A DNA stretch of 63,693 nt, filler included, from 7 parts of 7 records of this genome joined end to end with filler, not necessarily neighbours in it, one strand, 5' to 3'; counted from the whole stretch's first letter, positions 1 to 63,693 are shown. Program-made: numbers and translations. The notes: a model not told the origin generated them from the letters alone.

Positions 1-772
1 AGGTTACCTGTTCCAACCGCAATTCCTTTATTCCAACCAATTTGTTCCGAAAATTTTATAACCCGTTTGTAACAAACCTCACTACTGTCGAGCAAATTTC
101 GGTCTTCATAAATATCACCCAGTTCGTTGTAAAATATTGCTTTGTCGTTTGGCGAAACATCAGTTTTAGAATTTAATTCTTTTTGCGCCTTTTGTATTTG
201 ACTATCCTGCTTTTTTAAATCGCCAAGCAAACCATACAAAACCGATAGTTTCATGTAATTATTAAATAAACGCGGGTGTCCGTTCTCTTTCCTTATTTCA
301 ATAGATTTTAACTGACAATCGATGGCATTTTCGTAATCGCCCATATCTTTATAAACCAAGCCTAAATTCTCGTAACTGTTCGAAACAATTTGCGCCCGGT
401 TCATTGCCTTGTTTATTTCCAGTACCCGGTTAAAATACTTTAAAGCTTCTTTATTTTTCCCCTGGTAACAGCTTGATATACCAAGACTGTTATAAGCATC
501 ACCAAGATTAATGCTGTCGTTTTCTTCTTCAGCAATTTTTTTAATTTGAATATAGTTTTGTCGTGTTTTTCCCAGTCACCCTGCAGCTCGTATAAATCGG
601 CTATTTCGGCAAGAATATCTATCTTATCTTCAGCAATACCGGTTTCCTGCAATTGAAGATTTAAACTATCAACTCGACTTTGTTGCCGGGCATTTACCTG
701 CATTTGAACAAGCAACATAACAGCAACAATACATGCCAATTGACACAAATTATTTAGTTTGATATTTCGCAT
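1..772 (-). CDS. Secreted/membrane TPR-repeat protein (possible TPR sensor/regulator N-terminus); frameshifted at ~540 and truncated by window start
   Basis: Signal peptide in ORF 440..772; the alternative frame past the T-run at 536-542 reads IAEEENDSINLGDAYNSLGISSCYQGKNKEALKYFNRVLEI...SNSYENLGLVYKDMGDYENA (TPR pattern). Confidence 0.75.
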
Positions 773-1142
773 TTGGAACCTCTGGTTTTACTTATCTCAC
801 AATATTTTGCAAGAGCAACTTCAATTAACGATGTTTGGTAAATTTTAGGGAAACAAGATAAAAACAATTTGTAAAATTATGTTAAAACTTTTCATTAATA
901 TTCAAGGTCGTTTGGATAATCACTCCAATATTTTACATCAGTTCACTTTTTGCCGGTGGTAGTACTTACAGGCAAACCGAGTCTGCTCAATAACAATTGT
1001 TCCAATAATTCATTTCAGCTGTAATTTTTATCAAATTTTTAATACTAAAACCTATAATGTATTTATCTATCTTAATATCATGGTTCGGTAAAAACACTGT
1101 TTGTATATTTCGGGCTAAAACGCTTTAACAAATAACTTAATT

Positions 1143-3211
1143 ATGAAAAAATTCACCTTATTAGTTACTTTGCTGGCATTAATAACACAATTAAGCATGG
1201 CACAAGAAGATCCTTACATCTGGTTAGAAGATGTTGATGCTGAGAAATCGTTGGAATGGGTTGCAAAATGGAACAAAAAGTCGTTGGGGACTTTAACTAA
1301 TCAATCAGGTTACCAAGCTGTTTACGAAAAAAACCTGGAAATATATAATTCGAAAGAACGAATAGCAGATCCTGCAATTCGTGGGAAACTGGTATATAAC
1401 TTTTGGCAAGACAAAGACCACCAACGCGGAATTTGGCGACGCACGCCCATAAAAAGTTACCTGAGTGGCAATCCGGTTTGGGAGACTGTGCTTGATATTG
1501 ATGCACTTTCGGAACAAGACGGAGAAAAATATGTTTTTAAAGGAGCAATCGGGCTTTATCCCGATTACGAACGTTTTCTGATAAGCCTTTCGAAAGGTGG
1601 TGGCGATGCTGTTATTGTAAGAGAGTTTAACGGAAAAACCAAACAATTTATAAAAGACGGTTTTACGCTGCACGAAGCAAAAGGAAGCGGTAGTTGGATT
1701 GACGAAAACACCCTTTTGGTTTCAACCGACTTTGGTAATGGGATGACCACTTCGGGCTATCCCAAAGAAGTGAAAATTTGGAAACGCGGTACAGATTTAA
1801 AAGACGCAAAACTTATTTTCGAGGGAAAAGAAGACGATATGGGTACCTGGGGAGCAACCATTCAAACTAAAGGAAAAACATATCAGCTTATTAGCCAAAA
1901 AACATCTTTTTACTCAGGTTCTTATTATTTTATTGAAAACGGGAAACTGGTAAAACTTGAATTACCGGAAGATATTAGCCTCGGCAGTATTTTTAAAAAA
2001 CAAGTTATTTTCGAATTAAAGTCGGATTGGACAGTTGGAGGAAAATCGTTTAAACAAGGCGACATGCTTAGTATTGCTTACAATGAACTTATAAAAGGCG
2101 GCACCAATTACCAACTAATTGTTTCGCCCGACGAACGTTCGAGTATTACTGGAACCAACTCTACAAAAAACGCCTTGCTGGTTAATATGCTTACTAATGT
2201 AAAAAGCGAATTGTATAAATACACCTTTAATAATAGCTGGAAGAAAGAAAAGGTAGAAGCACCACAATTTGGAAACATTTCGCTTGGCTCTGCCGATGAT
2301 AACAGCGATCTTTTCTTTTTCTATTTTACCAATTTCCTTGAGCCTTCGTCGTTGTACAAAGCCGATGCAAAAACAGGAGAAACCATTAAAATAAAATCGC
2401 TCCCATCGTTTTTCCCGGCAGAAAATTACAAAGTTCAGCAGTTTGAAGCTACATCAACCGACGGCACCAAGATTCCGTATTTTGTGGTTTCGGCAAAAGA
2501 TGTAAAATTGAACGGTAAAAATCCAACCCTACTTTATGCTTATGGCGGTTTCGAAATTCCGATGTTACCAAGTTACAATGCAACTACCGGTACTGCCTGG
2601 TTAGAGAAAGGTGGTGTTTATGTTTTGGCAAATATTCGCGGAGGTGGCGAGTTTGGACCTAAATGGCATCAGGCCGGATTAAAAGCGAACCGCCAGTTGG
2701 TTTACAACGACTTTCATGCGGTTGCAGAAAGCCTGATTCGCAAAAAAATAACATCATCGAAAAACTCGGCATTTTTGGAGGAAGCAATGGCGGCTTATTG
2801 GTTGGGGTTGCTTACACACAGCGTCCTGATTTATACAATGCAGTTGTTTGTGCTGTTCCTTTACTTGATATGAAACGTTACAACAAATTGCTGGCTGGTG
2901 CCAGTTGGATGGCAGAATATGGGAATCCTGATATTCCTGAAGAATGGGATTTTATAAAAAAATATTCACCTTACCAGAATGTAAAAAAGGGAGAAGATTA
3001 TCCTGAAGTATTCTTTACCACATCAACCCGCGACGACCGCGTTCACCCGGGACATGCCCGCAAAATGGTTGCCCGAATGGATGAGCTGGGATACAAAGTG
3101 TATTATTTCGAAAATACAGAAGGTGGACACGCCGGAGCCTCTACAAATGAACAGCGTGCAAAAATGTATGCGCTTATTTATTCTTACCTCGAAATGAAAT
3201 TAATGAAATAA
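1143..3211 (+). CDS. Prolyl oligopeptidase (S9A) with signal peptide; one frameshift at A-run ~2760
   Basis: DPYIWLED N-terminus, YAYGGF, NIRGGGEFG; second frame supplies GGSNGG (Ser), DDRV (Asp) and GGH (His) catalytic triad. Confidence 0.93.
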
Positions 3212-3233
3212 TAACCAAATTCCACATATAAAT

Positions 3234-3279
3234 AAGCTCCGAAGGAAATTATCCTTTGGAGCTTGTTAGTTTTTTTTTA
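3234..3279 (+). terminator. Rho-independent terminator after the POP gene
   Basis: AAGCTCC...GGAGCTT stem followed by T-run. Confidence 0.65.
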
Positions 3280-3303
3280 TTTAATAACGACTCTTTTGCC
3301 AAT

Positions 3304-3345
3304 AAAAAAAGATTAATTGAAAAATTTCAATTAATCCATTTTTTT
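3304..3345 (-). terminator. Hairpin terminator downstream of the small peptide gene
   Basis: GATTAATTGA-AAAAT-TTCAATTAATC inverted repeat flanked by A/T runs. Confidence 0.5.
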
Positions 3346-3377
3346 AACTAGTGAACACTCTGTTTCCATTTTTTATT

Positions 3378-3584
3378 CTAACTGGAAGAAGCACCACCAC
3401 TACTAGCACTACCAATATTACTCCCACTGGTCCCAGGACCACTAGCTCCACTACCTCCTGCTTGAGCCTTTTTATTAAGAAGAATCATCATGGTTGCAGT
3501 AGATAAAGCCGCATAACCTGTTTTTTTTATGGCTTCTTTTCGTGTAATCTTCTTTCCAGAAAGATCTGATTTTTGTTTTTCCAT
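3378..3584 (-). CDS. 68-aa peptide: Tat-like leader ending in AQA plus Gly/Ser-rich 26-aa core (candidate modified-peptide precursor)
   Basis: ITRKEAIKK motif, hydrophobic stretch, AxA site, core GGSGASGPGTSGSNIGSASSGGASSS; own downstream hairpin; adjacent to kinase and NTase genes. Confidence 0.75.
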   Translation of the reverse strand: MEKQKSDLSGKKITRKEAIKKTGYAALSTATMMILLNKKAQAGGSGASGPGTSGSNIGSASSGGASSS

Positions 3585-4002
3585 AATTCCTTTATCTTTT
3601 ATTTTCTCAATTTCATATTAAATATCCGATATTTCTTACTAATTTACAAATAAAGTTAAAAAACAATTGAGACAAACACCCCACTAACGTCGTAATAATG
3701 ATTACATTATACAAAACACACTAATTAAATTCTAACACAATCATTTCCTTTAAATTGAATAAATATGAAACCTAAGCACTTTATTAACGCCTTTAAACTC
3801 TTCGTTATTCCGCAACCTAAAAAAACTTAATTCAAGAAACATTCACTTTGAAACTTAAAATAAGTTTACAATGGGGGTGTTTATTATTTTGAACAAAAGA
3901 GAGTATATTAGCTAAACACATCAGTATAAAAAGACTATTTTGTTGTAAATAGTTTTTATTTTAGACATTATCTTGATTGCTAAACTGTAAAATAGTTATC
4001 TC

Positions 4003-5148
4003 ATGGAGAAAATAAGGTATATTAAAAAGAAGTTTGGAAAGTCGTACCTGATATGGTTTCAGAATAGTAATTTATATTTCTATTTGGAAGAACCTGCCTG
4101 GTATGTATTTAGGAAAATAGTTAACAGACACAAATCTGAAACAATTGCTAAAGAATTCTCTATTCGCTACGGATTTAACTACACCGACAGTCTTAATTTT
4201 GTAGTTGAAATCAGGCAAAAGGTAAAAAGAATAAACAAACCCAATAAACACAAAAAATTTATTGAAGAATTTGAACCAAAGATTAGCAAGCATGTTTATT
4301 CGCCTTACTCAAGCTACAGTTACAACATGCAAAATAAAATAATTAAATTTTCTTATGGAACTCATCGGCTCGAAAGATGGATTCATCCTCTAATTAAACA
4401 TATGGAAACATTTGAAGAGTCTAAAAACAAATCGCAATTTGAGCTATTCTTATTTGAAGATAGAGTTATTTTTAAGGTAGATAATGTACTTATTGGAAGT
4501 TGGAAAAAAGATGAAAGTCCATATGTAAAAGGCAGAGTATTTATTGAGCTACTAAATGCTTTGCATAACAAAACAGATGACGATTGGCTAATGACAGCTC
4601 ATGCCTCAGCAATTTCGAATGGACGGAAAACCATACTTTTTTCAGCATCTGCAGGTAGTGGAAAGACAACTTTTGCAGCTTTACTTCAAACTCATGGATA
4701 TCATATTATTTCAGATGATTTTGTTCCAATTGAAAAATCAACGTTTAAGGCATACCCGCTTCCAATTGCAATGTCGGTTAAAGAAGGGGCAATGGATTTA
4801 TTAACCTCTCACTACCCTGTACTGGAAAAAAAATCGGTAGAAAAGATTAATCCCCAAAAATCCGTTAAATATTTAGCTGCTGATACTCAAATGATGGATA
4901 TGATATTTCCAGTTAACGAATTTGTTTTTCTAAAATATGACAAGTCTGTAGATTTGTCCTTGCAAAAAGTTGAAGCCGTAGAGGCTTTAACAAATCTGTT
5001 TGAAGAAGCCTGGATTCCGCCCGATGCAAAAAATGTAGAAATATTTCTGGATAAAATTTTAAATGCTTCTTTTTATAGCCTTACCTATTCCGATAACGCA
5101 AAAGCCATTGAAGCTATAAATCAACTTTTTGAGAATGACCAAAAGTGA
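4003..5148 (+). CDS. HPr-kinase-like (HprK-related) kinase with probable N-terminal PqqD/RRE-like domain
   Basis: HASAI...SAGSGKTT (His + Walker A) and ISDD motif; N-terminal LEEPAWYVF..ETIAKEFSIRYG resembles a PqqD-type winged helix. Confidence 0.75.
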   Translation: MEKIRYIKKKFGKSYLIWFQNSNLYFYLEEPAWYVFRKIVNRHKSETIAKEFSIRYGFNYTDSLNFVVEIRQKVKRINKPNKHKKFIEEFEPKISKHVYSPYSSYSYNMQNKIIKFSYGTHRLERWIHPLIKHMETFEESKNKSQFELFLFEDRVIFKVDNVLIGSWKKDESPYVKGRVFIELLNALHNKTDDDWLMTAHASAISNGRKTILFSASAGSGKTTFAALLQTHGYHIISDDFVPIEKSTFKAYPLPIAMSVKEGAMDLLTSHYPVLEKKSVEKINPQKSVKYLAADTQMMDMIFPVNEFVFLKYDKSVDLSLQKVEAVEALTNLFEEAWIPPDAKNVEIFLDKILNASFYSLTYSDNAKAIEAINQLFENDQK

Positions 5149-5617
5149 AATCTATTATCTTGCCGGGAAATGCCTGGTACTAGATAAAAATCCAGAATTT
5201 AAAAAGGAGTTTGTTAAGCTCTGCAAATTAGATTTAATCGACTGGTCGAAATTTGTGTCAATTTGCAGTGATAATTTAGTTTTGCCCTCAATCTTTATAA
5301 AATTTCGAACGCAAAATATTCTTGAATACTTACCTCAGGATTTGCATGAACATTTATTAGAGATATATGAGCTAAATAGCCAAAGAAACAATGCAATTCT
5401 TAAGCAAATAAAATCAATTACAGCCATTCTGAATAAAGAGAATATTTTCCCGATATTTCTGAAAGGTGCGGGCAATATTCTTGATGAAGTGTATTCCGAT
5501 ATCGGAGAAAGATTGATGATAGATATAGATTTTCTGGTTCATGAAGAAGATTTTCTCAAGTCGGCAGAAATACTGAAAAACAATGGTTACTTAGGTTACA
5601 AGGAGAATGAAATTTTG
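5135..5617 (+). CDS. Nucleotidyltransferase family protein (NTP_transf_5-like), truncated by contig end
   Basis: IFLKGA...Y..IGERLMIDIDFLV motif; overlaps the kinase stop (translational coupling). Confidence 0.85.
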
Positions 5618-5717
5618 NNNNNNNNNNNNNNNNNNNNNNNNNNNNNNNNNNNNNNNNNNNNTTAATTAATTAANNNNNNNNNNNNNNNNNNNNNNNNNNN
5701 NNNNNNNNNNNNNNNNN
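5618..5717. other. Artificial contig linker
   Basis: N44-TTAATTAATTAA-N44; stops in all six frames. Confidence 0.99.
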
Positions 5718-6206
5718 ATTATGGGAGAATTTAACGAACATAATGAAAAAATGGATACTCAAGCGAGAACTTTAGCTCAAGTTTTCATTAACCAAAATGA
5801 ACACTTTGGTCATATGCTAACAGAGTTTGATGCTGGTATTACTATACTAGATCAAATCCACCCAATAATACAGGCAATCAACAACATTAGTGATCAAACT
5901 AACCTACTGGCGCTAAATGCTGCGATTGAATCAGCTAGAGCAGGAGAGCATGGTAGAGGATTCTCTGTAGTTGCTGACGAAGTAAGAAAACTAGCTGAAA
6001 ACACTAAAATTGAGGCTGAAAAAATATTACCATTTTCTAAAGAACTCTCTACAAAAATTAACTCAGCAAATGAAAAAGCACTATTTTCCCGTGAAGAGTT
6101 CTTAAAACTTAACTCTTTAATCGAAGATCTTAATAAAACTTATAACCAAATTAATAAAACTAACGAAATCCTTAACACCGAGGCTAGTAAATTGATGGAT
6201 AAATAA
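5718..6206 (+). CDS. Methyl-accepting chemotaxis protein, C-terminal part (5'-truncated)
   Basis: [38 protein letters not shown] signalling hairpin. Confidence 0.93.
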
Positions 6207-6230
6207 TATTTATATAATATTACTAAAAGT

Positions 6231-6270
6231 GAAATCCCACCTCTCAAAATGGAGAAGTGGGATTTCTTTT
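6231..6270. terminator. Bidirectional terminator
   Basis: GAAATCCCAC...GTGGGATTTC between convergent genes. Confidence 0.7.
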
Positions 6271-6564
6271 ATATTATTTCCTCAACCGGACTAACTATTA
6301 CAAATAAATCTACACCATCTTTTAATTTAGATTTAAATTCTCTTAAATACTCAATCAATATATTTGCTCTTTCGTTGTCGGGGATCACAACCATTAGGTT
6401 GTCCATACCTGGCCAAGTATGAGTTCCTAAATGTTGAACATTTTTTCCCCACTTAGCTTGTACATTGGTATAATTAACGTATCTGGTAATATTAACCTTT
6501 TTAAAAGTTTTAATATTTCATCAAAAGCCGCTTCAGTATAAACAATTCTTATCTCTTTATACAT
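6269..6564 (-). CDS. PG0541-family transporter-associated (P-II-like) protein; frameshift at ~6500, not in ORF track
   Basis: Manual translation MYKEIRIVYTEAAFDEI.../...WGKNVQHLGTHTWPGMDNLMVVIP...VIVSPVEEII*; HLGTHTWPG motif; lies directly after the RND permease. Confidence 0.75.
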
Positions 6565-9500
6565 TTTCCACATCCTCTTCTTTATAAATAGTTGCTTCAT
6601 ATTTCAATTTTCTTTTAACTCTTCTCCTAATACTCTCCTCTAATGAATATAACACTGGGATAAATACCAAAGTTAATAGTGTTGATACTGACAATCCAAA
6701 TATAACGGCTATTGACAGACCCTTGTAAAATTCAGAACCTTCTCCCATTCCAAGAGCTAATGGAATCATTCCTAGAACTGTAGTCATCGTTGTCATTAAA
6801 ATAGGTCGAAGTCTTGTACTACCTGATTCAATTATCGCATCATACATGTTTCTACCTTTATTTCTTAGTAAATTAATATAATCAACTAAAACTATCGCAT
6901 TATTTACTACTATTCCCATAAGCATAACTATTCCAACCATAACCATCATATCCATATCAATACCTGTAATCATTACTCCAACTAATACTCCTATAATTGA
7001 TAATGGTAGAGATCCCATGATAATAAGCGGCATCGTATATGATTCAAATTGCGCTGCTAAAATAAAGAATATAGCGTAAACTGATACTTTCAGTGCAAAT
7101 ACAATGTTTTTGATTACATCCTGAATATTTTTCTGATTTCCACTAAAGCTATATGAAATACTTTTCGGAATACCAATCTCTTCAAGAGCAGACTGGACTT
7201 TTGCAACACCTTCATTTAAAGCCATTCCCTCAAGGTTAGCTCCAATTGTAATTTGTTGTTTTCTATTCTCTTTCTCAATTTCAGTACTTCCTTCAACTAA
7301 AGTTATCTTTGCCAAATCTTTTAGTTTAAATACTCCTTTATCAGCTTTAAACTGTAAGTTCTTAATTTTTTTAACTGTATCTCTATTTACTTTTTTTGAT
7401 CTAACTGTTACGTCTATCTCTTGTTCTCCTGTTTTAATGGAGAATATATCACTACCATTTACTTTTGTTGATATATAACTTACAAGTGAAGAAACATCAA
7501 TTCCGTAATATGCCATCTTTTCTCTATTTAGATCCATTTTTATTTTAGGATTTCCACCTTCATATGATGAATTTTCATCTACTAGGCCATCGATAGTTTT
7601 CATCTTTTCCAGTACTTTTTCTGAGTAAGCTTTCAGCACTTCTGTGTCACTACTTTTCAAGCTAAGCTGGAGCTCTCCTGATGAACTTCCCCCAGGGCCT
7701 CCACCACTGTTAGCTACTATAAAGTTCACATCAGGCATATATGTGATCTTCTCTCTTACTTGTGTCATGATCTCAGTAATGCTTTCTTTTCTATCGGCTT
7801 TCTTGCTTGCCTGCACATCAAACCTGATTTCACTTTCTGTTAATGAAACTGAATAATCTTTTGTAAAGCTGTTTTCAGCTATAATTTTTTCTACACGTTT
7901 AGCTATTTCATTTGCTTTTTCTATTTCAAGTCCTTTTGCCATTGTTCCTGTAATTCTGTATTTACCTTCATCCATTGTTGGAAAAAATGAAATTTTAATA
8001 TTATTTTTTCCAACAAATACTACACTAACAAACATAACCAGTGTAATTATTACTGTTTTAACTCTATGCTTAAGAGTAAATTTTAAAAATCTTAAATAGA
8101 ATTTTTTGATAAATTTTAGTATTCTTCCCTCTTTTAATGATACTTTAGCTGGATTAAGAAATTTTGATGCTGCCATTGGTACAAATGTGATTGCTATAAG
8201 CAAAGATGATACCAAGGCAAATACAATCGCAAATGACATATTGTGGAACATCTCTCTGGTCATACCCTGTTTAAGTATAATAGGTACAAATACAGCTACT
8301 GTTGTTGCTGTAGAGGCTATTAGTGCAAATGTCATCTCAGATGCACCGTTTGACGCTGCTGTTATCTTATCCTCTTTTAATTCGGTCATATGCCTAAATA
8401 TATTATCCACAACTACTACTGAGTTATCGACTAACATTCCTACCCCAAGGGCTAATCCCATTAATGACATCATATTAATATTGATATCAAGCAAAGGGAA
8501 AAATGCAAATGTAAATATAATTGATACTGGAATGGCAATTGCAACAATTATTGAGGCTCTCAAATTTTTCAGAAAAATAAGTAGAACGATTCCTGCTAAT
8601 ATTAATCCCTGAATTGCATTTTGTGATACTGTTTTTACTGATTGTTGGATTGAAGTAGAATCATCAGTTGTTAGTTTGATTTTAATATTTTCTGGTTGCG
8701 CTGCCATTAATTCTGTCATGGTTTCTTTAACTGTTTTGATTATCTCAACAGTATTCGCACCATTCATTTTATTAACACTAATTCTAACTGCATCCTCAGA
8801 ATTTTGTCTGGCATATGAACTTCTGTCTTTTTCACTTAATTTAACATCTGCTATATCTTTTAATCTGATAATAGTACCATCTTCACTAGATATAATGATA
8901 TTTTTAACTTCATCTAAACTTTCAACTTCACTTGTTGTTGACAAAGTGAATTTTTTGGCTCCTTCTGCTAAAGTTCCAAGTGGAATATTTAGATTCGAAG
9001 CACTTATAGTACTTTCAATAGTATTTAAGCTTAAGCCATAGCTATTAATCTTTTGCTCATTTAACTCAACTCTGACTTCTGTTTCGATTCCACCAGTAAT
9101 ATCAACTGATGAAACTCCTGAAATTTTCTCAAGACTTGGAGCAAATACATCATCAGCAATTGTATACAGATCAATCAAATCCGATCCGTAAAGATTATAA
9201 ACGATAATCGGCATTGAACTTGGATCCATCTTGAATATTACCGGAGTTGTTGCATCATCAGGCAGATCACCTGCAACATTATCTATTTTTGATCTAATAT
9301 CTGGTAATCTGTCGTCAACATTTACACCGTAGTTAAATTCAATTACTACGTTTGATGATCCTTGTTCAGAAGTAGTACTAACATTTTTTATACCCTCTAC
9401 TCCCGTAATTGCATTTTCAATTGTTGTAGTAACTAATTTCTCAACATTATCAGGTGTAGCACCACTCCAAGTAGTTCGTATCATTACAACTGGGATATTA

Positions 9501-9619
9501 AAATCAGGAAATAACTGTGAAGACATATCTCTCATAATAACAATTCCAGCAACTACCATTGAGACGATTGTCATAAAAGTCAATACTGATCTTTTAATTG
9601 CAAATTTTGATAAACTCAT
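6557..9619 (-). CDS. RND efflux permease (AcrB/AcrD/AcrF, HAE1 family)
   Basis: 1020 aa; GMLVDNSVVVVDNI, GIVVNNAIVLVD and RLRPILMTT motifs. Confidence 0.96.
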   Translation of the reverse strand: MSLSKFAIKRSVLTFMTIVSMVVAGIVIMRDMSSQLFPDFNIPVVMIRTTWSGATPDNVEKLVTTTIENAITGVEGIKNVSTTSEQGSSNVVIEFNYGVNVDDRLPDIRSKIDNVAGDLPDDATTPVIFKMDPSSMPIIVYNLYGSDLIDLYTIADDVFAPSLEKISGVSSVDITGGIETEVRVELNEQKINSYGLSLNTIESTISASNLNIPLGTLAEGAKKFTLSTTSEVESLDEVKNIIISSEDGTIIRLKDIADVKLSEKDRSSYARQNSEDAVRISVNKMNGANTVEIIKTVKETMTELMAAQPENIKIKLTTDDSTSIQQSVKTVSQNAIQGLILAGIVLLIFLKNLRASIIVAIAIPVSIIFTFAFFPLLDININMMSLMGLALGVGMLVDNSVVVVDNIFRHMTELKEDKITAASNGASEMTFALIASTATTVAVFVPIILKQGMTREMFHNMSFAIVFALVSSLLIAITFVPMAASKFLNPAKVSLKEGRILKFIKKFYLRFLKFTLKHRVKTVIITLVMFVSVVFVGKNNIKISFFPTMDEGKYRITGTMAKGLEIEKANEIAKRVEKIIAENSFTKDYSVSLTESEIRFDVQASKKADRKESITEIMTQVREKITYMPDVNFIVANSGGGPGGSSSGELQLSLKSSDTEVLKAYSEKVLEKMKTIDGLVDENSSYEGGNPKIKMDLNREKMAYYGIDVSSLVSYISTKVNGSDIFSIKTGEQEIDVTVRSKKVNRDTVKKIKNLQFKADKGVFKLKDLAKITLVEGSTEIEKENRKQQITIGANLEGMALNEGVAKVQSALEEIGIPKSISYSFSGNQKNIQDVIKNIVFALKVSVYAIFFILAAQFESYTMPLIIMGSLPLSIIGVLVGVMITGIDMDMMVMVGIVMLMGIVVNNAIVLVDYINLLRNKGRNMYDAIIESGSTRLRPILMTTMTTVLGMIPLALGMGEGSEFYKGLSIAVIFGLSVSTLLTLVFIPVLYSLEESIRRRVKRKLKYEATIYKEEDVENV

Positions 9620-11049
9620 TATTCCACCTCTTTTATGCTCTCATTATCTTGAAGCAGAAATTGTCCCTCAATTACAACTTTATCTCCTTCTTTTACAGAA
9701 TCAGATATCACTTGGATATAGTCATCATCTGAAATACCTGTTTCTACTCTGATTCTCTTAGATTTTTCATTTTCTACAGTAAATATATAACTATATAAGT
9801 TCTTGATTACAACAGATTCTTTCGGAACAACTAAACAGTTTTTTGTTTTTTCAAATAAAGTAACATCTGCAAACATTCCTTTTTTAAGGTAACCATCATT
9901 TTCTACATAAATTTTCACCTTAAATTTATTAGTACTATCCTCGGCAATTGGATTGATACTTACAATTTTACCTTTATAAGTTAGATCTACATCTTCTATA
10001 AATACAATTGTTTCTTTTTCTTCATCCAACTTTGAAATTTCTTCTGCACTTAATCCAACTATCACTTCTATTTTGCTCTCATCTATAACTGTTGCTAAAA
10101 CTTGTGTTTCTCCACTTGTTTTTTCAAATCTTTTAACAACAATACCAGCTACAACTCCATCTATTTTTGCTTTTACCTCTAAATCTTTTAGTTCTTCTTC
10201 CGCTTGTTTAAAACTTGCTTTTGCTGATAGATATGACGCTTCTGCTTGTTTGATTGAATATTTCCAGCTTTCACCTTCAACTTGCTCATTTGCATATAAA
10301 TATGATGCTTCTGCTGAATCATATGCCGCTTTATAAGATCTGATATCTTCTTCATCAGTTCCATCTATTGCTAATTCAAGTGTATTTTTAGCTGAATCAT
10401 AAGAAGCTTTAGCTTGCTTATATGTTGTTTCATAAGTAATAAATTCTGATTCAGAAATTAACTCTTTTTCATATAACTCCTTATATTTATCATAGTTAAA
10501 TTCTGCCTGTTTAAGAGCTTCTCTGGCTGAAGCAGTATTTGCTTCCTGGATTGCAATCTCTTTTTTATTACTTCCTCTTAGTGCTTTTTCATATGTTTCT
10601 TTTGCTTGTTTATAAGTAGATTCTGCACTTGATAAACTGTTTTTTACATTTAATTCCTCAAAGCTTTTTTTCTCATTATATGAAGCTTCTGCCGACATAA
10701 GTGACGCTTTTGCTGATAGATAATTTTGTTCTATATCATCATCACTTAGGCTCATAATCAGATCTCCGGCTTTTACTTTATCTCCATTATTAACATAGAT
10801 CTTTTCAACTTCACCTGCCGGCGCAGTTAATTCAACTAAATTTTGAGAATCAAGTTCAGCATTCCCCAAAATCTCACTACTAATTTTTTTATATTCAACA
10901 CTTGTTGTCTTTACAGCAGTAATTGAACTTTTGCCACCAGGTCTTCCTGGTCCTCCTTTACCACCTGATGGCGTACCTCCTTGTTTCTTACCGCATGCGA
11001 TTATTGTTAATAGGATTGCTCCTACAGTAAGTATCTTTATATTTTTCAT
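9619..11049 (-). CDS. RND periplasmic adaptor (MFP) lipoprotein with long helical hairpin
   Basis: Lipobox IIAC, GDKVKAGD lipoyl half-motif, coiled-coil repeats, GDKVVIEG end. Confidence 0.92.
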   Translation of the reverse strand: MKNIKILTVGAILLTIIACGKKQGGTPSGGKGGPGRPGGKSSITAVKTTSVEYKKISSEILGNAELDSQNLVELTAPAGEVEKIYVNNGDKVKAGDLIMSLSDDDIEQNYLSAKASLMSAEASYNEKKSFEELNVKNSLSSAESTYKQAKETYEKALRGSNKKEIAIQEANTASAREALKQAEFNYDKYKELYEKELISESEFITYETTYKQAKASYDSAKNTLELAIDGTDEEDIRSYKAAYDSAEASYLYANEQVEGESWKYSIKQAEASYLSAKASFKQAEEELKDLEVKAKIDGVVAGIVVKRFEKTSGETQVLATVIDESKIEVIVGLSAEEISKLDEEKETIVFIEDVDLTYKGKIVSINPIAEDSTNKFKVKIYVENDGYLKKGMFADVTLFEKTKNCLVVPKESVVIKNLYSYIFTVENEKSKRIRVETGISDDDYIQVISDSVKEGDKVVIEGQFLLQDNESIKEVE

Positions 11050-11117
11050 TTATTTCTCCCCTTTATATTATTTTTCCTGTACCATAGTAAAGTATAATTT
11101 TTTTAACTTTTTATACT

Positions 11118-12377
11118 CTATCTCAAATAATTTTTATAAACTTCGTAAGCATAAAATAAATCTAACTTCGTTTCAATTAAATTTAGCTCTGCATTTCTCA
11201 TATCATATTCTGCTTCTAGATAGTCGGTAGAACTTATTAATGAGTTCTCATAACTCTTTTCCTGTAACTCATAATTCTCTTTTGAACTTTCTAGAGCTTT
11301 TTCATTGGCTACTTCAAGTTTCTTTAATCTTATTAATTCTAAATATTGGGATTTCATGTTAAGTTCAATTTCTTCTTCTTTAATCTGCTCCGAATATTCA
11401 GCATTTCTAGTATTATTTTTTGCCTCTTTATAAGCATCCTTATTTTTTCCCCAACTAAATATACTACCTGATATATTTACCCCAACTGACCAAGCGACAT
11501 TTTCACTTTTAAATGATTCAGAGAGATCACCAGTAACGGAATTGATATTACCATAGTCAAATGCCAAATTCACACTTGGATAAAACTCCGCTTTTGCTGT
11601 AGTTTCACTTGCTTTAATAAGTTCTGTACTTAATTTTTGAATTTTTATTTCAATGCTATCGTCAAGCGCTTTTGCTATATCACCATTTAAATCTATACTC
11701 TCAATATCTATCTCAGTAAATTTAATCTCATCTAATTGAAAGTCTGTTCCCTCTGCTATTCCTAGAGAGTTCTCAAGGTTAATCTTAGTTGTTTCAATAT
11801 TGTTATTCTTTTTGATCATTTCTGTATCAAGTTCAATTAATGAATAGCTCAAGTTTAATACTTCTGTTTTTTTCGCCAAACCAAGCTTATATTTTTCTGA
11901 TATTTTCTGATATTGTTTTTCAATTATCTCCTTGGATTTTTCAAGTATTTTAAACTCTTTTTCATATTTATTAAGAGTTATATATGTGTTTATAACCTCC
12001 ATTGCTATTTCATTTTTCTTATCCTCAAGTTCTAAACCACCTTTTTCAAGATATTGCTTTGAGTTCTTTATGGCTATTTGAGTTTTAAATCCATCAAATA
12101 GAGTTTGACTAATTTCCAAATAATATTTGTTAACTAAATCGTCATTTGATTCAATCTTATTTGTTGAACCCACATAGCTTAATTCCGGTAGCGCAGATTT
12201 AAATGCCTGCTCTTTTTGTAACTTATAATTTTCTAGTGAGATTTCTGCTTGCTTAATCTCCTTATCTTCCTCTTTGGCAAGTTTTATAGTTTCCTCAAGG
12301 TTCAGAGTCAATGTTTCTGAATATCCTTTTATACTAAGTAGTGCCAAGAAGATTATTAATGTCTTTTTCTTCATCAC
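11118..12377 (-). CDS. TolC-family outer membrane protein
   Basis: Signal peptide, LNLEETIKLA, helical repeats, FYPSVNL; first large gene of the RND operon. Confidence 0.88.
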   Translation of the reverse strand: MMKKKTLIIFLALLSIKGYSETLTLNLEETIKLAKEEDKEIKQAEISLENYKLQKEQAFKSALPELSYVGSTNKIESNDDLVNKYYLEISQTLFDGFKTQIAIKNSKQYLEKGGLELEDKKNEIAMEVINTYITLNKYEKEFKILEKSKEIIEKQYQKISEKYKLGLAKKTEVLNLSYSLIELDTEMIKKNNNIETTKINLENSLGIAEGTDFQLDEIKFTEIDIESIDLNGDIAKALDDSIEIKIQKLSTELIKASETTAKAEFYPSVNLAFDYGNINSVTGDLSESFKSENVAWSVGVNISGSIFSWGKNKDAYKEAKNNTRNAEYSEQIKEEEIELNMKSQYLELIRLKKLEVANEKALESSKENYELQEKSYENSLISSTDYLEAEYDMRNAELNLIETKLDLFYAYEVYKNYLR

Positions 12378-12393
12378 TTCAACTCCAATTCAT

Positions 12394-12540
12394 CTATTTA
12401 TTATTATTAACTAATATTTGATTACTATCTACTTTTCTAGTAATTTCACTTCTAACAGCATGAATCCCAAGAGCAAATGCCATTACTCCTAAAATTGCAA
12501 CAATGACTATTTTTTTCTCAAATTTAATTCCTCCAGACAT
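12394..12540 (-). CDS. Small (48 aa) single-TM protein upstream of tolC
   Basis: Manual translation MSGGIKFEKKIVIVAILGVMAFALGIHAVRSEITRKVDSNQILVNNNK*; stop 16 bp before tolC start. Confidence 0.5.
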   Translation of the reverse strand: MSGGIKFEKKIVIVAILGVMAFALGIHAVRSEITRKVDSNQILVNNNK

Positions 12541-12773
12541 TTTCATGAATTTTTCACATTTTTTTCATATAATTGTGTAGAGCTACTCTGTATGCATAAC
12601 ACTATCATAAAGCAAAATTTCAAAGTTTAGAATCCTACTATTGGTATAAATTTTGTACTACTCTCTGTATTAAACACAATTAGTACTAATAGTTATAGTA
12701 AGTTAAAGCATTTAAATTCAAAGATTTTGAGATTCAGTATCATTTTACTTAATTAAACATTTGGAGGAGAATA

Positions 12774-13633
12774 ATGAACATAGTTATATATTATTTAAAT
12801 TTTGCAACAGTTTTTTCCTTGGTGATTCTTAATTACATCTTATTTAAATCCAACAAAAATAGATTTGCGCAAGATTTTTTAATAATAAATACTCTTAGCC
12901 TTATCTCATTTATCTGTTTTGTATTTGGTGAATATAGCCAAAGGGCTGTTTTTTACAAACTTAATGCAAGTTTGGATGTTATCGGACTTACATTAATTAT
13001 GTTTCTTGTTTATGAAGCTATTACTCAAAAAAGTTTCAAGTTGAAAATCCATTTCTTAATATCTTCTATAGTTTTAAGTTTTATTAGTTTTATTAGTGAT
13101 GTCTTCTTAAAAAATTTAAGTTTTGATCTTTCTAGACATATTTTTGGTTTTATTTTTCTGATTCTCTCGATGGAGATAATCTTTATTTTGCTTATAAACT
13201 TAAAAAAATCTCTAACGAGACTAAAACTTTTATTATCAGACTTCTTATTTTTATGTTTCTAACAGAAATTTTCGGTAGCATGCTTTCCCTTGTTGTAAAA
13301 ACTCCAAAGGGACTTTGCTCAAAATTTCTACTCAACTTAGTTCTGTTAGTATATATGTTGGGAAAAGTACTTTCTGAAATTGAGCACCTGAGAGGAAACC
13401 ATAAGGAGAAAGAGTTAAATCATTTCAAGAAAGTTGACCCTATCTTTAATGAATATAACTTAACTGAACGGGAAAGAGAGGTAGCTTTACTTGTGTTAAA
13501 GGGAAAAAGTAATCCAGAGATTGCAAACGAACTTTTTATAAGTGTGAATACGGTTAAGATTCATGTATATAATCTTTTTAAAAAATTTGAAGTGAACAAA
13601 AGAAGTGATTTTAAAGAACTAATGAGAATATAG
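12774..13633 (+). CDS. Membrane-anchored LuxR-family regulator (multi-TM N-terminus, C-terminal HTH); frameshift at A-run ~13205
   Basis: GGAGGAG RBS; hydrophobic helices; LTEREREVALLVLKGKSNPEIANELFISVNTVKIHVYNLFKK. Confidence 0.85.
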
Positions 13634-13641
13634 TATTATAT

Positions 13642-13667
13642 GGGCGTGCTTTGCATGCCCTTTTTTT
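13642..13667 (+). terminator. Rho-independent terminator
   Basis: GGGCGTGC-TTT-GCATGCCC followed by T7. Confidence 0.75.
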
Positions 13668-13690
13668 ATGCCATAGTAAAGTATAGATTT

Positions 13691-13790
13691 NNNNNNNNNN
13701 NNNNNNNNNNNNNNNNNNNNNNNNNNNNNNNNNNTTAATTAATTAANNNNNNNNNNNNNNNNNNNNNNNNNNNNNNNNNNNNNNNNNNNN
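13691..13790. other. Artificial contig linker
   Basis: N44-TTAATTAATTAA-N44. Confidence 0.99.
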
Positions 13791-13938
13791 AGTGGATACT
13801 CTTATATATCCAATGATCATGTTGAATCACATCCTTTATGAGTGCATTTATAATAAGATTTATGCACTTTTATTTATGCACTAGTTTTTGCGCCATATAA
13901 CATAGTGAATTATGTATATTTCGATAAGAATTCATGAG

Positions 13939-13962
13939 GTGCAATAAACTATAGTTTTTTTC
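13939..13962 (+). repeat. 24-bp direct repeat, copy 1 (GTGCAATAAACTATAGTTTTTTTC)
   Basis: Identical to 15430-15453; contains the perfect palindrome AAACTATAGTTT. Confidence 0.9.
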
Positions 13963-14354
13963 GCTTATTGTTAAACAGTATTCTAAATGATATTATTCAA
14001 ACTCCGAAAGGTAATATATAATGAAGAGATTCAAGTGAGAAAAATCTTAGGTAAAAATCATTCTCGTTCTCAACTAAACAACTATGTTAATTCTAATAAT
14101 ATTAATAATGCTGTATACAGATTAAATCCAAAGATTATAAATTCGAAATAAAATAGGATTTATGAACTCTAGTTGGGTTCTTTTTTACATTTCAGGACAT
14201 ATGTTCCCTGTTTTTACAAGTTTTTGCATGTTATTATAGATATAATGACAACAAAGAGGGGACATAATTATATAATCCATAATGGAGAGAAACATGAAAA
14301 GATTATTTAGAGCGTTTGATTCACGCGAAATATCACTAATGCGCAATCGAATGA

Positions 14355-14558
14355 AACGTAGAGAGAGGTTTGTGGCATAATAAAGATTTAGGAGGGAATG
14401 AAAGATATTATCCTGACTTTAATCATTTAGCACACGGTGGAAAGAAACATTATGACTATACAGATAAAAATGGCAAAAAATGGCGTATGTATGAAGATGG
14501 AACGGTTGAACCAAAAAATGGACATATGCCTGATGCAAAAACTGAAAATGGAGAGTAA
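14355..14558 (+). pseudogene. Orphan polymorphic-toxin C-terminal tip, Ntox37-like
   Basis: GLWHNKD...YYPDFNH...KHYDYTDKNGKKWRMYEDG resembles the Ntox37 pattern (W-x-N, PD-x-x-H, H-W/Y-DY, R-x-x-x-DG); in-frame stop just upstream, no delivery domain. Confidence 0.6.
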
Positions 14559-14563
14559 AACAA

Positions 14564-15199
14564 ATGCAAATATATGATTATTTGAAATTAAGTGAAGGAG
14601 AAAAAATTGTAAGAGAACAATTGGATATCATTCAAAAAAATAGAAAAGAGAAATTTACAGAAGGTGAAATCAAATATATACTTCATAAATTTATAGATCC
14701 TGAAAGGGTTTTAATTAAAAAATTTTCACAAGTTATATCGATTGATGTAAAAAATAAGTCTATGGTTGAAATATATGATACTATAAAAACTTTTTTCAGT
14801 GATGAAGTATTATTTATAACTAATTGGGACATTGCTAGAAATACTGATGAATGGGCAAAAAGAGATAAGCATTATAATATGCATATTGATAAGAAAATTG
14901 ATAGATGGAGTTTTAACAAAAAAACTGAAGAGTTTTACGTCCCTGAAACATATTATGAAATCATAAAAAAGAACTATGATGAAAGAACATTTTTTAAGAT
15001 CATTGATGAATTTAAAAGTTTTGAGAATTACCATGGATATTTGATAGATAAAACGAAAATTGAATCTTTTAAGCATTATTTGGAATTAAAAGATAAAAAA
15101 AACGCTAAAGATCAATTAATAGATGATTTTAATAAATCAGTTAAAGGATATTTTTCTGGTGTCCATGAATATGAAATTCTATTTGTGGTTCTACAATAA
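14564..15199 (+). CDS. Hypothetical protein, probable cognate immunity protein
   Basis: 211-aa ORF starting 5 bp after the toxin stop, GGAG RBS; no recognised domain. Confidence 0.55.
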   Translation: MQIYDYLKLSEGEKIVREQLDIIQKNRKEKFTEGEIKYILHKFIDPERVLIKKFSQVISIDVKNKSMVEIYDTIKTFFSDEVLFITNWDIARNTDEWAKRDKHYNMHIDKKIDRWSFNKKTEEFYVPETYYEIIKKNYDERTFFKIIDEFKSFENYHGYLIDKTKIESFKHYLELKDKKNAKDQLIDDFNKSVKGYFSGVHEYEILFVVLQ

Positions 15200-15258
15200 A
15201 CATTGATTTAATTAGATTTAGTTTGTTCTTGTCTATATAAATATTTATAAGTGTACTC

Positions 15259-15296
15259 AAGCACCACATGTCACGTTATATGATGTGGTGCTTTTT
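15259..15296 (+). terminator. Rho-independent terminator
   Basis: AAGCACCACAT...ATGTGGTGCTT followed by T-run. Confidence 0.75.
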
Positions 15297-15429
15297 ACGT
15301 AATTTTGTTTCTCAAAATAAAGATAACCTATCATCAATTATGCTAAACACTCTTTGTTTGTATTGTATTTTTGTATTTTGTTTTACTTTATTAAGGAGAT
15401 TTACTACAATATTTTGTAATGATTGAAGC

Positions 15430-15453
15430 GTGCAATAAACTATAGTTTTTTTC
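15430..15453 (+). repeat. 24-bp direct repeat, copy 2
   Basis: Identical to 13939-13962. Confidence 0.9.
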
Positions 15454-15508
15454 ATATACTTAATATATAATATATGTATATTAAACTAATTATTAGTGGG
15501 ACGATAGT

Positions 15509-15666
15509 ATGAGTGATGAAAATAAATCCAACTTAAAAAAACTGATAATACTTGGTAATGTTTTTCAGACATCACACTTAGTTAAAGTTGTAGATGGTTG
15601 GGGAGGTTCAGGCTATCTATATTTTCTGATTCATTTCAACCAGTTGGTATAAAGATAGAGAATTAG
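15509..15666 (+). pseudogene. Short chimeric-looking gene stub (AbiH-like start fused to an unrelated C-terminus)
   Basis: MSDENKSNLKKLIILGN (AbiH proteins typically begin ...LIIGNGFD) then HLVKVVDGWGGSGYLY; ends next to the RBS of the following gene. Confidence 0.35.
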
Positions 15667-15681
15667 TATAGGAGGACACGA

Positions 15682-16251
15682 ATGAAAAAATATTTGATGA
15701 TCCTATTAGTGTCTATTTTATTATCTGGATGTATTGATCAAAAATCTAATAGGGATTTTGTTGGTAAAGAAGGTAATGATTTGTATGATGCTATTGAGAT
15801 TTACACAGAAAATTCTGATATAATTGATGTGATTCTAGTTCACAGAGTAACAGGTGGAGATTTTAAAAGATTTTTGGCGTTTCATGATTTGTCAAGTGAA
15901 TTAGAGTGTGGCAGTGATGCAGATATTATGTTAGTATATGGAGTTGATGCATCTGATAATATTCAGTTATTATTTGTACCCTATAAAGAAGATTATCCTG
16001 TATCTGAAACTTATGGATTAGCAAGTGACATTACTTATTCAGAACTTATAAGTTACTTTGATATTCACTTTTCAGATAATTACAATCTAGAAGATTCTTC
16101 AACTGCAATATTAAGTGTAGATTCATTAGAATCTAACACTGATATAGCACCTCAAGTAATTTCACCTATTGAATTTAATTTAGTATCAAAGAATGGGAAA
16201 AATTTCTTCGTTTATTTTACTGTAGAAGGAATGATGCACATAGAGAACTAA
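15682..16251 (+). CDS. Hypothetical acidic lipoprotein
   Basis: GGAGG RBS; MKKYLMILLVSILLSG-C lipobox. Confidence 0.8.
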   Translation: MKKYLMILLVSILLSGCIDQKSNRDFVGKEGNDLYDAIEIYTENSDIIDVILVHRVTGGDFKRFLAFHDLSSELECGSDADIMLVYGVDASDNIQLLFVPYKEDYPVSETYGLASDITYSELISYFDIHFSDNYNLEDSSTAILSVDSLESNTDIAPQVISPIEFNLVSKNGKNFFVYFTVEGMMHIEN

Positions 16252-16730
16252 TTTCAATATGAATAAGATCCCAAGAGTGGTATTGGTTACTGTTGGTACA
16301 AAAAATAAGACAGTCTCTAAACCCAAAAAAATGACAAAAAAACTTTGTATATTGTGAGATTTATATTTGCATATAAATTTAAAATTTAGAACTGAAAACA
16401 ACACTTTTGTTGTTCTTTCAACAGTTGACCTTGATTCTGTATCTTCTGAGGAATGAGACATGAGGGGAAGAAGATTTTAATATGTCATAAGTTTGATTAA
16501 AATCAATCAAAATAACCACGTTATTTTATTTGAGACATTATATATTTATGACTCCCAGGAAGTTACAGTGTTGGAACTTTTGAAGTGGACTAGAAAGTAT
16601 TAATTGATTTAATTTTTCACGTCATTGTCGGAATGCGAGGTTAAAATGACCGCTATATGTGAAATGCGACCCATTATATGTATAATGAATCCTAGATAAT
16701 ACTAGGATTTTTTTATGTGCAATTATAAAA

Positions 16731-16752
16731 AAAACAGCCCAATAGGGCTGTT
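16731..16752 (-). terminator. Terminator of the nrd operon
   Basis: AACAGCCC-AATA-GGGCTGTT preceded by A-run on + strand. Confidence 0.75.
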
Positions 16753-16753
16753 A

Positions 16754-17017
16754 TCATTTTTTTCCAATATATTTTTCTAAGTATTGTGTCACTTGTGATG
16801 GACCAACATTCACCAATACATCATCGCCACAAATTAAGACTGGCAATGCCAATACTTGATATTTCTTCACCATATCCACAAAAACGTCCGGATTTGCTTC
16901 TTTATCGATAAGTTCAATGTCATCCTTGTATTTATCATTTAAAGCGAATTTTAAGAACATTTTAAGCTTTTGACAGTTTGGACAATTTGGCTTTGTTAAC
17001 ATATAGACTTGACTCAT
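16754..17017 (-). CDS. NrdH-like redoxin / thioredoxin-family protein
   Basis: TKPNCPNC motif, LPVL cis-Pro; coupled to nrdF. Confidence 0.8.
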   Translation of the reverse strand: MSQVYMLTKPNCPNCQKLKMFLKFALNDKYKDDIELIDKEANPDVFVDMVKKYQVLALPVLICGDDVLVNVGPSQVTQYLEKYIGKK

Positions 17018-18128
17018 TTTTTAGCACCTCTTTTTGGTAGATCAAAATAAAAATCTTGATCTTTTAAACTTTCTGATTTCATTTTTTGATAACCATTACC
17101 TTTCATTGAGAAATTATCCATTGTTTTTGTCTCTGTATTAAGACCATTTAGTACTACTGGATTCACTTCTTCATAAGGATATACCGCATCAAAACCTAAA
17201 TTCATTAATGCTTTATTGGCATTATATCTAACAAATACTTTAACATCATGTGTTAAATCTACTGGATCATATATAGTTTCAACAAGTTCTGCTTGTTCTT
17301 TATATAGTTTATGTAATAAATTAAACATCCAACCTTTAAGTTCTTCTTGTTTTTGCGCATCAAATTGTTCAAATAACTCCTGTGCAAGACGTCCGACATA
17401 TAACCCATGAATACTTTCATCTCTTAAAATTAAGTTGATAATTTCTCCAGCTTGCATCAGTTTACCTTGTCCATAATAGTAAAGTGGATAATAAAAACCA
17501 CTATAAAATAACCAAGTCTCTAAAAAGACACTCGCAGTCATCGCTTTCCACTGTGCTTCTAAGAAATCTTCTTCTGTGAAATGCACATGTTCATCATCAT
17601 ATTTTCTTAAATAATTATAGCGATCAAGCACTTCATATGATCCAACAATAAGACTCATTATATTTTGGAGATTTTTGTTTTGTTCTCCCCAATTAAACAA
17701 TTCTTCTATATCAGATGTTGACATATACGTCATAAATATATTTGAGTAACTTTTTGCATGCACAGCATTTTCCATCGCAGCCATAAAGTTAATCACAGCT
17801 TTTCTTTGATGATATTTTTCATCAAGAGAACGTGAAACAACTGGCATCCCTATATCACCTTGATAAGTGTCTAAAAATGTTAAGACAAGTAAGTTTCTTG
17901 AATAAGCCAGTTTGATATCGTCAGGGAGTATTTGCCAGACATTTAAATCCGGTTGTAAACTAATATCTTCAGGTCTCCAAAACTGACTTAAGTTTTGTTC
18001 GTAAAAGAACTGTGTATATGGATCTTCATTTTCATTCCAATTTGCACCACTAAATTCTAATGGTGGTTCAAAATACGGTTTTTTTGGTTGTTGCGTTTTT
18101 TTAGTTGTTTGTTTTTCGTAGCCATCAT
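17014..18128 (-). CDS. nrdF: Class Ib ribonucleotide reductase beta subunit; true start (ATGATGGCT after GGAGG) separated by a homopolymer frameshift
   Basis: FWRPEDI, LDTYQ, MENAVHAKSYS, FLETWLFYSGF, RDESIH, NFSMKGNGY. Confidence 0.93.
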
Positions 18129-18134
18129 ATCCTC

Positions 18135-19224
18135 CTAAACCGCACATGCTTCGCACTCTTCAATTTTTAACTTTTGAGTACGTGTATAATAAAGTGTTTT
18201 AATACCTTGGTAATGTGCATATAAATAATATTTTTGTAAATCTCTTGTTGTTTCTTCAGATGTAATAGCTAATTCAAATGAAATACCTTGATCCACATGT
18301 TTTTGTGCTGTCGCAATCACATCAATAATTTTATAGTTATCCATTTTATATGCTGTTTCATACATAAATTCTGCTGTTTCTAATGCTGGCATTGGAAAAT
18401 ATGTTTTTGAATTCCCATAAGTTCTTTCTTCAACTAATTGTTTAATCGGTGTTAAGGATGGTGTGGCACTCATGACATAACCAATAGATCCATTAGGAGC
18501 AACCGCTAGACGATGAGAGTTATATAGACCATACTTCATCACATCTTCTTTGATTTGTTTCCAGTCTTCATCTGTTGGAATGTATATATCTTTTAAGATG
18601 TCTTTAACTTTATCAGATTTAGGATAAATCGCACCTCTACCTTCAAAATAACTGCCATCTGCATATTTTGTTTTTTCAAATTCAAAGAATTTTTCACCAG
18701 TATCTTTTGCTTTCAACATTGAATGCATTAAACTATAATAATTAACAATATTAAAGAACACATCAATAAGTTCAATATTTTCATCACTACCATATGCAAT
18801 ATAGTTTTCCGAGATAAATCCATGATGTCCCATAATACCAAAACCAACACTACGATTGAGTCGATTGGCCTTTGCAACTGCAGGTACATATGTAATGTTT
18901 GTTTTACGTGATACAGAATTCATAATATCCATTGCAGCAAATACAGTCTCTTTAATCGCATTATGTTTAATCATATTTCCCATATGACCCGATGCAAGGT
19001 TACATGAAATGTCCATACCAATTTCATCTTCATCATGTTTATCATAATCTGCATAATGTGAAGTAATGGTTGGTTGTAAAATCTCTGTACATAAATTTGA
19101 AAATTTAACCGGATTATGCATCGCATTTTGATGATTCACATTATCGCTAAACATAATATATGGATATCCACTTTCACCTTGAAGTGATGCAATCGCATCA
19201 AGTAATTTACGTGGATTTATTTTT
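18135..19224 (-). CDS. nrdE: Class Ib ribonucleotide reductase alpha subunit, C-terminal part
   Basis: ESGYPYIMF, SNLCTEI, SCNLAS, AVAPNGSI, HVDQGIS, KTLYY, C-terminal ECEAC. Confidence 0.94.
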
Positions 19225-19324
19225 NNNNNNNNNNNNNNNNNNNNNNNNNNNNNNNNNNNNNNNNNNNNTTAATTAATTAANNNNNNNNNNNNNNNNNNNN
19301 NNNNNNNNNNNNNNNNNNNNNNNN
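19225..19324. other. Artificial contig linker
   Basis: N44-TTAATTAATTAA-N44. Confidence 0.99.
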
Positions 19325-19427
19325 AAAAACTGAAATGGCGTTGTTTTTATTCTTCGGAGGAATGACAATGGTTACACTGCTAAGATATTTAGGAGTTTTA
19401 TAAGAGGAATTAAATAGTGAATATTGC

Positions 19428-19459
19428 AAGGATACTTTTTTAAGAAGTATCCTTTTTTT
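19428..19459 (+). terminator. Rho-independent terminator after a truncated membrane-protein gene
   Basis: AAGGATACTT...AAGTATCCTT followed by T-run. Confidence 0.7.
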
Positions 19460-19697
19460 GATAAAGATAATATTTGATAATATAATTAGAGTTTGCTTTT
19501 TTATAAAAAGTTTGAGGGATTAAAAGAGGTTGCAGAAAAATTAGTAATAAAATATATATTTAAATTAAGATCAAATAATATGTTTTGTTGACAAAAATAC
19601 CTTCGTTTGCTAAAATGACGTGCAAAAGCATCAAGGTGTTAATTAACTATTTGGTTAATTAAAATTATTGTTATACAATCTATGAGGAGGAACAACT

Positions 19698-20642
19698 ATG
19701 AGAGTACTGATTATGGGTGGAACGCAATTTGTTAGTAGTTCATTAGCACAACATTTGATTAAAAAAGGCTATGATGTAGATATTTTTACAAGAGGAAAAA
19801 TTCCTATAAGTTATAAAGGATATAAAACTCATTTAAAGGGAGATAGAAAATCTCTTGAAGAATTAAAGAAACAGTTAAGCGGAAAACAATATGAATATGT
19901 ATTTGATATTTCAGTTTATACAAAAGACGATATAGTGAAATTTCTTTCAGTATTGGATAAAACGAAACTTAAAAATTATATTTTTTGTAGTTCAGGATCT
20001 GTATATCTTTCTGCTGAAAATTATGAGAGCGAAGATGCTCCCAGAGGAGTAACTGAAGCTTGGGGACAATATGGTTTAGACAAAATGGAGGCAGAGGATT
20101 ATCTGTTTGATTTAAATGAAAAAGAAAACTTTCCTATGACAATATTCAGACCAACATATATATTTGGAGAAGGAAATAATCTCTATAGGGAGATTTATTT
20201 TTTTGATAGAATCCTTACGGGAAAAGATATTCCAATTCCTTATGGAGATAAGAGAGTTTAGTTTATTCACATTGATGACTTGATTAAAACATTTGAAAGT
20301 GCCATAACAGAAAAGAAAGCTATAGGGAATGCGTATAACTTGACTTATTCAGAGTCTATTACATGGCAATATTTATGTGAAACGATATTAGAGGTTACAG
20401 GTGGAAAAGTAAAAGTAACTAAGATTAATTACAACGAAAAAAAGCTTAGTCCGAGAGAATTTTTTCCGTTTAGGGATGTTATGTTTCTTTGTAGTAATGA
20501 AAAATTAAAGAAAGATGGCTTACATGTTCCAGAAATTAATTTAGAAGATGGAATGAAAAGGGCATTCAAATGGTACACAGATAAAAGACCGAAGTTAAGT
20601 GATAGTAAAATGACTGAAATAGACAAGGTGTTAATTAGCTAA
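19698..20642 (+). pseudogene. NAD-dependent epimerase/dehydratase family protein interrupted by one in-frame TAG (20259-20261)
   Basis: GGTQFVSS Rossmann motif, YGLDK; both ORFs share a frame: KRV*FIHIDDLIKTF. Confidence 0.8.
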
Positions 20643-20643
20643 A

Positions 20644-20692
20644 AAATAAAGAAAAGATATCCTACGGTTGGAAGGATATCTTTTCTTTATTT
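20644..20692. terminator. Strong bidirectional terminator
   Basis: 20-bp inverted repeat AAATAAAGAAAAGATATCCT / AGGATATCTTTTCTTTATTT. Confidence 0.85.
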
Positions 20693-20797
20693 ATACTTAA
20701 TTAAGTATAAAATTATTGTTTCTTCAGAGATTTCGAATAATACTTGGGTGGAACGAAACCTCTATTATGCAAAGTTTTAGTAAGTAAATAATAATAA

Positions 20798-20908
20798 CTA
20801 AATTGTAACTGATTTGTTAGCAACGATTTTTCCCATTGCTCCATATTCGTTGTCTGATAAAATTAAAAAATTCGCTACTAAAAACCCAAATACTAATACC
20901 TTCTTCAT
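20798..20908 (-). CDS. 36-aa putative secreted signalling propeptide
   Basis: GAAGGAGA RBS; MKKVLVFGFLVANFLILSDNEYGAMGKIVANKSVTI*; divergent from the HTH-TPR gene. Confidence 0.6.
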   Translation of the reverse strand: MKKVLVFGFLVANFLILSDNEYGAMGKIVANKSVTI

Positions 20909-20983
20909 TGATTCTCCTTCAAAATGTTTTAAAATAGTTTAGCAGGTTAATATTGGGAATCTTAAAAATCTAAAAAAATAGGA

Positions 20984-21024
20984 AAAACTTAAACTGAATT
21001 TCAAGATATTTAAGTTTAAGTTTT
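20984..21024. promoter_or_regulatory. 12-bp inverted repeat, candidate operator
   Basis: AAAACTTAAACT-N17-AGTTTAAGTTTT between the divergent peptide and regulator genes. Confidence 0.45.
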
Positions 21025-21134
21025 AGTGAATAAATCATTTTATAAAAAACTTATAAATGGTATAATTTTATCTATAGACAAGAATTGTAGCAGATGTTAA
21101 TTAACTTTAATAAAAAAGAGGTAGAGATAAACAA

Positions 21135-22424
21135 ATGAAAAAGATTGTTGTCATGAGTCCAAATGAGAAAATTAAATATCTTAGAAAAAAATATAAAATT
21201 AGGCAAAAAGATTTAAGCCCTAGTGTATGTAGTGTTAATTTTTTGTCTAAAATTGAGAATGGAAAAGTAAGTGTAAGTGAAGAGTTGGCGATGAGGTTTT
21301 ATAATAGAGTTAAGGAGCTTCTAAATGTCAATGAAAATAATTTGCTCTATGAACTTTCACTTGAATGGCTTTTAGAAGATGTTAAAATTCAAATAAAGAA
21401 AATAGTAGATGACGTCATAATGAATTATTGTGATTATAGTAAAAGTGATTTCTACGAAATTGAGAATTTACTTATTAAATATGAAGAGAATGAACAAAAG
21501 ATTAGACTGTATTCAGTGATTGGTAGTTTTGAGCACAACATTCATAAAAATTATAATCTAAGTAAGAGGTATTATGAACAAGCGTTACCTTTAGTTGAAA
21601 AATCCGATAGTGTATTTGAACCATTAATATATATTCAACTACAAAGAATTTATATTAATCTTGCTGATTATGAAAAGTTATGTTCACTGTTTTCGAACTC
21701 TTTAATTAGAAAATTTTCTTATAATTCTGTCTTGCAAAATATGCTCATGTATAACTTTGCTTTGGCTTTTCAAAAAAATAGTAACTTTAATCAAGCTATT
21801 GAAATATATAAGGAAATATTAAACAATAATCCGACTTCAAAAGCTTTGCTATGGAGCAAATCGCATTTAGGGGTTTGTTATAATAGATTAAAAAAATTCA
21901 AACAAGCTGATAGAATTTTTTTAGACATTGTAAAAAAATCTAAAAATTCATTTGATAAGATAAAAGCGTATTCGAATATACTCTTTTATGCAAATGAAAG
22001 AGAAGATAAAAAGGTAATTATAAATATTATAGGTAAAATTGAATCTTTAGCTGAAGAGTTACCTAATAATGAGAAAAATCAATGTTATTATTGTATTGGA
22101 AAAGCATACTTAGATCTAGATAATAGGTTAAATGCTATGTTTAGTTTTGAGAAAGAGTTAGAATTGGGATTAGATTTAAAGAATACTCACTTTTTTATTC
22201 ATAAGTATAAAAGAGCCATTATCGAGTTATTAAAAATTTATAACGTAAATGACAAAAGGAAGCTATATAAATTAAAAGATAAAATTTTAGATATACCAAA
22301 AGAATATTTAGATCACGATTTTATTGGGCATTTGCTTTATTATTATAATAAATATTTTACAAAACAAGAGATGTTTGAATTATACACATATCTAAAGAGC
22401 GATAGTAATTACAAAGAATTTTAA
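21135..22424 (+). CDS. XRE-HTH + TPR transcriptional regulator (RRNPP/PlcR-NprR-like)
   Basis: KIKYLRKKYKIRQKDL...CSVNFLSKIENGK HTH followed by TPR helices (YNFALAFQK...AIEIYKEIL; YYCIGKAYLDL). Confidence 0.85.
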   Translation: MKKIVVMSPNEKIKYLRKKYKIRQKDLSPSVCSVNFLSKIENGKVSVSEELAMRFYNRVKELLNVNENNLLYELSLEWLLEDVKIQIKKIVDDVIMNYCDYSKSDFYEIENLLIKYEENEQKIRLYSVIGSFEHNIHKNYNLSKRYYEQALPLVEKSDSVFEPLIYIQLQRIYINLADYEKLCSLFSNSLIRKFSYNSVLQNMLMYNFALAFQKNSNFNQAIEIYKEILNNNPTSKALLWSKSHLGVCYNRLKKFKQADRIFLDIVKKSKNSFDKIKAYSNILFYANEREDKKVIINIIGKIESLAEELPNNEKNQCYYCIGKAYLDLDNRLNAMFSFEKELELGLDLKNTHFFIHKYKRAIIELLKIYNVNDKRKLYKLKDKILDIPKEYLDHDFIGHLLYYYNKYFTKQEMFELYTYLKSDSNYKEF

Positions 22425-22478
22425 GTTTTACTAAAAAAGATTAATCAAATTAACTAAGAAAACAAGAAACAGAAGAGA

Positions 22479-23390
22479 CTAGAGCTCTTCTGTTTTTATA
22501 TTTTGCTTGTTTTTATTAGATTTTTTAGTTGTGCCCAAATATATTGCTCCAAGAGACAGTGTAAAACCAATTAAATCAGTAAATGTAGTTGGTCTTTTGA
22601 AAAATAAAATATCCCAAAGCATTGAAAGTGTCGGTTGCATAAGAAGTATTAATCCTGCTGTTGCAATTGGGATGTTCTTTAGGGAAGAGGATATAAAGAC
22701 CCAGCCAAGTCCCTGACAAAGACAACCATAGCTAACAAGCAAAACTAAATTTTTCGTATTTATTAAGGAAAAACTATCTCCAGTGGAAGCGGCCATAGTT
22801 CCCAATATTATAGATGCCGATACACATACCCAAAAGATATTACCAGTTGCTGAGAATTTGTTTTCAATTTTGTTAAGTGCGTTAAGTGATAACATATACC
22901 CAGTGTAAAATACAGCAGTTAATAGACCGAGTAACACTCCTATTTTATAATTTTGTCCCCCATCATTCCAGTTAAGACCACACAATAATAAAACTCCTAT
23001 AAGTGCCAAAATGATAGAAAGATAAAATTTCCAGCTTCCTTTTTCTTTGAAGAATAGAAAGCTAATTATTGCAAGAAAAACAACTTGGAAATTAGCCAGA
23101 ACAGTTGCTAAGCCAGGCCCGATGTAGTGTATACTCTTGTGCCAAGCGTACAGATCAAGTGCAAAAAAGAGCCCAGCCAATGCTGACAAAGCAAAAGCGT
23201 GAATACTGCCTTTAAGTTTTTGCTTTTTAACAATGCAAAAGATTAATAGGAATATCCCACCAAATAAAACTCGGTAAAAAGCTGAAACACCAGAACTTAC
23301 TGTTGTAAGTCTAGTAAAAACAGCTGAAAGACTTATTATTGATGAGCCAGCTAGCAGTGTAGCCATATCTATATTGCTATATTTTTTCAT
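22479..23390 (-). CDS. DMT/EamA-family transporter
   Basis: ~10 TM helices in two EamA repeats; AFYR, GLATVLANFQ. Confidence 0.9.
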   Translation of the reverse strand: MKKYSNIDMATLLAGSSIISLSAVFTRLTTVSSGVSAFYRVLFGGIFLLIFCIVKKQKLKGSIHAFALSALAGLFFALDLYAWHKSIHYIGPGLATVLANFQVVFLAIISFLFFKEKGSWKFYLSIILALIGVLLLCGLNWNDGGQNYKIGVLLGLLTAVFYTGYMLSLNALNKIENKFSATGNIFWVCVSASIILGTMAASTGDSFSLINTKNLVLLVSYGCLCQGLGWVFISSSLKNIPIATAGLILLMQPTLSMLWDILFFKRPTTFTDLIGFTLSLGAIYLGTTKKSNKNKQNIKTEEL

Positions 23391-23648
23391 TTTATACTCC
23401 TATAATTGAATTTAGAAAGTCTTAGACTTTTAAATTCAACATTTAATTCTCAAAGCTACAATTAAATAAACTTTGATTAAAATATTAAAGTAAACAGTTA
23501 TGTTGATTCATTTACTCGAAATTATAGCACATTTTTAAACTAATTAATATACGAATTTTAAAAAAATTAAGATGAAATTTTGTAAGATTATTTTTTAAAA
23601 TACTGCTATAATAATAGATGAATAAAAAGCAAATAAAAGGAGTGTGCT

Positions 23649-24461
23649 ATGAAAAGAATATATACTTGTTTCCCTCAAGGAAAGCATAAAGTTTTTACAC
23701 TTAGCTATGATGATGGGACACTTGCAGATAGAAGGCTCGTTGAAATATTTAATAAATATAAGTTAAAGGCAACTTTTCACTTGAATGCTGGCTTATTTGG
23801 TGCTAATGATCATGGAAGAGATAGAATAGAAGCAGAGGAAGTTAAAGATCTTTTTGACGGACACGAGGTTTCTGCCCATACATTTAACCACCCAACAATT
23901 ACTAGGACTCCAAAAGAAGAACTCGTGTATCAAATTATGGAAGATAGGAGGGAACTAGAGAGGTTAGTTGGATATCCTGTGAGAGGGATGTCATATCCAA
24001 ATGGTTCATATAATAAGAGAATTGTGGATCTGCTCCCACATCTGGGAATAGAATACTCGAGAGTAGTAGGTGGACATCAAAGTTTTCATCTGCCTGAAAA
24101 TTTTCATAAATGGCAAGCAACATGTCATCATAATGAAAATTTATTAGATAGGGCGAGAGATTTCGTTAATATAAATAAATCAAATGTACTCTATATGTTC
24201 TATGTTTGGGGACATAGTTATGAGTTTGATAGAGATAATAATTGGAAACTGATAGAGGAACTTTGTTCAGTAGTAGCTAATAGAGACGAGATATGGTATG
24301 CGACAAATATTGAGATAGTTGACTATATGAATGCCTGTGATAACCTAAAATTCAATGTAGATAGAACTCAAGTTTTTAATCAATCATGTATTAGTATATG
24401 GCTTGATGTTGAGGGTAAAATTATTGAAGTAAAACCTGGTTTGCATAGGATAAAAAAATAA
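23649..24461 (+). CDS. Polysaccharide deacetylase (CE4/NodB) family protein
   Basis: TLSYDDG, KATFHL, HEVSAHTFNHP, YPNG, WGHSYE. Confidence 0.9.
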   Translation: MKRIYTCFPQGKHKVFTLSYDDGTLADRRLVEIFNKYKLKATFHLNAGLFGANDHGRDRIEAEEVKDLFDGHEVSAHTFNHPTITRTPKEELVYQIMEDRRELERLVGYPVRGMSYPNGSYNKRIVDLLPHLGIEYSRVVGGHQSFHLPENFHKWQATCHHNENLLDRARDFVNINKSNVLYMFYVWGHSYEFDRDNNWKLIEELCSVVANRDEIWYATNIEIVDYMNACDNLKFNVDRTQVFNQSCISIWLDVEGKIIEVKPGLHRIKK

Positions 24462-24483
24462 ATAGACTAAAGGTGGAGATTAA

Positions 24484-25329
24484 ATGATACAAGATATTTT
24501 TCCAGATAGATTTGAGAGCGCTTATGAATACGAAGTTAGTGCTAAAGAGGAAAACTATATACTTATTTACAAGGGAAGAAACTCTGTTTTAAGAGATGTA
24601 AGTGAAGGGGATTTTTTACTTCAACTTAAAGATGTGGTATTAAATGATACTAAAAATATAGAGCTGTTGGGTAATTCGGAAAATAGTAGTTATTATATTA
24701 CTTCATTTGAGAATATAAAAGAGATGTTAACCGCAAGTGTAGAAAAAGAGATGCGGGATATAATGTATAACCTACCCAAACTAGACAGGTGGGTTATTAA
24801 TCTAGGTGAACAAATTTTTAGCTGGTATAATGACAATAAATTTTGTGGCAGATGTGGAAACTCATTTGAAAGAAAAAAGGATGAAAGAGCTCTTATCTGT
24901 CCAGTCTGCAATAATATAGTTTATCCAAAAATATCTCCAGCAGTAATTGTTGGAATAATAAAAGATGATAAAATATTACTGGCTCAGGGACATCAATTTA
25001 GAGATGGCTTTTATAGCGTGATTGCAGGATTTACTGAACCAGGAGAAACACTGGAAGAGACTGTTGTGAGAGAAGTGAAAGAGGAAACAGGTTTGACTCT
25101 TGAGCTTGAGAATGTTCAATATTATAAGAGTCAACCATGGCCAATAAGTTCATCAATGATGATAGGTTTCTTCGCTAAATATACGGGAAATGAAGAGTTG
25201 AATATTGACGAAGAGGAGCTAGCTGATGCTGCTTGGTTTACAAGGGATGAACTCCCAAAAATACCAAATAATATATCAATTTCTCGAGAGATAATAGATA
25301 TGTATATTGATAATAAAATTAAATTTTAA
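24484..25329 (+). CDS. nudC: NAD(+) diphosphatase NudC
   Basis: FCGRCG...CPVC zinc ribbon, Nudix box AGFTEPGETLEETVVREVKEETG, SQPWP. Confidence 0.93.
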   Translation: MIQDIFPDRFESAYEYEVSAKEENYILIYKGRNSVLRDVSEGDFLLQLKDVVLNDTKNIELLGNSENSSYYITSFENIKEMLTASVEKEMRDIMYNLPKLDRWVINLGEQIFSWYNDNKFCGRCGNSFERKKDERALICPVCNNIVYPKISPAVIVGIIKDDKILLAQGHQFRDGFYSVIAGFTEPGETLEETVVREVKEETGLTLELENVQYYKSQPWPISSSMMIGFFAKYTGNEELNIDEEELADAAWFTRDELPKIPNNISISREIIDMYIDNKIKF

Positions 25330-25331
25330 TT

Positions 25332-25366
25332 ATAATGCCCGACTAAAATTTTTAGTTGGGCATTAT
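25332..25366 (+). terminator. Terminator hairpin after nudC
   Basis: ATAATGCCCGACTAA...TTAGTTGGGCATTAT. Confidence 0.7.
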
Positions 25367-25399
25367 TAATGTAGTTGAAAGTTCATTATTGCTGACGGT

Positions 25400-25600
25400 A
25401 ACGGTGTAGCATATTTTGTGTTTTACCCCTTTTTTTAAGTGTGGTAAAAACTATTTAATTTTAAAATCTGTCTTCAAATTTTATGCTTAAGTAACCTAAT
25501 ATTAGTGTTCTGTTTCTTATTGGATTTTCCATTGTATAAACTTCTTTTAAATCTTTTACAAACTCTTTTTCATTTAATAAAGTATACATCTTTGTATTTT
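25400..25600 (-). mobile_element. Degenerate, internally deleted IS256-family remnant
   Basis: Minus-strand 25461..25589 reads ...KEFVKDLKEVYT-MENPIRNRTLILGYLSIKFEDRF*, two IS256 transposase motifs; followed by an AAACACAAAATATGCTACACC end-like sequence. Confidence 0.55.
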
Positions 25601-25667
25601 AGTTTTAGGAAATACTGTATTATTTTTTCTGATTTAATTATATTATTCAGGAGTTTATTGATTTGTT

Positions 25668-25680
25668 AAAACGTTTACAT
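25668..25680. promoter_or_regulatory. LacI-type operator candidate (distal)
   Basis: AAAACGTTTACAT, identical to 25830-25842; central AAACGTTT palindrome. Confidence 0.55.
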
Positions 25681-25829
25681 GGAATTTTTAGTATGTTCTT
25701 TTAAAAAAAATATAGTAAAAACTAGCGATTTAGACTGATAAATTAAAATTTTATTTAAATTCAGTAATTGAGTTGGTTTGAAAAATATTGATAATTAATA
25801 AATATAAGCTAGAATTATTATTTTTCAAA

Positions 25830-25864
25830 AAAACGTTTACATTTGAAAAATCATGTGGTATATT
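25830..25864 (+). promoter_or_regulatory. Sigma70 promoter overlapped by a LacI-type operator
   Basis: TTTACA (25836-41), 17 bp, TATATT (25859-64) with extended TG; operator AAAACGTTTACAT covers the -35. Confidence 0.6.
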
Positions 25865-25954
25865 TACTGTATAGAGATTAAATCAATACTTTTCATTCTG
25901 AAACAGATCACAATGAATTTATATAAAACTATTTTTAAATTTTGGAGGAGTAGT

Positions 25955-26851
25955 ATGAAGAAAATATTAGTAATTGGTAGCTTAAATATGGACATGGTTA
26001 TAAATGCTCCTTATATTCCAAAAGTTGGAGAAACAATCATGGGAAAAAACTTTCATTTGAATCCAGGAGGTAAAGGAGCAAATCAAGCTGCAGCAATAGC
26101 GAAATTAGGCGGAAATGTACAAATTATTGGGTGTGTTGGAAGAGATGATACGGGAAAATCTCTATTAGAGAGTTTGGATAAAATCAACGTTGATACATCG
26201 GCAGTTGCAAAAATAGACAATCAAACATCTGGAATTGCTGTTATTACTGTTGCAGAAGATGGAAAAAACACTATAGTTGTGGACCCTGGTGCAAATGGAT
26301 ATTGTACATCTAAATTTATTGAATTAAATAGGAAAATTATTGAAAACTCTGATGTAATAGTTTTACAGATGGAAATTCCTATTGAAACTATAAATTATTG
26401 TATAAAAACAGCTAATGAACTGAATAAGTTAGTGATATTAAATCCAGCACCGGCAAATAAAATAGATGAAGAATTATACCCAATGATAGATTATCTTATT
26501 CCAAATGAAACGGAATTAGAGATAATAACAGGAAGAAAAACAGAGACATTAGAAGAGATAAAAGAAGCTGTAAATGAACTCCTTTATAAAGGAGTAAAAA
26601 ACATGATAGTTACACTTGGCGAAAAAGGATCTTTATTTATGAATAACAAAAAAGAGATGTTAATCCCTTGTCAAAAAGTGAAAGCAATAGATAGTACCGC
26701 AGCAGGAGACTCATTTTTAGCATCATTTACTGTTGCTACTACAGAGGGAAAGAGTATAAAAGAGGCTTTAGAATTCGCAACAAAAGTAGCTGCTATTGTA
26801 GTATGTAGAAAAGGGGCAATTTCTTCTATTCCAACAAGAGATGAAGTATAG
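25955..26851 (+). CDS. rbsK: Ribokinase (PfkB family)
   Basis: GSLNMD, PGGKGANQA, NPAPA, PNETE, DSTAAGDSF; start corrected to ATG after GGAGGAG. Confidence 0.88.
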   Translation: MKKILVIGSLNMDMVINAPYIPKVGETIMGKNFHLNPGGKGANQAAAIAKLGGNVQIIGCVGRDDTGKSLLESLDKINVDTSAVAKIDNQTSGIAVITVAEDGKNTIVVDPGANGYCTSKFIELNRKIIENSDVIVLQMEIPIETINYCIKTANELNKLVILNPAPANKIDEELYPMIDYLIPNETELEIITGRKTETLEEIKEAVNELLYKGVKNMIVTLGEKGSLFMNNKKEMLIPCQKVKAIDSTAAGDSFLASFTVATTEGKSIKEALEFATKVAAIVVCRKGAISSIPTRDEV

Positions 26852-26876
26852 AACTATATGATTGGAGGATGAAAAA

Positions 26877-27908
26877 ATGAAAACAACTATAAAAGATGTA
26901 GCTAAAGAGGCAAATGTATCTATCGCAACAGTATCTAGAGTAATAAATAATGCAAATAATGTATCTAATGAAATTAAAAGTGTGGTTGAAGAAGCAATTG
27001 CGAAGTTGAATTATCAACCAAATTCAATGGCAAGAGGATTGAAAAATAACACAACTAAGACTATAGGTATAATTGTGTCAGATATATCTATTTCATTTTT
27101 TTCTCATATAATTGGAGAAGTTGAGAAGAGAAGTGAAAAAGAGGGATATGGAATAATGGTAGTCAGTAGTGATGATCAGCCTAAGAGAGAGTATAATTGT
27201 ATCAAAATGCTAATGGAAAAGCGAGTTGACGGTATCATTATAGCTTCTTCGGGACACAATGAAGAGTACCTAAATCTTATAAGCAAAAGTGGGATACCAG
27301 TTATTTTGATTGATAGAAAACCAAAGCTATTTGATTTAGATGTTATTTATATAGATAAAATGACAGCAATGTACAATATTATGGAATTATTAGTAGAAAA
27401 AGGACATGAAAAAATAGCATTTATAAGTGGACCTAGAGAAATAACTACAAATAGAGAAAGATATATAGGATTAACTAAAGCAATGTATGATTATGAACTA
27501 CCAATGGAACAGATAAAAGTATACTATGGAGACTATAGCATAGCTTATGGAAGAAAGGTATTTAAAGAAATATTTGAAACAGAAAATAAGCCAACTGCAA
27601 TAATAGCAGGAAGTGAAGCGATTACATATGGAATTATGATAGAGGCACAAAAAGAAAAGTATAAAATACCAGAAGATATCTCTTTGATTTCATTTGGTAT
27701 AAATGAAGATTTTCTAGAATTAATTAAACCACAGATAAGTTATATAGAAGATATGAAAAATGAGATAGGTCAATTGGCAGCAGATGCTTTATTTAAAAAG
27801 ATTAAAAATAAGAATATAAAAACGATAACTCCTTTACGTTCAAAAATCGTTGATTTAGGTTCTATAAAAAATTTGAAGATCAAAAATGAGGTAGAAGAGA
27901 CACTATAA
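26877..27908 (+). CDS. LacI-family transcriptional regulator
   Basis: TIKDVAKEANVSIATVSRVIN HTH, YQPNSMARGL hinge. Confidence 0.95.
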   Translation: MKTTIKDVAKEANVSIATVSRVINNANNVSNEIKSVVEEAIAKLNYQPNSMARGLKNNTTKTIGIIVSDISISFFSHIIGEVEKRSEKEGYGIMVVSSDDQPKREYNCIKMLMEKRVDGIIIASSGHNEEYLNLISKSGIPVILIDRKPKLFDLDVIYIDKMTAMYNIMELLVEKGHEKIAFISGPREITTNRERYIGLTKAMYDYELPMEQIKVYYGDYSIAYGRKVFKEIFETENKPTAIIAGSEAITYGIMIEAQKEKYKIPEDISLISFGINEDFLELIKPQISYIEDMKNEIGQLAADALFKKIKNKNIKTITPLRSKIVDLGSIKNLKIKNEVEETL

Positions 27909-28010
27909 ATGGTTATTACAATTTAGATAAGTTATTGTATTTGGCTAAAGTTATAATTTATCTAGATGGATTAATAATATATTATATTAACCTAAGGAGG
28001 AAAAAGAAAG

Positions 28011-29051
28011 ATGAAAAAAATTATTACGGTATTATTGTCTGTTGTTATTTTGGCTACTTTTTTAACAGGGTGTGGTGGAAAGAAATCTGGTGAAAGTACA
28101 GAATCTAAATCAGCTGCTAAATCAGAAAAACCTGTTGAATTAGTTTTTTCTATTAGTGCTGTACCTGGGGATGCACATCACGAAGCAATGCTGAAATTTA
28201 AAGAGGTAATTGAAGCAAAATCAAATGGAAATATAAAAGTTAAAACTTATGATTCAGGTTCTTTGTTCAAGCAAGATCAAGAGTTAGGAGCTGTAAAATC
28301 AGGTCAAGCTGATATCGTTTATATGTCTGCACCTTGGCTAACTGAAGGTTCACCATGGGTATCAATGTTTAATGCAGGATACATGTTTAAAACATATGAT
28401 CATATGACAAAAGTTTTAAATGGAGAAGTAGGGGAAGAAGTATTTGAAAAAATAGCAAAAGAGCAAGGAATTCGTCCATTAAATGCTTTCTATTTAGGAA
28501 CTAGACAAATTAATTTAGTTAATGATAAAGAGATCAAAACACCGGCTGATTTAAGTGGAGTTAACCTTAGAATGCCAAATTCGGAAGCTTGGTTATTCTT
28601 AGGGAAAGCACTTGGAGCAAATCCTACACCAATTTCATTTTCTGAATTATATATGGCGTTACAAACTGGAACTGTTGATGGTCAAGATAACCCTCTTCCA
28701 ACAGTTAAAAATGCAAAATTCTATGAGGTAACAAAATCAATTACAATTACAAACCATTTAGTTGATAGTGTTTGGCCTACAATTAACGAAGGTAAATGGC
28801 AATCTTTAAGTGTCAACCAAAAAAAATTAGTTATGGAAGCATTAGAAGAAGCTAGAAAAGTATGTGACGACCTTAACCGTAAAAGAGAATCTGAATTAGT
28901 AGAATTCTTTAAATCAGAAGGTTTAAGCGTGTATAATGCCGACTTAAATGCATTCAGTGAGCATGTACTAGGACAATACTTAGCAAACAAAGAAATGACA
29001 GCAACTTGGGATATGGATATATACAAAAAAGTACAAGAAGCAGGAAAATAG
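28011..29051 (+). CDS. dctP: TRAP transporter substrate-binding lipoprotein (DctP)
   Basis: Lipobox LTGC; GTRQI, LRMP (carboxylate-binding Arg), ELYMALQTGTVDGQDNP. Confidence 0.93.
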   Translation: MKKIITVLLSVVILATFLTGCGGKKSGESTESKSAAKSEKPVELVFSISAVPGDAHHEAMLKFKEVIEAKSNGNIKVKTYDSGSLFKQDQELGAVKSGQADIVYMSAPWLTEGSPWVSMFNAGYMFKTYDHMTKVLNGEVGEEVFEKIAKEQGIRPLNAFYLGTRQINLVNDKEIKTPADLSGVNLRMPNSEAWLFLGKALGANPTPISFSELYMALQTGTVDGQDNPLPTVKNAKFYEVTKSITITNHLVDSVWPTINEGKWQSLSVNQKKLVMEALEEARKVCDDLNRKRESELVEFFKSEGLSVYNADLNAFSEHVLGQYLANKEMTATWDMDIYKKVQEAGK

Positions 29052-29090
29052 TATAAATAGTAAAGTTGCATAATGTATCAAAAGATAGAA

Positions 29091-29160
29091 TCACTAAGGG
29101 AGCTCATTTTTATGATTTTTTCGGAAACTGAGATTACTCAAGTTTCCGACTCCTTAGTGA
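29091..29160 (+). promoter_or_regulatory. Intercistronic stem-loop after dctP (mRNA stabiliser/attenuator)
   Basis: TCACTAAGG...CCTTAGTGA enclosing a TCGGAAACT...AGTTTCCGA hairpin. Confidence 0.5.
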
Positions 29161-29233
29161 GGATATACATTCTTAGAAGAGAATAAAATTTGAAGAATAT
29201 ATACTTTTGATATTTCAAATAGGAGGTTTAGTT

Positions 29234-29755
29234 GTGAAAAAAATTTCGAAAATTATATTTTCAGTACGAGATTTAATTGAAATATTACTACCATCAGTGG
29301 CGTTCGGTGTAATGTTCTTGACGTTTATTCTTCAGATAATTGCAAGATATGTGTTTAAACATCCGTTAACTTGGACTTATGAAGTTACAGTAATTGGGTT
29401 TTCGTGGACAGTAATTTTAGGAGCTTGCTACTCAATGAGAAAACGTTCTCATGTAATGTTTACATTGATATATGATCATTTGAGTAGGAAGAAAGCGGCT
29501 GTAGTAAGATTATTAGGGAATTTAATTATACTTTCAGCATTTGTATTGTTAATTATTCCATCAGCAAACTATATCAAGTTTATGAATTTTCAATCTACAG
29601 CAGTTTTTCATGTAAAATTAAGTTGGATTTTTGCGCCGGTTGTTTATTTTATGTTCTCTATAAGTTTATATACTTTGGAAGAGATTATTGAAGATATTAA
29701 AATAATTCTAAACTGCAAAAACAGTACTTGTTTAAAAAAAGAGGAGGTTGCTTAA
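29234..29755 (+). CDS. dctQ: TRAP small permease (DctQ)
   Basis: QIIARYVF..PLTWTYE, 4 TM; GTG start after AGGAGG. Confidence 0.9.
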   Translation: MKKISKIIFSVRDLIEILLPSVAFGVMFLTFILQIIARYVFKHPLTWTYEVTVIGFSWTVILGACYSMRKRSHVMFTLIYDHLSRKKAAVVRLLGNLIILSAFVLLIIPSANYIKFMNFQSTAVFHVKLSWIFAPVVYFMFSISLYTLEEIIEDIKIILNCKNSTCLKKEEVA

Positions 29756-29756
29756 T

Positions 29757-31046
29757 ATGAATTTAGCGTTAACGGTAGCATTAATTATATTTATTTTAAT
29801 TTTTATATTAAGAATGCCTATTTCACTTGGAATGATAGCAGCAGGAGCATACTACTTTCTGATTAGTGGAAATGATATGGGGGCTGTAGCAAACTTTTTA
29901 ACAAGTACATATTATTCAAACTACGTTATTATTGCAGTACCATTGTTTGTATATACTGCAAATATAATGAATAGTGGAAAAGTAACAGAGATGGTATTTA
30001 AATTTGCCACAGGTTTATGTGGTGGTCGGCGAGGATCATTGGGGCATGTAAATGTAATAGCATCATTAATATTTTCAGGAATGACTGGTTCTGCAATAGC
30101 TGATGCTTCGGGTCTTGGAAAAATGGAAATTGATAGTATGAAAAAAGCCGGGTATGATGATGCATTTTCATGCGCAATTACAGCAGCGTCATCAACAGTA
30201 GGACCAATTTTTCCTCCAAGTATTCCACTTGTAATGTATGCAATGATATCTGGAACTTCAGTAGGAGCACTATTTTTAGGAGGAACAATTCCAGCTATTA
30301 TGGTGTGTCTAGGTTTAATGGCTTATGTAACTATTGTTTCTAAAAAGAGAAATTACCCTGCAGAGGAAAAAATACCGTTTAAACAATTTATGCGATTTAC
30401 TTTGAACTCTTTACCTGCTTTATTGACACCAGTTATCCTATTATCAGGAATTTATACGGGTGTAATGACTCCAACAGAAGCAGGAGCAGTAGCTGCAATT
30501 TATGCAATAATAATATCATATTTTGCTTATAAATCAATGTCGTTAAAGGCTTTGGTTTCAATCATTAAACAAACAGTGGTTGATACAGGTTCAATAAGTT
30601 TAATGATTGGAGCAGCATCGATTATTTCTTATATTGTTGCAAGAGAACAACTTGCAGTTAAAATAGGAGATTTTGTTTTAGGGGTTACGGATAATAAATA
30701 TATATTTTTATTAATAATTAATGCAATTATTTTGTTATTAGGAATGATTATTGATACGTCTACAATCTTATTAATATTCATACCGATCATAATTCCTATA
30801 GCAAAAACAATGGGAATTGATTTAATACATTTTGGTTTAATAGTTACTTTAAATATGATGATAGGCTTATCAACACCACCTTTTGGAATGTTGTTATTTA
30901 TAACAGCCGGGATATCAGATACACCTTTGAAAAAAGTTATAAGTGAGATAAAATGGCCGATTATTGCGATGCTTATAGTATTGTTTATAGTTACATTTTT
31001 CCCACAAACAGTATTATTTTTACCAAAATTTTTCGGATTCATTTAA
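29757..31046 (+). CDS. dctM: TRAP large permease (DctM)
   Basis: AVPLF, SGMTGSAIADA, GPIFPPSIP, TPTEAG, TPPFG. Confidence 0.95.
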   Translation: MNLALTVALIIFILIFILRMPISLGMIAAGAYYFLISGNDMGAVANFLTSTYYSNYVIIAVPLFVYTANIMNSGKVTEMVFKFATGLCGGRRGSLGHVNVIASLIFSGMTGSAIADASGLGKMEIDSMKKAGYDDAFSCAITAASSTVGPIFPPSIPLVMYAMISGTSVGALFLGGTIPAIMVCLGLMAYVTIVSKKRNYPAEEKIPFKQFMRFTLNSLPALLTPVILLSGIYTGVMTPTEAGAVAAIYAIIISYFAYKSMSLKALVSIIKQTVVDTGSISLMIGAASIISYIVAREQLAVKIGDFVLGVTDNKYIFLLIINAIILLLGMIIDTSTILLIFIPIIIPIAKTMGIDLIHFGLIVTLNMMIGLSTPPFGMLLFITAGISDTPLKKVISEIKWPIIAMLIVLFIVTFFPQTVLFLPKFFGFI

Positions 31047-31145
31047 TCGTGATTTAGTTTAATTCCTTGTCTTTTGAGATGAATTAAATCAATCTAAAGA
31101 ATAAATATAGAATAAAAATTAAATAAAAAATTAAAGGAGAGAAAG

Positions 31146-32054
31146 ATGAGTACAAAACATGGTGGAGTTTGGCCTACAATGATAGCCGCTTTTGATGAAC
31201 AAGGGAATTTAGATTTTAAAGCTAATGAAGAAATTACAGATTATTTTATTAAAAATGGATGTGATGGACTATTTGCGGTTTGTCAATCATCAGAGATGTT
31301 TTTCTTAAATTTAGAAGAAAAGGTAGCCCTTGCAGAATGTATTGTAAAAGCAGCAGATGGAAGAGTTCCCGTTATAGCATCAGGACATACGTCTGAAAAC
31401 ATTGATGATCAGATTAAAGAATTGGAAGCTATATCAAAAACTGGTGTTGATGCAGTGATATTAGTAAGTAATAGACTTGCAAAAGAAAATGAGGGAAGTG
31501 AAGTATTAATAAACAATCTAAAGACTATATTGGAAGCTCTACCAGATGTGACGTTTGGAATATATGAGTGTCCATTTCCATATAGAAGATTAATAACTGA
31601 TGAAGAGCTAAAATGGTGTGCAGAATCAGGTAGAATCACTTTCTTAAAAGACGTAAGTTGTGACATAGAGATTGAAAAGCCGCGTGTAAAAATAGCAGAA
31701 GGAAGTAAATTAAAATTATTTAATGCAAATACAGAAACTTTATTAGATTCATTAATAGCAGGTTACGATGGTTACAATGGAGTAATGGGGAATTTCCATA
31801 TTGATATATATAAATGGTTATTTGAAAACTTTGAAGAACAACCAGAATTAGCAAGAGAACTGCAAAATGAGCTTACAAGAGTGGGACAAATAGAGGAGAT
31901 GGGATATCCTGTAAATGCAAAATATCATATGCAGCTACATGATATTAATATGAAACTTTATTCTAGAAGACTATCTCAAGATACATTTACTCAAGAGCAA
32001 AAAGATGAAGTTGCAAAATTAATTAAATGGGAAAAAGAAACTAAAAAAAGTTAG
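31146..32054 (+). CDS. DapA/NanA (DHDPS/NAL) family class I aldolase
   Basis: TIM-barrel pattern; atypical VCQSSE (for GxxGE), IYECP Tyr, FLKDVS Schiff-base Lys. Confidence 0.88.
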   Translation: MSTKHGGVWPTMIAAFDEQGNLDFKANEEITDYFIKNGCDGLFAVCQSSEMFFLNLEEKVALAECIVKAADGRVPVIASGHTSENIDDQIKELEAISKTGVDAVILVSNRLAKENEGSEVLINNLKTILEALPDVTFGIYECPFPYRRLITDEELKWCAESGRITFLKDVSCDIEIEKPRVKIAEGSKLKLFNANTETLLDSLIAGYDGYNGVMGNFHIDIYKWLFENFEEQPELARELQNELTRVGQIEEMGYPVNAKYHMQLHDINMKLYSRRLSQDTFTQEQKDEVAKLIKWEKETKKS

Positions 32055-32222
32055 GAATTTAAATTAAATATTTATAATAGTGAGTATTATATAAAATAAA
32101 GAAATGAAAATATTTATCACAAAATGATGGATTATTCATTTCTTTATTTGCTTTAAATATTATAAAGGATTTTAATTATTAAAATTCGAAACAAAAAATT
32201 TTTCAAGGGGGCTTAGTAAAAA

Positions 32223-33986
32223 ATGAAAAAACCAAAAATAGGAATCAGACCAATTATTGATGGACGTAGATTAGGAATAAGAGAAAGTTTGGAAGAAAAA
32301 ACAATGAATATGGCTCTTGCGGCAAAACACCTTATTGAAGAACAACTTCGTTATGCAGATGGAACATCAGTAGAGTGTGTTATCGCTCCAACGACTATAG
32401 GAGGAGGGAAAGAAGCCGCAGAATGCTCGGAGTTTTTTTCTACTCAAAATGTATGTGCGACATTATCTGTAACGCCATGCTGGTGTTATGGAAGTGAGAC
32501 TATGGATATTGATCCTCTAACGATAAAAGCGGTATGGGGGTTCAATGGAACAGAGAGACCTGGAGCTGTTTACTTAGCGGCGGTTATGGGAGCTCATGCA
32601 CAAATGGGTTTACCTGCATTTTCTATTTATGGAAAAGATGTACAGGATTTAAATGATGATAGCATTCCGACAGATGTTTCCGAAAAAATATTAAGCTTTG
32701 CTAGAAGTGCAGTTGCTGTAGGGCAAATACGTGAAAAAGCTTATGTAAATATAGGTAGTGTTTCTATGGGAATTAGTGGCTCAAATTGTGATGCTAATTT
32801 TCTTCAAAAATATCTAGGATTAAGAGCAGAATGGGTAGACATGACAGAAGTTCTTAGGCGAATAAAATTAAATATATTTGATTCTAAAGAGTATGAAAAA
32901 GCATTAGCATGGACAAAAGAGTTTTGTAAAGAGGGCTTTGATAAAAATAAAACACCTCGTACCAAAGAAGAGAAAGAAGAGGAATGGAAATTCGTTGTTA
33001 AAGTTAGTTTAATTTGTAAAGATATTATGTTAGGAAATGAAGCACTTGCAGAAATAGGATTTGAAGAGGAAGCAAATGGAAGAAACGGTATTGTTGGAGG
33101 TTTCCAAGGTCAAAGAATGTGGTCAGATTGGCAGCCAAATACTGATTTTACAGAAGCAATTTTAAATACAACATTTGACTGGAACGGAAAAAAACAGCCA
33201 ACAATTTTTGCAACAGAAAATGATGGTTTGAATGGAATTTCTATGCTGTTTGGACACCTATTAACTGGTAGTGCTAGCGTTTTTGCTGATGTAAGAACTT
33301 ATTGGAGTCCAGAGTCTGTTGAACGAGTAACTGGAGAGAAACTTTCTGGTATCGCTTCAAATGGATTTATTCATTTAATTAATTCAGGTGCAGCAGCTTT
33401 GGATGCTTGCGGAGAAGTCAAAGATGCAGAAGGTAAAAACATAATGAAACCATGGTGGGATATGGAGGAAAAAGATATAGATGCATGTATAGATGCAACT
33501 GATTGGTGTCCTGCAGATTTACAATATTTTAGAGGTGGAGGATTCTCGTCTCATTTTAATACTAATGCAGAGATGCCAGTTACTATGATGAGAATTAATT
33601 TAATAGAGGGATTAGGGCCAGTGCTTCAAATAGCTGAAGGCTATACAGTAGTTTTACCTGAAAAAATACATACAATTTTAGAAAAACGAACTGATCCTAC
33701 TTGGCCTACAACTTGGTTTGTACCTAAATTATCAAAAGAAAATACTGCTTTTACTGATGTATACTCTGTAATGGCTAACTGGGGCTCTAATCATTGTAGT
33801 CTTTCATATGGCCATATAGGAAAAGATTTGATAACATTAGCTTCGATGCTTAGAATTCCTGTATCAATGCATAATGTAGATACAAAAGAAATATTTAGAC
33901 CTCATGCTTGGGCAGCTTTTGGAACGCAAGATTCACAGAATGCTGATTATAATGCGTGTAAAACTTATGGGCCTATTTATAAATAA
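32223..33986 (+). CDS. fucI: L-fucose/D-arabinose isomerase
   Basis: IGIRPIIDGRR, TPCWCYGSET, NGTERPGAVYLAA, FQGQR, ATEND, DVRTYWSP, PTWPTTWF, WGSNH. Confidence 0.97.
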   Translation: MKKPKIGIRPIIDGRRLGIRESLEEKTMNMALAAKHLIEEQLRYADGTSVECVIAPTTIGGGKEAAECSEFFSTQNVCATLSVTPCWCYGSETMDIDPLTIKAVWGFNGTERPGAVYLAAVMGAHAQMGLPAFSIYGKDVQDLNDDSIPTDVSEKILSFARSAVAVGQIREKAYVNIGSVSMGISGSNCDANFLQKYLGLRAEWVDMTEVLRRIKLNIFDSKEYEKALAWTKEFCKEGFDKNKTPRTKEEKEEEWKFVVKVSLICKDIMLGNEALAEIGFEEEANGRNGIVGGFQGQRMWSDWQPNTDFTEAILNTTFDWNGKKQPTIFATENDGLNGISMLFGHLLTGSASVFADVRTYWSPESVERVTGEKLSGIASNGFIHLINSGAAALDACGEVKDAEGKNIMKPWWDMEEKDIDACIDATDWCPADLQYFRGGGFSSHFNTNAEMPVTMMRINLIEGLGPVLQIAEGYTVVLPEKIHTILEKRTDPTWPTTWFVPKLSKENTAFTDVYSVMANWGSNHCSLSYGHIGKDLITLASMLRIPVSMHNVDTKEIFRPHAWAAFGTQDSQNADYNACKTYGPIYK

Positions 33987-34022
33987 GATTTTGGATTTCA
34001 TAAAAATCAAAAAGGAGAAAAG

Positions 34023-35636
34023 ATGGCTTATTATATTGGAATAGATGTTGGAACAGGAAGTGTTCGAATTGGAATATTTGACGACAAAGGTGAGATGGTA
34101 ATTACCAAAAAACAGGATACTAAAACTTGGAGTTATGCTGAAGTTTATAAAGAGCAATCTTCCGAAGATATCTGGAGTAAAATATGTATATCTATAAAGG
34201 AAGCAATAGCAGAAAGCAAGATAGAACCTAAGGATGTAAATGGAATAGGGATAGATGCAACGTGTTCTTTAGTTGCAATAGATAAAGATGGAAATCCTGT
34301 TAGTTTAAGTAAAACTGGGGGAAAGGAAAGAAACATAATTTTGTGGATGGATCATAGAGCAGAAGTAGAGACTCAAAAGATTAATAGCAGTAAAAGTGAA
34401 GTCCTTAAATATGTAGGTGGAAAAATTTCTGTAGAGATGGAGATACCTAAACTATTATGGATAAAAAATAATCTGAGAAAAAGTTTTGATGAAACAAAAT
34501 ATTTTTTCGATTTGCCTGATTATTTGGTTTATAAAGCTTCTGGAAAAAATGTTCGTTCAACTTGCTCATTAACTTGTAAATGGACATATTTGAGTTATGA
34601 AAAAAAATGGGATGAAGAATTCTTTAAGGAGATAAACTTAGAGGAAATATTAGAAAATAATGCAGAAAAAATTGGAAATGTTATTGACGATATAGGCTCG
34701 ATTGCAGGTTATCTCAGTGAAGAGTCTGCAAAAGAGATGGGGCTTGTAGCTGGAACAGCTGTAGGTGTTTCTATGATAGACGCCCATGCAGGTGGAGTTG
34801 GAGTACTAGGTATAGACTTAGATAAAAACGAGGACTTAAATAAAAGAATTGCCTTGATAAGTGGAACTTCAAATTGCCATATGGCAGTGTCAAATGAACC
34901 TAGATTCATAAATGGTGTATGGGGGCCATATTATTCTGCAATGCTTCCAAAGATGTGGTTGACAGAAGGTGGACAATCCGCAGCAGGATTACTTGTAGAT
35001 CACATTATAAAGACGCATCCAGCATATGCCGAATTGCTAAATTTATCAAAACAATTTAATACCAGTATTTATGAAATATTAAATGAAAAATTATATGGAA
35101 TGGTTGATGAAGGAGAAAACTTAGAATATTTAACAAGAGATTTTCATATATTGCCATATTTTCATGGGAATCGTTCTCCGCGAGCTGATTCGACCCTGAA
35201 AGGAACGATTTATGGCTTAACACTAAATTCTTCTATAGAAAACTTAGTCCTTATGTATTTAGCAACAATTCAAGCAGTTGCATATGGAACAAGGCATATC
35301 ATTGAAGAGTTAAATACTAGTGGATACAATATAGATGAGATTTATATGACAGGTGGAGGAACTAAAAACCCTTTACTTTTACAAATTCATGCGAATGTAA
35401 CAGCTTGCAAAATTATATTAGCAAAAGAAAGTGAAGCAGTATTGCTCGGTGCGTCAATACTTGGTGCAGTAGCTTCCAAAGATGTTGATGACATCTTTGA
35501 TGGAATGAAAAAAATGTCATCAAAGGGCGAAGAAATTTTACCTGATTTAACAACAAAGAGTTATCACGATAAAAAATATTTAGTTTTCAAAGAAATGTAT
35601 AACTCACAAATGAAGTATAGAGAAATAATGAAGTAA
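34023..35636 (+). CDS. FGGY-family pentulose kinase (D-ribulokinase-like)
   Basis: IDVGTGSVR, LWMDHRA, EMEIPKLLW, FFDLPDYL, IDAHAG, GVWGPY, EGGQSA, FHGNRSP. Confidence 0.9.
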   Translation: MAYYIGIDVGTGSVRIGIFDDKGEMVITKKQDTKTWSYAEVYKEQSSEDIWSKICISIKEAIAESKIEPKDVNGIGIDATCSLVAIDKDGNPVSLSKTGGKERNIILWMDHRAEVETQKINSSKSEVLKYVGGKISVEMEIPKLLWIKNNLRKSFDETKYFFDLPDYLVYKASGKNVRSTCSLTCKWTYLSYEKKWDEEFFKEINLEEILENNAEKIGNVIDDIGSIAGYLSEESAKEMGLVAGTAVGVSMIDAHAGGVGVLGIDLDKNEDLNKRIALISGTSNCHMAVSNEPRFINGVWGPYYSAMLPKMWLTEGGQSAAGLLVDHIIKTHPAYAELLNLSKQFNTSIYEILNEKLYGMVDEGENLEYLTRDFHILPYFHGNRSPRADSTLKGTIYGLTLNSSIENLVLMYLATIQAVAYGTRHIIEELNTSGYNIDEIYMTGGGTKNPLLLQIHANVTACKIILAKESEAVLLGASILGAVASKDVDDIFDGMKKMSSKGEEILPDLTTKSYHDKKYLVFKEMYNSQMKYREIMK

Positions 35637-35640
35637 TAAG

Positions 35641-35676
35641 AAAGGCCTCTAGAAACTTAGTTCTAGAAGCCTTTTT
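35641..35676. terminator. Bidirectional terminator
   Basis: AAAGGC-CTCTAGAA...TTCTAGAA-GCCTTT between convergent operons. Confidence 0.75.
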
Positions 35677-35697
35677 GATAATTTTTACAAAATACTT

Positions 35698-36411
35698 TTA
35701 TCTTCTTCTTCTCATTTTAAAACTAAATATATCGTTTCTTAAATAATCAAATGAGTATAACACTGGAATATTATTAATTGTATAATGTAGCTGTTTGATT
35801 AACATAACCCTTTTTTCTTCAGGTGTATGAAGTTTCCGGGCTGAAATATCGTCAATATCTGCTACACAAAACTCGGAATTTGCGCATAAAATTTCCATAT
35901 CACAGTTAAGTTCTAAAAATTTAAATAAAGAACCGGAAAACTTGTGTTCTTTAAAAGCTTTACCACATAAAGAATATGGCATGTAGTTAATAGAATAAGC
36001 AATTGCTTCATTGTTAGCAATTCGAAATCGTTTGAATTTTATTACCTTTTCACCAACTTGAATATTAAGAGCATTTGCTACTTCTTCATCTGCCTCAACA
36101 AAATTAAGACTTTCCTGTCTTTCACTCTCAATAAAGCCAGCCTTTCTAATCATACTACCTGTACTTTCAAGTTTATCTAAGTTACTCCCTATTTTAGGTA
36201 ATGATGGGACAACATATGTCCCTGAACCATGTTTAATGTACAGCTTACCTTCCTCTTGCAGTTTTTTGACAGCTGCCCGATATGTTGTTCTGCTTACCTT
36301 AAAATATTTTGCCATTGATATTTCGGATGGGAGTTTTTCATTTATCTTAAACTTTTTATTTTGAATCATTTGATCAAGTTCTGTAACGATGTTTTCTATG
36401 TTTTTACTCAT
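35698..36411 (-). CDS. GntR (HutC/UTRA) family regulator
   Basis: KLPSEISMAKYFKVSRTTYRAA...HGSGTYV plus UTRA-like C-terminus. Confidence 0.92.
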   Translation of the reverse strand: MSKNIENIVTELDQMIQNKKFKINEKLPSEISMAKYFKVSRTTYRAAVKKLQEEGKLYIKHGSGTYVVPSLPKIGSNLDKLESTGSMIRKAGFIESERQESLNFVEADEEVANALNIQVGEKVIKFKRFRIANNEAIAYSINYMPYSLCGKAFKEHKFSGSLFKFLELNCDMEILCANSEFCVADIDDISARKLHTPEEKRVMLIKQLHYTINNIPVLYSFDYLRNDIFSFKMRRRR

Positions 36412-36437
36412 AACTTCTCCTAAAAAAACTGTTTATT

Positions 36438-37409
36438 TTAATTTTTTATTATTTTTAACTTAGTTTCAACAATGCCTTTATTATTCTCTACTAACTCTAG
36501 TCTTATTATACTATGTTCATTAAAACTATCATCAGTATAATAGATTTCAGCATTAGAGTACGCCTCTACTTTTTCATCTATAAAATCATGTGGAAGATTA
36601 TATTTACCAAAAGAATCTGCACTAATAATGAAGTATTTTGGATTAATAGTTTCAAGTAAATCTTTACTAATACAGTAAGCATCACCATGATGTGGTGACT
36701 GCATAATCATTGTATCAGCTATGTCTTCTTCATAATTATTCCAAAAACTAATTGGTGCGTCTGAACTTATTAATGCTATATTTTGCTTATCTTTTTTTAA
36801 TGAAACAGCTAAAGTACTATTGTTTAACATTCTATCAATTTTAACTAATTCCTCTTGGTTAGCAAAAGGATCAATATCATTTAATGTTAAAATTGAGAGT
36901 CTTCTAGATACTTCATTTAGTATTTCACTTTTAGGGGTAAAAAATTTAATATACCATTTGTCAATTTTAATCTCACTCGCTAGAAGAACTGTATTGATAA
37001 CTATATTTTTATCATTTAATTTCTTTAAGATACTTTTATAAATACTTAATGATGTTAAAAAAGGTGTGTAGTAACATTCAAAATTGCTATTAATAAATTT
37101 TTGGTTTAATGGAATATTTAGAATAACCTCCTTAATCTCAATATTATTGAGAACACGATATAAACCACCAATATGATCTACATGAAAATGAGTTAATATG
37201 ACTAAATCAATTTTTATTATATTATTTTTTTCAATATATTCTTCTAAACTAATTCGGCATTCTCTTTTTTCATAAGTAGATTTATCGAAATCGCCACAGT
37301 CAACTAATATTCTGAATACACCATTTTTTGTATTTAAATTTAAGAATGTACATTCACCAAATCCAACATTTAAAAAATCTATATAACTTTTAATTTTAGA
37401 CACCTCCAA
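36438..37409 (-). CDS. Metallo-beta-lactamase fold hydrolase (ComEC/Rec2-like MBL domain only)
   Basis: FLNVGFGEC, LVDCG, THFHVDHIGG, NNST, SPHHG. Confidence 0.85.
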   Translation of the reverse strand: MEVSKIKSYIDFLNVGFGECTFLNLNTKNGVFRILVDCGDFDKSTYEKRECRISLEEYIEKNNIIKIDLVILTHFHVDHIGGLYRVLNNIEIKEVILNIPLNQKFINSNFECYYTPFLTSLSIYKSILKKLNDKNIVINTVLLASEIKIDKWYIKFFTPKSEILNEVSRRLSILTLNDIDPFANQEELVKIDRMLNNSTLAVSLKKDKQNIALISSDAPISFWNNYEEDIADTMIMQSPHHGDAYCISKDLLETINPKYFIISADSFGKYNLPHDFIDEKVEAYSNAEIYYTDDSFNEHSIIRLELVENNKGIVETKLKIIKN

Positions 37410-37432
37410 CCTTGTTTTGAGTAAGATTGTTT

Positions 37433-38302
37433 TTAATTTTTATTCGTTTCAAAAGCCTTCTTCACATACAGCATTGAGATAATAAGTACAATAAACGCCA
37501 TAATTAATGAAGCAGCACTACTATATCCTATCTTTAAATTAAATATACCATTAATATAGATAAATTGGGTAATTGTAGTTGTTGAATTAGCAGGTCCCCC
37601 CTTAGTAAGTATGTTAACTTTATCAAAAAGCCTAAATGTATCAATAGTTCTGAGTAGAACAACTAACATGATTCCTGGCATTATATTTGGAAGAGTTATA
37701 TACCAGAATTTATTCCATGAGCTGGCGCCATCTATTTCAGCAGCCTCATATTGGTCTTTTGGAACAGTTAAGAGGTTAGCATATATTAACAAAAAGGCAA
37801 AAGGTGTCCATTGCCATACATCTATGGCGAGAATTGCATAAAAGGCTGTTCTGACATCCATTAACCAGTTAACAGGCCCAATTCCGATATAGCCTAGTAA
37901 TTGATTAATAATTCCGTTATTGTTACTAAACATCATTTGCCATATTAATGCAACAGTTACTGGTGGTAATAGAGATGGAAGTAACAACACAATTCTTAAG
38001 ATTTTAGCTTTTTTATTGAAACTCTCTACAAATACGGCAAGAGCTAAACCAAGTAAAATCTCAATAATAACTGCTAAAAGCATAAACTTTATTGTATTAA
38101 ATAATGATCTAATAAATAAGTTGTTTTTTAAAATATTTATATAATTTTCAATTCCAATAAATTTTTTTGGACTTAAAGCTAAGTAGTAGTAATCAGTAAA
38201 ACTATAATAAATTGTATAAGCTAATGGGAAAATTGTCAAACAAGCTAAAATAATAACAGTTGGTGTAATCATTGCATGTTGAAATTTAATTTTTTTAATC
38301 AT
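37433..38302 (-). CDS. Carbohydrate ABC transporter permease (MalF-like)
   Basis: DVWQWTPF, YEAAEIDGAS EAA motif, LTKGGP. Confidence 0.95.
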   Translation of the reverse strand: MIKKIKFQHAMITPTVIILACLTIFPLAYTIYYSFTDYYYLALSPKKFIGIENYINILKNNLFIRSLFNTIKFMLLAVIIEILLGLALAVFVESFNKKAKILRIVLLLPSLLPPVTVALIWQMMFSNNNGIINQLLGYIGIGPVNWLMDVRTAFYAILAIDVWQWTPFAFLLIYANLLTVPKDQYEAAEIDGASSWNKFWYITLPNIMPGIMLVVLLRTIDTFRLFDKVNILTKGGPANSTTTITQFIYINGIFNLKIGYSSAASLIMAFIVLIISMLYVKKAFETNKN

Positions 38303-38339
38303 AATTTACCTCTTTCGTTCTCTATAGTTGGATAATAAA

Positions 38340-38375
38340 TTGGTGGAGTAAACTCCGAATGGTTTACTCCACCAA
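38340..38375 (-). promoter_or_regulatory. Intercistronic hairpin after the ABC binding-protein gene
   Basis: TTGGTGGAGTAAAC / GTTTACTCCACCAA 14-bp inverted repeat. Confidence 0.65.
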
Positions 38376-38463
38376 ATAGGAGAACTAACAAAATATCGAT
38401 CTATTTATTCTAAGTTATTCTAAATGATAACTTTACTTCTACTTTAATACTGAATTATTTTAC

Positions 38464-39705
38464 TTATTTCATGATATTGTTAATTTGGATTTTAGCAGCT
38501 GCTAAAGCATCTTCTGCTGATTTTTTACCAGCAATAACTTCTGATAATTCTGCTCCAAATGCTGTTTCAACTTGAGACCACTTTGGAGTTCTAGGTCTAG
38601 CTACAGAGTTTTCGAGAGATCTTAATTGAGTTGGGAAGTGTTTGTATTTAGCTTTCAAAGTGTCGTCTAAATAAACGCTTTTTCTAGTTGGAACTCCACC
38701 AAAATCAACCATTTTCTTTTGTGATTCTGCACTAGTTACAAATACTAAGAATTTAGCTGCTAACTCTTTATTCTGCGAGTTAGATGTAACTCCCATCATC
38801 CAGTTACCAATCATACCAGTTTCTTGTGTTTTTGAACTTTTCATAGCTCTACCTGGTATAGGCATATATTCTGCACTTGAACTATCGCCAGAAATGTACC
38901 ATGATGGCCATCCAAGTGACATTGCAGCTTTACCATCAGCAACAGAGCTAACTATATCAGATTTATCGTAGTTTGCCCCTGCATGATATAGAGCAACGTA
39001 TGCTTCTAATGCTGCTACAGCCTCAGGAGAATCTACAGTTGCGTTCCAGCTTGAATCAAATACTTTTGCTCCGTATGACCAGAATACAGGCAGGAAATCC
39101 GAAACAATTGGATTACCCTGTTGACCTCTAATAAGGTATCCCACTTTTCCTTTTTTACTGTTTACTTCTTCAGCAATCTCAATAACCTCTTCCCATGATT
39201 TAGGCTCATTAAAGTTACCTGATTTGAATATCTCTTTATTGTAGAAAAACAGTTGAACATTTCCAGCAAATGGTAGTGCATAAAGCTCACCACTTGCATA
39301 AGGATATTTTCCTAAATTTAGAGATGCTGGAACGAAATCAGCGTCTGCACTTACGTTGTAGTCAGATAGTTTAGCGAAAACCTTAGCTTTAGCCAACTCT
39401 GGCATCCATGGATCATCAGCCATAATTAAATCGTAATTCCCTTTTTTATTCTTTGTATCTAATGCGATTTTTTGCTTTAAATCTCCACCTTCTAAACCAA
39501 GGATTTCAATTTCACAATTATTTTCAGCCTCAAATGTAGCTTTTACCGCTTCCATTGCTTTTACATGAGATCCACCTCTCGCAGCAATTACAAGTTTAGT
39601 TGGCTCGTTTGATTTCTTTTTAGATAAGAAACTAAAAATACCAGCCTCTGCAGTGATAAACATTCCAATTAAAACACCTAACAAAAGTACCAATCTCTTT
39701 TTCAT
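38464..39705 (-). CDS. Sugar ABC transporter substrate-binding protein
   Basis: Sec signal ending AEA; YDLIMADDPW, LYALPF..N.QLFFYNK, GKAAM, RPRTPKW. Confidence 0.92.
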   Translation of the reverse strand: MKKRLVLLLGVLIGMFITAEAGIFSFLSKKKSNEPTKLVIAARGGSHVKAMEAVKATFEAENNCEIEILGLEGGDLKQKIALDTKNKKGNYDLIMADDPWMPELAKAKVFAKLSDYNVSADADFVPASLNLGKYPYASGELYALPFAGNVQLFFYNKEIFKSGNFNEPKSWEEVIEIAEEVNSKKGKVGYLIRGQQGNPIVSDFLPVFWSYGAKVFDSSWNATVDSPEAVAALEAYVALYHAGANYDKSDIVSSVADGKAAMSLGWPSWYISGDSSSAEYMPIPGRAMKSSKTQETGMIGNWMMGVTSNSQNKELAAKFLVFVTSAESQKKMVDFGGVPTRKSVYLDDTLKAKYKHFPTQLRSLENSVARPRTPKWSQVETAFGAELSEVIAGKKSAEDALAAAKIQINNIMK

Positions 39706-39841
39706 TTTTTCTTCCTCCTGTTAGTCAATTGATAAGAAGAAATTATGCATTAAAACTCTTGTTTGTTTTAAGTGCCTGATTTTCCTTGATTCAATTAACT
39801 TTAATTTTATTTTTACCGCCCAATACTGACAGCTTGCTGAT

Positions 39842-40096
39842 TTATTCTTTTACAGAACCGGCAGTTAAACCACTAATCAAATATTTTTGCATAAACACCG
39901 TTGTTAGAGTTACAGGTATAAGTGAAATCAAGCCACCACTTGCAACTTTGCCCCATTCTATCAATTCCTGCTCACTATTTAATGTTGCTAACTTTAATGG
40001 TATAGTGAAGCTCTTTGGGCTTTGAACAAATATTACTCCGTATAGATACTCATTCCATGATGCCATAAATGAGAAGATTGTAACAGCAGCTATTCC
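39842..40096 (-). CDS. Carbohydrate ABC permease (MalG-like), C-terminal fragment
   Basis: SWNEYLY...TIPL...QKYLISGLTAGSVKE. Confidence 0.92.
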   Translation of the reverse strand, partial: GIAAVTIFSFMASWNEYLYGVIFVQSPKSFTIPLKLATLNSEQELIEWGKVASGGLISLIPVTLTTVFMQKYLISGLTAGSVKE

Positions 40097-40196
40097 NNNN
40101 NNNNNNNNNNNNNNNNNNNNNNNNNNNNNNNNNNNNNNNNTTAATTAATTAANNNNNNNNNNNNNNNNNNNNNNNNNNNNNNNNNNNNNNNNNNNN
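40097..40196. other. Artificial contig linker
   Basis: N44-TTAATTAATTAA-N44. Confidence 0.99.
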
Positions 40197-40309
40197 CCAG
40201 GGCTATTATATTGCGCACCTACGGTGTGTTTTTAAATAAAAGAATTACCAATTATTTAATTTCATTAATTGCGCTTGCACTAAAAAATTTAGGTAAAAAA
40301 TACATTACA

Positions 40310-40340
40310 AAAAAAGCCTATCCGTAACGAATAGGCTTTT
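40310..40340 (-). terminator. Terminator downstream of the TonB-dependent receptor
   Basis: AAAAGCCTAT...ATAGGCTTTT. Confidence 0.75.
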
Positions 40341-40362
40341 GCACAAAAAATAAATCTATATT

Positions 40363-42729
40363 CTAAAACTTTAATCTCACGCCGCCATAAAAGCTTGTGC
40401 CAATCATATCGGCATAAGCAAATTGAACTTTGTCGTTACCCAATAGATTACGGGCATTTACGAAGACTTCGTTTTCTCCCCAAATTTTATATGAAATAGC
40501 GAGATTTAAAAGAAACTTTGGATCTATCTCAACTGTTGATTCTATATGATCAAATGTTTGCTTTCCGTAAAAATATCCGGTAACATTAGATGTTAACTTT
40601 TGTGTAATATTATAGTTAACCATCAGTCCACCATAGAATGAAGGAGTCGCTTTATGTGATAAATTTTCTGTTGAACTAAAATCAGTTGTATAACTTAAAT
40701 AAAGTGGTAAACTTCCCTGAGCTGCTGCTCTCATAATACTATCTGTTGCAGCTGCCTGATGCTCACCCAATACTTCAAATGTTGTTTTTGGATAGAAATT
40801 TTTTAGCTTGGTTGATTGAATTGTTCCAAAAACTTTAAAGTTTACATCTTTATTTACAACCATACTAATATTTGCACTAACACCTTGTTGAACGGAAACT
40901 AAATCGAAATTTCTGTAGCTTACATTACTTTCTATTGTATATACCGGAAGACCAGATGGTGCCATGACAGGAACTCCATTATTAGTCATCAATGTAAACG
41001 ACATATCAACTGGCATAAAATATGTGAAATCCTGTGTTTTGGTATGAAAATATTCAATATCTGCTTGAATATTTGCAACAGGCTTTATTCTATATCCAAG
41101 TTCAATCTGATCCATAACAGCCAAATCTAATTCTTGATTTCCTGTCCAGAACATATCAAAAATACCTGGAATATAATGCCACACATAGTCTGAGTAATTA
41201 TCTGCCATAAATGGACCTCTGTTTGCACGGCTAAATACTCCCCTTACCAAATTATTATCATTAATAGAATACGTTGAAATAAACTGGTATGTGTAATATG
41301 TATCATCAGGTGAGTTATATTTATCTCCACGAACTGCAGCTATTAACCTTAATTTATCCATTAGTGTATAATCTGCACGTAAGAAATAGGCAAACGTATT
41401 TAATTCTTTGCTACCATTCAAGTATCCTTCCTTAATTTCAACATCTACATAATTTGCATCGCTATAATTTGCTTTTTGATAGCTAATTCCCGGACGCAGC
41501 TTTAATGAACCTAACTTAAGTTCATATTCCAAATTAGAATTTAATACTTCAATATCGTAATGAAATCCTTTGTTTGTTCTCTCCACATCCTGATCGCCTT
41601 CCAAATAATTTACCTGGAAATTTAATCCATGTGCAGTTGCTTTAAAATCAACATAGGATGTTTTAGAATACCTGGTTAAAAATGGGATATCGTGATTTCC
41701 TAAAACATTGGTCATATTATCAGATTCCTGTGTACCCAATGTAAGATCTAATGCAATATCATCGTTCACGTCATAAGAAATAAAACCGTTTATGCCGTAT
41801 TGATCTGCAGATCTATCCGGATTTGGAACTTTATTTGGAAGATTATCTTCTACTAGCATCCCACCTAATGTTGGATCAGTTTCTCTTAAAGTATCAAGGT
41901 AACTTCTCGGGTAATATTCTTGATCATCAATGTAGTATAACGTTTCGTGGAACCTTCCCAACGACTTATAATTTCCCGATAAACGGACACTTAACTTATC
42001 GCCTAAACCAAACCCTGCTGAAGCATTGGTAATTAATGAACTATTACTTCCACCTTGCGCTGATGCAGAAAAAGTAGGTTTTTGCGTTTTTGTATCTTTT
42101 GTTACAATATTTATTACCCCGGTTACAGCATTCGGCCCATATAATGCACTGGATGGACCACGGATAACTTCAATCCTGTCAATATCATTTATACCGATTG
42201 GCAATGTTTCCCAAAACGTTCCACCAAATGCATAATTGTAAACCGGGCGTCCGTCAATCATAACAAGTGCCATAGAATTTTCTGAGTATAAAAGAATATT
42301 TTTTGGCGGCACATTATCATTCCCGCGGATATGAACATCGTAATTACCAGGTGTTTTCTCTCTAACAACCAAACCCGGAACCAACCTTAACGCCTCAGGA
42401 ATAGATGTTACTCCGGATTGTACTATCTCTTCGCCGGTAACAACAGTAGAAGATAATGGAGATTCAAACGATGTTTCTTCTGATTTCGATGCCGATACGA
42501 TGTCTTTGTTAAGTATCATTTCGTATAATTCGTCTAACGAAACACCTACAATTTCAGCTAATTTTAATAACTGCTCAAGGGGCAAATCTATTAATTGATC
42601 GTAAGGAATATTTAATATTTCTTCGCGTGTCATTTCTTCAACATTAAGTGTAGTCTCCTGTGCATTTGTACTAACTACAATTAGTTGAACCATTATGATA
42701 AATAATATCGTCTTTATAAATGATTTCAT
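40363..42729 (-). CDS. TonB-dependent receptor
   Basis: Plug motifs SIPEALRLVPG, LVMIDGRPVY, IDRIEVIRGPSSALYGPNAVTGVINIVTK; C-terminal Phe. Confidence 0.95.
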   Translation of the reverse strand: MKSFIKTILFIIMVQLIVVSTNAQETTLNVEEMTREEILNIPYDQLIDLPLEQLLKLAEIVGVSLDELYEMILNKDIVSASKSEETSFESPLSSTVVTGEEIVQSGVTSIPEALRLVPGLVVREKTPGNYDVHIRGNDNVPPKNILLYSENSMALVMIDGRPVYNYAFGGTFWETLPIGINDIDRIEVIRGPSSALYGPNAVTGVINIVTKDTKTQKPTFSASAQGGSNSSLITNASAGFGLGDKLSVRLSGNYKSLGRFHETLYYIDDQEYYPRSYLDTLRETDPTLGGMLVEDNLPNKVPNPDRSADQYGINGFISYDVNDDIALDLTLGTQESDNMTNVLGNHDIPFLTRYSKTSYVDFKATAHGLNFQVNYLEGDQDVERTNKGFHYDIEVLNSNLEYELKLGSLKLRPGISYQKANYSDANYVDVEIKEGYLNGSKELNTFAYFLRADYTLMDKLRLIAAVRGDKYNSPDDTYYTYQFISTYSINDNNLVRGVFSRANRGPFMADNYSDYVWHYIPGIFDMFWTGNQELDLAVMDQIELGYRIKPVANIQADIEYFHTKTQDFTYFMPVDMSFTLMTNNGVPVMAPSGLPVYTIESNVSYRNFDLVSVQQGVSANISMVVNKDVNFKVFGTIQSTKLKNFYPKTTFEVLGEHQAAATDSIMRAAAQGSLPLYLSYTTDFSSTENLSHKATPSFYGGLMVNYNITQKLTSNVTGYFYGKQTFDHIESTVEIDPKFLLNLAISYKIWGENEVFVNARNLLGNDKVQFAYADMIGTSFYGGVRLKF

Positions 42730-42754
42730 TTTAATTATCTTTTTCGATTGTTAG

Positions 42755-43264
42755 TTAATTAACTCTAATTCCCAGTGCAACCAATGAGTTATTCAATTTA
42801 AGTCCTGAAGAAATTACAGCATCCGGATTAATTTCAAATTTTTGTTTTCCATTCTGCATAACATAGTTTATACCAGCACCTTCCTTTGCAAGTCCATTTT
42901 TATCAGTCACAATCAATGTTGGCTTTGTAGATAAGCTCGATTTTAATGTTCCTAACTGAGAACTTTTTGAGCTTGTTAAATAAACGATGTGAGATCTGGG
43001 AATCTCACCTGAATCATTTACTTTATTAACAACAATAGCCTGGGTTCCAACTTTCTTTTTCGATGCAAGTTTTTCTAATTCTGCAACTAAACCCGAATTT
43101 CCAACTACAGTAATTACAAAATCGCCATTCTGATATTCAGCTGGCCATTCTAAATACTTTGTAAAATTGTACATAAAAAGTGCTTTGAACATGTCTTCCT
43201 GGGCCGAGACAACAAAAGACCCAAACAAACCGATGAGCAAAAACAGGATTGCTTTCCTTTTCAT
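42755..43264 (-). CDS. YfiR family (DUF4154) periplasmic protein
   Basis: KALFMYNFTKYLEWP, PTLIVTD, GAGINY, KFEIN..A...GLKLNNSL. Confidence 0.88.
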   Translation of the reverse strand: MKRKAILFLLIGLFGSFVVSAQEDMFKALFMYNFTKYLEWPAEYQNGDFVITVVGNSGLVAELEKLASKKKVGTQAIVVNKVNDSGEIPRSHIVYLTSSKSSQLGTLKSSLSTKPTLIVTDKNGLAKEGAGINYVMQNGKQKFEINPDAVISSGLKLNNSLVALGIRVN

Positions 43265-43567
43265 TTTATTAGTGTTTATTATAAATGTTAAATAATCTCA
43301 ATATCTAACAATAGAGTAAAGTTTATTTCCAGTAACGTATTATCTACAAATGATAATACAATGTATCGATATACTATGAAGCGTTATTTAAGTTTCAAAA
43401 ATGGAGGTGATTTAGATTACTACCTGGAATTTGTTTTGAATAAAACGCAGTATAATAAACACTTATAATAATCTTAAATAATTGTTAAGGAAGGAAATTG
43501 GTGAATAAAACGGTGCATACAGTATTTGTGTATGAAATATATACGATGAATTAATGTTGTGGTCTAA

Positions 43568-43765
43568 TCAACCGATCAATTTAACTTCTTTGTTCTCAAT
43601 CATACTCTGAAGCTGCGATAACAAGGTTTGCTCCTGGGGATCAATGTATCCGTCTTCTGTAGCTATATTAAGGATTTTATCGTATTCTGCCCGAGTAACC
43701 TGGTGGTCTTCAATTGCCAATTCAATCATTTCTCTTAGTCTTCCAGCACTTTCGCTTAATGCCAT
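43568..43765 (-). CDS. Small hypothetical protein (two A-x-E-D-x-x-I/V...E repeats, TerB-like)
   Basis: 65-aa ORF with AIEDHQVTRAE / ATEDGYIDPQE internal repeat. Confidence 0.65.
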   Translation of the reverse strand: MALSESAGRLREMIELAIEDHQVTRAEYDKILNIATEDGYIDPQEQTLLSQLQSMIENKEVKLIG

Positions 43766-43934
43766 ATCATTCAGTTTTAAATTTCGTTCTAGTAAATTTA
43801 ATAATTAATTTACGATATAAAAGGACTAATGTGTATGGAAAATATTCCTTGTTAAAGAATATATGTTTTATCTATCCTGCTATGGTAGTAACATACATAA
43901 GAAATTTTATTTTTCCAGATATTATTTTGCATTA

Positions 43935-46715
43935 TCAATGCGCTTCCATCCAATTCTCCCCTACTCCACCTTCGGCAATTAATGGAACGTCAAGACTAAT
44001 TACGTTTTCCATTATTCGAATAACATTTTCCTTTAAGTAATCTATTTCAGATATCTGTGTATCAAATACAAGTTCATCATGTACCTGCAATATCATTTTC
44101 GATTTTAAGTTTTCTGTTTTCATAAAATTGAAAACCTGGATCATGGCAAGTTTAATAATATCTGCAGCCGATCCCTGGATGGGTGAATTGATGGCATTTC
44201 GTTCTGCAACGCCTCGAACGACAGCGTTTTTGGAATTGATATCTTTCAACCAACGTTTTCTTCCTTTTATGGTAGTAACATACCCAATTTTTTTGGCTTC
44301 TTCTATACATTCATTCATGTATTCGCGCACCCTTGGATACGACATAAAATATCCATCTATTAGCTCCCTGGCTTCGTTTCTTGGAATGTTTAAGCGTTGC
44401 GACAGACCGAATGCCGAAATACCATAAATAATTCCAAAATTAGCCGTTTTAGCGCGTCCTCTTTGTTCGCGTGAAACATCAGATAATGAAACCTTGTAAA
44501 TTTTTGACGCTGTAGTTGTATGAATGTCCTCTCCACTCTTAAAAGCAGCAATCATTTCTTCATCTCCGCTCATATGCGCCATTAAACGTAATTCAATTTG
44601 TGAGTAGTCAATTGACATTATTTTGTGCTCAGAATCTGATCCAATGAATGCTTTTCGAATCTCTCGTCCTTCTTCATCTCTAATAGGTATGTTTTGAAGA
44701 TTTGGATTCACTGAACTCAATCGACCCGTGGCGGCAATGGTCTGATTAAATGAAGTGTGTATCCTATCTGTTTGATTATTAATAAGTTTCGGCAATGCAT
44801 CAACATAAGTAGAAATAAGTTTTGTTAACTGCCTGAATTTCAATATTTTATCAATGATAGGATGAGAATCCCTTAATTTTGATAGCGTTTCCTCGCTTGT
44901 TGAATATTGCTTTGTTTTTGTCTTCTTTGGATTATCAATAATCTTCATCTTTTCAAATAATACTTCGCCCATTTGTTTTGGTGAAGCAATATTGAAGTTT
45001 TCTCCTGAAATCTCATATATTTCATTTTCAATACTCTGTACCTGTTCTTTTAAAATATTAGAATAAGACTTTAAAGACTCAACATCTAATTTTACCCCAA
45101 AACTTTCTACCTCAGTTAAAACTTTAAGTAATGGTATCTCAATATCATAAAATAAATTACTTAAGCCAGAATTTTCCAATTCTTCGTTAAGTTTTAAATA
45201 CAACTGCCAGGTAATATCGGAATCCTCACAGGCATATTCTTTTATATTTTCAATCGGAACATTTCGCATATTTCCCTGAAATTTTCCTTTTTTACCAATT
45301 AAAGTTTCAATTGAAACAGGGCGGTAATTCAAGTATATTTCAGATAGATAATCCATATTATGTTTTGCTTCCGGATGCATTAGATAATGCGCAATCATGG
45401 TATCGAATATTTTATTTTCAACATGAATTCCGTAACGCATCAATATCTGTAAATCGTACTTGATGTTTTGCCCAACTACAGTTTTGTCTTTATCTGAAAA
45501 TATAGTCGAGAATTTTTTTAATTTTTCTGTCGCTTCCTTTTGATCATTAGAAAATGGGATATAAAATCCTTCACAAGATTTGTAGGATATTGCTAATCCT
45601 ACAATTTCTGAAGTGAGCGAATCTAATCCGGTTGTTTCCGTATCAAAACAAAAAATATCTTGTTTGCTTAACTGTGCAATGAATTCATCAAGCTCTCCAT
45701 CATCAATCACTGTATATGTATGTTCGACTGTTTCAATTGTTTTGTGTCCTGAATTTGATTCAGAAACAGATGGAATTGTATCTTGAGAAAACAAATCTTT
45801 TTGAACAGGTTTATTAGAAGTTTTAGGTTCTTCTACTTTTGATCCAAAAAGTCGCTCTGGAATTGAACGAAATTCCAATTCCTGAAATAGCTCTAATAGT
45901 TTATCTTTATTATAGTCCTGTAGCTTTAATGATTCTGCATCAAATTCAACAGGAACATCCAAAGCGATGGTCACTAATTTTTTTGATAGTTTCAAAAGCT
46001 CTATATTATCAGAAACTTTTTCTTTTTGCTTTCCTTTGAGCTCTTCTACATTATCAATAAGATTTTCAACTGAATCAAACTTTTCTATTAATTTAATAGC
46101 TGTCTTCTCCCCAATTCCCGGAACTCCCGGTACATTATCGGCTGTATCGCCCATCAGAGCCAAAATATCAATAACCTGATCTGCCCTTCTAATCGAATAT
46201 TTTTCTTTTAAACTATCCAGATCCACAATTTCAACATCAGAACCACCTTTGCGGGGTTTATACATAAAAATGGTTTCTTCAATAAGTTGTCCGTAATCTT
46301 TATCCGGGGTTACCATGTAAACTTCAAAACCATTTTCGCTCGATTTTTTTGCCAGGGTACCAATTACATCGTCGGCCTCGTAGTTGGGAACTTCAATAAC
46401 GGGTATGTTAAATCCCTCAATTATACTTTTTATAAATGGAACAGACATTTTTATATCTTCCGGTGTTTCATCTCTATTGGCTTTGTACTCCGGATACATT
46501 TCACTCCGAAATGTTGGAGAGGGTGGATCAAAAACCACAGCAATATGACTCGGATTTTCTGTTTTGATTAATTCAATCAACGAGTTTGTGAATCCATATA
46601 TGGCAGAGGTATTTATTCCTTTTGAATTAATTATGGGCCGATTTATAAATGCATAATAGGAACGAAATATAAGTGCATACGCATCTAAAAAGAAAACACG
46701 AGGTTTTGAATTCAT
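43935..46715 (-). CDS. polA: DNA polymerase I
   Basis: 5'-3' exonuclease (LDAYALIFRSYYAF, EADDVIGT), 3'-5' exonuclease (FDTETTG), TGRLSSVNPNLQNIP, DYSQIELR, QVHDELVF. Confidence 0.98.
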   Translation of the reverse strand: MNSKPRVFFLDAYALIFRSYYAFINRPIINSKGINTSAIYGFTNSLIELIKTENPSHIAVVFDPPSPTFRSEMYPEYKANRDETPEDIKMSVPFIKSIIEGFNIPVIEVPNYEADDVIGTLAKKSSENGFEVYMVTPDKDYGQLIEETIFMYKPRKGGSDVEIVDLDSLKEKYSIRRADQVIDILALMGDTADNVPGVPGIGEKTAIKLIEKFDSVENLIDNVEELKGKQKEKVSDNIELLKLSKKLVTIALDVPVEFDAESLKLQDYNKDKLLELFQELEFRSIPERLFGSKVEEPKTSNKPVQKDLFSQDTIPSVSESNSGHKTIETVEHTYTVIDDGELDEFIAQLSKQDIFCFDTETTGLDSLTSEIVGLAISYKSCEGFYIPFSNDQKEATEKLKKFSTIFSDKDKTVVGQNIKYDLQILMRYGIHVENKIFDTMIAHYLMHPEAKHNMDYLSEIYLNYRPVSIETLIGKKGKFQGNMRNVPIENIKEYACEDSDITWQLYLKLNEELENSGLSNLFYDIEIPLLKVLTEVESFGVKLDVESLKSYSNILKEQVQSIENEIYEISGENFNIASPKQMGEVLFEKMKIIDNPKKTKTKQYSTSEETLSKLRDSHPIIDKILKFRQLTKLISTYVDALPKLINNQTDRIHTSFNQTIAATGRLSSVNPNLQNIPIRDEEGREIRKAFIGSDSEHKIMSIDYSQIELRLMAHMSGDEEMIAAFKSGEDIHTTTASKIYKVSLSDVSREQRGRAKTANFGIIYGISAFGLSQRLNIPRNEARELIDGYFMSYPRVREYMNECIEEAKKIGYVTTIKGRKRWLKDINSKNAVVRGVAERNAINSPIQGSAADIIKLAMIQVFNFMKTENLKSKMILQVHDELVFDTQISEIDYLKENVIRIMENVISLDVPLIAEGGVGENWMEAH

Positions 46716-46821
46716 AATATAAGTTTTATTAGTATACCTTGTTAAACAAAAAATGCTTTGAAAATTATTAAATCAAAGCATAGCAAACACGGAAAGTGAA
46801 ACTAAAAATATTTAAATGAAA

Positions 46822-47121
46822 TTAATCGCAAGCACATTTACTAACACATTCTACTATATTACTGAGATTATCATTCTTAAGTGAATAAAATGTATTCTTC
46901 CCATCTCGTTTAGAATTCAATACACCCTTATCTTTAAGAATCCCCAGATGATGGGAAGTAGTTGATTGCTCAATTCCTAACAATTCATGAATTTCAGTAA
47001 CTGTTAAAGTTTTTCCATCTTCTAAATGATTCAAAATTGCGATTCTCATGGGATGCGCAATTGCTTTTAACATGCTAGCAGCTTTTTCAAGCTGTTCCGG
47101 TGTCAACGTGCTAATATTCAT
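46822..47121 (-). CDS. ArsR/SmtB-family regulator
   Basis: LKAIAHPMRIAIL, LTVTEI, EQSTTSHHLGIL, RDGKNTFYSL. Confidence 0.92.
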   Translation of the reverse strand: MNISTLTPEQLEKAASMLKAIAHPMRIAILNHLEDGKTLTVTEIHELLGIEQSTTSHHLGILKDKGVLNSKRDGKNTFYSLKNDNLSNIVECVSKCACD

Positions 47122-47281
47122 CTTCTCCTTGGTTATATCTTCCAAAATATCGTAATATTTTATCATTCAACAACAAATACAAATATATAAATATATTATC
47201 ATATTTGTGAATATTTTTTCGTGGCTATAGGAGCAATTTCCATGAAAATGTGTTATTATTATACGAATTTAAAATTTGAAA

Positions 47282-47646
47282 ATGATTTCAATAAATGATA
47301 TAAAATTGCCCATCAAAGATGAGATGAAAGAGTTTGAAAAACGATTTCAAACATCTTTAAACACAAAGGTGGCACTACTAAATATTATCACAAAATATGT
47401 TTTAAGGAGAAAGGGTAAGCAAATGCGCCCCATGTTTGTTTTGCTTTCTGCGAAAATGTTGGGTACAATTAGCAATTCAACTTATGTTGCCGCATCGCTT
47501 ATAGAACTATTGCATACTGCATCCTTAATTCATGATGATGTTGTAGATGAATCGTATGAAAGACGTAATCATTTCTCCATTAATGCATTGTGGAAATCTA
47601 AAATTGCAGTATTAATGGGAGATTATCTTTTGGCGCAAGGTTTATT
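47282..47646 (+). CDS. Polyprenyl diphosphate synthase (IspB-like), truncated
   Basis: GKQMRP, ELLHTASLIHDDVVD..RR, AVLMGDYL. Confidence 0.93.
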
Positions 47647-47746
47647 NNNNNNNNNNNNNNNNNNNNNNNNNNNNNNNNNNNNNNNNNNNNTTAATTAATT
47701 AANNNNNNNNNNNNNNNNNNNNNNNNNNNNNNNNNNNNNNNNNNNN
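47647..47746. other. Artificial contig linker
   Basis: N44-TTAATTAATTAA-N44. Confidence 0.99.
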
Positions 47747-47762
47747 AAAAATTGTCCATTAA

Positions 47763-48919
47763 TTATTTCTCCTTTATTAATCCTTCTAAAATACTTAAAA
47801 TGTTATTTTTTATAGTTATTTTTTTATCAATATTCTCCAGAATGGTTTCATAGGAGTTATCAAAATATACATAATCAATTATGTGCAACTCATCTTTATT
47901 TTCATATTTTTCATTCATATATGATAAGTCTCTTTCAGTTATGCCCTTATTTAAAAGACTAATTACCTCATTGCAATATGTTGCACTTTCATTTCGAATG
48001 TATTCATTAATAAATTTTAAATAATAATCAACATTAATTTGTGAGTTTTTGTAACTCTCCAGCGTAGCTTTTATTATTATTACATTTGCAATAAATAAAG
48101 TGTTTATATCATTAGTTTTTCCATAAATCATTTGATCAATTTGGTTAATAGCATCAACATATTTCTTTTGCAGAATCAAAATTTCTATTTTGATTAACAA
48201 TAATAAAGACATATCCTTTTGATTAGCATTTAGAATCTTTTCATCTATAAGCTCGCGCACCTTATTTAACTCTTCAATATACAATAAAACTAGAATTTCA
48301 TCATTAACTAATTCTGGTATTTTTTTATGTTGTTTTGAATCAATAATAATGCGCCAGAATAATCTTTTTTCTTAAAAAGTAGTTTTACTCTATTATTGAC
48401 TATGCTTTTATTACCGTGAAATTTTTCTTCAAGCATCTTGTTATATTTCTCAGCAGCTTCAACATCTATTTGCAACATAAGACTAAATTTAATTTGATGT
48501 ACAGCTTCATTAGTTGGATCTATTATTGTAAGTTCGTCTAACAATTTATTGGCATGCCTAAAGCTATTAACTGCTATTAACAATATACTCAATAACAACC
48601 TAGATTCAACATCATGGGAATAATTGTTAGCTATTTGAAATGTTTTCTCTAAGGCAACTTCGAAATTCCCTTTTAATAAGTTAGCTATAGATATACCTCG
48701 CAGGTTCTCGAGGTTGTTTCCACCATTTATTAATGATAAATTGAAGTTGTAAACTGCCTTATCATAATCTCCATCAATAGTATTAAGCTTTGCCAAATAA
48801 TAATATGGTAATGCATTGGATATATTTCTCATCAAGTATTTATTGCATAACCGTTTTGCTTGTTCATACTTTTTTTCACTAAATAATATGTCAAGTTTAT
48901 CATCCCTTTGTTTTTTCAT
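47763..48919 (-). CDS. TPR-repeat protein (~385 aa); two ORFs joined by a frameshift at ~48323
   Basis: YYYLAKLNTIDGDYDKAVYNF TPR; alternative frame IPELVNDEILVLLYIEE links to ORF 47763..48284. Confidence 0.7.
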
Positions 48920-48958
48920 TTATTTTCTCCCTAATCTATACATTGATTATTATTCTTC

Positions 48959-49929
48959 TTAATAACCTATCACTTGTCCTCTTAGTTCTTGTGCACCTTC
49001 TACAATGTAATAATATATCTTTTCGCCATTCTCTTCTCCGAACATATTAATTAAATAATCTCTTCCACTAGTTCCTGTTACTAATCCAATCACATCAAGA
49101 ATTTCTAACGTAGCGTATGTAGCAAACCAAGCAATCATCAAAACAGCTAAGCCAATAATAGCTGCTTTCGCAACAACCAATGCAGTTGATCCAAATAATA
49201 CAGCATAAAAATAAATCATCAAATCACCAATAAGTTTTGCGCCCCAGGCTGATAGTAACTCATACGAAAGTACCGCGATATAAGCTTCAAGTATTTCTAA
49301 GATTGCACTTTCAATATCCTGCCAATTGTCATCTAGCCAGTTTAATGCTCCTTCAATCCATTCTTCCACTGTAGATATCACTGGCTCGGCTACGTCTTTA
49401 ATAAATTCAACTGCATCATCAATCGACTCACAGAAAAACTCACCTGCATCATTTATAGCATTCATAGCAGTATCTTTAACATGATCAAATTTTTCAGAAA
49501 TAGATTCAGCTATATCTTCAACTTTTTCTGTTATTTCATTATAAGTTTCTCCAACAACTACTGCGGCATCTACAGTTCCCCCCAAATATCTGCTGATACT
49601 TCTTTCATTCCATCAACACTTCCATGATAAAACTCACCAACTCCATCAACTATTTGACCCCATATGCTACGTGATATTACAAAATCATCTGAACGATTTC
49701 TAAACGACGATAACTCTTTTTTATAGCTATCAAAGTCATTTTCTATTCTCTTGCAGTTTGAATATGCAGAATCTAATTGATCTCCAATCCCATATTTTCT
49801 TTTTAAATAACCTGGACTGGATAAGTCAATAGTTCTTAGCTCTTTTTTAATTTCATCGGCTAAATTCTCCGCATCGTTCACTTCCCTTTTCAATTTATCT
49901 AAGTGCGACAAATCAACCCTAACTCTCAT
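48959..49929 (-). CDS. Candidate T7SS substrate: WXG100/LXG-like helical N-terminus, acidic helical middle, hydrophobic C-terminal helices; frameshift at ~49580
   Basis: MRVRVDLSHLDKLKREV start; G-run shift joins IWG to GTVDAAVVV; hydrophobic segment LMIYFYAVLFGSTALVVAKAAIIGLAVLMIAWFATY. Confidence 0.6.
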
Positions 49930-49942
49930 ATAACTTCCTCAC

Positions 49943-51067
49943 TTATAATAGTTTAAATATATTATTTTCATCACCAAGATAGAGTTTATCTCCACTCTTT
50001 AGAGTGTTCTCCGTATTCGCAGTAAGCGGGGTTTCATCTTGATTAAAAGTACCTGTATTTGAATTATCCGTAACTATATACTCTTTAGTGTTTTTATCGT
50101 AACTAATAGAACAATGTAGCTTGCTTACTTTATCCTTGTTTTCCTCAATAATAACTCTTGCTTTAGCTGGGTCAGTACCAATTGTAATAATATCGTTTTC
50201 GTTTTTAAGAATAAATTTCAAACCTTTATATTGACCTTCGATGCACTTAATACTACCTTTTTTGTTTTTGTCTTTGATAAAGAACATAATAACGATTAAA
50301 AAGGCTAATAGCAGAATTACACCTAATAAAATCAACTTAGTTTTCATATCCATCGACCATTTAAAAAGTATCGCAGTATCATCCATCTTTTCACCAGTTG
50401 GAGCAAGCAATGTTTGTCCATTTATCCAAGAATATGATTTAATCTTATAATCTTTAGTTACATATTTTACTTTTCCTTGCAAAACAATAACTTTATCAAT
50501 ATCCTCTTCCTTTTCATAAAATATATCTCCAATAGTCAACTCTGGTACAATCTCACTATCGAAAAGTGATGTAAAAACAGGACTATTGCTAAAATTAAAG
50601 TGAATATATGTATACCCTTTTAAATCATCGATTTTTTCTGTTTTAAGCTCGCCCGATTGACCATCAACAAAGTCCAATTCATTTTTATCAGATTTTGAGA
50701 CCATTTCTCTAATAGAATCTATAAACCTTTCAAAATCATAGTTGCTTTTTCCAACAACCTCAATATAATTTGGTTTAGATGTAACAGTAGAAAATACAAT
50801 ACTATTTCCATCTGTGCTAATATCGTAGTCATCCACGTTTTTTCCAAACCCACTAAATGCAATAAACTCTTCTTTATCAATATTATTAACTTCAAACCAA
50901 TTACCACCAGAAGCCGTTATTGTATATTCATCTAAGCTAAGCTCTTCTTTTACTCTATTTCCATTCAAGAAAGTTGTCTTCAAATATGTCTGATCTTCAT
51001 ATGCATATGCAACAACAGAAGATAACGACAAAACTAAAGCTACCATAAATAATAATATTTTTTTCAT
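49943..51067 (-). CDS. Signal peptide + extracellular domain + TM + cytoplasmic FHA domain protein
   Basis: MKKILLF...AYA signal; TM near the C-terminal third; ITIGTDP..VSKLHC...DNSNTGTF FHA (GT replaces the usual GR). Confidence 0.8.
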   Translation of the reverse strand: MKKILLFMVALVLSLSSVVAYAYEDQTYLKTTFLNGNRVKEELSLDEYTITASGGNWFEVNNIDKEEFIAFSGFGKNVDDYDISTDGNSIVFSTVTSKPNYIEVVGKSNYDFERFIDSIREMVSKSDKNELDFVDGQSGELKTEKIDDLKGYTYIHFNFSNSPVFTSLFDSEIVPELTIGDIFYEKEEDIDKVIVLQGKVKYVTKDYKIKSYSWINGQTLLAPTGEKMDDTAILFKWSMDMKTKLILLGVILLLAFLIVIMFFIKDKNKKGSIKCIEGQYKGLKFILKNENDIITIGTDPAKARVIIEENKDKVSKLHCSISYDKNTKEYIVTDNSNTGTFNQDETPLTANTENTLKSGDKLYLGDENNIFKLL

Positions 51068-51068
51068 A

Positions 51069-51750
51069 CTAATCCCCTTGAAACTTGTTATTCTTCCAGC
51101 TAAAATTCTCATCACAAATACTTATAAACATAAGCTTTGTATGCCCTACTTCTATGATATCCTTATTGCTTATATTAACCTGTTGTAATACAGGGGTATC
51201 ATTCAAGTAAACAATTTGATCACCATCACCTGGTGCAATCAAATATGTATTGGATTTGATGTCATAGACTAAAATACAATGATTCTCTCTAGTAACACTT
51301 TTATCATTTAGCACAACATGCATTCTTTCACTTCTTCCAATTCTATTCATTCCAGCTATAAGTCTAAAGTCAAGACCAATATCTTCCCCCGACACACAAA
51401 GCAACCATCCTACTACTGGCTCAACACCCTCGTTTCTACTAATCCCTACCGTTTTGTCATCGCACTTATTTAAATTTTCCGAATCATTGTTTTGAGTTGT
51501 AATCGTTGAATTAGTAACTTGTGAAACAACATTTTCATCTATGAATTCATTTTCTATACTACTTGTCACATTTTTTACTTCTAACAACATATACAGTATT
51601 ATCATTTCTGCTCTCTGCTCTTTGCTGTGGTGTTCGTCTGTTTTCTACGTGTATAGAACTCTTATTAGCTTCATTATTTTTACAATACGGACATTCCTTT
51701 AATTCTTTTTTATAAAAATGCCCATTACGACACTTTTTCATTTTATTCAT
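51069..51750 (-). CDS. Zn-ribbon + FHA domain protein; frameshift at ~51573
   Basis: KKCRNGHFY...CPYC N-terminus; EPVVGWLLCVSG..G.DFRL..G.NRIGRS...SVTRENHC FHA. Confidence 0.8.
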
Positions 51751-51760
51751 AAATATTCCC

Positions 51761-52285
51761 TTACCATACGAATCCATTTGTACAAACCAGCAAAACTAGC
51801 AAATGTGTATTGCCAATCGTAATGATATCTTGGGTGACAATTGTCTCACTTTCTTCAATCACTTCACCATTTAACAGTGTTTCTGCTTGCATATGTACTG
51901 GATCTACAAGATAATCTCCTTTATTTGAACAAATAATACAATGCTTGTCTCTTGAAACAGATTTATCACTTGATATACAAATATCCATTTCTGCACTTCT
52001 ACCTACTGTTGTATCACCTTCAAAAAAAGGATAAAAATTACCTTTTTCAACGCCGTCAATTACAACACAAAAACCAACTGGATTTTTCTTTATATTTTCA
52101 GTATTTTTATTCAGATATTCTGTCTTATCATCTAATACAATTGCATGCCCCTTATAATGATTATTGTTTTGATTAATTGGCTCAACTCTTTTATTTTTAA
52201 AATCACCGTTTGATTTTTTTGAAGAACTACTTTCTCTTCGCAAAGCCCTTGTCCGAATACTATCTTCATGACTTCTATCATTCAT
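51761..52285 (-). CDS. FHA domain protein
   Basis: PVGFCVVIDGVEKG, TVGRS, SVSRDKHC, LLNG, DIITIGNT. Confidence 0.88.
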   Translation of the reverse strand: MNDRSHEDSIRTRALRRESSSSKKSNGDFKNKRVEPINQNNNHYKGHAIVLDDKTEYLNKNTENIKKNPVGFCVVIDGVEKGNFYPFFEGDTTVGRSAEMDICISSDKSVSRDKHCIICSNKGDYLVDPVHMQAETLLNGEVIEESETIVTQDIITIGNTHLLVLLVCTNGFVW

Positions 52286-52494
52286 TAAAACTCTTTTAGG
52301 CTCTTTTTTCTGAGCTTTCTCTTTTTTCTTTTTTTGTCTCGAGTTTTATCATCATTTTTAGAGCTACCTCTGCCTAAGTTCATTGTCTTATTAGAACGAT
52401 TAACCTTTTCGTATGGTGTCCTACACGTAGTACAACAAGAACTTTCATTTAAATTAAAAGCAGCTCCACATTTTTTACATCTGACTAAACGCAT
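52285..52494 (-). CDS. Small Zn-ribbon protein (possibly the frameshifted N-terminus of the next FHA gene)
   Basis: RCKKCG...CCTTC; GAGG RBS; abuts the next gene. Confidence 0.6.
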   Translation of the reverse strand: MRLVRCKKCGAAFNLNESSCCTTCRTPYEKVNRSNKTMNLGRGSSKNDDKTRDKKRKKRKLRKKSLKEF

Positions 52495-52534
52495 AATTAA
52501 ACAACCTCAACTACCATATTTTTCAATAACAATA

Positions 52535-52837
52535 TTATATAGATGAAAATACACGTGAGTACTTCAAATCAAACTGCTCAACATCATCCGAAAAATCATA
52601 CATATTTTTTGAAAGTTCAATCATAGCATCCGTTAAACTTTTATAAATGTCTTTTAATTCATCATACTCTTTATAAAACTGTTCGCTTTCTTCTCCATGC
52701 CAATCATAATCTACCAGCCCCTCAACAACCCGACTGGAAATATCCATGATTCTATCGCAAATTTCTTTGCTCTTTTTCATCTCTTTGCTTGCGTCAAATA
52801 CCATGTCAGTATCACAAAGCATATAATCTTTTGCCAT
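52535..52837 (-). CDS. WXG100-family T7SS protein
   Basis: ~100 aa helical with central W-H-G (YDWHGEESEQF). Confidence 0.85.
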   Translation of the reverse strand: MAKDYMLCDTDMVFDASKEMKKSKEICDRIMDISSRVVEGLVDYDWHGEESEQFYKEYDELKDIYKSLTDAMIELSKNMYDFSDDVEQFDLKYSRVFSSI

Positions 52838-52856
52838 ACCATATCTCCCTAACTTG

Positions 52857-52888
52857 TGTATTGAGAGCAAACAAATACTCTCAATACA
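52857..52888 (-). promoter_or_regulatory. Intercistronic hairpin after the EsxA-like gene
   Basis: TGTATTGAGAG / CTCTCAATACA inverted repeat. Confidence 0.55.
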
Positions 52889-52905
52889 ATAGACTTAAGT
52901 CTCAC

Positions 52906-53214
52906 CTATTCAACAATAGACTGCGCAACTCCAGCTCTTTGTTGATCAATCTCTTCAGCACTATCTGCAGTTTGTTTTACGTAATCGCCGAATGTTCTTA
53001 CTGCGTCAGAAAACTTTTGCTGATACAGCTTAAACTCGTCATATTCACCTAGAAATGTATCATATTCTTGTCCATCCCAATTTCCTTCTAAACCGTTGAT
53101 GATTTCATTCATTCTAGCTGCTTCACCATCAAGGTCTTCTGCAAGTGTCATTAATGCTTGTGACTGTGTTCTCATAGCATCTGGGCTATATAAAATTTGA
53201 TCTGCTGCTGGCAT
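52906..53214 (-). CDS. WXG100-family protein (EsxA/YukE-like)
   Basis: QILYSPDAMRTQS...LEGNWDGQEYDTF...EEIDQQ; strong AAAGGAGG RBS. Confidence 0.92.
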   Translation of the reverse strand: MPAADQILYSPDAMRTQSQALMTLAEDLDGEAARMNEIINGLEGNWDGQEYDTFLGEYDEFKLYQQKFSDAVRTFGDYVKQTADSAEEIDQQRAGVAQSIVE

Positions 53215-53273
53215 AATTATGCCTCCTTTCATTTTTTAAGCGTTATTATTTAAAACCTCAATTACAGAGGTTA

Positions 53274-53534
53274 TTAACCACTAGATTCTTCTCGTAAAAA
53301 ATCATATCCTGCTCGAATCATATCATCAGCAATATCATCAAGCTGTTTATATAATTTTCTAAGCTTTTTTTCCTCACGACCCATCGCATCAGAAAACTCC
53401 TCCTGAGCTAGTCCCATCCACTCATCATCACTCATATTACGGATGCCTCTAACTTCACTTTTCATTCTTTTAACTCGATCATTTAACTCTTTTATTCTTT
53501 TTGCCATTGCAAATGCAACTGATGCCTTAGACAT
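53274..53534 (-). CDS. WXG100-family protein
   Basis: 86 aa helical with DEWMGLAQEEF. Confidence 0.82.
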   Translation of the reverse strand: MSKASVAFAMAKRIKELNDRVKRMKSEVRGIRNMSDDEWMGLAQEEFSDAMGREEKKLRKLYKQLDDIADDMIRAGYDFLREESSG

Positions 53535-53545
53535 TTTACCCTCCG

Positions 53546-53776
53546 TTACTCTACAAGGTGTAATATATCACCTGTTAATATATTTTCTTCAAATAAGGAT
53601 GATTCATTATTTAGTTGAGAATTCTTATTCTCGCTAAATAAAACTACATCAACATTCACCAGTTCAAATCTCTCAACCAAAACCATTGTAAGGTCAAGAG
53701 TATTAATATCTGGATCAACCTCAATATCAATTTGCTTTTCATCACACTTTACTGTAAACATAATTCTCTTTTTCAT
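53546..53776 (-). CDS. EsaB/YukD-like ubiquitin-fold protein
   Basis: IMFTVK...IDIEV...SLFEENILTGDILHL; directly after EssC. Confidence 0.8.
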   Translation of the reverse strand: MKKRIMFTVKCDEKQIDIEVDPDINTLDLTMVLVERFELVNVDVVLFSENKNSQLNNESSLFEENILTGDILHLVE

Positions 53777-56700
53777 CTATTTGTCCTCTTGAATTAATCT
53801 TAAATTACATATTCTATTTCCATTTAATAGAGTACAATAATATCCTTGCTTTAGTTTTTCCTTATCTTTATATCCTCTTAAAAACCATTTGTGCTCAGAG
53901 TTAGCACCATCAACTATCAATGATATTTGACTTTGAATTGCTCTTTGCAACGGAACAAAACCTTTATCATTCCACACAGTTATACTTTGTGCATCAGATG
54001 CAACTAAAGTAATCAATTTACTTGTAAAAACATCATCCTTAAACATCATATTCATAATCTCATATGCATCCATCGATATCATATTAATCAATTTTCCAAA
54101 ATCATCGCATATAAGAAGTTTTTCAGTGTTGTTATCCCTAATATCTTTATATATGTTCTTTATGTAGTCATCAAATTCTTTTTCATGCGTATTGTCGTAT
54201 TCATATATACTAAACTTACTATTATTTATTAATTTATCTGTCCAATCTTTTTCTGTCCAAACATCAACTTCATAATTCCTAAATACATTTGATTTAGAAT
54301 GTAAACGGTTATATAGATTAATCAACATCTGTTTACCATAATTGCTGTCGATATAAGAAACCATTATTTGAGATTGACTATTGATGTCAAAGTATTCAGC
54401 TTTACCACTGGATACATTTTGTCCAATTGGTATTAATGTATCAGATTGCTCAACTGCAATCTCGTCCAATAACTCTTCACTTAATTTTTCTACAACTTTG
54501 TTACTTTTTTGAATTTCATATCCCTTTTCATTTGCACTCATATTCTCAAACAGTTTTATTAGTTTCATGTTTACAGAACCCTCGGTTTCTAATTCAACTG
54601 CCATTGCTGCTTGAAATTCTAAGCCATTGTATATTCCACGACCTGGGCTTTGTGACGTCATGGAAAATCCCCTTGGCAGCTCAAATGATTGAATCGCATC
54701 TGGTCTCAAACAACAGTTATTTACATCCGTGTATCTTCTAAACTCATGCGGAATTGTTCTTCTATCATGTCCGGTAATTACAAAATACAAACCATGAGAT
54801 ATTCCTATACGTAACAACTCTTCAAACCTTGAAAGAGCTTTGCTCTTCAATTCAAGCATCGCATCAGCATTATCAATAAATACAAAAATATTTGGCATAA
54901 TATTGTTTTTATTAATAATGTTATATTCATCAATATTGCTAATACTGTTTTCATTAAATATCTCAGCTCTTTGTTCAACAATACTCTTTAACAAAACAAT
55001 TCCTTCTTCAACATGTTGAAAATTTGAACCTACAAAAACATTACCCATATGTGGTAGCTTTTCTAGTGAAGTATTAGGCGAACTACTAAAGTCAAAACAA
55101 AACATATTAAGTGATTTCGGGCTGTTTTGATAAGCTAAGGACATCATAATTGTATATAACAATGTTGTCTTACCAGAATATGCTGGTCCATATATCATAA
55201 AGTGCGACTTTTCGTTGCCAAAATCAATTATAGTGTTCTTATACTCCCTATTGGAGATGTCATCTGATAAACCGACAACAGCTTTCAAGTCTATTTCATC
55301 ATCAGAAATCCACTCTCCACCCTTATAATTAGTGTTGCCGATAATCTCATCTAGTTTTATATAATTGCTTAATACAGGCAACCAAAGATCCTTTAACCTT
55401 TCTATTTTATTATCCTTTGATGTTTTTATTACGGCATCTACTACCGCATTAAGTTGTGATTGCTTTTTATATTCCAAAGAACTCGTATTGGCTAAATAAA
55501 GAGGATGTCTCTGTCCTTCTAAATCTACTTCGAAAATGGAAGGCATCGTTTCTTCTAATGTATTATCAGATGTTTCCCGATACTCCGCACCCGTATATGC
55601 ACTTTGAAATACTTGCAATTCGTTATGTCCTACACGCAGCAAACCTCTACCTGGAGTACTGTCAGAAATATATGCTGCATCAGGACTATCAATAATTCCT
55701 CTACTATTGTCTTTTGATATCCTAAAACATATCTTATAATTTACATTTGCTTGAATCTGGGCATTTATAACCCCTTGTGGATTTTGAGTAGTCAACAATA
55801 AATATATACCAACGGATCTACCTCTTCTCGCAATATCCTCTAATATATCCATAGCTTTATTTTCGCGTATTTTAAGCTCCGCTAATTCATCAACAATAAC
55901 CAATAAATAAGGGATAATAGGTCCATTCTTAACTGTAGAAAAGTATGACTCCAAATCTTCAATACGTACACCCAATTTATTACTATAATCTCTAAATAAA
56001 TTTTCTCTATGTTCTATCTCAAACTTAATCGCTGCTAGTGCTCTTTTGGTCATTACTCCTTTATCAAGATCTGTTACTATTCCGTGTACATGAGGGATAT
56101 CCTTGCATGCCTCAGCAGTACTTCCTCCCTTGTAATCTAATACAACCATTCCTAGTCTGTCAGGATGACACTGTATTGCCATACCTAAAATAACTGATAA
56201 AAGAAATTCGGATTTACCGGATCCAGTAGTACCTCCAACAATCCCATGTGGTCCTATACCCTTTCTTGTTATGTTTAAAGTTAATAGTTTCTTTTCATCT
56301 ATTTTTGCAACGGGAGCTTCAGGAATAGGCTTAATATAATTTTCCAACCATCTATCAATAATTTTTAATTCTTCAATAGATTTAGCATTGAACAAATCCA
56401 ATAAAGTAACATAGTTTGGAACTTTTTTATCCATAGCCAAACTCTCAACATTTACTGGAGCTAATGATCTGGATATGTTTTCAATATTGTCTTTAGTATA
56501 TAAATCCAAATGGAATCTTCTGTTTTTCCCACTATCGTCCTCGATATTTCCGCGATCAAATCCCATAGTTGTTATCGTTTTGAAATTCACTGGTATGTTC
56601 CGAATTAATTCACTTGCACAAATACAATATATTCCTAAATGAGAGTAATCATTTAGAAGAAATTTAGCTAAATCATGACTGTTTTCTTTTTCAATTAGAG

Positions 56701-56993
56701 CTAAATCAGTAATAAAGAACATCAACTTTGGCGTAAATTCTTTTTCTTTCGAATCAGGATCAAGATATTGTTTTTCTCTTTTTCTATTTCTTCATAATAG
56801 TAATCAAAACATTTTTGTTTGTAGCAATATGGACATGTCTTTTCAAGACTTTTATTACTAAAACACTTTCCATCACAATCCTTTTGTTTGTTATCAGCAG
56901 TAAAAATCATTCTTCCGGAATTACCTACTGACCATATATGAGGAAGATAACCTAAACAATCGTAGTCTGTTAATTGATCTTGTGGCGACACAA
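53777..56993 (-). CDS. essC: T7SS FtsK/SpoIIIE ATPase EssC-like (5'-truncated; frameshift at ~56780)
   Basis: D1 GPHGIVGGTTGSGKSE / LLVIVDELAEL / GRSVGIYLLLTTQ; D2 HFMIYGPAYSGKTT / IFVFIDN; degenerate D3; upstream fragment has YLPH of D0. Confidence 0.9.
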
Positions 56994-57093
56994 NNNNNNN
57001 NNNNNNNNNNNNNNNNNNNNNNNNNNNNNNNNNNNNNTTAATTAATTAANNNNNNNNNNNNNNNNNNNNNNNNNNNNNNNNNNNNNNNNNNNN
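56994..57093. other. Artificial contig linker
   Basis: N44-TTAATTAATTAA-N44. Confidence 0.99.
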
Positions 57094-57124
57094 AAAAAAG
57101 CTGGTAAATTTACCAGCTTTTTTT
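57094..57124 (-). terminator. Terminator of the gcv operon
   Basis: AAAAAAGCTGGTAAATTTACCAGCTTTTTT palindrome. Confidence 0.8.
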
Positions 57125-58565
57125 ATCGGTCTGTATGTTTTAATATCGGGTGTCTTACTGCTTTGACCTCATCAAGTCTTCTAACTATTGTATGATGTGG
57201 TGCAGTTTTTACAAGTTCTGGATTGCTCATTGATTCATTTGCGACTTTACGCATCACATCAATAAATGCATCTAAAGTTTCTTTTGATTCGACTTCTGTA
57301 GGCTCAATCATCATCGATTGATGAAATATAAGTGGGAAGTAGATGGTTGGTGCATGTACACCATAATCAAGTAGACGTTTTGCTAAATCAAGTGTTTTCA
57401 CACCTGATGACTGATCAATTAAACCATCAAAGACAAATTCATGCATCGCCAATTGATCGATTGGTAGTTGATAAAGATCTTTTAAAGATGATTGAATATA
57501 GTTAGCATTTAAAACAGCATAACTTCCAACTTTTGATAGGTTTTCTTTGCCTAATGAAAGGATATAAATATATGCTCTTAAGTAAACACTAGCATTTCCA
57601 TAAAATGCGCCAATACGTCCAATAGTATGTGTAGGATTGATAAAATCATATGTGCCATCTGTTTGTTTCACAAATGGGGTTGGGAGATAATCAATAAGTT
57701 TTTTGCAAACACCAACTGGACCAGATCCTGGACCTCCACCACCATGTGGTGTAGAAAATGTTTTATGAAGATTTAAATGAGTAATATCAAAGCCCATATC
57801 TCCAGGTTTTGCATGGCCTAGTAAGGCATTTAAATTCGCACCATCATAATAAAGCAATCCGCCCGCTTCATGGACTAATTGAGATACTTCTAAGATATCT
57901 TTTTCGAAAACACCAGCAGTATTAGGATTTGTGAGCATCAATCCAGCAACTTCATCATTTAACGCTTCTTTAAGTGCTTCAATGTTAATCGTACCATCTA
58001 GATTAGATTTTATTTCTAGTACATCAAATCCACAAACTGATGCACTTGCTGGATTTGTTCCATGTGCACTATCTGGGACTATAATCATATGACGTTTCGT
58101 ATCATGATTGACTTCATGATATTTTTTAATAATCATGAGTCCAGCGAGTTCACCGTGTGCACCAGCAAAAGAGTTGAGAGAATAAGCGTGCATGCCTGTA
58201 ATATCTGATAACATTTTTTGTAGATCATCATATATTTTAAGCATGCCTTGCATACTTGAAGCTGGTTGTAATGGGTGAATGTTTGCAAATCCGGGTAATG
58301 ATGACAATTTATCATTTATTTTTGGATTGTATTTCATTGTGCATGAGCCTAGAGGATAAAATCCATTTTCAATACCGAAGTTTTTTTGACTAACATTTGT
58401 AAAATGTCTTACAACATCTAATTCTGATACTTCTGGAAGATTTGCATCAACTTCACGTTTTAAATGATGAGGGATATCAACATCAGGACATTTAAAAGAT
58501 TCGATCGTATAACCAATGCGTTCATTTTTTGATAAATCAAATATAAGTTGATTATAAGCTTTCAT
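57123..58565 (-). CDS. gcvPB: Glycine dehydrogenase subunit 2
   Basis: YPLGSCTMKYNP, SAHGTNPAS, YYDGAN, HLNLHKTFSTPHGGGGPG, MIEPTE. Confidence 0.97.
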   Translation of the reverse strand: MKAYNQLIFDLSKNERIGYTIESFKCPDVDIPHHLKREVDANLPEVSELDVVRHFTNVSQKNFGIENGFYPLGSCTMKYNPKINDKLSSLPGFANIHPLQPASSMQGMLKIYDDLQKMLSDITGMHAYSLNSFAGAHGELAGLMIIKKYHEVNHDTKRHMIIVPDSAHGTNPASASVCGFDVLEIKSNLDGTINIEALKEALNDEVAGLMLTNPNTAGVFEKDILEVSQLVHEAGGLLYYDGANLNALLGHAKPGDMGFDITHLNLHKTFSTPHGGGGPGSGPVGVCKKLIDYLPTPFVKQTDGTYDFINPTHTIGRIGAFYGNASVYLRAYIYILSLGKENLSKVGSYAVLNANYIQSSLKDLYQLPIDQLAMHEFVFDGLIDQSSGVKTLDLAKRLLDYGVHAPTIYFPLIFHQSMMIEPTEVESKETLDAFIDVMRKVANESMSNPELVKTAPHHTIVRRLDEVKAVRHPILKHTDR

Positions 58566-59873
58566 AGAAGGCCACCACCTTTTCAATGAGATAGTTTATA
58601 TCTTCGATAGTGCGTTTATCAGATACTGCGAATAATAAGTGATTGTCACCTAGTGGAAGTGGTCCTAAAATATCATCGTTTAATAAGTAGGTTTCTAAGT
58701 TATGACTATCAAACTTAGCTTTTAATACAAACTCATTAAAAAATGGTTGTTCATAAACGACTTCAAATAGATTAGTTTTTAATAATTTATGATATAAATC
58801 ATGAGATTTTTTAAGCGTTTCATAACTATTATTTTTAAAACCTGTTTTACCAAGTAGTGATAAATAAACAGTTGCTGCTAGTGCATATAATGATTGATTG
58901 GAACATATATTGGAATTGGCTTTTGCACGTCTAATGTGTTGCTCTCTTGCTTGCAGTGTTAGCACAAATGCGGGTTTACCATCAACATCTGTGGTCATGC
59001 CACAAATACGACCTGGCATTTTCCTTACATATTTTTTCTTTGTTGCAAGGTATCCAAGATATGCACCCCCAAAACTCATGGGTAATCCTAGAGATTGTAG
59101 TTCACCACATGCGATATCCGCATCATAGGAATTCGCATTTTTATATAGTGCTAAAGATTGTCCTTCTTGGTTTAAAATCAATAAACCTTTATGTTCATGA
59201 ATGATATCACTGATGCCATCGTAATCTTCAATAATGCCATAATAATTTGGTGTAGATACGATTAACCCCATAGTATCTTTTGCATGTTCTTTAATGTATG
59301 AAACATCTGTGACGCCATCTTTTTCTGGAACAAGCTCAACTAAGATATTTCTGTATTTCGCATATGTTTGAATAACTTCTATGGTTCTTGGGTTAAGTGT
59401 TGAACTCACAAGAACTGTTTGTTTTTTTGTTTGTGCATAAGCCATAAACATAGCCTCAGCAGTCGCAGTTGCCCCATCATACATCGATGCATTAGAAACA
59501 TCCATCCCTGTGAGCTCACAAATCATGGATTGATATTCAAAGATGTAGTGTAATGTCCCTTGTGAAACTTCTGGTTGATAAGGTGTATATGACGTTAAAA
59601 ATTCTTGTCTTAAGATGGTAGAAGTAACCGCACTTGGCGTGTAGTTATCATAACTACCTGCACCTCTAAAAACAAGTAATGATTGATTACTTGCAGCAAG
59701 GCTTGTCATATGCTTTTCAAGTGCATATTCTGAAATTGTTTTGGAATTTGATAAGGTGTTTTAATACGCAGTGATGCAGGTATTTGTTGAAATAGAGCAT
59801 CAATAGAAGAAGCACCAATGACTTTTAGCATATCTTCTATATCTTTTTTTGTATGTGGTAGATATTTATGCAT
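58552..59873 (-). CDS. gcvPA: Glycine dehydrogenase subunit 1; frameshift at ~59740
   Basis: Upstream frame MHKYLPHTKKDIEDML; FRGAGSY, YTPYQPEVSQG, NASMYDG, LQAREQHIRRAKANSNICSNQ. Confidence 0.96.
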
Positions 59874-59874
59874 A

Positions 59875-60243
59875 TTAATGACTTTGATCGTAATCTTCTT
59901 GATTTAGTAGTTTTTCAAATCCCTTATCATCTAAAACTTTAACTTTTAAAATCCATGTTTCAAAAGGTGCATCATTAAGTAGTTCTGGAGCATCTTCTAA
60001 AGTTTGATTAACAGCTACAACTTCACATTTAACAGGTGCATATAAATCTGATGCAGCTTTAACTGATTCAACAGCACCAAATATTTCTTCTTGGTCAAAA
60101 ACATCACCAACAGAAGGTAGGTCAACAAATACAACAGATCCAAGTGTATCTTGGGCATAGTTAGAAATACCAACTAGGAATAGTTCCCCTTCTTTTTTTA
60201 TCCATTCGTGTGTACTTGCAAATAATAACGTGTTTTCTTTCAT
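59875..60243 (-). CDS. gcvH: Glycine cleavage system H protein
   Basis: THEWI, GISNYAQ..LG..VFVDLP, VESVKAASD lipoyl-Lys. Confidence 0.97.
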   Translation of the reverse strand: MKENTLLFASTHEWIKKEGELFLVGISNYAQDTLGSVVFVDLPSVGDVFDQEEIFGAVESVKAASDLYAPVKCEVVAVNQTLEDAPELLNDAPFETWILKVKVLDDKGFEKLLNQEDYDQSH

Positions 60244-60256
60244 TTTTAATATCCTC

Positions 60257-61330
60257 CTATTTTACATACTTTTTAGTATAGAACTTTCTATCTCGTATTT
60301 TTGCATCAAAAGTTTTATTTCTAATTTTAATTTGAACAGTATCACCCATTGATAGCCTCTCTTTATTTAAATAAGTAAGTGCAAGTGCTCTTTTTTGATG
60401 AGGTAGTAGGTAGCCTGTTGTGATATATCCGATTTCTTTTTCGTCTTTTAAGACACTATATCCTTGTCTAGGTATACCTCTTTCCTGCATTTCTAGACCA
60501 AATATTTTATGAGTGAGATACGATTTTTTTTCTAATAAAGCATCTTTACCCATAAAATCTTTATCGATTTTAATCGCAAACTTTAATCCCGATGCATATG
60601 GATGAATATCTTTGTTAATCTCATGGCCATAAAGAGGGAGGTTTGCTTCAAATCGAAGCGTATCTCTAGCACCTAATCCACAAGGGATAGCACCAAAGGA
60701 TAAAGATTTTTTGAATATATCAAGTATTTCATTTTTTAACCCATAGATTTCAAAACCATCTTCACCAGTATAACCTGTTCTAGAAATCATAATATGACTG
60801 TCTAAATACTGAATGGTTTTAAATGTCATAAAACTTAAATCATCAAGGGATTCATTAAATATTTTTTTAACATTTTCTAAAGCTTTTGGTCCTTGAATGG
60901 CAACTTGCATAATGTTTTGTGATTGATTTTCAATCGTGATGTCTTCATCATGAACACTTGATATGATATGGTTATAATCTATATCGATATTAGATGCATT
61001 GACAACTAAAACAATATTTTCTTTATTATACACATAAACAAGTAAGTCATCAAGAACAGATCCTTCATGATCAAGAAGCAGAGCATAAGTGGCTTTCCAA
61101 TCAATAGGTTTTATTGTGTTTGTAACGAGTTTATTAACAAATTGAAGTGCGTCAGGACCTTTGATATAAATTTGGCCCATATGAGAAACATCAAATATAC
61201 CTACATTTTCTCTAACTGCAAGATGTTCATCTGTAATACTTGAATAATACAGGGGCATATCAAAACCTGCAAAAGGTGTCATTTTCGCACTTAATTTTTT
61301 GTGTTCTAAAAATAATCCTGTCTGTTTCAT
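60257..61330 (-). CDS. gcvT: Glycine cleavage aminomethyltransferase
   Basis: FAGFDMP, FDVSHMG, SRTGYTGEDGFE, GLGARDTLRFEA. Confidence 0.97.
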   Translation of the reverse strand: MKQTGLFLEHKKLSAKMTPFAGFDMPLYYSSITDEHLAVRENVGIFDVSHMGQIYIKGPDALQFVNKLVTNTIKPIDWKATYALLLDHEGSVLDDLLVYVYNKENIVLVVNASNIDIDYNHIISSVHDEDITIENQSQNIMQVAIQGPKALENVKKIFNESLDDLSFMTFKTIQYLDSHIMISRTGYTGEDGFEIYGLKNEILDIFKKSLSFGAIPCGLGARDTLRFEANLPLYGHEINKDIHPYASGLKFAIKIDKDFMGKDALLEKKSYLTHKIFGLEMQERGIPRQGYSVLKDEKEIGYITTGYLLPHQKRALALTYLNKERLSMGDTVQIKIRNKTFDAKIRDRKFYTKKYVK

Positions 61331-61435
61331 ACCATCACCTCTAGTTTAATATTATTATACAACAATCCATGCAATTTAAATATCATTTAACTAAAAATAA
61401 ATGTTGTTGTATAATGGAATTAAGGAAGTGATAAA

Positions 61436-62229
61436 ATGCTCATTAATCAAACATTATTCTATGTCAAAAAACATGAAGTTGAAAATCCGAAAGCAACCAT
61501 TATATTAACACATGGTATTGCAGAACATTCAGGAAGATATCAAGCATTTATTGATGCGCTTAATAAAGCGTCTTATCGTGTTGTTCGCTATGATCTTAGA
61601 GGCCATGGCCAAACTGAAGGTCCTAGAGGGAAACTAAAAAGTTATAAGCAACCGATTGAAGATTTACATGCACTAGTGGAAGAAGAAAAAAACATAGTGA
61701 TTTAGATATTTATCTTTTTGGTCATTCAATGGGTGGTTTAATTGTTGATATGTATGGTGTCACTTATGATGATGTTGCTGGTATTATTTCATCAGCAGCA
61801 GCAAGTGACTATGTCAAAGATGTCAAACCATTTCGGTTCATTGGTTATAAATGGTTAAGTTGGGTAAAAATGAAGACAAATTTTGGAGATCAACGATTAT
61901 CAAGTATGCAAGAAGTTAATGATCGCTACAAAGAAGATCCACTGAACTTAAAACATTTCTATATTTCACTTGCTGGTCAAATGATGGTTAGCGGCGTGAA
62001 ATATTTAAATAAACATGTGGCAGAATTTCGTCTACCCGTACTTTTTATTCATGGTGCAAAAGATCAAATTGTGCCACCAGCTTTTAGTCAAAGATTTTAT
62101 GATCTTGTAAAAAGCAGAGATAAAACACTGCACATTTATGAGAATTCTATGCATGAAGTTTTGCATGATGTTGATCAAGAAAAAGCTACACATGATATCA
62201 TTAAATGGCTTGACGAAAGGGTGAAATAA
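61436..62229 (+). CDS. Lysophospholipase / alpha-beta hydrolase; frameshift at A-run ~61688
   Basis: HGIAEHSGRY, YDLRGHG, GHSMGG across the shift, HGAKDQIV, HEVLHD. Confidence 0.9.
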
Positions 62230-63080
62230 TGAACATTCTATTTATTGGCACTGGTGTCATGGGAGCACCCATGGCAAAACATTTAAGTCATGCAGGTCAT
62301 AAGGTTTATGCATATAATAGAACGTATGAAAAAGCAAAACGTCTAGAACCTGATGTGATTGCGATAAAAGAAATAAAAGATGTCATTTTAGATGTAGATG
62401 TCATATTTAGTATTGTTGGTTATCCAAGTGATGTTAAAGAAGTTTATGAAAAAGTAATTGCACTTGCGAAATCTAATACCATATTAGTAGACATGACAAC
62501 ATCTTCACCAAGTCTTGCAAAAGAACTATACCAAGAGGCTAAAAAGAAATCTCTTCATATGATAGATGCACCAGTCACTGGTGGTGATTTAGGCGCAATC
62601 AATCAAAGTCTATCAATTATGGTTGGTGGGGATCACAATATATTCTTAAAAATAAAACCGTTATTAGAAGTGATGGGGAAGACGATTACTTATATGGGAA
62701 ATGCGGGTTCTGGAATGACTGCAAAACTGTGTAATCAAACCGTTATAGCAGGCAATATACTAGGTATTGCAGAAGCACTCGTATTAGCAAAGCATCGTGG
62801 TCTTGATTTAAATCGTATGTTAGATGTCATTGTAGGTGGGTCTGCATCATCATGGCAAGCTAAAAACAATGGGAGAAAAATGATAGATCATGATTATGAA
62901 CCTGGTTTCTTCGTTAAGCATTATTTAAAAGATTTAAAACTTGCCGTCGAAGAAAAAGGCGATTTACCGCTTCATGTTTTAGAAACTGCTAAGAAAACAT
63001 ATGACATACTATCACAAAATGATTTTTTTGAAAAAGGTACACAATCTATTATAGAAGCTTATTTAAGGGAGCTGGTTTAA
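62229..63080 (+). CDS. NAD(P)-dependent oxidoreductase (3-hydroxyisobutyrate dehydrogenase family)
   Basis: FIGTGVMGAPMA, YNRT, DAPVTGG, KLCNQ, KDLKLA. Confidence 0.93.
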   Translation: MNILFIGTGVMGAPMAKHLSHAGHKVYAYNRTYEKAKRLEPDVIAIKEIKDVILDVDVIFSIVGYPSDVKEVYEKVIALAKSNTILVDMTTSSPSLAKELYQEAKKKSLHMIDAPVTGGDLGAINQSLSIMVGGDHNIFLKIKPLLEVMGKTITYMGNAGSGMTAKLCNQTVIAGNILGIAEALVLAKHRGLDLNRMLDVIVGGSASSWQAKNNGRKMIDHDYEPGFFVKHYLKDLKLAVEEKGDLPLHVLETAKKTYDILSQNDFFEKGTQSIIEAYLRELV

Positions 63081-63686
63081 TTGATTAATGATGCGAAAAT
63101 ATTTGAAAGAGAAGTACTAGACATAGAACGTCAAAGTGAAGAAAAAGCACATATTGATATTGTATTTTATGGATCTTCTAGTATAAGGCTATGGCATACA
63201 CTTAAAGATGATTTTAAAGACTATCATGTCCTAAATCATGGTTTTGGTGGGAGTAAAATTAATGATACAATTTATTACTATAATCGCTTAGTAAAAGCAT
63301 ATCATCCAAAAGCTGTAGTTTGTTTTGTTGGTTCAAATGATATGGATAGATCACAAAAGAAAGTGGCACATGTCACGCGTGTATTTAGACACTTCAAAAA
63401 GCTTTATCATATCCATGAAAAAATCTTAAATGTACCAATGATCTATATATTAATTACACCAACACCAAGACGCATGGATATGTTATCTCTTGTGAATCAA
63501 TACAATGAGAAAGTTAAAAAATTCTCTAAAAAACATAAGCATTTACATGTACTAGACTTAGGTGATGAGTTTATGGACAATCATCAACCTATTGAAAAAC
63601 TATTTATATCGGATGGTCTTCATATGTCAAATGAAGGTTATGATATTTGGCGTAAACATGTATTAGAAAAACTTCAAGAAGTCTGA
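63081..63686 (+). CDS. GDSL/SGNH hydrolase family protein
   Basis: FYGSSSI, NHGFGG, GSND, DGLH. Confidence 0.9.
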   Translation: MINDAKIFEREVLDIERQSEEKAHIDIVFYGSSSIRLWHTLKDDFKDYHVLNHGFGGSKINDTIYYYNRLVKAYHPKAVVCFVGSNDMDRSQKKVAHVTRVFRHFKKLYHIHEKILNVPMIYILITPTPRRMDMLSLVNQYNEKVKKFSKKHKHLHVLDLGDEFMDNHQPIEKLFISDGLHMSNEGYDIWRKHVLEKLQEV

Positions 63687-63693
63687 TAAAAAA

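Follow-up and report, generated by a model that had tools for sequence, protein, structure and literature searches.

Type VII secretion system (T7SS) variants beyond the a and b types were catalogued only in 2024, from RefSeq genomes only, by Garrett, Higginson and Palmer (Microlife 5:uqae013, PMC11217815), who described T7SSc-j with their FHA proteins, kinases and PPM phosphatases. According to that work, T7SSe, f and j have kinases, PPM phosphatases and FHA components of their own, and control by phosphorylation was proposed for them. TsxJ is described as an N-terminal DUF6382 joined to a C-terminal FHA domain and TsxF as a PPM/PP2C phosphatase, and the kinase TsxD is found in e and j. The analogy with the Fha and kinase of T6SS was drawn there as well. 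The original prediction for the present DNA had put forward a phosphorylation-gated T7SS and the T6SS Fha analogy as possibly new; both turned out to be already published for T7SSe/f/j (PMC11217815).

The locus studied here lies in a window of 63,693 nucleotides, the whole stretch of DNA analysed, which is composed of seven joined contigs. It occupies an entire 9.2-kb draft contig (47747-56993) of a low-GC bacterium, with artificial N/stop linkers on both sides, beyond which the DNA does not neighbour the locus. The gene cluster for type VII protein secretion is real and incomplete. All its genes are on the minus strand and either overlap slightly or are separated by no more than 68 nt, which agrees with the predicted co-oriented and tightly packed arrangement, and SD-like sites precede nine gene starts. 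The features are listed below, with the genes that are split in the assembly given as read through.

56994..57093, no strand: artificial contig joiner (N44, TTAATTAATTAA, N44)
53777..56993, minus strand: essC (tsxC), 3' two thirds, comprising the end of D0 and the D1, D2 and D3 P-loop domains; 5' end off the contig
53546..53776, minus strand: esaB/yukD-like small ubiquitin-fold protein (tsxB), 76 aa, beginning right after the essC stop
53274..53534, minus strand: WXG100 protein, 86 aa, W-M-G; PF06013 34.2 bits against a cut-off of 27.3; SD-like GGAGGG upstream
52906..53214, minus strand: EsxA-like WXG100 protein, 102 aa from the ATG after AAAGGAGG; PF06013 44.8 bits; SD site
52535..52837, minus strand: third small WxG-type helical protein, 100 aa, W-H-G, within ORF 52535-52870
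51761..52494, minus strand: Zn-ribbon-FHA protein A, 244 aa read through; FHA 40.3 bits
51069..51777, minus strand: Zn-ribbon-FHA protein B, 236 aa read through; FHA 33.5 bits
49943..51067 (ORF to 51115), minus strand: bitopic membrane FHA protein, 374 aa; FHA 39.2 bits
48959..49929, minus strand: acidic helical protein, 323 aa, with a C-terminal hydrophobic hairpin; C added after 49577 joins 49570-49929 and 48959-49585
47763..48919, minus strand: TPR protein, 385 aa read through; TPR_19 30.1 bits
47647-47746: second artificial joiner

Membership in the T7SS was indicated by the EssC/EccC-type multi-P-loop ATPase together with two WXG100 ORFs scoring above the cut-off. The locus was similar to T7SSe/f/j in an EssC/TsxC with an N-terminal FHA domain (read here in relatives), a putative YukD-like TsxB downstream of EssC, a separate FHA-domain component and the proposed control by threonine phosphorylation. 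More than one WXG100 gene is shared with T7SSe, and the TPR domain with T7SSj, where it occurs on the kinase TsjD. In contrast to these systems, the locus had three FHA proteins instead of one, all without DUF6382. N-terminal Zn ribbons were present, one FHA protein was bitopic and its extracellular part matched no known family, and the visible part contained neither a PPM phosphatase nor a kinase.

The canonical T7SSb, represented by Staphylococcus aureus Ess and Bacillus subtilis Yuk, has in common with the locus an EssC composed of FHA, D0 and three P-loop domains, a putative EsaB/YukD, WXG100 proteins, TIGR03928 as the best NCBIfam match, and small WXG-like genes right after essC. In S. 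aureus, esxC, esxB and esxD directly follow essC. Unlike in T7SSb, esaB came after essC, extra FHA proteins were present, the TIGR03928 score was below the cut-off, and the identity to named EssC proteins was about 30%. The threonine-phosphorylation pathway of T6SS (Fha1/TagH, PpkA, PppA) likewise pairs an FHA adaptor with the ATPase machine of a secretion system, whereas its homology to the present locus was confined to the FHA domain (TIGR03354, TagH, matched the bitopic FHA protein weakly, with 28.3 against 120.25 bits) and its kinase and phosphatase had no counterparts in the visible 9.2 kb. The likeness to T6SS is taken as an analogy only.

The contig was best explained as the 3' part of a divergent T7SS operon, with FHA proteins that belong to the machine and a probable switch by phosphorylation (probability roughly 0.55). 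The membrane EssC/TsxC ATPase, about 1570 aa in relatives and equipped with an N-terminal FHA domain and a Cys4 insert in D0, would power the export, working with the YukD/EsaB-like protein, and the WXG100 proteins would be exported. The three extra FHA proteins would be working parts of the system and not mere neighbours: the bitopic one and the two soluble Zn-ribbon-FHA paralogues most likely form a cytoplasmic and membrane adaptor layer, a place that would be taken in T7SSb by EssB/EsaA/EssA and in T7SSe/f/j by TsxJ, the kinase and the PPM phosphatase. Phosphothreonine made by a Hanks kinase encoded upstream or elsewhere is probably read by both soluble proteins and by the FHA domain of EssC, and phosphorylation would then switch assembly or activity.

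The searches for the remaining components agreed with the prediction that esaA, essA, essB and a kinase are not visible. EssB, EsaA and EssA were not detected in the visible 9.2 kb with Pfam, and a linked Ser/Thr kinase or PP2C phosphatase, for which a search had been suggested, was not detected there with Pfam and NCBIfam, both locus ends being cut. The six remaining contigs of the window, scanned for ORFs of at least 90 aa, yielded no kinase or PP2C either. Since neither gene was present in the visible 9.2 kb, we can only infer phospho-gating for this locus.

In all three FHA proteins, the FHA match exceeded the Pfam cut-off. The FHA domain of protein A contained the GR, SRxxH and NG residues. 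In the case of protein B, these were GR, TRxxH and ND, where Ser is replaced by Thr and Gly by Asp. The sequence identity of B was 30% to A over 125 aa and 34-38% to the last FHA gene of two other T7SS loci (L007 and L016). The separate Zn-ribbon, FHA and Zn-ribbon-FHA genes of the original prediction were correct as to the domains, but each pair was resolved as one Zn-ribbon-FHA gene, of 244 and 236 aa respectively, that is broken up by homopolymer undercalls. The membrane-spanning FHA protein was confirmed as bitopic with a C-terminal FHA domain above the cut-off: a signal peptide, an ectodomain of about 210 aa, one TM helix and the cytoplasmic FHA domain follow each other, with hydrophobic segments at 1-24 and 238-269. 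Its ectodomain matched no known family, and five of the best 150 HMMER matches extended upstream of residue 200. The conserved Arg and Asn-Gly are lost in its FHA domain, which has GT, SKxH and TG versus GR, SRxH and NG in the relatives. None of the three FHA proteins matched DUF6382 (PF19909) with an E value of 0.01 or less; the same tool found it on the FHA proteins of nine other loci.

The substituted residues of the bitopic protein, together with TRxxH and ND in protein B and the contig devoid of kinase and phosphatase, would also fit FHA proteins acting as phosphorylation-independent structural subunits that scaffold EssC in the membrane and need no kinase. A precedent was reported for T7SSb, where the FHA domains of EssC have no phosphothreonine site and bind EssB (PMC11217815). 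This explanation is unlikely but the strongest of the alternatives: the phosphate-contacting residues are kept in Zn-ribbon-FHA protein A and in the EssC FHA of all six relatives, the relatives of the bitopic protein also keep them, and the nearest Zn-ribbon-FHA homologues adjoin pairs of PP2C genes.

The essC gene lacks its first ~505 codons, which lie beyond the contig end. The predicted cut within essC was verified, as the linker starts at 56994 and the edge ORF of 89 aa aligned with P0014, a relative of 1578 aa, at residues 506-577. FtsK_SpoIIIE (PF01580) matched two stretches of the 982-aa ORF 53777-56725 with an E value of 6.5e-45 (Pfam), and the Walker A motifs were GSGKS and YSGKT. The best NCBIfam family for the fragment was TIGR03928 with 526.1 bits, TIGR03924 and TIGR03925 being also among the top ones; the full-length P0014 remained below the TIGR03928 cut-off (700.6 vs 778.4 bits). 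Only six close EssC relatives (clusters) were found, all metagenomic, 1566-1578 aa long and 43-56% identical. The next match had 31% identity, and all else, named EssC proteins included, about 30%.

All six full-length relatives carried an N-terminal FHA domain (PF00498) and PF01580. Ser-x-x-His and Thr-Asn-Gly of this FHA domain were conserved in six of six and the Arg was aligned in five of six, as read in the relatives, the N-terminus of the window's own EssC being off the contig. The contrast drawn earlier, that canonical EssC itself bears the FHA domains, is therefore no discriminator. D0 contained a clade-specific Cys4 insert, CDGKC...CPYC, which none of the 182 other rows carried.

The proposed phylogenetic placement of EssC was carried out and resulted in a long separate stem outside both the T7SSb group and the DUF6382/PP2C loci. 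With FastTree (189 rows), the EssC clade was outside all 174 other Bacillota-type rows with a stem of 1.47 changes per site. With IQ-TREE (LG+G4, 45 rows), it was sister to the canonical T7SSb group and not inside it (SH-aLRT 94, stem 1.45). Long-branch effects are possible in these placements. The loci with DUF6382-FHA and PP2C genes formed a separate clade in the IQ-TREE tree; they are the probable T7SSe/f/j representatives of this comparison, assigned by gene content. These sequence comparisons set the EssC lineage apart from canonical T7SSb.

YukD (PF08817) matched 53546-53776 below the threshold (E 1.6e-4, 22.8 bits against a gathering score of 27 bits); the position and size are those of the YukD genes in two other loci (L007 and L074), and a C-terminal Gly-Gly is absent. 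The EsxA-like WXG100 protein would be 108 aa long if started at the upstream ATG at 53232 (ORF 52906-53232), and scored 44.4 against 44.85 bits with TIGR03930. The prediction of three WXG100 genes held for two, which were above the PF06013 cut-off. The third, with its W-H-G motif, had no Pfam match and reached 23.2 bits with TIGR03930 (cut-off 44.85); it is a weak WXG100 relative.

The neighbourhoods of 84 other metagenomic essC loci were used for comparison. Of these, 21 had stand-alone FHA genes in the same orientation as essC, 18 had PP2C genes, and 12 showed the motif of a Hanks catalytic loop. This suggests that FHA-bearing accessory proteins adjoin essC in about a quarter of such loci, the synteny being seen in distant loci only, with EssC identities of about 30%. 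Zn-ribbon-FHA homologues were located downstream of essC in four loci, adjoined by two to three PP2C genes, and an N-terminal Zn-ribbon-FHA protein follows essC in L080. The layout of signal peptide, ectodomain, TM and FHA was found with a vWA ectodomain in L006, L064 and L074; the main text of PMC11217815 makes no mention of the signal-peptide/vWA/TM/FHA type. DUF6382-(Zn-ribbon)-FHA, PP2C and sometimes kinase genes were present in L007, L014, L016, L042, L044, L046, L074, L076 and L083, which on gene content probably correspond to T7SSe/f/j. The central claim of a non-canonical T7SS locus with FHA operon members was thus upheld by the distinct EssC lineage and the recurrence of FHA genes beside essC.

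The same data bear on the possibility of an ordinary T7SSb, with esxA-esaA-essA-esaB-essB on the missing upstream DNA and the FHA genes as neighbours with another job, e.g. envelope-stress signalling. The region upstream of the cut essC is indeed off the contig, TIGR03928 is the top-scoring family and IQ-TREE places the clade next to T7SSb. Such an arrangement is nevertheless improbable, given the esaB-like gene downstream of essC, the sub-cut-off score of P0014, the long stem with the outside position in FastTree, the FHA genes that abut or overlap the T7 genes, and their recurrence in 21/84 loci. That frameshifts have knocked out essC and four other genes, leaving a decaying remnant, is very improbable. 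Each of the five frame breaks within 9.2 kb as assembled coincides with a stretch of T5-T7 or C6, where public contigs of run X1, the only run containing this DNA, have additional bases that close it. Another contig of the window, with gcvPA, is split likewise, which indicates an assembly fault.

In this assembly, homopolymer errors make five genes look split; the run X1 public contigs carry the missing bases and restore the long frames. With the six homopolymer insertions of these contigs, none of the five breaks remains and one codon is gained in frame; the depth there was only about 5, and each base difference was backed by one contig. The frameshift of essC near 56778 gave ORFs 56722-56991 and 53777-56725; with T added after 56778 and TTT after 54247, the frame was continuous for 1072 aa. 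Protein A was split into 52285-52494 (CxxC...CCxxC) and 51761-52285 (FHA), joined by T after 52328, and protein B into 51559-51777 (C-x3-H...CxxC) and 51069-51605 (FHA), joined by TT after 51570.

The locus belongs to the recently described T7SS variants with extra FHA proteins and looks like an undescribed branch of them. It adds a T7SS lineage absent from named genomes, with a different FHA toolkit: two Zn-ribbon-FHA copies, a bitopic FHA protein and the Cys4 insert of EssC. Its present value is that of a lead, as the locus is truncated and the assembly low-depth and error-prone. As a tentative and more doubtful extension, it could be an eleventh, unnamed, metagenome-only subtype, whose EssC split before or beside T7SSb and gained a D0 Cys4 zinc knuckle. 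FHA modules alone would make up its accessory layer: the two Zn-ribbon-FHA proteins as adaptors, and the bitopic FHA protein in a receptor-like role, sensing an outside signal with its ectodomain and relaying it to the ATPase. If the FHA layer is a signal-gated assembly switch, this would be the second secretion machine so controlled, after T6SS.

Genes for TolC, a TonB-dependent receptor and a chemoreceptor are present on other contigs of the same bin, which may be mixed. More speculatively still, they would allow for a diderm host, which outside Actinomycetota would be an uncommon setting for an EssC-type system.

The predicted TPR protein was present, with TPR_19 on 48308-48919, but its gene was larger, 385 aa from two ORFs (48308-48919 and 47763-48284) joined by T after 48319 in one public contig. 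No TM or hydrophobic segment was detected in it. The 'WXG-like hydrophobic protein' described before was the C-terminal part of the 323-aa protein and had no WXG100 match. By its composition and position, the 323-aa protein is a candidate secreted membrane-active substrate or membrane component, most likely an exported substrate, and the TPR protein is on the same grounds most likely its chaperone or immunity factor. The 323-aa protein matched no family in Pfam, NCBIfam or PDB; its hydrophobic stretch covers residues 233-284, and it has 59 acidic versus 28 basic residues.

The T7SS genes occupied exactly one of the seven contigs of the 63.7-kb window, 47747-56993 (9247 bp). Between the contigs stand six joiners, each N44-TTAATTAATTAA-N44 (5618-5717, 13691-13790, 19225-19324, 40097-40196, 47647-47746, 56994-57093), which contain stops in all six frames. 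Since these joiners bound the T7SS contig, the locus is adjoined neither by the glycine-cleavage genes seemingly upstream of essC nor by the gene beyond its other end, and adjacency across any joiner of the window is without meaning. Every gene of the contig is encoded on the minus strand, with a spacing of 0-68 nt or a slight overlap, and sites resembling Shine-Dalgarno (SD) sequences precede nine gene starts.

Genes of the T7SS contig (47747-56993)
essC, minus strand, T7SS membrane ATPase; FtsK_SpoIIIE E 6.5e-45 (Pfam), best family TIGR03928 with 526 bits (NCBIfam)
YukD/EsaB-like gene, minus strand, 76 aa, starting right after the essC stop; 22.8 bits against a cut-off of 27 bits
Two clear WXG100 genes, minus strand; 44.8 and 34.2 bits (Pfam)
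Third small protein of the W-H-G type, minus strand; weak resemblance to WXG100
Two Zn-ribbon plus FHA units, minus strand, after the W-H-G gene in the Pfam/NCBIfam order
Acidic protein with a hydrophobic hairpin, minus strand, penultimate gene
TPR protein, minus strand, last gene of the series

In the window sequence, five genes appeared as two ORFs each: essC, the two Zn-ribbon/FHA units, and the genes for the acidic/hydrophobic protein and for the TPR protein. A single public sequencing run, X1, contained 92% of the words sampled from the T7SS contig, and no RNA data set was listed as containing the stretch. The contigs of X1 differed from the window solely by six insertions (after 48319, 49577, 51570, 52328, 54247 and 56778), all within T5-T7 or C6 runs. 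The depth of the X1 contigs was only about 5, with one contig behind each difference, and X1 is possibly the same sample as the window assembly. When the six insertions were applied by script, EssC became continuous for 1072 residues with an open 5' end, the Zn-ribbon-FHA proteins reached 244 and 236 aa, the acidic/hydrophobic protein 323 aa and the TPR protein 385 aa. Because all six changes restored or kept long frames, and because gcvPA on another contig (58552-59873) was likewise broken, into ORFs of 55 and 385 aa, the frame breaks are read as homopolymer undercalls and not as decay. Homopolymers are undercalled by this assembly, and other apparent pseudogenes in the record are suspect. 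The co-oriented, packed genes and their Pfam and NCBIfam matches confirm that the predicted T7SS locus with FHA genes is real. An exact look-up of 10 window proteins in the protein collection found none of them.

At the edge of the contig, an ORF of 89 aa aligned to residues 506-577 of P0014, a close EssC relative, therefore about 505 N-terminal EssC residues are absent from the contig, as is the DNA upstream of essC; these residues were not found elsewhere in the window. Among 5.8 billion clustered proteins, six clusters matched EssC at 43-56% identity and the next match had 31%. All six (P0014-P0019) are metagenomic, 1566-1578 aa long, and carry FHA (PF00498) and FtsK_SpoIIIE; the longest contigs listed for them measure 17.5 and 19.8 kb. 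In their N-terminal FHA, Ser-x-x-His and Thr-Asn-Gly were present in all six and the aligned Arg in five. A full-length relative scored 700.6 bits on TIGR03928, under the curated 778.4. A Cys4 insert, C-x3-C...C-x2-C, was located in EssC domain D0 upstream of D1 (window about 56840-56900; P0014 residues 551-569). The pattern matched 6 of 189 EssC/EccC rows, these being the window and its relatives, and none of the 182 rows outside the clade; in P0016, the seventh clade member, four Cys at shorter spacing were recognised by eye. The insert is likely a zinc knuckle.

The 189 rows were placed in a FastTree tree rooted on three Actinomycetota EccC, after removal of four rows in which EssC was not the longest ORF. 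The seven-row window clade stood on a stem of 1.47, with all 174 other Bacillota-type rows as its sister group. The IQ-TREE tree of 45 chosen rows (LG+G4) paired the window clade, on a stem of 1.45, with the canonical T7SSb group (SH-aLRT 94, not starred), and the loci with DUF6382-FHA and PP2C formed a separate starred clade. The two trees differ on the exact placement of the window clade, and its long stem invites artefacts in placement; both put it outside every other group.

Scanning of the genome contigs with EssC alone gave no match. With the alignment A1 as the query, four loci were obtained from genome contigs, three from Actinomycetota and one from Erysipelotrichaceae (L004), and 80 loci, all at about 30% identity, from metagenome contigs, for which the patterns were too general; the close EssC clade was not among these 80. 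The scan of viral contigs gave no match. An EssC search restricted to lengths of 1720-4910 aa resulted in giant Chloroflexi FtsK-like proteins, which were of no use here. L004 (3033-9440, from an Erysipelotrichaceae MAG) encodes WXG100, a 645-aa Big_2-domain protein, a 1234-aa EssC without FHA and a 90-aa ORF, and no accessories of the b-type or FHA-type were found in its flanks. It is a different, minimal T7SS-like system. The GcvPB search in G001 gave no match.

The 84 loci fetched with EssC were surveyed with local HMMs built from Pfam-confirmed seeds and with a kinase motif. As many of these loci are incomplete, the counts are lower bounds: FHA on the long ATPase ORF in at least 52, stand-alone FHA genes in at least 21 (all on the essC strand), PP2C in at least 18 and the Hanks catalytic-loop motif in at least 12 loci. 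By Pfam and hydropathy, three recurring designs were seen among the stand-alone FHA proteins.

Designs of the stand-alone FHA proteins in the surveyed loci
DUF6382-(Zn-ribbon)-FHA, in 9 loci
Signal peptide-vWA-TM-cytoplasmic FHA, at L006:5975-7522, L064:16852-18519 and L074:16734-18419
Zn-ribbon-FHA lacking DUF6382, in L016 and also in L080, where the ribbon is N-terminal, as in the window

The signal peptide-vWA-TM-FHA protein of the metagenomic T7SS loci is a receptor-like component. In tblastn, the window Zn-ribbon-FHA proteins matched the last FHA gene of L007, L016, L083 and L074, with identity reaching 38% over 125 aa and E down to 6e-28; in these four loci this gene comes after two or three PP2C genes. 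A PDB sequence search with FHA protein A returned generic FHA matches only. Given the three recurring designs and the tblastn matches, the window design is a recombination of known themes, with the N-terminal ribbon plus FHA used twice, and with a bitopic FHA protein that has a non-vWA ectodomain.

The membrane FHA protein had 1318 HMMER matches among 1.84 billion representatives, nearly all on the FHA domain. Of the best 150 of these, only five reached upstream of query residue 200, and a single one, P0135 (384 aa, 29% identity), matched over the whole protein. The GR, SRxH and NG residues of FHA domains contact phosphothreonine; the window protein has GT, SKxH and TG in comparison with GR, SRxH and NG in its relatives. 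When its alignment was compared with the vWA-TM-FHA proteins by hhalign, the FHA domains alone aligned. The AlphaFold2 model, based on a 7-row alignment, had a mean pLDDT of 50 and was too poor for use. The word-index search gave no match and the ESM Atlas search no usable match.

With 59 D+E against 28 K+R, the 323-aa protein is acidic, and its residues 233-284 form a hydrophobic stretch; no family was found for it in Pfam, NCBIfam or PDB sequences. No TM segment was seen in the TPR protein, and the PDB sequence searches with the TPR piece and the hydrophobic piece gave generic TPR matches at most. From position and composition, the 323-aa protein is a candidate exported membrane-active substrate and the TPR protein may be its chaperone or immunity protein; these last two genes may equally well have a structural membrane role.

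The subtypes T7SSc-j were defined from RefSeq genomes by Garrett, Higginson and Palmer in 2024 (PMC11217815). According to that paper, T7SSc-j clusters often contain kinases, PPM phosphatases and FHA proteins, and T7SSe, f and j have both a separate FHA component, TsxJ (DUF6382 + FHA), and an FHA on TsxC that retains the phosphothreonine motif. This, the authors state, 'raises the possibility' of phosphorylation control, with T6SS cited as the precedent; TscE is described as a cytoplasmic vWA protein without FHA (PMC11217815). Neither 'zinc' nor 'metagenom' occurs in its main text, which also does not mention a signal peptide-vWA-TM-FHA component, and in the portion of the literature searched no description of Zn-ribbon-FHA T7SS components or of subtypes beyond j was found. 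The window locus belongs to the FHA-rich, non-b T7SS, a kind for which an outline description exists. Neither its lineage nor its particular FHA toolkit appears to have been described in the literature searched. As PMC11217815 proposes phosphorylation control, the central inference of the original prediction, a phospho-gated T7SS, was already in print; such control of the window T7SS is plausible.

The T7SS genes have SD sites, as expected for Bacillota. Outer-membrane-type genes were observed on other contigs (6557-12377, 40363-43264, 5721-6206). They code for an RND permease, its adaptor and a protein of the TolC family, for a TonB-dependent receptor in which both plug and barrel are present, for a protein resembling YfiR/HmsC and for part of a chemoreceptor. 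A mixed bin or a diderm host is possible. Tetranucleotide correlation was rejected as a host marker, the T7SS contig not being separable from unrelated low-GC loci. SD sites were found at none of four starts on the TonB contig versus 4/5 and 13/17 on two other contigs, and PolA of the TonB contig resembled Bacteroidota clusters in the ESM Atlas, which is a lead only. An ORF at 4003-5148, on another contig and not visibly linked to the T7SS locus, matched HprK-related kinase A below the threshold (TIGR04352, 53.6 vs 200 bits).
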